32,624 nucleotides of DNA from Catajapyx aquilonaris (lineage: Eukaryota). Where the stretch lies: the NCBI GenBank assembly GCA_000934665.2, contig KZ538236.1, positions 62,001 to 94,624 of the forward strand, in the 5' to 3' direction. Every line of letters begins with the position of its first letter. Position 1 is the first letter of the stretch. Shown here piece by piece: positions 1 to 32,624 of this stretch. The translations under genes and the position numbers were made by a program. The notes below the pieces were generated by a model. That model was not told the DNA's origin. It saw only the letters and a list, made by a program, of their open reading frames with translations, and did not search any database.

Positions 1-241
1 AATTACGTGCATTGGGGCGCAGACGCCGACATGACTGGGCGTCGGGAGGCGTCGTTTTTGTGTGTAGTGGACGCCCCCGGCGGGTCGATATATGGCTGGA
101 GTATTGTCGTCGCGTCGGCGGCGTCGTTAGGCGTCGACGTGATGGGGTTGTTGGAGGGTCTGCAGGACAACACAACAGGCGTCGGTTAAATAGGGGATTT
201 AAAAAAAGATGCACGTGTGCGTGGGTGTCAACTCGCCCAAA

Positions 242-1997
242 ATGGGGAAGAAGACGACGCCCGGCGTCCCCAGCGTCGCCTCATCCTCCAACAACAGAAG
301 GCGGCAACAGCAGGACACGACGGCACCTTCCACTTCATCAGCACCCACCGCCGCATCGTCATCATCAATAGTCGACAGCGAGCTGGAGTTGTCGCAGGTA
401 ATTGCTGCAATTGAAACGCAGCATCGCTTTGTAATCCAAACCGGTAATTGTCATAGTCGCAGATACTTGAGCGTGTCAAGCCAGACCGGATCATCGTAAC
501 GCAACCGGAGGAGGACCGCAGGAGGAGGACAATCATTGTTGAGAAACGAGGCGGATCGTTTGGCTTCACACTTCAGGTATTGATTAATTGATTTCATGAC
601 AAATGGGGAAAAATAATACATATTTCCTACGCAGAGTTATGGAATTCACTACAGAAGAGAGCAGGAAATTGAAGTCATTACGTACGTCGACTATGTGGAG
701 TACGACGGTCCAGCGTTCAGAGCTGGGATGCGAGAAGGTACATACAACGCTGCTAATAACTGTAACCTGGTAATTAACCCAAACGTACCGACTCAGGCGA
801 TGTGATCCTGTCGATTAACGGCAACGATATGGAAAAGGCGGACCATAAGACGCTGGTGGCCTTCATCAAGAACTGCGACTCACGCATGCGGATGGTGGTG
901 CTGTTTGAGGATTGCGTGCGGAAAGTGGGTCTGCACGTCAAGTACATCCAGCTGCAACGGGCACTTCAGGACAAGATGACGGAGCTGGAGACACTCTGCG
1001 ATAAGGAGCGTGAACTTATTACTGGTTAGTATCATTCGTTATGCACACAGGACATGTGATCATACTTTCGTACGTAGCGTGGCGTGCAAAGGGCTACTTG
1101 ATCCCGCCTGGTGGGAGTCCTCTCCGGCCGTTCCTTCAGCTTCCGCCGCCTCCACGCTTCCTGATGAGTGCCGCATTGCCCGCAAGCCAAAGCAGCCTCC
1201 GGTCGTACCCTTCAGGCGAGATGAGCTGCGATGACGACTCGTCTTCCATTAGCGGCTGGGATCGCCAGCACCAGATGGCCAGCCGGGGCCACCTCACCGA
1301 GCCAGAGGAGGACACCTACCACCAGGACTCCAAGAAGAAGACGGTGGGTCGCGCCTCAGTCGCAAAATCCGGATCGGCCAAAGCACCGGTGAAGCCAAAG
1401 AGTTGGGACAACCTGATTACAAAGTCATACGGCGGCTACGGGTTTGGGTACGGCTACCTAGAACTGACCAGTAGGGCCAAAAATGCGGCTAGGGGACCAC
1501 CGACGCGAACAGCAAGTTACAAGTATCCTGCTGATGTATCGAGGTGAGCCGACAGCTTAACCGATTGTCATGCGGCTTATACGTTGCCATGTTTCAGAGC
1601 ATCCCGAGGCAGCAGTAGAGGATACGGCTCCCGACCACAGCCAAAATCAACCGAGAGCCTTCTGTCGCAGAAGTATTCAGACAGCACCTTGTCCGATTCA
1701 AGCTTGAGTTGCGAGTGCCTGGATTCCGCTGCGGCTGCGGCTGCGACCCAAGCGGCGCCACCAGAGGAGAAGCGTCTCTTCGGCCTGAAGAAGTCGATGG
1801 ACAACCTTCTGGCTTGCACCAAGCAATGCACGCAACCTGGCGGCCTGCTGAGAGGAGGCGGTGCGTCCAGCCACGACTCACTGGTTGGTCGCAGGCAGAG
1901 GCAAAAGGACAAGCAGAACGAGAAGGGGAAGCAGCACAGATCTAGAAATGCGTCCAGAGAGGACGTGGCCGACAACAACGAGATGACCAAACTGTAA
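242..1997 (+). CDS. PDZ-domain scaffold of the GRASP/tamalin (cytohesin-associated scaffold, CYTIP-like) family, about 488 aa, 6 exons
   Basis: Exons 242-397, 463-576, 635-737, 797-1024, 1078-1543, 1598-1997 joined by GT-AG introns of 53-65 nt keep one frame (1467 nt). PDZ signature [24 protein letters not shown]...[27 protein letters not shown], then coiled coil [41 protein letters not shown] as in GRASP/CYTIP. Ends EMTKL*. The last two exons are less certain than the PDZ exons. Confidence 0.85.
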
Positions 1998-2336
1998 CAA
2001 TACTCGCTCGTGCCCTGTACGTAGCATTTTCATGAGAGCCTCGGAAAGCGCTTCTTCCAGTTAACGGCTCAGCACTTTCCCGCCTATCTATCGACAGAGC
2101 TCCATGCAAATCGAGGGCCTCGTTAATAATATTGCCTCCTACTGTATACTGTTTGTACATTCAGAGTTGAGAATAATTAAAAACAGACCTTTATCAGGTA
2201 ATTAGCGTATGTATTTCTTTCACAACATTGCAGGCAAACAGACGTGCAAGGGAAGAAAAAACACATGCCACCGCAACGGAGCTAATAAATTCCCCCAAAA
2301 TATGTTCAACTTATGATAAAGGTCAAATTACATATT

Positions 2337-2676
2337 ATAATTGTAATTGTGGGAGTAGTGCTTCACCTTTCGGCGTTCGGCACGGACCTTTATTATTTGA
2401 TCGTACACAGTATACAAGTTGGAGCCATTGAGAAGCGCCCGGGCCCGCGGGCAGGATGACAGGAGGGGATGTGCAAGTGCAGTGCATCTGACGTGGTGGC
2501 CATTTTTAGTGAACTCCCCCGGGTGGTTTAGTCTGTGGAAATACCACCCGAGACGAAGCCAGAGGTGACCCTGAACTCTGCACGAGATGAAGGGGGTGTC
2601 CCCGGGTTGGGATCGAACCCGGGACCTTAACATCCGTGGGCGCGAACGTTACCGTTGCGCCACTCCGCCTCCCCTT
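2337..2676 (-). mobile_element. tRNA-derived SINE, full-length copy 1
   Basis: Reverse complement closely matches 13331-13674. Minus strand has A-box-like GAGTGGCGCAACGGT and B-box GGTTCGATCCC, with an AT-rich tail. Flanked by the exact 17-bp direct repeat AGGTCAAATTACATATT (2320-2336 and 2677-2693). Confidence 0.9.
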
Positions 2677-3111
2677 AGGTCAAATTACATATTTGTAAAT
2701 AAATGCTCAGAATTACAAAATCACATGATCAATATTACAGATAAATCGATAAAATGTCAGTCATCACGATAAATCAAATAAAAGTAATGGTCAATCGAAG
2801 TTTAAAAAAAATAATCTGTTGTTTCGATCACTTTTTTTGAAAGACGGTAAATTATCACAAAATTAATGTAAAGTGGCTGCCACTATATTTGTACATGAAC
2901 GCAAATTGCAAAATTGTGATGTTTTTTCTCTTACAATCTAAAACGTAACTACATGTCTATCACAGGCTAATTGTTCGTGTAACGTACAGGGATTGCCAAA
3001 AGTTCCGTCATTCCCCTTTACAGACTGTCACACGATAAATTCACACTACTGTACGTACCAGTTGCCTAAAAATGTTGTTGCGATTAATTTCTGATTAAAA
3101 TGCTTTGAACG

Positions 3112-4385
3112 CTACCGTGTTTCATCAGGTAACTCTGTAATGCTTCGCCTGGAGAGACGCAGGTACACTTGTGACGGTTTGCTGTGACACATTTGTCTGT
3201 CCAAGTCCTCGATATCTCCACCGCCTTCAATCCTCTGCGATTTGGCCCACTTGTGACATGCCTCGATGGACCTGTTTTGCCGGCATAAGCTCTCAATCTC
3301 GCTTCCTTTGAATTCTGCCTCGACCCATTCCGCCTCAACGAAGGGGCAAGCACCGTCCGCCTGAAGCGTTCTGCAAGAATGGGCCCGATAGTCCCTCCTC
3401 GCACCTTCGAGGCCATACAAATGCCGCACGCTGTACTCGTAACGTCTTCGGCCTGACTTCCAAAGTTCGCCGTAATGACGCTCCCAGAACCGCAGCGATT
3501 CCTCTACGGACACCCCGACTTCCTTCAGGAAAAGCGTGTAATGTATTCTGGTCGCATGCGGCAAGTGCTTCGAGTCTAATAGGGCGCGGTGCCACCTCCT
3601 GGCGCAAGGTGGAAATTGGGTCGAGGCAGAATCAACTTCGCTCGATCTCAGTAACGATAGGTCGTCGTTCGAATAGGTCCGATTGAAGCATGCGATAAGT
3701 TCACTCAACAATGGTTGTAGTCGTGAGCTGGGGCCCGATTCGGACATGAGCCGCTGCGTGTGGGTGGATATGCGATTGAATATGCAAGCGAGAAGCTGCC
3801 GGAGTTGACTACAGCGCAGTGTGGCCATGCCTCGTTGGAGAGCCACCTCTCGTCGGGACACCATGGGCGCCACATGAAAGAAAGGAACTGCTCAGGTTAC
3901 GTATGTACCGAAATGGAGTGCGTACCTGTAATGACTGCGGTGCACTGATTGCATTTCCAGTGCTGGTCTATCCCGAACGCCATGAGGCTCCCGACCACCT
4001 CCTTGAGCCCCAACCGGTCCTGCGCGTCGGCCCGTCTCAGCTGCCGCCTGAGCCCCTTGACGGCCTTGGCAGCCTCCTTCCCCGTCTGGCACCCCAGCCG
4101 GAGGTTAAACAGCCCTTCCTCCTGGTGCGCCACGAAGGCCTCAAAGTCCCTGCTGGTTGATGCGGCCATGGCCAGCGCGAAGTAGGCCGCCCGGTCGAAC
4201 GGGGAGCCATCGATGAGCCAGTCGCAGTGCCGCACCACCCACGGCTCCTCCAGAAGCATGTGGAGGGACTCCAAGGTGGGTCCTCTGGCCGAGAGATGCT
4301 GGAGGACCCTCAGGCGAAGGAGGGTCGCATCCCTCAGGACGTTCAGAGGCAACACAACCGAGGGAGGGGACAGGTAGAAGGCCAT
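3112..4385 (-). CDS. DNA primase large subunit (PRIM2/p58)-like protein, divergent, about 411 aa, 2 exons
   Basis: Exons 4385-3926 and 3887-3112 joined by a 38-nt GT-AG intron give ITVPFFHVAPMVSRREVALQRG, matching the p58 'KVPF..V.DLV..R.V.L..G' segment. N-terminal FYLSPP motif. C-terminal Fe-S domain FPPC...HLPHATRIHYTLFLKEVG...FW...YEYSVRHLYGLEG.RRDY...SC...CPF...AC retains four Cys. Confidence 0.85.
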
Positions 4386-4670
4386 TGCGGGGACTCGGTC
4401 AAGACATGCTCGGTACTGTTCTTACAAGCACCCCATGCATTGCAAGGTGCGGCCAGTCCAGCTGGACATTAGTCACTTCATGGCTTAATTAACCTGTAAT
4501 AGAAAATGTTAAAGAGCAGCATGCAGCTTATAGTGTGCATGGGCGCCTCCATCTTGACACGATACTGCCATCTGGGGACAGAAAAGTGTACACACCAAGG
4601 TACACACTACCGTACAAAGTACTGTATTGTAATACAGCAAGTACAGCAAGTAAAAGATAAGAAAGTCAAG

Positions 4671-4830
4671 TGGAGTGGCGCTGCGGTAACATATGTGCCC
4701 ACCGATGTCTTGGGTTCGATCCCAAGCATGGGCTTTCCCCCCTTCATCTCGTGCCGAGTTGGGCCATCTCTGGCTTCGTCTCGGGTGGAATTCCTTGAGA
4801 CTAACCACCCAGGGCAGTTCACAAAACAAC
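4671..4830 (+). mobile_element. Diverged SINE of the same or a sister family (5' half)
   Basis: GGAGTGGCGCTGCGGTAAC...GGGTTCGATCCC...CCCCTTCATCTCGTGC...TCTGGCTTCGTCTCGGGTGG is collinear with the 5' halves of the other two SINE copies; similarity is lost after about 4830. Confidence 0.75.
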
Positions 4831-4894
4831 AATTATCAACGACGCTCGCTGTACCCCGGCGCTACGGAAAAGGACCAACATGTACCATATACCG

Positions 4895-4947
4895 ATATGC
4901 GCCAAATTGTTTCATACCCCCGGGGTATGAAACAATTTGGCGTATAT
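4895..4947. repeat. Near-perfect palindrome (21-bp perfect arms, 1-nt centre)
   Basis: CGCCAAATTGTTTCATACCCC-C-GGGGTATGAAACAATTTGGCG (4900-4942), extendable by 4 bp after one mismatch. Confidence 0.9.
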
Positions 4948-6310
4948 AGTGCACAAGCTTGTAACATCAAAGCAAATGAACTGTCGAGTGTAGCTGCAAC
5001 TGCGCAACACAAAGGGGTTAAATGAAATCGGCATGTTTAGCTACTAAGGCATCGAGGCCCTCCGTTTATTATAATTAGCCCAGCGACACTGGGCTTACAC
5101 TTCTGTTCATGTCAAGGGTCAAAGAAACATTGCACAGAAACTGATTGGCCGCTTTATAATGTACTTGTACTCCAACACCTGGAGGCTCTCTAAAAAAATC
5201 AAAACTATTGAACTACAACCTTGCTTCGATAGCCTCAGCTTGTTTCTTTTTTTGTTCTTTTTTAAAAAACTGATGGAGTTCTATACTCTTTGCAAGTACT
5301 CTATAATTGTGGGGGCGACGGGGGGCATCAAAAGAAACAATATTTGGGGGTTTACAGTAGTGGTGGTAGGGTCTGGGGGGCAGGGCGGAAAATGAAAACC
5401 TTGCTCTTCACACGTACACAGCTCTCGAGTCCACAGCTCCTCTTGGCTTGTCTCCTTCACTTGAGCGCCAAACGTGCGCACACAGCCCCAAATAACTTCC
5501 GCATGAGCCCATTCATGTCACACTGGCTCCACATTTATCTTAAAAAATGGATTTTTCTTTCTTTTTTTTTTGTCTCAGTCAATCTCTCCTTGTCCGTGAA
5601 TCAAAATGGTCGGCGAATCACTCTCTCTCTCTCCCCTGATTTTGCTTACTCCCATTAACCTGTGGCCTCTTTTTCCCTTTCTACTCTCCCATTTTGGGCC
5701 AAACCGCCAACCTCGGGGAGCCCTGCTAAGACACAAAAAAAGCAGGGGGTTGGCAAGACTCTCGCAGTTTTAACCGACCACAAAGATGTCACTCGATCGC
5801 CGGTGAACGCAACACAATCCTGAAATAGAGCTTTGCAGCTTGTTAAAGTGTGTGGGAGGGACGAGGGAAGGTAGGGGGGGCACACACAGGGCAAGGTCGA
5901 GAAAAGAAGAATCCAGATTACCAAACAAGGACGTTACGTAACATCTAAATTAGAAGGGGGTACGGGACAAACGCACGTGCACATACACAAGCAGAAGGAG
6001 TGTAACGTGAACCCAGGAAATACCTACATCCCAAAAAGTTAAAATCTACTGTGGTGATATATGTTTAAAAAAAAAAAAATTAAGTGTGAAATAAAGGAAC
6101 GTTTAAATTGGGTTGGGGCAGGGTGGAGGATTGGGTGTGTAGGGATAGATGATGCTTTTTTTTTGGGGGGGGGGTGCTATACATAAACATCACCGACCAC
6201 TGGGAAACCGAATCCGCCAGTATGGAAACAGGGGTCGGGACGAGCGTCGCATCCCTCATCCAGAGGTCGGCCAATGCTTGGCGTTTAAGCTGTTGACTGA
6301 GGAGCTGTCC

Positions 6311-9300
6311 TCATCTCCTTCTGGGCGATGAGCTTCCTCTTCCCCTCCTCTTGTTAAGAGGCGGACCAGGCCCTCGTTCCCCGCCGCTCCCTTTCCTCCT
6401 CATGCTCTCCTTTGACCTCTCCGCCTTCTCTATCTCAGCCAGGCGACGCTCCCGCTCCACCATCCGCTGGCGACGCATCTCCTCCTTAACGGCAATCTGC
6501 AGACACGGGACAAACTGGCATCATAATGAATGCTGAACACGTCATCAGCTGTAGCTTACCTGCTCTGGCGTGAGAGGTAGCCAGTAGATGCAGGGAGTGG
6601 TCTTGGTCTTTTGAAATAGGTCATCCAGCAGCTTGGCAGGCTGCTCCTCTTCTCGTTTCCGTAGGTGGCGCTCTGTGGATGGAATAAGGAGATGAAACTA
6701 CAATCAAAACCAGACGCAACCGCAACGGGAGCCAAGGACTAACCAGGTCCATCTGTGGGTCCTCCGATTGGACTCCTGCTCCTCCGTCTCTCCCCGCCAG
6801 GACCACTCACTCGGCCCCTTCTCCTCTGCCTCTCCAGCATCTCCTTCTGGAATTCCTTCTCCCCTGGGGTCTTCTCCCCAATCTTCGCCAGGTCCCACTC
6901 ACGGATTGGCATCTGAAATGTAAAAGCCAGCATCCATACTCATGAGTTCCTGCTGTCACCATCACTTATTTAGACACTACTAAGAAACAACGAGCTAGCC
7001 GTCTTGGTCTAAAGAGAAGAATCTGTAAAAGCTCACCATCCTGTCCCTCTGGTCCGCTAGTGAGTTTGGTCCAAGCCGGGCATCCCCCGAGGCAGAAACC
7101 TTCCTCTTGGGGTCGCCCCCTGCCACTCCGACCCCGCCCGAGTTGACCTCCACCTTGAGAGGCTCAGTCTTCCTTGGTATGTTATCAGCGGAGGCCATAG
7201 CCTTGTTGTACTCAAGCTCTTCCCGAGTGGAGAAGTCCACCTGGAGGGTCTTTGGGTTCGAAACGGGCCAGCGGACTCCGTGGAGGGCATGCCGCGTCTC
7301 CTCTGCTTGCTCCTTGGTCTCGTACTGGAATGCGCATGGAAGATTTTAAGCAACCTGGCCAGGAGCAATGCTTCCAGATTGAACTCACCTCCACGAAGCA
7401 CTTTGACTTGATCTTGTCCATCCAAAATGCACCTTCAACCATGGTTCCCGTGCGTGCCAGGAGCTCCTTCAGCTGGTTGATGGTGAAAGGACGCACCAAG
7501 TTGCTGACAAACAGTACGCTGGAGGCCTTATTCTTTGGCGGACTCGGGGCCTTCTGGAGGTTGCGAGCGTCATCAGCAACTATTGAGATCTTCCTCACCG
7601 TCCTCACTGTAAGCAGGCCAAAAAAAACCACAAGTTGTTACCACTCATTCACACTCATGATCCCTGTAAAGTGAAGAAGATCCTGTACCTTTCCTGTCTT
7701 CACTGAGTCCAGGCCTGGAATCCGTTTCTGAATCAGACCCACCCTTGGACAGTTGCTTTTGTAGCTGGAGTGGCGTTTGAGGCAGCTGCGTGGTCTCATC
7801 CGCGTCCTCACTCTCCCCCAGTTTCATTTCATGGACAGGCACGAGCTTCACGTCTGGAATCAGGCCCTGGAAGGAGAAGGGGGCATCTCATCCTGTTTCT
7901 AACCCCGCTTGCCCAATGCCACGGCAGAATCTTACCTTCAGTGAATCAGTTGAGATGGCAAGGGCGGGCTTCTTGTTGGCCCCGACTTTGCTGGCCCCCC
8001 ACTTTCGTTTCCGCACTGTGGAAGGCTGGGTCACGCCCGTGTATGAATCCTTCCTGATCTTTGGAGCAGGTACTCTCTCCTTCTGTGGGGCCAAAAATTC
8101 TCTCATTATTATTCATCATTTCCTGCTGTCTTGCATTGAACAGACTAAAGATGGACAGGCTTTCCCATCAACGCCACTTACCTTCTGGTCTGTACTATCG
8201 TCATTTTTCTCCTCGGAAATGCTCTTAATGAGCATCACCTTCCTCGGGGTGACAGGAGATGGCGACCTGCTGTAAATATTGAGCACGTAAATAACATGCG
8301 ACATAATATTGATAAAAACAGTGCATACAGTGTAGTTATTGAAAGTTGACGGCTTCAATGAAGTACCAACCTGACGTGAATCTCTTCTTGAGGAGCCCGC
8401 ATCTCCACGATGTCTACTGGGGCGTCTGGACTTGCTGACTTCTCCGGGCTGGCAGACTTCTCTGCACCAGCACTTCTGCTGCTACTGGCGCTTCGGCTTC
8501 TGTCCCTCTGACTCGGCTCCCTAATTGGGCTGTGCCTCACCTCCTCTCGCCTGTTTGGACGCTTTTCAGGGCTCACGCTGCTCTTCTTTTCCTGGCTGCG
8601 ACTTCTCTCTCGCCTTTTCTGTTCCTTACTAGGGCTGCGACTCCTGGTTCGCCTTTTCCTTTCCCTGCTAGGACTGCGACTCTCCTCTCGTCTTTTCTGT
8701 TCCCTACTAGGGCTGCTACTCCTCTCTCGCCTTTTCTGATCCCGGCTAGGGCTGCGGCTTCGGTCTCGCCTCTTCTGTTCCCTAGTAGGACTGCGACTTC
8801 TCTCTCGCCTTTTCTGTTCCCGGCTAAGGCTGCGACTTCGGTCTCGCCTTCTCTGCTCACGACTAGGGCTCCGGCTCCCGTCTGGCCTCCTCTGTCGCCT
8901 AGCAGGGCTCCGACTCCGACTTCTGTCCTTCCTTTGCCTCTGCCTAGGGCTCTGGCTTCTACTTCTCCCACTCCTCCTCCTGTTTCGGGTTGGACTTCGG
9001 CTCAGGCTGCGACTGGGGCTACGTTTTCTCCCAAAAGTCCTCTTGCTCGCTGCTTTAGGAATGCCTCCAGTACGCCTTCCACTTCGACTGCGACTTCGGC
9101 TGCTGCTGCTCCCACTACTGCTGCTACTGCTGCTGCTACTGCGGCTTCTGCTGCGACTCGCACTTCTGCTCGAATCTGAGGAGCTGCTCCTACCACGCTT
9201 CGTCTCCTCCTTCTCACCATCAGGTCTGAAAGGGACACGTAAGCATGAAACACAGCTGGCAATTAACTGAAGTGCATGTATTCATATAAATATGGTTGCC

Positions 9301-9829
9301 ATTAAGTAATTCTCAATACCTAACTAATACACAGTGCCAACCAACCGTCCTACTAACCTTTTAGGAGGTTTGTCCGGGATGCTGCTTGTCTCCTTCACAG
9401 GCTGACTTTCCTTTGGCTCTTCCTTCTCCTTTTCTTTAAACTCTTCCACCTTCTTATTGCTCACCTCCTCATGATCTTTCTTATCCTCCGCCACCTCTCC
9501 TGATTTCGTATCCTCCACCTTCTCAACCACTGGAACCTCTAGCTTTTTATCATCTTCCACTGTCTTCACTTCCTCCTCCTTCACCGTCTCTTCCTCCACT
9601 ACCTTCTCTTCCTCCACTACCTTCTCTTCCTGCACTACCTTCTCCACTTCCACTGCCTTCTCCACCTCCACTTTTTCCTCCGCCTTATCCATCACTTTAT
9701 CCTCTTCCTTTTTCTCGTCCCTTTTTTCTTCTGATCTTGCAGAGCTGCCAAGATCCCCTCTCTTCAGTTTCATCCTCCTTCCTGGCAACGGAGTTCGGCT
9801 GACTTCTGGAGGCTTGACGGTGGTTTCCT

Positions 9830-9860
<31 letters not shown>

Positions 9861-12800
9861 CTCCTTCTCTGGTGGCTCAATTTTTGCCTCTTCCTTCAAG
9901 TAAAAATGAAGAAACATGGTTTGTAATATATTACACAATGAATCTCTATGCAAGCAGAAATGCGACACTAACCTTCTCATTTTCCACTGCCTGCGGCGTC
10001 TCCTCAACTGTAACTTTCAAGTCCTTATCCGGCAGTGACCCATTGCTGGAAGGCTTGGCCTGTTCCTCCTTTTTCTCTTCCTTGACCACTTTATCCTCCA
10101 CCGTCACCTTATCCCCTCCCCCTCCTCCCCCTGCCTCGCCTTCAGACGTCCATTGCCTCTTCAGTCGCACTCTGGTTGGCCTCTTCGGGGCCTCGTCAGT
10201 TTTCCCGTCTCCCCCTCCCGACATCAGCGTCACCAATCCGGCCTTCACCTTCTCTCCTCCTCCTCCTCCCTCTCCCACTATCACCTTCTCCTCTTCCTTT
10301 GCTTTCATGCCTTCCAATGCAGCAGGTGATTTTGATTCCTTTGAAATCAATTCCTCTGAGGATGCTTCTGCCTCCAACACTTTGGGCTGGCAAAAAAAAA
10401 ATATGATAATAATTAATTAAAAGTTATCCTGGATAAAATTGCAATGAATGTAATCAATTCAAGAGCAATAATGTACAGGTACTGCACAGCTGCTGTGCCG
10501 CAGATCTATAAGGTTCGTTTGTTAGCAACACTCTGAAACTTTCCTTTCTTGGAATATACTAGTGAACAAAAGGACAAGCGCAAGCATCAATGCCTGTGAA
10601 AAGCAACAAGTTTGGTGTCGTACATGAGCATGAAGAGCACATATTTTCAGACCCTTTCATTCGCAGCAGGACAAATCTCCGGAGTTGAGAAGGGGATACC
10701 CAGAGGCATTTTGAACTGCGTTGGCAGCTTCTTCTAATTCGATGTTGCCATGGTTCGCTTAATGACAATCAAACCAACATCCCACATCAACAGGGAAAGG
10801 TAGGCTCGTAGTATTATCATAACAATCTTCCATATGATGTTGAATGCAACGCTGTGCACCTCATGCTCTGGCATGTAAATTTTTGTCCCTTCAATTGGCA
10901 TGCGGCCAAAATTTCTTCCTATTTCCCACCCTAAATAGACTCACCCTGACAAATCCCACCTGAATTACTTTCCTTGGTCATGACCTGCTCTTAATCACAC
11001 CTGCACCAAACAATAACTAACACTATGGCATTTGGTTCAAATGCGTTTTACAAATGTTCTCATGTGCATATCAATTTTTGCACAAGAAAAAGAGCCTGAA
11101 ATTTAATTAGAGCACAAGTTCAACACATGGCCGCAATTGTAAAAGCTTTATAATCAGTACAAAATTATGTGCAACAGTCTTCACTACAACCGGAAGCTAA
11201 CTTCATAATCACATTTTCATACTATTCCATGTGTCACGTTTTCTGTGTTGAATTTGCAGCACAAGAGATAACTGGCTTTTCAAGTATCAAAATTAGCCAT
11301 AGTATTTACACCAATTTTGCAACAACAATAAGCATTGCGTGAGCATCGGTAACTGTCGATCAAATGTTGAATTATGCCACAAAATATGTAATTTTAACAT
11401 ACCATATCATTAAGCCTACTCGCAGGCACATGTGGTACTGTTATTATGCAACACTATCAGGCAATTCAAGAACTTGGGTCAGCTACTTTAACTACGTGAC
11501 AAAGAGAATATGGTGCAAGATATGGCGGAGGGATATCTGCCTCTTTTTTTTTGTCACCCAATCATTATCATAGTTCACAAGCGTGGCTGAGGCCAGTCAT
11601 GTTTGCAGGTATGGCCGTACTACACCTTACTGGCATCCGCAATGACAAGGAATGTAACATGCCGTCTTGAGCACTTGAGTCAAGCGTGGAGGAAGACGAC
11701 TCACACTGCTGCTTCTGACTGTAGTACTTAAAATGCTGTGATTTGTTTTGAGGCATAAATGGGGCTGGGGAGCTACGTACAACATGGACAGTGCAGCATG
11801 GAGCACGTCACTTTCTCACATTGAAGCTGACTGCGTTCCTAACACAGCAGCTGGAACGGTATCAGACACACCTGTCACACATGTTGACTCTAACGCAACA
11901 AATTCTGTATTCCTCAAAAGTAAACGGTTTACAGCAATGCAAATAATAATAATTCATCACACAATGTGAATATAAGTACTGCCCTGCCTAGATCAATTTT
12001 GCTGAACAAGCAGTGCAAGGCAATCTTTAACTGATCTTTATCTGGGTGAGCTATATTGACAATAGCCACCCTCATGTTATCTAAGCTTGCAGGAAAGGAC
12101 ATTGAAGCGAAAATGTGTCCTTTTTTATAACATGGATTCACAATAATACACGAGACACCCTGTAAGCTTGAATACATGTGTGCTTATAATGTGTTTAATT
12201 ACCTTATTGGAATGTTATAGTACTTTTGCAGAATGTTACATGAACTCAAGGGATCATGATTACACTGCAATAATTTACTTGAATGCTTATGACCAGCTGT
12301 CAGTGAAAAAATATCTGATTATGGATGGGAAAAAGTTTTAGCTTTTTCAAATGCATTTGCACAATTCTGTTATCATCCCTTCTCCATGCATCTGACCAAT
12401 GCATTAAAGAATTCATACAGGGTGTTCCAGATTTGTGGGTCGCTTTTTGATAACTAATATCACACGATGGCAGTTACCAAAAAGTAACCCACGAATCTGG
12501 AACACCCGGTATACATCCTGCCTGTTGCCCAGGGGCATCCCTCTTTGGAGAAAGTAATTTACACCAAAATTGGAAGGACAAGGTGAACAGCAAATTTTGT
12601 ACGTGTGTTTTTGTTGTAGTCAGCAAGAATTTCTTTACATCCAAAACTGATAGCAGTTTTTACGGTTAGAAGTGTGCTTTTGCTAATGGTATGCAAGTGA
12701 ACCATCCCGGAAACAACTTTATTTACAGAAAAGCACCGGTCTTGCCAACTGAATTTTTTCCCGATTACATCCGCAGCATCTCTCCTGTTACGGTTAAGCT

Positions 12801-15800
12801 TCACTCATTTTAATTACCCCAGATGAATTGCTGCCACTTACATTCCGATCCTTAAACTGCAATTCTACACCCCCTCACCTTCAACAGAACTAGTGAAACT
12901 AGTCAAGATCGCTCTATACTTCAGCAATAAATTCCCAAACACAACAGCAGGGGGGTCAAATCTGATTTGTTCCGCCCAAGCGCAAGACTTTCATCTCCAC
13001 ACTGTAAACCGCAAAACATTAAGGGCTGAATCTTCGACGTATCACGCAAACCTGCGTGAGGGTCTGTAACATCCGCGCAAGGTTTGCGCGATACGTCTAA
13101 GATTCAGCCCTAAAAGCACATCACTGGTGAGTCCGAGGAGTTATTCACTACAGGTAGTCCCTGTACACCTTCCGTCTGGGTCTGTGTACGCAAAAAATGT
13201 AAGTCTCTCACGGAACATCAATTTTTAATGATCTTCCGCAGAAGTTTTCAGATGCAGCACTCCAAATGTTGTTGCGTGCACATTAAAAGAGCATCGCTGG
13301 CGAGTCTCTCATGGAACATCCATTTCTAATGGGGGAGACAGAGTGGCGCCGCGGTAACGCGCGCGCCCACGGATGTTAAGGTCCCGGGCTCGATCCCAGC
13401 CCGGGGACTCCCCCTTCATCTCGTGCAGAGGTCGGTCACCTCTGGCTTCGTCTCGGGTGGTATTTCCTACAGCCTAAACCACCTGGGGGAGCTCACTAAA
13501 AATGGCCACACATCAGATGCACTGCACTTGCACATCCCCTCCTGTCATCCTGCCCGTGGGCCCGGGCGATACGTATAAAGGCTCCAATGTATACAACAAA
13601 TAAAGGTCCATGCGATAAACCCTGATAGGGTGAAAGCATTACCCAACCAATTATTTATTATTATTATTATTATTATTTCTAATGCCCTTGCGTTTTTTGT
13701 TACCGAAAAGCATCGGAAGAACATCAATTTTTAATGATCTTCCGATGCTTTTCGGCAACAAAAAACGCATCGCAAGGGCATGGATGTTCCATGAGAGACT
13801 CGCCAGCGATGCTCTTTTAATGCGCACGCAACAACATTGGAACTTCTACGCCTCCTATTCCGATGCAATAAACACCCATTGCCTGCTTTTTTTTCCCCAT
13901 GTCTGCCTACACTGCTTGTGTATGCATTTCCCATCTGGCCCACCACGGAACACCACACATTTTTGTCCCTCCCCATAGCGGTGCAAAGGAGCCCTAGTGT
14001 TTGCGACACACGTGGACCTTCCGCCCAGGGGCCGCCCCCAGTCTCCCCCGCCCCCTCCTCCTTCCCCCCATTCCATTTGGGAAAAAGAGCCCATCCCTCC
14101 CCCTTCCCCCCGACTTTGGAATATACCTTTCCTAGCAGCGCACCCCCGGCCAGACGCACCGACGATCGGGATCCGAGTCCTTCCAGGCTCCCCCGTTCCT
14201 TTTTGTGCGGGTCAGGCTCGAGATGCACGGCAAATAATTTTCCCTTTTTCTTTTTCCCCCAACGGAGTTTCACTAGTGTGGTTAGCCGGGTTCTAGTTTA
14301 TCGAACGCCGGACTGCCATTGTGAGGAGCGCATGCGCAGTCGGTCTCAAGAGGGGGGGGAGGGAAGGAGGGCAGANGGGCGATCGAAGCGCCGCCGCCGT
14401 CATATTGATTAAACGAATGTGCGCCAAATTCGAACACTAATTAATCGCAATTAGAGAGGCACTTACCTCAGCAGGCTCTTGCGCTCTGTCCGGCATACTC
14501 AGCACCCCTGTCAATCACACACCGGTTAATTACATGTCAATTAGGCGATGAGTGCTTTGTTGTTATTTACCTGATTGGTCCTTTGCCATGGTCAGGTCCT
14601 CCGCCTCGTTTCCGACTGTGTAGGCCACCGATTTGGTCAGGACTTCCTCCGCCACAGGCTGGGTTTCGGACACTGCGGGTGACTGGATCTCCTGCGGTTT
14701 GGGCAGTTGAACCTCCTGCGGCTTGGCGGGTTCCTCTGTCATTTCCGTAGAGTCGGGTGGCTCGTTCCTTTCCGGTCTAGGTGGTTCAGGGTGCGGCTCT
14801 GGCTCTTTCTCAACCTCCTTCGCGAGTACCTCAGATGTGTTTGCAGGCTCTTCTGCTGAGGGTTGTGAACTTTCAGGAGCAGGCGATGGTTCCTCAATCT
14901 GTTCTGTCGTAACTTTCAGGTCCAACTTCGGTGTTTCCAACGTAGTTGCTTCCGATGGCATCGGTTCCTTTTCATGTGGTTTCGCAGGCATGTCAGATGG
15001 CTTCGGCGACACTGCTTTGGGCGTGGCCTCCGACGGTTTTGGCTTTTCTGCCGCTGCTGCAGCTTCAGGCAGTGATTTTTTAGGTGTGTCAGATGGAGTT
15101 GAAACAAGTTCAGTCACTTCAGCAGGTTTGGGCTCTTGCAAAGGTGTGGGTTCTTCCGCAGATGCTGGTGCAGGCAGCACAGGCATAGCCTCTGCCGATT
15201 TAGGCAATATTTCAACACTCTCGACTGTTACCTGTGGCAGCAACGGTGACAGCTTAAGCTTGGGAATTGCTCCCGCCGCTTGCGTTTCAGAAGGTTTGTG
15301 TAACGCTTCTGGTTTTGGCTTCACTTCCAGAGGTGCGGGGACCACCGTCACTTCTGAAAGTTTGGCCACGGATTCAAGCAGTTTGGGGAACATGTCCAAT
15401 GGTTTAGGTGTTACGAGTGATGGGGTAGGTGTCTGTATTTTGGATGTGACTGAATCAGACGGTTCGGGTGTTAGTCCAACGGGTAATTCAGATGCGACTT
15501 GCTTGGGTGCAGACTCCGGAATTTTGCGTATCAATGCTACTGGAGCATTGTCTGATTTTTTGGACACCACCAATTCCACTGGTGTAGCCGTCACTTCGGG
15601 CATCAACAATTCAACAGGCTTAACAGTCACTTCTGGTTTTCTCACCGTCAATTCAACTGGCTTAATCGTTACTCCAGTCTTTCTGGGCGACAATTCAACT
15701 GGCTTAACAGTCACTTCAGGCTGCTTGGATGCCAAGTCAATTGGCTTAATTGTTACTTCGGGATGCTTTGGAGTCAATTCAACTGGCTTACTTATCGCTT

Positions 15801-18434
15801 CAGGAGAGGTGGCCGCCAATTCAACAGACTTGGCGGCAACTTCCGAGACTCTTTCGGCCAGTTCGGGTGACTTTCCTGCTGCCGACGACAACTTGGGTGC
15901 AATCCCAATTTGCGCCTTCTTGGCCATTGCCCCGACCTTCACTTTCTGAACCACCTCCACCCCAGCATCGTCCTGAAAATCAACCCCCTGACTCCTTACC
16001 TCTACTTTCTTCTCTGCCCTTCGCTTTGGGCTTTTCTGCTCTGCCTGCCTGGTGAGTGCGATTTCCAATAAGCTTGTCGACTCATCTTCAGTAGTGACGG
16101 CAGGACCATTCTTGCCCTCTGCCTTACTAGGCCGTCTTGTCCTTGGTGATTCCTCACCTTCTGACGGCTCCTGAGACGCCGAGGAAGACGCGCCCCTCCA
16201 GCTTGACCTTCGCCTTCGTGCCCTTCGCTTAGGCTCAGCGTCATCCCATGAAGGGTCACTATCTTTGCGCGGCGAGGTCTCATCAGCCTCGAGGTCCTCC
16301 CCTACCTCCGAGTCCTGCGACATCGGAGGTTCCAAGTGACGCCTCCGGATTCGTGGGCTGCGTCTGGAGGTGCGATTCTCAAGGACCTCCTTGCTTGGGG
16401 TGGTCTCATCTTCCTCTTGGGTTGTTTCCCCTGCACTTTGTTCTGACTCACGTCTTTGCTCTGAAGGATTAAGTTACATACAGGTTAGCATTAGTGTGGA
16501 AATACAGCGCAGATTATCAGCTTCTACCTTCACAAAAATTAACTGGCCACCTCTCTGGCTTAGACCAAAACAAGACACTGTTGAGATTCATATCCTTATC
16601 CTTACTATTTGAAACCAACATCTTAAGACATGGATATATGCGATATGAAGCATAATTTTTAAGAACAATTATATTACATCATCAGGTAATGACTGGCTCT
16701 TGTTTTCGCCTGAATTATACTCGAGCCTTCTCCAATGTTGTTAAATAATTTTTTAATGCGGCCAGAAAAGAGCTTGCAAAGTAATTCTGGAACAACGCTC
16801 CCAGAATTGCAGTGTTTTTGCAGAGAATATTTTACAACCCTCACCCATGCGTTAAGCCCCTCACATATCATACAAGTGCAATCTTAAATGGTGCGCAAAA
16901 ATGTTAGGCAGCCATGAAAGTTACTCAGACATGAAGTGCAAGGGCAATGAGCACATTGCACTTTTATCACTTAGAAAATATTCGCACCCCACTGACAACG
17001 ATGATAATTTCTCACATATGATCAACGTCTCACGCCATACCTTCGAACTGTTTCTTGGCCTCCCTCTGAACCTGATACAACGCCTGCTGCGACGCCAAGT
17101 ACTCCCTAATGAAGTCATTTTCCTCCGCCAGCGCCGAATCTTGCATCTGCCGATTATTAAAACCCATTTAGTTCAGGCCATCAAAATAAATTAAAAAACC
17201 ACCACTCTGAAAAATACTCACGGCCAGGTTCGGAACATGATCTTCATCTTGCGAACACGCCGCTCGAGACTTCTCCAAATTCAAATACTGCAACGTAAGA
17301 ACATACAATCTCACTAATACTAATACCACCACTATAACCATTATTATAACTATTACCATGACTATCCATGACATTTATATCATATTCATCCCTTTCATTA
17401 ACCTCTGCGTGGCCTGACCATCCACCAGAGTGTCATTTTGTAGGTCATACGAGGGGGACAGGGGCAACCTGTACTCCGCTGGCTACCCCTCTATGGGATT
17501 ATTTTGCCGTGAAGTAACCATGACTATCCAATTATTTATTTTATTTATTTTGACAAGTTTTAATATAGTTCATATTTTGGGGTAGCTTGCGGCTTCCGCC
17601 ATCGCTGACTAACATATGGAAATGTCATGAAGGTGATGATGATGACGATGATCATGACTATTAGTTATTACGAGTACAGGAAGTCACCAGTTTACGAACG
17701 GCGATCTGTACTTACGAACGGGCTCCCAACGGGCTCAGCTGCAGGATAGTTTATAATATTATTCCTTCACTTCTGCGTACATTGAGCGACAACAAGTTGT
17801 ACATAAAAGCTGTACAATAATTGGGAAATTACGTTCTTCATGTATGTAAACAGACACATGTGACTTTAGCGGTTCGTTGGGAGCTGCATTTTTTTTCGCT
17901 GTACACATGCGCTGTATCCTCAGGGATCTGAGTTACGTACAAATCCGGCTTATGGACATTTTCAGCAGCGTAACCCCGTTCGTACACCGGTGACTAGTAT
18001 TAGCATGATTATATTATAACTATTGCTGTAACTATTGTGATTGTAACCATTACGACTGGTGTATTTACAATGTATTGTCATAACGGTTGTGATATTGACA
18101 GTAACAAGTTGATTAGGTGTCCAGCACATGTGCACACCGCGGGTGTCAAAAAGAGAGTGTGTGGCACCCTCCCGGTGCCGCCAGCGACCGAGTGCGAGGT
18201 CCCCCGGGTGCTGGAAAGGAATGAGCCTACGTGTAACGACCGCAATACCGTTTTGAGCCTCTCGACCAGGTCTTTCTTGCTTCCGGACTTGGACTGGCCC
18301 CTCTTCTCCAGCTCTATCTTGAGGTCCACGACCCTGAGGGAGGAGACGGGCCGGCCGTCGATGGTGAGCTCGCCCTGCCCCATCGGGGAAGAGGAGGCGG
18401 AGGAGGCAGCGGCCCCAGAGCTTCTGTCCGCCAT
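6311..18434 (-). CDS. Acn: Acinus (apoptotic chromatin condensation inducer in the nucleus; ASAP/EJC-associated splicing factor), about 1826 aa, 16 exons
   Basis: Exons (minus): 18434-18249, 17287-17222, 17146-17041, 16460-14571, 14507-14467, 10386-9973, 9893-9358, 9225-8371, 8269-8182, 8082-7936, 7866-7689, 7606-7389, 7324-7037, 6912-6744, 6672-6560, 6496-6311; all GT-AG and phase-consistent (5481 nt). SAP domain [31 protein letters not shown] region; RKRKWG...[36 protein letters not shown]...[12 protein letters not shown]...[21 protein letters not shown] motif [22 protein letters not shown]. Confidence 0.93.
8592..8870 (-). repeat. Coding 39-bp tandem repeat (about 7 units) in the Acinus RS region
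   Basis: Plus-strand units such as GGCTGCGACTTCTCTCTCGCCTTTTCTGTTCCCTACTAG recur with 39-nt period; they encode 13-aa units like [13 protein letters not shown]. Confidence 0.85.
12418..12509. mobile_element. 92-bp MITE, Tc1/mariner-type ends
   Basis: TIRs CAGGGTGTTCCAGATTTGTGGGT / ACCCACGAATCTGGAACACCCGG (2 mismatches in 23), flanked by TA on both sides (12416-17, 12510-11). Confidence 0.8.
13023..13110. mobile_element. 88-bp MITE, PIF/Harbinger (Tourist)-type
   Basis: TIRs GGGCTGAATCTTCGACGTATCACGCAAACCT / AGGTTTGCGCGATACGTCTAAGATTCAGCCC (2 mismatches in 31); TAA target duplication at 13020-22 and 13111-13. Confidence 0.82.
13261..13841. repeat. Foldback (long inverted repeat) element interrupted by a SINE
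   Basis: Left arm 13261-13323 plus 13684-13720 is the reverse complement of right arm 13738-13841 (e.g. CATTAAAAGAGCATCGCTGGCGAGTCTCTCATGGAACATCCAT vs ATGGATGTTCCATGAGAGACTCGCCAGCGATGCTCTTTTAATG). Confidence 0.85.
13331..13674 (+). mobile_element. tRNA-derived SINE, full-length copy 2
   Basis: A-box-like GAGTGGCGCCGCGGT, B-box-like GGGCTCGATCCC, (TTA)n tail at about 13650-13675, direct repeat ATTTCTAATG at 13322-13331 and 13675-13684; matches copy 1 along its length. Confidence 0.9.
14328..14434. promoter_or_regulatory. Candidate internal promoter in Acinus intron 5
   Basis: NRF1/Ewg-type palindrome GCGCATGCGC (14328-14337) and TGCGCC-AAA-TTCGAA (14420-14434), resembling the CDE-CHR-like motif of the main promoter, in a CpG-rich stretch. 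No transcript evidence. Confidence 0.4.
15560..15870 (-). repeat. Coding degenerate 42-bp (14-aa) repeat in the large Acinus exon
   Basis: Translation: [75 protein letters not shown]. Confidence 0.85.
17682..17995. mobile_element. Putative MITE of about 314 bp in Acinus intron 1
   Basis: AGTCACCAGTTTACGAACGG (17682-17701) and CCGTTCGTACACCGGTGACT (17976-17995) are inverted repeats with 18/20 identity; target duplication not clear. Confidence 0.55.
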
Positions 18435-18610
18435 TTTCGAACGACTTCCTCTTCTTCTCTCCAGTAGCTGCGAGGAGAGCTTCCCCTTGCTACCAACAGG
18501 CGGCCAGGAGGACAAGGCCTGCCAACCGACACGGGACGCCGCACATTCAGGCACACCAACCCCCCTCCCCCTCACTTAAAAAAACTTAATTAAAGCTTAA
18601 TTAAACGCCC

Positions 18611-18710
18611 TAAAATTAATATCAATAATTTGCACGAATTGATGTGTATCGATATGTGGAGTATCGATGTTGGCTCAACGTATCGATACGTGTGGCGCCA
18701 ATTTCAAACA
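18611..18710. promoter_or_regulatory. DRE cluster plus CDE-CHR-like motif, Acinus-proximal
   Basis: TATCGATA at 18647 and 18681, TATCGATG at 18662; TGGCGC-CAAT-TTCAAA at 18693-18708. Confidence 0.7.
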
Positions 18711-18930
18711 TGTCTATAAGATAGTCAATTGATAATAATTAGGCCAATTACAATGCGTGTGCAGGTGTGATTTATTGCTCATTATTTTGTTGTACGATTT
18801 GCCTCGTGTACGTGTATGACGCGTTTGAATGACTGGATCATAGCATGTGGTCCGTGCCAACCTCAAGGGGACAATCAGGTACACCAACCACCCTCTGCCA
18901 CAGGCTCCCAATCTCAAAATTAATTACTAA

Positions 18931-19310
18931 TCTTCTATATAAATAAAGCCGTTTGTGAGTCTGTCTGTCTGTCTGTCCGCCTGCCAACCGTCATTTTATT
19001 TCCTGCCATCTGTGCTCCACCCCCCAGGCCGGGAGAGGATGGAGGTGCTGGGGGTTGATTACAGATGGCAGGCAAATGACGGTTGCCACTTAGGTTGCCA
19101 CCACGGTTGCCACAGTCTGGAGAGGTTGTAGGTGTTGGACTAGCAGGACCACAGATGGCATTAGTGGACGGACACAAAGATAAGAAAATGGCCTATTCAC
19201 TGTTCCTTGGACGGACAGACAGAAAGACTGACAGTTGACGGGGCTTCACTGGCAGGTGTTTTCCCTTCATTCATTTCTTCCCGGACAACAACGCCGGGTG
19301 CCGCATCTAG
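18931..19310 (+). mobile_element. Non-autonomous Helitron (380 bp)
   Basis: Starts TC after A (TCTTCTATATAAATAAA), contains a (CTGT)n microsatellite, has the subterminal hairpin CCCGG-N9-CCGGG (19280-19298), and ends CTAG followed by T; no TSD. These are the standard Helitron hallmarks. Confidence 0.85.
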
Positions 19311-19329
19311 TTCATTTTAAAGATCAACA

Positions 19330-19650
19330 ATTAATATCGATTTTTACAAAAATTTGAGGCGTATCGATGTTTGCACGATGCGTATCGATATTGGTACTTC
19401 TGACAATTCGATATTTTTAATAATGGCGTATCGATTTTTGTTCAAGAAATATCGATATTTGCACTTGTCATATTTCGATATTTTCAATAATGGCGTATCG
19501 ATTTTTGTACAAAACATATCGATATTTGCACTTGTGACAATTCGATATTTTTCATTACTGACGCATCGATTTTTTGCTACCAGGAATATCGATTATTGCA
19601 ATGTATCGATACGGATGTTGCGTAAAATTGTGGCGCCAAATTTCAAACTG
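19330..19650. promoter_or_regulatory. DRE array (67-bp tandem units) plus CDE-CHR-like motif, gamma-SNAP-proximal
   Basis: 13 TCGAT cores; perfect TATCGATA at 19383, 19450, 19517, 19604; GGCGCC-AAAT-TTCAAA at 19632-19647. Confidence 0.72.
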
Positions 19651-20089
19651 GTTTAGATGACTTGTAATTATTCGCACTTTGCGCGCTAATTGCAGCCTAG
19701 TTGCAACGTGTACTTGGTTGTTACTTATTGTTTGTGTACTACGGTACCATGATAGACTCTTGGTGCGTGTTAATGACGTGTGAATTGCGTTGCGTCACAA
19801 GCATAAATGTTTGTGGTCCACCATCAGCCTCTCTGTACAGTACATAGCATAATATACTGTATGATCCTATATATACACATTACGAGCAAAGCCCGCCTGT
19901 AATATTGATCTGCGCGGATCTGGCCATCGCAGAACCTCCATTTTCTGCGAGACGTAAAACTGGAGGGGGCGTGGCCTGGGGTTTGCAGCAAGGAGAAGGC
20001 AGCACAGTGAATAAAGACTGACTGTACACTCTAGGGGTACAGAGAGAGAGAGGGACATATCCTTGACCTGCATTGGCCACCTTGCAATA

Positions 20090-21301
20090 ATGGCAGACAG
20101 CAGCAAGAAGCTGGAGGAGGCCCTGGAGCACATCAGGACTGCTGAGAAAAGGTCAGGAGGTTAAGCCAGGTCAGGTCGAGCGTAATCAACAAACTGACAT
20201 GTCCGCAGCTTGAAGACGGGGCTGTTGAAATGGAAGTCTGAATTTGGCTTGGCGGCGGATGAGTACAACGCGGCTGCTACGTGCTTCCGCAGCGTCAAGT
20301 CGTACCAGCAGTGTAAGGAGTGTCTGCTCAAAGCGGCCGATTGCTACAGGCAGAACAGGTCGCTCTTCTCCGCAGCCAAGTGAGTATGCAACATGCGTGT
20401 TCAACCGCAGTCATGTAACGCTCCCCCCGTTGCGCTTACAGGTGCTTGGAACAGGCTTGCTTGGTTTGCAAGGACATGAACGACCTGAAGGAGATTGGGA
20501 ATCTGGCCAACCGTGCTTGCCAGATGTACCAGGAGCATGGATCGCCCGACACCGGAGCAATCTCTCTGGACAAATGCGCTAAGATGATCGAGACCCAGTA
20601 CCCCGAGACGGCTCTCCAGCTGTACAAGCGAGCAGCCGACGTTGTTTCAGTACGTTCGCACCCAATATGTACACATGCAGTGTTTAAAAACGGTGCGATA
20701 TTTCAGATTGAAGACAGGCCTCGCCAGGCTGCGGAGTATGTGTGCAAGGTATCCCGGATTCTGGTGAAGCTGCAGATGTACGACCAGGCTGCCGACTCGA
20801 TCCGGCGTGAGATCGGATTGCACCAGACATCCGAGAACCTCCCGTTCATCGGACGACTGACTGTGGCGCTGGTGCTAGTCCAGCTTGCTAGGGGCGACTA
20901 CGTGGCTGCCGAAAAGGCCTTCCGAGAGCTCGGAAACTACTGCGAAGTCGAGGAGGTACATCCGCCTTTTTGATAACACGTTGCGATTCCAACTAATTGT
21001 TGCATCGCAGGTCCAAACGTTGGAGCAGCTGCTGCAAGGGTACGACGAGGAGGATCCGGATCAGGCCAGACGCGCCCTTCACAGCCCGTTTATCCGACAT
21101 ATGGATGTGGAGTATTCCCGGCTGGCTCGTGACCTCCCGCTGCCCGCCGGGATATCGCAACCGCTGAAGCCTTCAGTGCGGGAGAATGCGGCTCCCAGTT
21201 ACGTGTCGCCCAGTGCAGCCGCAAAGGGCCAAGGAGCCGCCGAGGGAGGCCAGCCAGCCGACGGGGGCGACGATGAAGACGAAGATAATGGGCTGTGCTA
21301 G
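20090..21301 (+). CDS. NAPG: gamma-soluble NSF attachment protein (gamma-SNAP), 326 aa, 5 exons
   Basis: Exons 20090-20151, 20209-20379, 20442-20649, 20707-20955, 21011-21301 (981 nt). KLEEALEHIRTAEKSLKTGLLKWK...AADEY..AATCF; EHGSPDTGAISLDKCAKMIE; LEQLLQGYDEED; SPFIRHMDVEYSRLARDL; acidic tail ending GLC*. Confidence 0.95.
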
Positions 21302-22920
21302 TCCGCAACATCTCAAACTCTTTTACTCTCGCAAGAGGTCAAATCGGTGTCCTTTCTGTTCATGTGTCAGCAGGTTGTTTAGATCTAAAAAAAAAAAAAA
21401 AGGTGGGTTCCCACCATGCAGGGCGTCAGCCGAATCCGAGTGTAAATATGAGATAACACCAAGCTGTGATGTACTTGCGGGCGACGCCTTGCAACGTGCT
21501 GTGTACATAAGGTGCACTGAATTGCAGGGGGACGGCCCCTCTTTTCGTTCCAAAGGCTTACTTGTTGACACCGATCCGCCAAGTAGGTCACAATTTATTT
21601 GGAAAACTAATTAGCAGAACAACCCACACCTTTTCCTCCCCCCGTCGAAAAAAAAAGAAATAAAATATATATCGTTAACTGTGTGCACCGACATCTGATT
21701 TTTAACTGAAAGACCTGCCGAGGTGTTGTCCGTTCTAATTATTGCGTCTCTGATCTGCAAATAAATCAGGTCGAAACATTATTTTTTCAGGAAATAAATT
21801 CATTACGAGGTGGATACAGTTACATGTTTGCTGCCAGACACAATCACAATTTTTTTCCGCTTTTCAGTTTTCGCATGCAAGGACTGTTTTTTTAAAATTA
21901 CAAAATCAATCATTGTACTTATTAATTGGCGGGATTACCCACTGGACACAACAGCATCAGGAGGGGGGGAACAGTAATCTCTAGATATGTTTCGGTGACC
22001 ACAAACATCGTTATTTACATGCACAGTAATTACCCTGTACACAATGTGACCACATAACTAACGACATGCAATTAATACAGAAAATTGTACAGAGGCAAGA
22101 AAAATAATTATTCTTTTAAAAAAGTTGAGCCAAAAACTAAATAAACCGCTTAATATTTTCATTGTTCGCACAATAAAAATTTTTTTTTGAAAGTTCGTTA
22201 ACGATTGGCTTTTGAGGACATGAAAGTGAAGGCACGTCAGACATTTAAAACTTTTCTAGGAATGCAAGAAACTGTAAAAAATATTTGGATGATTTACCAT
22301 TCACATTGAGCCAAGCTATACATATATATTTTTTTGTTTACAATTGTCATGTAATCACAAACATTGCCCTTTTAAACACCGACCATGTTGCACGTTCAAA
22401 AAATATAGCTACTAGCTCCCGGACTTTTAAAAAGCAGAAAATACGATTCATTGGGATTTAATAACGGACCGAAAAATGTCTCTACGTCTAGATCTGCCGA
22501 CCTATGAGAAGATAAAACAGGCTACGTCAACTAACACCTGGTTCCACGAATCTTTTTTTAAGTGACCAATCGAGGGTCGATCAATAATAATCGTACGCGT
22601 AAGAACGCATTTTCTCTAGCTGAAGATTGGTGGAACTGGGTCGCAATTTTAGCTCGCTGGGTACGTTTGCTTGCTGGTCCTTTCTGCATTTTACGCAAGG
22701 GTAATGTCGCCTGTGACCTCAAGTTTGCGGTGAGGGACCCTTGACAAACAAGCCAATGTTTCACTCTCTGATTGACATTACTGCAATTATCCGCATGTGA
22801 CATGCTTGCTTTGTAATGAAACGTGTGTCTTTCTGATCAGACACACTCGGCTTGAAACAACAAGCCTGACTTGTACTGTCAACAAATTTCTTGCCTCTGT
22901 ATCGCTCAAAGCTGATCAGG

Positions 22921-24166
22921 TCACACAGAACTCGTCTTGGGCAAGCTTCGAGAGCGGAACTCCTCATCAGTCGATCCCTCTTTACTGCCACCCCCTCTTT
23001 CCGCGCTCCCTCCTCCACTACTCCCAGCCCCGTCGTGCTTGTGGTGGTACTGCTGGAAACATGGCACGATACACAGATTGGTCTTGCACTCGGGACAGCA
23101 GTACTTGGTCTTCCGCCTCAGTATTCTCCCGTGGTCGTCGATGGTGTTCCAGCAGAAATTGCAGCCCAGTGCTGGACCTTGTCGCAACACAGGGCAGTGA
23201 CCCGACCTCTGAAGCGACTCTGCTGACTCGGTTGACCTTTGGTGCTGCAAGGTGGGAACCGGTGAGGGTGACGGAGACCGTGCAGGTGCAGGTGAAGGGT
23301 GAGGTACGGTTGTGACAACCACAGAGGACGAAAGGTCCTCCGACTTTGGTCTGATGTGGGCCAGCGGTTTCGGAGTGGTTAAGGTGGTTACAGACGGAGT
23401 TGGGGCTGCAGATGAAGATGGGTTGTCAGCCGAGACCACACGGACCAGTGGGAAGTGCTCGATCACAATAGAGGGGCTGCGCTCTCGCATGGGCGTGTCG
23501 GGACTACTGGTGACACTACTGGTCGTGGCTGGCACAACTCGCACCTGAAGCGGAAGCTTGCTCATTCCCTGCAAGACGAAGTTAATTAACAGTCAGCTAC
23601 GGCCGATTCATTTCCAGCCCATACCTGTGCTAGCTGAAAAGTGGGCTGGGTCTGTGCTAGCTGAATGTGGGGTAACGACGGCTGCGAGTGCTGCCTCTGC
23701 ACCATGGTTGCTCCGGACGCTGACGTGGCTGCGACTACAGAAGCTGCGCTTGAAGGCAGAGGCTGCGACCTCTGCTTCTGCAACGTGGCGGTGTGGGTGG
23801 CCGGAACTCCACTGGTGGGCACAACCAAGTAGGACGGGGATCTCCCTTGACTGGATGAAGGTCCTCCGCTTGTGGTGGTGGTGACAACAACACTGGGGCC
23901 CAAGGGAAGTAAGGGCGGAGGTGTTGGGGTTCGACGGGCAGACATCGGAGGTTCTGAGAGATGTCGTTCGATTCGTGGCGGGGCTGTCAGCAGGTGAGTT
24001 GTTGAAGAAGACGACGGAGAGGACGATGGGGACGAAGGACCGATTGAGAAAGAAGGAGGGTCGTCCAAGGATGAGGTGGTCATGAGAGAGTGGGCCATCT
24101 CGCTCTCTTTCTTGATACGTGGCTGCCGAATCAGGGTGCGGCCTCGCTTCGAACGCAACAAGGAAC
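22921..24166 (-). CDS. BtbVII: BTB gene alternative terminal exons C1 and C2: S/T/P-rich linker plus piggyBac-like cysteine-rich zinc finger (isoform about 675 aa)
   Basis: C1 24166-23625 (acceptor TTCCATGCAG| phase 1, donor CAG|GTATGG), C2 23568-22921. HCPVLRQGPALGCNFCWNTIDDHGRILRRKTKYCCPECKTNLCIVPCFQQYH. C1 has no ATG of its own near the start and fits the common exons' phase. Confidence 0.8.
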
Positions 24167-25299
24167 CTGCATGGAATCACGGAAAGTGCATGGGAACATT
24201 TCCACAAAAAACTGTTTATGATGACTAATTTATTAACTTGCAATGACAAAAGCGCATTTCTTATACGGAAGCTCACTCAAGGGAAGAAAAAAATGTCACA
24301 CCAGCATAGTCCGATGCTTCACGTTATCCTGAGATACATTCATTTCGCAACTCACGTCTCTAAAAGAACGTCACACACCTGATGATTATCTTGGGCTTTC
24401 CAATACTGATTTGATCAGCCAACCAGGTTATTTAAAAAATGCATAGCTCTTCAAAACAAAATAATATAAAAACAATCAATCTACATAGCTCCCAGCATTT
24501 AATAAGTGGTGCTCCACATAATAATTGTCATTTTGAACAAGCACAGTTATAAATTAAATTACGGCGTCCCTACAAAATAGGCATGTCATGTTCAAACTAG
24601 TTCAAACCCTCCTCTGTTATGTCAACAAGAATAAAGGAGGCCTGTATAGCAACGTCGGCTGCTTGTTCACGCAACAATTGAACCAGTGCGGCAGTTATGA
24701 ATTTGCATAAATCCAATTTGCATAATGTCAGAGCTATTCAGAATGTACAAGATATTACTCGTAACAAGCTCGTCACTAATTTTGAAAATAAATCAAGCGT
24801 ACTCGCTGCCTTGTAAATGTTACTTTCGACAGCACAACAATGCGACCAAACGCAGTTTTCTCTCCTCATGCACCGAGGCATTACCAGTATAGTCATGAAC
24901 GGCCGCGATGACTTGGCATCATTGAGGTAATAAAACCTGAATAAAAAGTTGCATTAACTTTCCTTGAGGACAAAATGGCTTCACTTTCACGATTGCATAT
25001 AATTGCATTCTCTTACTTTATCTGTCAATGAACTTGCTCAGGTTGCAATATTTTTCCGCAATAATTTACGCTATGGCACTGGGTATAATAAACATGTTAA
25101 ACATTTTTAAAAACCCTTTCAGACGAACACTGTTGGGGAAATTTCAACACCTGAAAGGAGCCTTTTCTTGGTGGTTTTTGACAATAGCACCAAGGCTTCA
25201 CTGGAGAACATGTTCCAGCAAATTCTCATAGAACATTTTTCCATTGCGACCAACACACAAATGTCATCATTTCACCTGCACCGCTCACGTGCGCACGGA

Positions 25300-25691
25300 T
25301 CATGAGTTAGAAGCCATCTGCGAGTGGAAGAACCTCCTGAGCTGTTCTTGCGGCAGGTTGGAGTTGACCAACCCCACGTATCTCCAAAGAGTGGACGTCG
25401 GCACCTGGTAGCTCCTTGCCGCCTGCATCACATTGGTCCTTTCCATCCACACCAGCGTTAAAGCCGCAAGCATGTTTCCGCTCAGCTCCCTTCCGTGCAC
25501 CATCAGCTTCATTCCCGAGGACGTAGGGACGAGGCAGGCTTGCGGTGGGACTTGCTTGATTCGGTTGTAGGCCCGCTTTGGTGCGTACGTGCTGGCAGCG
25601 GTCGGCTTGGAGGAGGAGGAGGAGGAACGCCCCTTTGGCAAACGGGCTGGGTCGCGTACCACCCCGCACTGGGTGCTCATTTCCCCCCACC
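25300..25691 (-). CDS. BtbVII: BTB gene alternative terminal exon B: second, divergent Pipsqueak-type HTH (isoform about 409 aa)
   Basis: Acceptor TCCTCCTCCCCACACAG| in phase 1; GWGEMSTQ...SGNMLAALTLVWMERTNVMQAARSYQVPTSTLWRYV fits Psq/HTH pattern M..AL..V......V..AA..Y.VP.STL.RY; GC-rich island in AT-rich DNA. Confidence 0.75.
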
Positions 25692-27035
25692 CTGTGTGGG
25701 GAGGAGGACACACGGCTCAGTCCCTGTCTGTTCTCCCTATTCCCTAGCGTTCACAAGCCCTATTGCAAAAACATGTCACAAAGCAGTTGAGCATAACGAA
25801 GGAGAGAAAAAAAAGTACGTTGCTTCTCAATTATTACTGACGCATGGTCAGATCACATAGAAAAAGTCCACCTTTGCAAAAATTCGCCATATGCAAAAAC
25901 GTATCGCTATGTAACGCAGCTGATACACGTACGCTTTTGCATACCCACACGATATATTAAGAACTCGCTATCTATCAATACAATACTCTGCACAAGGTGA
26001 TTATATTTACATGCAAACCTATCCGTATCTCGTGAGTGTCAAGCCACAGTACTTAATTAATAAATAGCCATGCACCATAAAATTATGTGGCCCAACACAC
26101 TGAATTTGCAAACATACACACTAATTTACATTTACCTTCTTTTTTCTTTTTTAAACTACAATTTAAATTAATAACTGCTTTCTATAATGTGACCTGAATA
26201 CTGTTAGGCGGTTATTACAATTACAAACAATGCCCCCAGCTATGTACACGATGCACAAAGTTTCCACCTGCTTAAAATTTTACTGGCTTGCAATAAAAAT
26301 TAAAAAATTAAACCAGGGAGATGAAAAGTTTGAAAATCTATTCCGACTGAAACTGTTGTATAGTTGAGGTGTACCTGAGTGGCTGGTATTTATTATTTTT
26401 TTAAATTTATTTATTTTTTAATTGTTTGTACTCTACGGGGCCTGAGGTGAACAAACTTTGCTTGGAGTGGGAGCCACTCCAGTGTTAATATTGAGGTAGA
26501 GGAGGCCTGGGGATCCTTCCCATCCTTGTGACCATGGTCGTACAACAAACAACTACCTCTCTAAATACGACTAAAACGCTCTCAGGGATGTGGCACTTGG
26601 ATCTCGTTAGCAATAATTAAAATGCTCACCAAAGGCAGGACGACAGGTAAATTACATGCGACTAGAATATACTTTTCACTACAAGTGTGCACACTCGTAT
26701 GGCTGCAAAACTGCTCTTTTAAGTTAATACTGTAACACTGGCTTTAAAATGCTAGTGATTGCTGAAAGCGTTATCCTAAAATTAAAAAATAGCCGCAATC
26801 ACCGGACAAATGCGTCTGAACCTGAAGATGTCGCAAACACCTGCAGAATATTGTACTTGGAAGTATCTGAACCGTCACAGCAAATCATATTTAAAAAAAG
26901 GACCAACCTACGGTAAGGAAGTTGTAAAATCGCAGTTCGAGAGAAGCACAAAATAAGACTCCTTACAAAAGTAGAGATTCTAGCTTTGCCATTTCACAGT
27001 TCTGCAATAATTTGATCAACACTCACATTTAATTA

Positions 27036-27157
27036 CCGTATTTGACGGCGTATACGACCCCCATTTCAGCAGATCATATTCAGTTTAAAAAGAGTACGCA
27101 TTGTATTATCGCATGTAAGAGCCATTTTTCGAGGAACAAATACGCCATCAAATACAG
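27036..27157. mobile_element. 122-bp degenerate MITE with CCGTATTT ends (Tc2-like)
   Basis: CCGTATTTGACGGCGTAT and ATACGCCATCAAATACAG are inverted repeats (16/18); TA on the left, TG on the right. Confidence 0.6.
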
Positions 27158-27467
27158 TGGACACCTTTTTTTTCAATGTTGCACTACTTGCACCCTCTCT
27201 CGGTGGGTATGAAAGTAGCACAGTTTAAGTAATTAATCCCGCACAACCTAAAAATGCACCACCTACGAAGCGATGCGTCTTGAACTTTTACTACAGTTCA
27301 GCACCGCCTGCCTCTCTTTGCCACATCCCTGCAATTTTCAAGAAGGCCTGTTTCGCTAAGAATGGCCACCTTCAGCGCAATGAAAGGAAAAAGAAACATT
27401 TGACTGGCCACATCCAAACTAGGGCAAGCAAACACAACCCCCATTTTTCTCTCTCTCTCAAGAGCAC

Positions 27468-28213
27468 CTAGTTTGAGTAGAGACTAGCCACATCCGAGTA
27501 TGGGAGCAGGACCTCTGAAGCGGATGCCTCTGCCCCTGCCCCTTCCCCACCGCCGGACTCTCCTCCGCCTACCCCTTCGCCCTTAACCTTGGGCACCTCG
27601 GCCACTGCCAGTGAGCTCTCAAGAGCCCTCATAATGTCGTCCAGCCTCGCTCCTCCCCCTCCTCCCCAAACCCCCTGCTGCTGTTGCTGCTGTTGTTGCT
27701 GCTGCTGCGGCTGGACAGGCCCTGCGGTTGCCACACCGGCCTCCTCCCTCCTCCTGATGCTGGCCCTGGTGACGGGATACCCCCTCTTGCGGTACTCCAG
27801 CCACAAGGTGCGGCTGTTGACCCCGAAGATCCTGGCCGCCTTGCAAAACCCAATCCCTCCAGACCTCACCGCTTCCAAGGCGCGAAGGAAATTCTCGTCC
27901 GACAGCGGGTTGGTCCGCTTGCGGCGCTGGGGCTGGGACTGTGGTGCGGGTGGGGTGGAATGAGGGCTTGGGGTTAAGGGAAGGGGCGGCTGTTGCATTG
28001 GGTTGAGGGCAGAGGTCAACTGTGGGGTGGTATCGCTTGTGCCGGTGGATGTGACAGTCACAGTTGAGGTCTGGGATGGATTTGTGGAGGTCGAGGGTGG
28101 GTCGAATTTTAGGTGTTGCAAGTGGTGGTGGTGGTGGTAGTAATCGGACAGCCCGTAGGTGGTGGGGGAGGGGCCCATGCCAGAGTAGCCGGGCCTCACC
28201 AGCCACTGAAACC
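27468..28213 (-). CDS. BtbVII: BTB gene alternative terminal exon A: Pipsqueak-type HTH, poly-His and poly-Gln (isoform about 527 aa)
   Basis: Acceptor TTGCTTTTTATAG| in phase 1; GFQWLVRPGY...RRKRTNPLSDENFLRALEAVRSGGIGFCKAARIFGVNSRTLWLEYRKRGYP; stop at 27468. Confidence 0.85.
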
Positions 28214-28639
28214 CTATAAAAAAGCAAGGGGAAAGAAGAGGAAAAAAGAGTGCGGCTCGAATCAGAAATCAATTTATGCAAAGAAATAAAGGGGAGGCCA
28301 GGGCTTTTGGGCCACACTCGTTTTTTTTTTTAAAAAAGCTTTTTAATCATGAAGCTAACATGGCATGGGCCACTTAATTGCAATTAACAAGAATATCCCC
28401 CACCACACAACAGGCAGTCCGGCACAAAAAAGGTTCAAGTGGGTTGTATTAGGACAAACAAGGATTTCCTGACCTCGCCACTAACACTCAGAGTTTGCTC
28501 ACTAAATTTCCCTTGAGTTTCTTTTTTTTTTTTTTTTGCTCCCTAAAGTAACCGGTGTGCAGTGTTTGAACATATGTCAAAAAGTGAACGCTTGTTCCTA
28601 CACCACAGCTGTTTTTTTTTTTTCAAATTTACGCCTTAC

Positions 28640-29833
28640 CTGGGGTTGGACTGGGTGAAGCAGCCGAACCTGCGTTGACCTCCTTGATAGCCGGGGTCTC
28701 TAGGGACGCCTGGATAAAAAAGAAGCAAGCGCAAGGTAAAGAATATGCTTCCACTCCCATTACAAACGCTGCACAAGCCGCAAGAAATAACCAAAGTTTA
28801 ATATGAAGCATGATTACTTCGCCCGATGCTTCTTATCACTCTTTGGTACTCTTAACTAATACACATATTTGTCTTGACACTCACGTTAGGTGTGGTCTTG
28901 TCTTCAGTTGCACTTTCCAGCGACCCATCCCGATGCTCCGAATCTAGACTCCTCTCGTGTGATGTTACCTCCGACCCATCATGAGATACATTTAGAGGTT
29001 CCGCCTTGATTATGAGTGTTGAATTATTCTCCTGCACCTCGCATGAAGTCTCATTGTTGTTGCGTTCTGCGGATTAAGTCAGATTAATTAGTACGTGTGG
29101 CGTACATGTGACATGGTGTCATACCGGCAGAGCTGGACCGACTTCCGGTTGAGGACTTTCTGATCCTCTTTCTAGAGGTGGGTGATCCGCACGGAGAAGG
29201 GCTTCTGCGGCTCCCCTCGACTCCTGACTCCTGTCCGATGGTATCGGAGCGTGCGGAACCCCAAGAGAGCTGGTGTGTCACCGAATCATGGGAAGACTCC
29301 AGGGAGGATCCCTGCCTCTCACTAAGTTTGGATTTCATCACCGGGAGACTTTCCTCAGGAACTTCAGCAAGACCCTTGATCTTCAACATCTCGGCCGTCT
29401 ACAAATGCCATGGGAAATCAAATTATAACGTTACTTCTTTCAATGCTAGGTCGTAACTTACCTTCAAGACATTGCTGAGTTGCTCCTGGGTTACATTGAC
29501 CTCTCCGTAATACATGAAGTCCACCACTGTTTGCAGATCCTTATACTTCACATCCTTGAGAATCACAATCGGATGCTGGCAGGGGTTGATGGCAAATAGG
29601 TTCTGCAAAATGATGTGCGTAAGGACACCGCTTGACAATTAATCAATCACGAGGCCACTGACCTGGAAGTATGAGCTGCAGGCAGAGAGAACGACCTTAT
29701 GCGCCTGGACATGTTTCCCCTCCGCAGCTAAAGTGACGTCCACTAGTGACTTGCTGTTAAGGAGGCTCGCAAACACGGACACAAAGTTGGGCTGGTGGTT
29801 GTTCCACCTCAGGCAGAACTGTTGGCTGGCCAT
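28640..29833 (-). CDS. BtbVII: BTB/POZ (tramtrack-group) transcription factor, common exons; BTB-protein-VII-like
   Basis: Exons 29833-29663, 29602-29462, 29398-29125, 29066-28885, 28709-28640 (838 nt, ends in phase 1 at CAG|GTAAGG). QQFCLRWNNHQPNFVSVFASLL...LVDVTLAAEG...QAHKVVLSACSSYFQNLFAINPCQHPIVILKDV...VDFMYYGEVNV.QEQL..VLKTAEMLKIKGLAE matches my recollection of Drosophila BtbVII. The BTB call is firm; the orthology is from memory. Confidence 0.85.
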
Positions 29834-31000
29834 CTTCGCACTCTTGTGACCTCACCTAATGAACCCCGAGAGAGAAACAATCACTAACCAGAGCACACAA
29901 AAAAAGTGTCAATCCAAAATTAATTTGGGCACGAGTTTGTTGTGCAAACAAGTTTATCGCAGGGAGCACTACTAATCAGGGTGATTGACGTTCCTCGGAG
30001 GGATTGTTCCTTTTTTTTTTTTTTGGAGGGGGGGNTCATTGGTTGGACCCGTGTGTGTCCCTCCCTCCCTCCCTGTCCTGATGGCCAATCGTTATTGCCA
30101 GCATCCTGACGGCAATCCTCATTTGTGAGCATTTACAAGTCAATGCCATTCGGCCTCCCCTCTTTTTATTTCCCTAACAGGTTACCATGCTCCCTACCGG
30201 TTTTCATGCATACTCCAAGTAGATTGATAAATAACAAGCTCTTATTCGCAAAAAATGGGCAACAAAACTGCTGGGACATGACTACTGCAATTATAATCAC
30301 AATGATATGTGCCGAGTACAACAGGGTTAAGTTATTTAAGGTAAGCCGACCAATAGTTTAACGCGGGTCAAGCGCGACTGGAGCATCAAAACACCAAAAA
30401 TCAGTGTGACGTACAATCCCTAACATGTGATCAGCTATCATGCTGAATGGTTTTTGTTCACATCTTGATCTATTCTTGTGCAGCAATGAGGTTAAGTACA
30501 CTGATTAATACACCCAGGGATGCACCAGCTAAAGTGAAGGGTTATCACAAGTGCAAACTCGAAATAGATTAGACTTGACAAAATTATTACATGACAATTT
30601 TGCCGAAGAATATTTGCCACTAGCTGAGGTTCCTACTTGCAGTTGGGTGCTCCCTGGTTGGGTTTCACCAACCTGGTCGAAGTTTAGAACCTCGGACAAG
30701 AATTGTTGTAGCAACCATTGTTGACGACAATCAAGAGGAAGGCTTTCCCGAAAAGAAACTCGGATTTTTGTAATGTAACCTGCTCGGTGAAACAATTATT
30801 CAGTAAAACCCGTAGGTATTGAGAAGCTCTCTCTTACGTTCAATTAAGGTTCATGTGTGAGCTAACAATTGCAGCAAGGCACATTTTTGATGTACAGTAA
30901 CAAAGCGTACGTTCTGAGCATGCTGAAATACTATTGGAAAAAAAAAATTCCCATAACTATTTTATCATAGAACACTCAGCATGATTGCAAGGCTTTCGGT

Positions 31001-31310
31001 ATGTGATTTATCGTGCAACGGCTTCGGCTTTATCTCCATCAGCAAATTGACTCTTTGTTATTACAGCATTGCCATTTTAGAAATCTAAATACGTTTACAA
31101 TTTATTTAAAAATATTATTTGTCTAGAAATACATGAAGCTATAATTGTTATTTCACGTGATTTATTGTGCAACGGCTTCAGCTTTATCTCTGTCGGCAAA
31201 TAGACGCTGTTGTTATTGCCATTCAAAAATCTGCCATGATTCAATATGTCTACAAAATTAATTTCAAATAATTATTTGTCTAGAAATACATGAAGCTATA
31301 TTTAATATTT
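31001..31310. repeat. Diverged tandem duplication, two units of about 155 bp
   Basis: GTGATTTAT.GTGCAACGGCTTC.GCTTTATCTC at 31003 and 31157; ATTATTTGTCTAGAAATACATGAAGCTATA at 31114 and 31271. Confidence 0.85.
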
Positions 31311-31700
31311 GACACCCTTGCACTAACACCGTCCGCAATTACTTAGTAGAAAAACCCAGCAAGTTCCCATCTTCATGACATGTAGGCACGAATACACGAA
31401 TGTGAATTACCTCCAAGCGTTCAATGATTTCGCTGCAACCCTGTCATGAACGTCCAGTACTGAATGCCATGTAATGTATACGCTACCATAAAATGACGCA
31501 CAAGTCATACGCGTAACTGCCTGTGCATCGCATGTTAGAGGCACCAACGTCCTGTACTGGCACAACCGCAGTGCCCTGCATAAATGTCAAGCCAAGTGCA
31601 CAATAAGGCACTTGACCCCATTGGCCTTTCTGGAACATTGCTCTGGCTGGATGTCACCCCCCCACCCATAATAAGGACCCACTGTCCACCATGTACTTAC

Positions 31701-32170
31701 TGTCAGTGCGACACTGCGGGCAGGCCCCAGGGGCGAGCAGAGAGACGTCAGCAGAGAGAGACTTCCTTCAGCAGCGGTCTGTTCCTTTTTTTCTCTCTCT
31801 CTCTCTCTCTCTCTGCCTGTGTTCCACAACCTCCCGTGACCTCCCGACCGATTCGAACACCTCCACAACCCCCCTCCTCCTCCTCCTCCCTCACTATTTT
31901 TTTATCTCCTTGTCTGTCTTCCTCCTTTTTTTCCCCCCTCCCCCACTAATATATTTTCCACCGACCACCGTGCCAAAGGTCCTCGTAGTACTCTTCGTGG
32001 GCCTCCCTTTTTTTTTTTTTTTTTGTAAAGAACCCTCCTGCAAAGTCCTCCTCCTCGTCCACCACCACTTTTAATGTTCCAGCACCCTCCCTCCCCCGAA
32101 ATCCCCACAAAACATGGGAGCCGCTCGGGGGGGTGACGTCACACGATACGCTCAGCATGTGACGTCATTC
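31701..32170 (-). promoter_or_regulatory. Probable non-coding first exon and promoter of the BTB gene
   Basis: Strong minus-strand donor GACA|GTAAGT at 31700 and an acceptor at 29856-58 just upstream of the ATG; (GA)n tract near 31792-31814; two perfect CRE palindromes TGACGTCA at 32134 and 32160. Confidence 0.5.
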
Positions 32171-32530
32171 ACACCCACCCACCCACCCACTCTGGATGGG
32201 AGGAGGAGGAGGAGGGGGCAAAGGGGGAGGGGTGGACAGGGATACCAACCGAACGGTGGCAAAAATGGGAGCAAATAAAAAAATTTGGCGAATTTTGTTG
32301 GCACCACTGCTTCACTTCCTGGTTTCAAAAAATGTGCTCTTGATGATGCATGATATTATTCCGGGCACTTATTCTGGAACCAGTTCTTCACGCGGGGTGT
32401 AACATATAGGCACGACATTTGCATGCGATTGGGTATGAACATTTACTCTTGGTATGAATAATTGATTTAAAAAAATAATGGGTACAAAATTGATATGAAA
32501 TGAGTATAAAATTAGCATGAAATTGGTATC

Positions 32531-32624
32531 TCACCGGGCGGTGTTGTTGACAGCAGTCTCCCAGGCGACGGTGTATTGGCCATGATGGAGCAGGAACACC
32601 CAGATCTTGCGACTGTTCAGACGG
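32531..32624. other. Probable exon fragment of a neighbouring gene, strand unresolved
   Basis: Abrupt shift to GC-rich coding-like sequence. Minus reads RLNSRKIWVFLLHHGQYTVAWETAVNNTAR*; plus, after TTGTTGACAG, reads SLPGDGVLAMMEQEHPDLATVQT. Neither is recognised. Confidence 0.3.

Follow-up and report, generated by a model that had tools for sequence, protein, structure and literature searches.

The window, a 32,624-nucleotide stretch of Catajapyx aquilonaris contig KZ538236.1, carries a BtbVII-like gene on its minus strand, whose five common exons run from an ATG at 29833 to a phase-1 end at 28640, all with AG/GT borders in the sequence and in a script check. The coding part of exon 1 (29663..29833, ending in phase 0) encodes the first half of a BTB domain and exon 2 (29462..29602) the second, scoring 42.2 and 29.8 bits, respectively, against PF00651 (curated cut-off 20.5 bits). 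The translation of exon 1, QQFCLRWNNH, contains FCLRWN, which fits the FxLRWN motif of TTK-type BTB domains with cysteine at x, a position described as hydrophilic in an excerpt of PMC11426971. The end of the BTB domain (TAEMLKIKGLAE) and a Ser-rich linker lie in exon 3 (29125..29398, ending in phase 1), which is covered by BLASTP matches; the linker continues through exon 4 (28885..29066; phase 1 start, phase 0 end), and the last shared exon, the 70-nt exon 5 (28640..28709), ends in phase 1, its donor GT lying at 28639-28638.

The common part, from residue 1 to 251 and beyond, gave collinear BLASTP matches to insect proteins that combine BTB with HTH_psq, and with the best of these it shared 50-57% identity across some 250-295 aa. 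Identity rose to 75-83% in the BTB part, the best matches there including P0191 and P0194, both named BTB-protein-VII; these two and Drosophila proteins of 744-751 aa match both the common region, with 75-80% identity in the BTB part, and the first downstream unit (unit A, below). The names of matching proteins vary in the source list, where tramtrack, lola and bab-like also occur. By its domains and matches, the locus is a TTK-type BTB transcription-factor gene and a probable orthologue, in this arthropod, of BtbVII of Drosophila; the initial annotation had called it a BtbVII-like locus, and the PF00651 hits in exons 1 and 2, the FCLRWN motif and the matches to BTB-protein-VII proteins bear out a BtbVII-like gene of TTK type.

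Downstream of the common donor, acceptors at 28213 (unit A), 25691 (unit B) and 24166 (unit C) are each preceded by AG and each keep the frame in phase 1, with 18, 15 and 14 pyrimidines, respectively, in the 20 bases before the AG. Every unit has its own stop (TAG 27470-27468 in A, TGA 25302-25300 in B and TGA 22923-22921 in C), and unit C is interrupted by one further intron of 56 nt (GT 23624, AG 23569). Joined by script to the common exons, A, B and C gave coding sequences of 1584, 1230 and 2028 nt whose one and only stop stands at the end, corresponding to 527, 409 and 675 aa, and the GC content in 500-nt windows was 0.65, 0.51 and 0.58-0.59 over the units relative to 0.33-0.43 in the introns. 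The exon map claimed at the outset, with a phase-1 end to the last common exon, three phase-1 acceptors with separate stops, joined sequences divisible by three and GC-rich units, was thus reproduced, and shared 5′ exons followed by several phase-compatible units with their own stops are the layout of lola and mod(mdg4). The phase compatibility of the units is, by itself, no better than chance: between 28639 and 21700, 39 of the 449 AGs start a phase-1 frame of at least 100 codons, and frames of that length can be reached from some AG in each of the three phases. A phase match of a single unit is by itself roughly a one-in-three event. The case for alternative ends was weighted on domains and homology.

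Unit A (27468..28213) scored 53.1 bits against PF05225 (HTH_psq; curated cut-off 20.4 bits) and was matched by 74 longer proteins, 69 of which combine BTB with HTH_psq. The conserved G-[FLI]-QW start of the unit is present in P0157, P0191 and P0194, and candidate poly(A) signals follow its stop at 435 nt (ATTAAA), 1046 nt (ATTAAA) and 1053-1074 nt (AATAAA). This homology marks unit A as the HTH_psq end that is canonical among BtbVII orthologues.

Unit C comprises two exons, C1 (23625..24166; phase 1 start, phase 0 end), with a KRGRxLIRQPRIKKE motif and repeated [RK]Q-x-S-x-P motifs, and C2 (22921..23568), with a finger of the pattern H..CxxC..CxxC-x4-C-x3-C-x4-H and a conserved KTSSV tail. For C2, 125 proteins matched at E≤0.001, and an alignment of 25 sequences (A1) contained 35 invariant columns, among them the putative ligands H18, C19, C30, C33, C52, C55, C60, C64 and H69. 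No Pfam family matched unit C above threshold; zf-Tnp_2 (PF13842) reached 15.0 bits, and 14.2-21.3 bits in the orthologues scanned, against a cut-off of 24, while all 25 members of the alignment matched this family at E≤0.1 (best E 3e-4). A profile search of solved structures with the finger returned zf-HIT proteins only, weakly (E 0.021). Compared by eye, the finger resembles the variant cysteine-rich domain (CRD) of Pgm and PGBD proteins in its upstream His, CxxC, CxxC, C and C..H, but its last spacing is C-x4-H rather than the CxxxH given for that variant in an excerpt of PMC8086355; it also differs from piggyBac-family transposases in having no attached transposase core and in falling below the zf-Tnp_2 cut-off. 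On these alignments, unit C is an arthropod module with strong conservation, and a piggyBac-family-like Cys/His finger forms its end. Candidate poly(A) signals lie 459 nt (ATTAAA) and 1322 nt (AATAAA) past its stop.

Most of the 120 C2 matches listed are annotated as stand-alone hypothetical proteins or as 'PiggyBac transposable element-derived protein 4', and C is a separate gene in many genome annotations, as would be expected if unit C were a separate downstream gene here as well, never joined to the BTB exons. We consider this very unlikely, since homology begins at unit residues 2-9 and C1 has its first ATG downstream of this start, so that the conserved KRGR..RQPRIKKE segment directly behind the phase-1 acceptor would be translatable only after splicing to an upstream exon. 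At least three of the C2 matches among the 120 listed contain a BTB domain (P0087, P0089 and P0093), and of 44 metagenome loci, 8 have BTB exons on the strand of the finger and upstream of it, three of which (L018, L022 and L029) hold a single ORF of 577-737 aa reaching from BTB to finger. The predicted isoform C of the window aligned over residues 2-401 with L022 and over residues 4-316 with L018, in both cases spanning the common-C1 junction at residue 280. The three BTB-containing matches are RefSeq/JGI isoforms from aphids and phylloxera (P0087, 'GAGA-like isoform X3'; P0089; P0093, 'bric-a-brac 2-like isoform X3') and, like isoform C, carry BTB, then KR..R..VRQP..IK, then a finger of the form HCP..GPALGC..CWNT..RRKTKY.CPEC; they differ in that their BTB part is more divergent (54% for P0089 versus 75-83% for BtbVII-type proteins), and they are computational models. 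FlyBase made an equivalent merger, joining CG14956 with CG11494 into BtbVII (CG43365) as 'alternative exons' (BtbVII-RF), according to the text of PMC4528329 and rows 13485-13486 of its File S1; CG14956 is the candidate fly counterpart of the finger unit.

The order A then C recurs in gene models P0171 (D. gunungcola), P0173 and P0176 (Anopheles), P0140 (Cloeon), P0175 (Aricia) and P0185, and metagenome loci L007 and L008 show an A-like HTH followed by C1 and then C2. Drosophila BtbVII shares with the window an N-terminal TTK-type BTB domain and an HTH_psq end, and gene model P0171 shares the finger unit downstream of the HTH exon; the window differs by unit B, an extra candidate HTH_psq end that lies between A and C. 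In L025, L032 and L034, BTB is followed by the finger with no HTH_psq ORF of at least 55 aa between them, so the two-ended state is not universal. The mixture of HTH and finger ends had been described as unusual, a view that does not hold, as the combination is already present in FlyBase and RefSeq models and seems to have been conserved among BtbVII orthologues.

Unit B (25300..25691) encodes a divergent second HTH_psq, scoring 29.0 bits against PF05225 (cut-off 20.4). Its codon log-likelihood was +0.13 per codon in frame, compared with −0.16 and −0.36 in the other frames, and its GC3 was 0.76; this codon usage agrees with that of the host gene. The AlphaFold2 (AF2) model had a mean pLDDT of 76.6, with blocks of 80-96 from residue 51 on and three helices at residues 71-111 (block pLDDT 89-96), giving a confident predicted fold of a beta-hairpin, a helix-turn-helix and an extra helix. 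Foldseek returned no significant match to this model (best E 0.36), the LCoR HTH being found at probability 0.89 and E 0.46. Among 1.84 billion representatives three matches were obtained, two of them generic psq-repeat proteins; the sole specific relative, P0196 (pairwise E 3e-13, against E 10 for unit A and the same protein), is a stand-alone 85-aa call on a contig of 2061 nt.

A rival reading takes unit B out of the BTB gene altogether and leaves that gene with the two ends A and C, B being an independent small gene nested in the intron or a young ORF with no splice to 28640. An in-frame ATG (near 25679) lies only four codons past the proposed acceptor, so that B could be a separate small ORF; there was no match among longer proteins and none with a B-type domain behind BTB; a B-type exon was absent from all 44 related loci and from the insect gene models scanned; and the phase match of B, taken alone, carries the one-in-three chance noted above. 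Against this stand the agreement in codon usage and the position of the best pyrimidine-rich acceptor for B (15/20), which is in exactly the required phase, eight codons past the upstream stop. Arthropod locus L014 moreover has two helix-turn-helix ORFs between its BTB exon and its finger unit, suggesting that extra HTH units at the position of B occur elsewhere, the second of these ORFs matching only HTH_28 at E 4.5e-4, below the cut-off of that profile. We give this reading a real but somewhat less than even chance, and about an even chance to unit B being a lineage-restricted third end of the BTB gene, with a predicted product of 409 aa; if confirmed, it would be a recent addition to the gene. 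Of the proposal that one BTB module has switchable ends, the part concerning A and C is backed comparatively, by the 69 of 74 BTB+HTH_psq proteins and the BTB-to-C ORFs in L018, L022 and L029, whereas B has no BTB-joined relative.

The likeness to lola and mod(mdg4) raises the possibility that the 3′ units are transcribed separately and added by trans-splicing. As described in part of PMC11426971, these TTK-type BTB loci have, like the window, alternative 3′ units for different C-terminal domains behind a shared BTB 5′ part, and they trans-splice, an analogy that is the one point in favour. All units in the window, however, are collinear on one strand within 6 kb and none lies on the opposite strand, so that cis-splicing would suffice, and no shared intronic motif or repeat was found before the three acceptors, just T/A runs and short chance matches. 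Whereas lola and mod(mdg4) each attach some 20-30 ends by trans-splicing, all of a single domain class (C2H2 or FLYWCH), the window has two or three ends of two classes, collinear and with no sign of trans-splicing, which we regard as highly improbable here.

The reading we prefer, and hold to be quite likely, is that of a BtbVII orthologue in which the single phase-1 donor at 28640 is cis-spliced to alternative last-exon units A, C and perhaps B, giving at least two, and possibly three, tail exons for a shared BTB front half. The five common exons would encode the BTB multimerisation module and linker, and the donor would be cis-spliced to a single one of the last-exon units, all of which carry a separate stop and presumably a separate poly(A) site. 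Joining to A would produce the canonical BTB+HTH_psq protein of 527 aa; joining to C, a 675-aa BTB protein whose tail combines basic and Ser-Pro motifs, both conserved, with a Cys/His finger of two-zinc type that is related to the cysteine-rich domain at the C-terminus of piggyBac-family transposases; and joining to B, a 409-aa BTB protein with the second, divergent HTH_psq. Isoform choice may depend on how the proximal acceptor and poly(A) site compete with their distal counterparts. We infer the joining of the window donor to each unit, the co-assembly of the isoforms through BTB and the binding target of the finger.

All three ends had been proposed to be different DNA-binding domains. A and B are both HTH_psq above the cut-off; C has no Pfam match above threshold and resembles a family of domains whose members differ in DNA binding: the CRD of T. 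ni piggyBac binds DNA according to an excerpt of PMC5861402, while that of Pgm, the only tested member of the variant class that the finger resembles, is described as contacting histone H3 and not binding DNA. As one piggyBac-family CRD binds DNA and another does not, to call C a DNA-binding end is an assumption. A bolder reading, which we put forward as rather unlikely, is that the C end is an ancient, stand-alone domesticated piggyBac-family finger, taken up before crustacean-like and insect lineages parted and possibly a reader of chromatin or protein rather than of DNA, acting in mixed BTB complexes together with a lineage-specific B. Mixed-subunit complexes enter this reading because TTK-type BTB domains form hexamers and heteromultimers (PMC11426971, in part). 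If it were true, the choice of DNA site would fall to HTH_psq subunits and the reading or tethering of chromatin to finger subunits, the histone H3 contact made by the Pgm CRD serving as precedent, and B would be a third kind of subunit, lineage-specific and with an HTH specificity of its own.

Taken together, the locus is a real and mostly ordinary case of a known arrangement, already annotated for the same gene in flies and aphids. In the literature searched, no article dealt with a BTB protein carrying this finger, and in the 15 papers containing 'BtbVII' the term stands in neither title nor abstract; the finger isoform of BtbVII appears to be unstudied. The two-ended BtbVII design, which pairs an HTH_psq end with a finger end of piggyBac type, is widely conserved in arthropods and not peculiar to the window, and the many fragments annotated on their own as 'PiggyBac transposable element-derived protein 4' in arthropod genomes probably represent 3′ exons of a BTB gene. 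The locus offers a small and tractable case of one multimerising module with different chromatin-targeting ends.

A well-formed gene, traced by sequence reading and a script, spans 22921-29833 on the minus strand, with a start ATG at 29833 that begins MASQQFCLRWNNHQPNF and five common exons (29833-29663, 29602-29462, 29398-29125, 29066-28885 and 28709-28640) bounded by canonical AG/GT borders. Common exons 1 and 2 encode a BTB domain (Pfam, 42.2 and 29.8 bits) and contain the FxLRWN motif, which according to PMC11426971 defines the arthropod Tramtrack-group BTB. The common region aligned to the best BTB plus HTH_psq proteins with 50-57% identity across ~250-295 aa, and the BTB stretch with 75-83% identity; proteins named BTB-protein-VII were among these matches. 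The first downstream unit (unit A, 28213-27468) encodes an HTH_psq domain (53.1 bits) and was matched by 74 longer proteins, 69 of them combining BTB and HTH_psq, and its start, G-FQW, fits the conserved G-[LI]-QW of such proteins. By homology, the gene is a probable orthologue of BtbVII, the Drosophila TTK-type BTB gene CG43365, and unit A is its canonical end. Single N bases occur at 14376 and 30035, the latter ~200 nt 5' of the BTB start codon.

The last common exon (28709-28640) ends one base into a codon, and the frame is resumed in phase 1 at three minus-strand acceptors: those of unit A (28213; 18 pyrimidines in the 20 upstream positions), unit B (25691; 15 of 20) and unit C (24166; 14 of 20). 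Unit B occupies 25691-25300, and unit C consists of C1 (24166-23625) and C2 (23568-22921), separated by an additional 56-nt intron (23624-23569). Joined to the common exons, units A, B and C give coding sequences of 1584 nt (predicted protein 527 aa), 1230 nt (409 aa) and 2028 nt (675 aa), in each of which the only stop is the terminal one, and all three units stand out as GC-rich islands among AT-richer introns. The exon map, phase-1 acceptors, separate stops and GC-rich units of the initial annotation were thus borne out by the sequence and the joined coding sequences. Phase compatibility by itself is poor support for alternative ends: of the 449 AGs downstream of the donor, 39 lead into a phase-1 frame 100 codons long or longer, and frames of this length are reachable from downstream AGs in all phases. 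Upstream of unit A, the intron that follows the last common exon contains three long A/T homopolymer runs (28312-28336, 28520-28540 and 28603-28627).

Three further genes were recognized in the window. A converging neighbour encoding a SNAP (soluble NSF attachment protein) domain (20198-21301, plus strand, 29.8 bits) has its 3' end facing that of unit C. A large minus-strand gene (6995-18575) encodes a SAP domain at 18078-18575 (35.4 bits), and one of its exons (8355-9281) is rich in Arg/Ser and others in Lys/Glu/Pro; its domain match is to SAP only, and we take it to resemble Acinus or SAFB-like proteins. An exon of the DNA primase large subunit gene lies at 3112-3891 on the minus strand (PF04104, 105.6 bits).

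To the relatives of unit C, C2 contributed matches in 125 insect and crustacean proteins (E<=0.001), with 70-88% identity in the core of its Cys/His cluster (the finger) and 35 invariant columns in a 25-sequence alignment, including H18, C19, C30, C33, C52, C55, C60, C64 and H69. A BTB domain was present in three of the 120 matches listed (125 in all), two from aphids and one from phylloxera, and two of these three are RefSeq 'isoform X3' models. A metagenome scan yielded 44 loci with the finger, eight of which have upstream BTB exons on the same strand; in three of the eight the frame runs uninterrupted from BTB to finger (L018, 598 codons; L022, 577; L029, 737). The predicted isoform C aligned to L022 (residues 2-401) and L018 (residues 4-316), both alignments crossing the proposed junction at residue 280 without a break. 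Furthermore, the conserved motif KRGRTLIRQPRIKKE follows the acceptor of C1 and precedes its first ATG, which argues that C1 would be translated only after splicing to an upstream coding exon. Judged from these matches and alignments, unit C is a module conserved across arthropods, and in others of them it is joined to BTB. Unit C (22921-24166, minus strand) also contains repeated [RK]-Q-x-S-x-P motifs (IERHLSEP, LQKQRSQP and VQRQHSQP), and 22 of the 25 aligned sequences end in a tail of the form K-[TSMN]-x-[ST]-[IVMLF]; presumably these resemble binding motifs of the phospho-dependent (14-3-3) or PDZ type. Armigeres subalbatus has five or more finger loci that are named separately (P0099, P0103, P0104, P0109 and P0110), which suggests a lineage-specific expansion.

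The combination of helix-turn-helix and finger ends, initially regarded as unusual, proved to be shared with relatives. An HTH_psq domain followed by the C unit was found in six gene models, from Drosophila gunungcola, Anopheles, Cloeon and Aricia together with P0185, with BTB in front in four of the six, and the A-then-C order recurs in genomic DNA of loci L007 and L008; models and loci together show that the order is conserved. A single BTB-HTH-finger protein, as these models would have it, was considered and rejected: since P0171 (D. gunungcola), P0173 (Anopheles), P0140 (Cloeon), P0175 (Aricia) and P0185 keep the normal A C-terminus before reading through into C, the concatenation looks like a prediction artefact, and the models were used for synteny only. 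CG11494 and CG14956, the latter the putative finger unit, were merged by FlyBase into CG43365 as alternative exons, a merge listed in File S1 of PMC4528329, and many TTK-type BTB factors are described as having isoforms with differing DNA-binding domains (PMC11426971). On the strength of this synteny, prior merge and isoform precedent, mixed ends look like the conserved, already annotated state of the gene. In the Artemia franciscana protein P0120 (252 aa), which lacks BTB, HTH_psq (24.9 bits) occurs together with the finger (21.3 bits against zf-Tnp_2).

The order is not uniform among related loci. A scan of every plus-strand ORF of at least 55 aa in six loci (137 ORFs in all) placed HTH_psq ORFs ahead of the finger in three of them (L008, L011 and L014) and found none there in the other three (L032, L034 and L036); likewise, no HTH_psq ORF was present in the scanned part of L025 (30 of 76 ORFs), L033 (16 of 42) and L006 (14 of 16). 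These scans suggest that some arthropods may have a BTB-finger gene or paralogue with no HTH end nearby. In L025, L032 and L034 the finger unit lies 2-3.5 kb after the BTB exons, with no HTH_psq ORF of at least 55 aa between them.

Unit C had no Pfam match above threshold; its finger scored 15 bits against zf-Tnp_2 (cut-off 24), the C-terminal finger of piggyBac-family transposases. This profile was matched by all 25 alignment members at E<=0.1, and zf-HIT by 23 of them; the closest Atlas cluster (0.90) groups arthropod proteins named 'PiggyBac transposable element-derived protein 4 (Fragment)'. The ligand pattern, in which a His precedes CxxC, CxxC, C and C-x4-H, resembles the variant class of PiggyMac and PGBD proteins (PMC8086355). 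A profile search of solved structures returned weak HIT fingers only (ZNHIT3, E 0.021; HIT1, E 0.2) and no piggyBac chain, and the AF2 model of the finger (mean pLDDT 51.8) was too poor for structure search. Domains of this family differ in function: that of Trichoplusia piggyBac is reported to bind a specific DNA motif (PMC5861402), whereas that of PiggyMac is described as showing no DNA binding and a weak histone H3 contact (PMC8086355). A DNA-binding role of C is therefore an assumption. Literature searches on domesticated piggyBac or zinc-ribbon fingers and PF13842 returned nothing on arthropod BTB proteins, and a search for CG14956 returned human methylation-probe papers only.

Unit B also encodes HTH_psq (29.0 bits, cut-off 20.4), more weakly than A. 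Its codon usage resembles that of the host gene in the proposed frame (+0.13 per codon) and not in the other two (-0.16 and -0.36), its GC3 is 0.76, and its AF2 model (mean pLDDT 76.6; confident over residues 51-129, blocks 80-96) predicts a beta-hairpin, a three-helix HTH and an extra helix. Of the 1.84 billion representatives searched, only three matched B, and two of those are generic psq-repeat proteins. The one specific relative is P0196, with 39% identity over 72 aa and a pairwise E of 3e-13; it has STLWRYVG and the tail in common with B and gave no match to unit A (E 10). No longer protein matched B at E<=0.001, Foldseek with the B model returned nothing at E<=0.001, and all ESM Atlas leads fell below 0.9, an arthropod HTH_psq cluster (0.83) among them. 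A B-type exon was found in 0 of the 44 related loci (tblastn E<=10 and motif scan). Because an in-frame ATG lies four codons past its acceptor, B could possibly be a stand-alone ORF. Extra HTH units between BTB exons and finger do occur elsewhere: the arthropod locus L014 (417-5039) has a BTB exon, two HTH-like ORFs (2629-2991, HTH_28 only, E 4.5e-4, below its cut-off; 3190-3546, HTH_psq, 34.5 bits) and a single-exon finger unit whose phase-1 acceptor lies at 3721. Such a three-unit layout would run parallel to the one proposed here, both HTH ORFs being A-like rather than B-like. The suggestion of three switchable ends is supported by comparison for A and C, the conserved, annotated BtbVII ends; for B, an interesting, unproven, lineage-restricted candidate, the chances of being a genuine third end are about even.

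The simplest reading of the locus is a choice in cis among alternative last exons, the acceptors at 28213, 25691 and 24166 competing for the predicted donor at 28640. Each of the three units is followed by candidate poly(A) signals, which give possible sites near 27033, 26394-26422, 24503, 24234 and 22462. Nothing suggests that trans-splicing attaches the ends: the units share a strand and are collinear, and a search for a shared intronic selector or trans-splicing element turned up nothing beyond T/A runs and short repeats attributable to chance. Co-assembly of the isoforms through BTB would be plausible, given the hexamers and heteromultimers described for TTK-type BTB domains (PMC11426971).

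Taken together, A and C are, on comparative grounds, alternative ends that are conserved among BtbVII orthologues and had been annotated before, and the interest of the locus is modest, lying in an unstudied piggyBac-type finger isoform and a possible third end, B.

What the first reader, a model, noticed from the sequence alone, without database searches (positions are those of the whole stretch)
23044..23199. piggyBac-transposase-like cysteine-rich domain captured by a host BTB gene
Seen: H-x-P...CxxC...RRKTKYCCPEC...LCIVPCFQQYH at the end of isoform C, with no DDD catalytic domain, TIRs or TTAA boundaries recognised nearby. Known: this spacing is characteristic of the C-terminal cysteine-rich domain of piggyBac/PGBD transposases, which binds transposon ends. 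Inference: a transposase-capture event gave a BTB factor this finger, so it might bind piggyBac termini (silencing) or TE-derived regulatory sites.
Basis: partly seen in the sequence, partly recalled or inferred. Interest (0 to 1): 0.75.

Follow-up and report, generated by a model that had tools for sequence, protein, structure and literature searches.

The report
Ancient piggyBac finger in BtbVII gene
One of three alternative endings of the arthropod transcription-factor gene BtbVII is a zinc finger most like the DNA-binding finger of piggyBat-type transposases, kept almost unchanged from ostracods and barnacles to fruit flies, which points to an old and unstudied borrowing of a transposon part by a host gene.

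Summary
23044-23199 (minus strand) encodes an intact HC6H zinc finger in the third alternative ending of a BtbVII orthologue (BTB head; endings psq, psq, finger; all junctions GT-AG and in phase). The window holds no transposase core and no TIRs.

Its nearest non-orthologous relatives are piggyBac transposase CRDs of the piggyBat/PGBD4 class (13 of 13 next hits, 40-47% identical, same spacing). The top solved fold is the piggyBat CRD (Z 6.4). It is not the T. ni type, and it stays below the Pfam PF13842 cut-off.

The finger occurs in ostracods, a barnacle, a crab, branchiopods, a springtail and insects including Drosophila. It is under strong purifying selection and more conserved than the BTB itself. 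BTB and finger lie in one ORF in transcript-like contigs of relatives; this species has no RNA run listed.

Capture is well supported, but its direction is inferred. Silencing of transposon ends is unlikely; a fixed host DNA target is more likely.

UniRef already auto-labels the domain; my searches found no paper on it. This scan noted a similar exon in another BTB gene of this genome.

The parts
29663..29833 (-). BtbVII coding exon 1: start codon, TTK motif (FCLRWN), first half of BTB
   Evidence: Pfam BTB E 1e-10; GT donor
29462..29602 (-). coding exon 2: second half of BTB
   Evidence: Pfam BTB E 7e-7; AG/GT; the BTB is 74-81% identical to insect BtbVII records
29125..29398 (-). coding exon 3: end of BTB and linker
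28885..29066 (-). coding exon 4 (linker)
   Evidence: predicted from splice signals and phase; weak tblastn support from the Timema model
28640..28709 (-). last common exon; phase-1 donor shared by the three endings
   Evidence: predicted from splice signals and phase
27468..28213 (-). alternative ending A, psq helix-turn-helix at about 27768-27899 (527-aa isoform)
   Evidence: Pfam HTH_psq E 3e-14; phase-1 acceptor; 61-64% identical to insect orthologues
25300..25691 (-). alternative ending B, divergent psq helix-turn-helix at about 25375-25476 (409-aa isoform)
   Evidence: Pfam HTH_psq E 1e-6; phase-1 acceptor; matches the Timema model, E 9e-9
23625..24166 (-). alternative ending C, first exon: conserved basic motif, then Ser/Pro-rich linker
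   Evidence: phase-1 acceptor; short basic motif conserved in orthologues
22921..23568 (-). alternative ending C, last exon, with the finger and the stop (675-aa isoform)
   Evidence: 56-nt GT-AG intron, phase 0
23044..23199 (-). HC6H cross-brace zinc finger of the piggyBat/PGBD4 CRD type (52 aa)
23110..23118 (-). R28-R29-K30 of the finger; R28 and K30 align with base-reading piggyBat R543 and E545, and sit like T. ni piggyBac R567 and K569 relative to the third Cys
   Evidence: invariant in 142 of 142 distinct 52-aa fingers; alignments; PMC11707139, PMC5861402

Best explanation
The gene is the orthologue of Drosophila BtbVII. Long ago, at or before the split of the sampled pancrustacean lineages, the 3' end of an HC6H-class piggyBac transposase came to serve as an alternative last exon. 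Only the cysteine-rich DNA-binding finger was kept, and the core and transposon ends were lost. Alternative splicing now puts either a psq helix-turn-helix or this finger behind one multimerising TTK-type BTB head. Most likely the BTB replaces the transposase core as the device that brings fingers together in pairs, so isoform C is a sequence-specific factor that reads a fixed host motif, probably an inverted repeat, through R28 and K30, and may bend it. Shown here: the finger, its class, its fold model, its conservation, single copy, in-frame gene model, and joined BTB+finger ORFs in relatives. Inferred: direction transposon to host, the date, splicing in this species, DNA binding, and the palindromic target.
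For: Nearest non-orthologous hits among 1.84 billion representatives are 13 of 13 transposase-type CRDs, E 1.5e-6 to 6.8e-5. All 13 pass the PF13842 cut-off and 4 of 13 also pass DDE_Tnp_1_7. They share the 18-residue spacing and non-ligand residues (D21, G24, R28, Y33, L42, P46, F48), with 40-47% identity over 40 columns; profile-profile 97.9%, E 4e-13. A model built from BtbVII-only sequences (pLDDT 88) has the piggyBat CRD as top fold: Z 6.4, rmsd 2.4 over 54 residues, next Z 4.2, and Foldseek rank 1. All 120 of 120 listed long homologues keep HC6H, and 87 have a BTB start motif. Named carriers include Notodromas, Darwinula, Portunus, Daphnia, aphids, Folsomia, Artemia, Pollicipes, Plodia and Drosophila. 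Mean pS 0.80 against pN 0.12 over 32 distinct DNA sequences. The finger is more conserved than the BTB: 84 v 79% to D. simulans, 77 v 66% to Daphnia, 78 v 65% to Portunus. BTB and finger share one ORF in L017, L024 and L026. All 18 BtbVII-type fingers in the tree fall on one side of a branch (SH-aLRT 99). CRDs of piggyBat and piggyBac bind palindromes as pairs and bend DNA 60 and 40 degrees (PMC11707139, PMC7351741).
Against: The window finger scores 17.8 bits on PF13842, below the cut-off of 24, and a TRASH model scores 19.1. A BtbVII-only profile finds ZNHIT3 (E 0.38) but not piggyBat in PDB sequences. The profile that did find piggyBat (E 2e-5) contained transposases and is circular. Foldseek E is only 0.056, and Z 6.4 is under the level of 8 that the tool calls possibly common. 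The fold is shared with zf-HIT, MYND, MetAP1 and C1 domains that bind proteins or lipids. The tree has no root and a long stem (2.6), so it does not show direction or donor. The His-to-first-Cys loop is 11 residues against 16-17 in 11 of 13 related transposases, and no transposase linker remnant was found upstream. No binding data exist.
Confidence: 0.6

Rival explanations
1. Transposon-derived finger that now binds a protein partner (histone tail, corepressor or peptide motif) rather than DNA.
For: Structural neighbours are peptide-binding MYND, MetAP1 and zf-HIT fingers. The related PiggyMac CRD binds the histone H3 tail weakly (PMC8086355, passage). Invariant surface W17/N18 are absent from the transposases, and the first loop is shortened. 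Extreme conservation fits a conserved protein partner too.
Against: The basic patch R25, R28, R29, K30, K32 is 94-100% conserved and maps on the DNA-reading positions. The exon stands in the same slot as two DNA-binding psq endings.
Confidence: 0.2
2. The finger is an old host domain of the HIT/MYND/C1-like group; the likeness to transposase CRDs is convergence, or the transposons took it from a host gene.
For: zf-HIT matches 38 of 50 BtbVII fingers weakly (best E 0.006). ZNHIT3 is the only zinc finger found in PDB sequences by the BtbVII-only profile. The tree is unrooted.
Against: PF13842 matches 46 of 50 (best E 1.4e-7) and covers about 40 residues, zf-HIT only the last 20. No host finger family appears among the 150 listed phmmer hits. 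Spacing and non-ligand residues are shared with transposases. HC6H is one of two main CRD folds of a transposon family that spans fungi, plants and animals (PMC13461360), whereas every named BtbVII-type record is pancrustacean.
Confidence: 0.12
3. Isoform C is a transposon repressor: it binds piggyBac terminal repeats and blocks or silences them.
For: The genome holds an intact-frame piggyBac transposase with an HC6H finger (L003). R28/K30 match the spacing and identity of T. ni piggyBac R567/K569, which read TGCGT (PMC5861402).
Against: CRD sites differ between elements (piggyBat and piggyBac palindromes are unrelated, PMC11707139), so a repressor should track them; this finger instead is more conserved than its BTB. 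The closest transposases have E at position 30 (13 of 13) and the genome's own has M.
Confidence: 0.08

Closest known systems
Drosophila BtbVII (CG43365; merged from CG11494 and CG14956)
   Same: Orthologue: BTB 79% and finger 84% identical to the D. simulans record P0117. Records named BTB-protein-VII or Btbvii carry the same finger. FlyBase added isoform BtbVII-RF by merging an adjacent gene; it has its own poly(A)-cDNA-supported, most distal 3' end (PMC4528329 text and supplements).
   Different: I did not verify that RF/CG14956 is the finger isoform; it is inferred from its distal position. The papers I opened mention BtbVII only in passing, and none of my searches found a paper on the finger.
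piggyBat transposase CRD (PDB 9C0F) and the HC6H CRDs of PGBD2/3/4-type proteins
   Same: Same His-first cross-brace fold (Z 6.4, rmsd 2.4, 54 residues), same R at the 543 position, same C-terminal C-F-x-x-Y-H helix.
   Different: No DDD core, no TIRs, no upstream minor-groove linker. First loop 11 against 17 residues. K instead of E545. Cys instead of His at the sixth ligand position (piggyBat has Cys2His2 at one site). Fused to BTB as an alternative exon.
Host-transposase fusion genes: CSB-PGBD3, SETMAR, BTB-integrase-zinc ZBTB11 (PMC12062965 passages); KRABINER (recalled)
   Same: A host regulatory domain spliced to a transposon-derived module.
   Different: Those keep most of the transposase or use other domains, and most are lineage-young. 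Here only a 52-residue finger remains, across Pancrustacea.
mod(mdg4) and lola (TTK-BTB genes with alternative DNA-binding endings: FLYWCH, C2H2)
   Same: One TTK-type BTB head with exchangeable 3' DNA-binding exons (PMC11426971).
   Different: Three cis-arranged endings only, and a domain class that the passages read do not list among BTB partner domains (C2H2, HTH/psq, FLYWCH; 'piggyBac' occurs 0 times in that paper's main text).

Membership tests
HC6H piggyBac-family CRD (piggyBat/PGBD4 class, PF13842) | His plus seven Cys/His ligands in H...CxxC...CxxC-x4-C-x3-C-x4-H order | tested here: met
   class definition in PMC13461360 and PMC8086355 passages
HC6H piggyBac-family CRD (piggyBat/PGBD4 class, PF13842) | Score above the Pfam PF13842 gathering cut-off (24 bits) | tested here: inconclusive
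   window finger 17.8 bits; barnacle-type orthologues P0227 and P0229 pass with 32.4 and 28.5; 46 of 50 match at E <= 0.1
HC6H piggyBac-family CRD (piggyBat/PGBD4 class, PF13842) | piggyBat-type cross-brace fold | tested here: met
   predicted model only: top hit 9c0f, Z 6.4, rmsd 2.4, 54 residues; Foldseek rank 1, E 0.056
HC6H piggyBac-family CRD (piggyBat/PGBD4 class, PF13842) | Sequence-specific DNA binding as a pair on a palindrome | not testable with these tools
   R543-equivalent kept, E545-equivalent is K
T. ni piggyBac C5HC2 CRD | CxxC-CxxC-CxxH-CxxC ligand order | tested here: not met
   ligand order in the window differs (motif quoted in PMC8086355)
Active piggyBac-like element | DDD RNase H-like core upstream of the CRD | tested here: not met
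   no match of four transposase queries outside the finger below E 0.024; upstream frame is Ser/Pro-rich host linker
Active piggyBac-like element | TIRs with TTAA duplication; multiple copies | tested here: not met
   no bracketing inverted repeat among the 25 longest of 79; one full match in the genome
BtbVII orthologue (TTK-type BTB) | N-terminal BTB with FxLRWN motif, closest to BtbVII records, with psq endings | tested here: met
   no full reciprocal search against other TTK genes was run
Domesticated or captured transposon module | Single orthologous locus under purifying selection | tested here: met
Domesticated or captured transposon module | Spliced to host exons | tested here: inconclusive
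   met in relatives (one-ORF contigs L017, L024, L026; 87 of 120 records with a BTB start); in this species only canonical in-phase signals
Domesticated or captured transposon module | Nested within transposase phylogeny; absent from outgroup orthologues | tested here: inconclusive
   unrooted 67-column tree; no chelicerate or myriapod among named hits seen, but no direct search of those genomes was possible
zf-HIT / MYND | Family profile over cut-off and short 7-8 residue spacer between the CxxC pairs (spacer recalled) | tested here: not met
   zf-HIT best E 0.006, below cut-off, last 20 residues only; spacer here is 18

The most novel reading that the evidence does not exclude
BtbVII isoform C defines an unrecognised, Pancrustacea-wide sequence-specific DNA-binding family born from a piggyBac finger around the Cambrian. 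The hexameric TTK-BTB presents three finger pairs, so it could bend and bridge palindromic host sites much as a transpososome holds transposon ends. A second CRD-only frame beside C2H2 exons in this genome suggests that arthropod BTB genes recruit this finger repeatedly.
Probability: 0.3. Interest if true: 0.78.

Novelty: new variant of a known kind. Interest (0 to 1): 0.58.

Why it matters
Transposase capture by host regulators is known, but the named cases are mostly vertebrate and keep most of the transposase. This case appears far older than those primate fusions, keeps only the finger, and sits in a D. melanogaster gene that can be tested at once by exon deletion, SELEX and CUT&RUN. It would add a DNA-binding domain class to the arthropod BTB factors. 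It would also give a natural test of what a piggyBat-type finger recognises once freed from its transposon. The claim is limited by the absence of binding data and by the fact that databases already auto-label the domain.

Tried and rejected
RNA evidence: no RNA holder listed for this species; no reads were laid.

Chelicerate/myriapod test: a search from the ostracod finger returned only the two ostracods, and 10 of 10 look-ups gave no organism. The outgroup question stays open.

Single-sequence PDB search gave only ClpX and ZNHIT3 at E 0.6-4. The first fold model used an alignment containing transposases (A1; only 1 of 5 models confident) and was replaced by a BtbVII-only one. The T. ni CRD was not among the 50 structural rows listed in either wide search; PiggyMac 6zop appeared at Z 2.2 only.

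The atlas search gave unnamed clusters and one with 29% PF13842: a lead only. No atlas search excluding PF13842 and no finger-dimer prediction were obtained.

Dropped rows: P0143 and P0241 (repeat-driven phmmer artefacts); fingers of other lengths, left out of the 142-row column count; L048, L051 and L052 (weak, unexplained). A transposase-core match on the opposite strand about 2.6 kb from the finger in L010 was taken as an unrelated insertion, not tested.

Literature, ten searches. None surfaced a paper on this finger; one search was swamped by unrelated hits. Supplementary table S1 of PMC12062965 (TE-domain/host-domain co-occurrences) could not be read and may list this pair. The library lacks most subscription journals.

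Full report
Observation. The minus strand at 23199-23044 encodes a 52-residue finger, H-x11-C-x2-C-x18-C-x2-C-x4-C-x3-C-x4-H. The loose pattern occurs once in the window and never in 200 shuffles. Four transposase queries match the window significantly only at this finger. No TIR-like pair brackets it among the 25 longest of 79 inverted repeats. The genome has one full match.

Gene. Upstream on the same strand lie BTB exons and three alternative endings: psq (E 3e-14), psq (E 1e-6) and the finger. Five common exons end in phase 1, and all three acceptors are phase 1 with GT-AG signals, giving predicted isoforms of 527, 409 and 675 aa. The BTB is 74-81% identical to five insect records and 60-66% to Folsomia, Portunus and Daphnia. 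Records named BTB-protein-VII or Btbvii carry the same finger. A fused Timema model shows the same order: BTB, psq, psq, finger. The gene is therefore a BtbVII orthologue; no full reciprocal test against other TTK genes was run.

Splicing. No RNA run is listed for this species. In relatives, 87 of the 120 listed long homologues (of 242 found) have a BTB start motif, and all 120 have the finger. Three metagenome contigs carry BTB and finger in one uninterrupted ORF (L017, L024, L026), as spliced transcripts would. FlyBase created BtbVII-RF by merging an adjacent gene (PMC4528329, passage). The supplements show CG11494 plus CG14956 and a separate, most distal, poly(A)-supported 3' end for RF. 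That RF is the finger isoform is my inference.

Range and constraint. Named carriers are ostracods (Notodromas, Darwinula), Portunus, Daphnia and aphids, Folsomia, Artemia, Pollicipes and Plodia, and insects from mayflies to Drosophila. These span the main pancrustacean branches, whose split I recall as Cambrian. No chelicerate or myriapod appeared among the named hits seen, but many hits are unnamed or unlisted, so absence is not shown. Against 32 distinct DNA sequences (from 39 of 49 loci), mean pS is 0.80 (saturated) and pN 0.12. Median identity to 141 other distinct fingers is 85%. The finger is more conserved than the BTB in all three pairs compared.

Origin: evidence for. In a word-free search of 1.84 billion representatives (150 of 168 hits listed), rows 1-137 are BtbVII-type fingers or presumed fragments, apart from two repeat artefacts. 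Fifteen of those rows printed no motif (two of them the artefacts); the rest were judged by identity. The next 13 of 13 are transposase-type CRDs: all pass PF13842, 4 also pass the DDE_Tnp_1_7 core, and one is a ZAD fusion. They share the 18-residue spacer and D21, G24, R28, Y33, L42, P46 and F48, with 40-47% identity; hhalign gives 97.9%. A model from BtbVII-only sequences (mean pLDDT 88.4) is closest to the piggyBat CRD (Z 6.4, rmsd 2.4, 54 residues; next MYND Z 4.2; Foldseek rank 1, E 0.056).

Origin: evidence against. The window finger is below the Pfam cut-off, and a TRASH model edges ahead. The BtbVII-only profile finds ZNHIT3 (E 0.38) and not piggyBat. zf-HIT weakly matches 38 of 50 members against 46 of 50 for PF13842. 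The tree puts all 18 BtbVII-type fingers on one side of a long branch, which fits one origin, but it has no root. [quoted passage not shown] I put capture from a transposon at about 0.85.

Mechanism. In piggyBat, two CRDs bind a palindrome, R543 and E545 contact bases, and DNA bends about 60 degrees (PMC11707139, section 9 read). In T. ni piggyBac, R567 and K569 are needed for specific binding to TGCGT (PMC5861402, passages), and a CRD monomer appears insufficient (PMC7351741, passages). In all three proteins these two residues sit 7 and 5 positions before the third Cys. In BtbVII they are R28 and K30, invariant in 142 of 142 fingers, where the 13 transposases have R and E. The two transposase folds differ, so the T. 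ni comparison is by position only. The His-to-Cys loop is 11 residues against 16-17, so part of the piggyBat DNA surface is missing. TTK-type BTBs form hexamers of three dimers (PMC11426971, passages; BtbVII is not named in its main text), and the FxLRWN motif is present here. My reading is that the BTB supplies the pairing that the transposase core once gave, and isoform C reads a fixed host motif (0.6). Rivals are a protein-binding finger (0.2), host origin (0.12) and transposon silencing (0.08). Near-frozen sequence and changed specificity residues argue against tracking transposon ends.

Novelty. Capture of transposase parts by host regulators is known (PMC12062965, passages). UniRef already names BTB-less gene models of this exon 'PiggyBac transposable element-derived protein 4 C-terminal zinc-ribbon domain-containing protein'. 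Ten literature searches found no paper on this finger. The passages of a piggyBac domestication survey that I saw list no BTB fusion ('BTB' 0 times, PMC5381638). An unread supplement of PMC12062965 may list the domain pair. PMC8086355, PMC3950699 and bioRxiv 2025.09.01.673531 were seen as passages only.

Earlier scan note. It describes a piggyBac finger exon in another BTB gene of this genome. I found a CRD-only frame that passes PF13842, lies beside C2H2 exons and has no core within the 10 kb fetched (L053/L061). It has the long 17-residue loop and groups with the transposases, so it is a separate event. No BTB was seen in those 10 kb, and its identity with that note is not established.

Verdict. 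A real, ancient, strongly conserved and apparently unstudied transposase-finger capture in a testable fly gene. New variant of a known kind; interest 0.58.

Noticed in passing
G000:C5302:2614-3042 (L061; L053): A second HC6H finger without transposase core (PF13842 24.6 bits, 17-residue first loop), upstream of C2H2-finger frames at 4940-5326 and 5860-6147; looks like an independent, younger CRD-only exon. No BTB found in the first 10 kb of the contig.
   Followed up: partly
G000:C5146 (L003:4-1632): 542-aa open piggyBac transposase frame with DDE core and HC6H finger in the same genome; Met at the position of piggyBat E545.
   Followed up: partly
proteins P0238, P0236, P0254: Single-contig proteins with other partners: ZAD + C2H2 + BtbVII-type finger (P0238), BtbVII-type finger + THAP (P0236), ZAD + transposase-type finger (P0254). 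Either secondary shuffling of the finger or chimeric assemblies.
   Followed up: no
protein P0223 (Artemia): psq and finger in one predicted protein, so the psq/finger neighbourhood may predate hexapods; may be a fused gene model.
   Followed up: no
L021, L022, L029, L039, L044: Genomic loci with BTB and finger but no psq match between them at E 1e-4, so in some lineages the finger may be the main or only ending.
   Followed up: no
window 23098-23100 (-): Finger position 34 is Cys in this species, where 124 of 142 fingers have His: an extra Cys next to the third ligand.
   Followed up: no
window about 20229-21298 (+): SNAP-family gene (Pfam SNAP E 5e-7; gamma-SNAP label recalled), convergent with BtbVII ending C.
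   Followed up: no
window about 7000-18575 (-): Large gene with SAP domain (E 8e-9), Pro/Glu/Lys-rich repeats, RS-rich exon and RRM-like end; Acinus-like (label recalled).
   Followed up: no
window 3115-4421 (-): DNA primase large subunit frames (Pfam E 4e-30 for 3115-3891) in two long ORFs with little or no intron; possibly a compact or retroposed copy.
   Followed up: no
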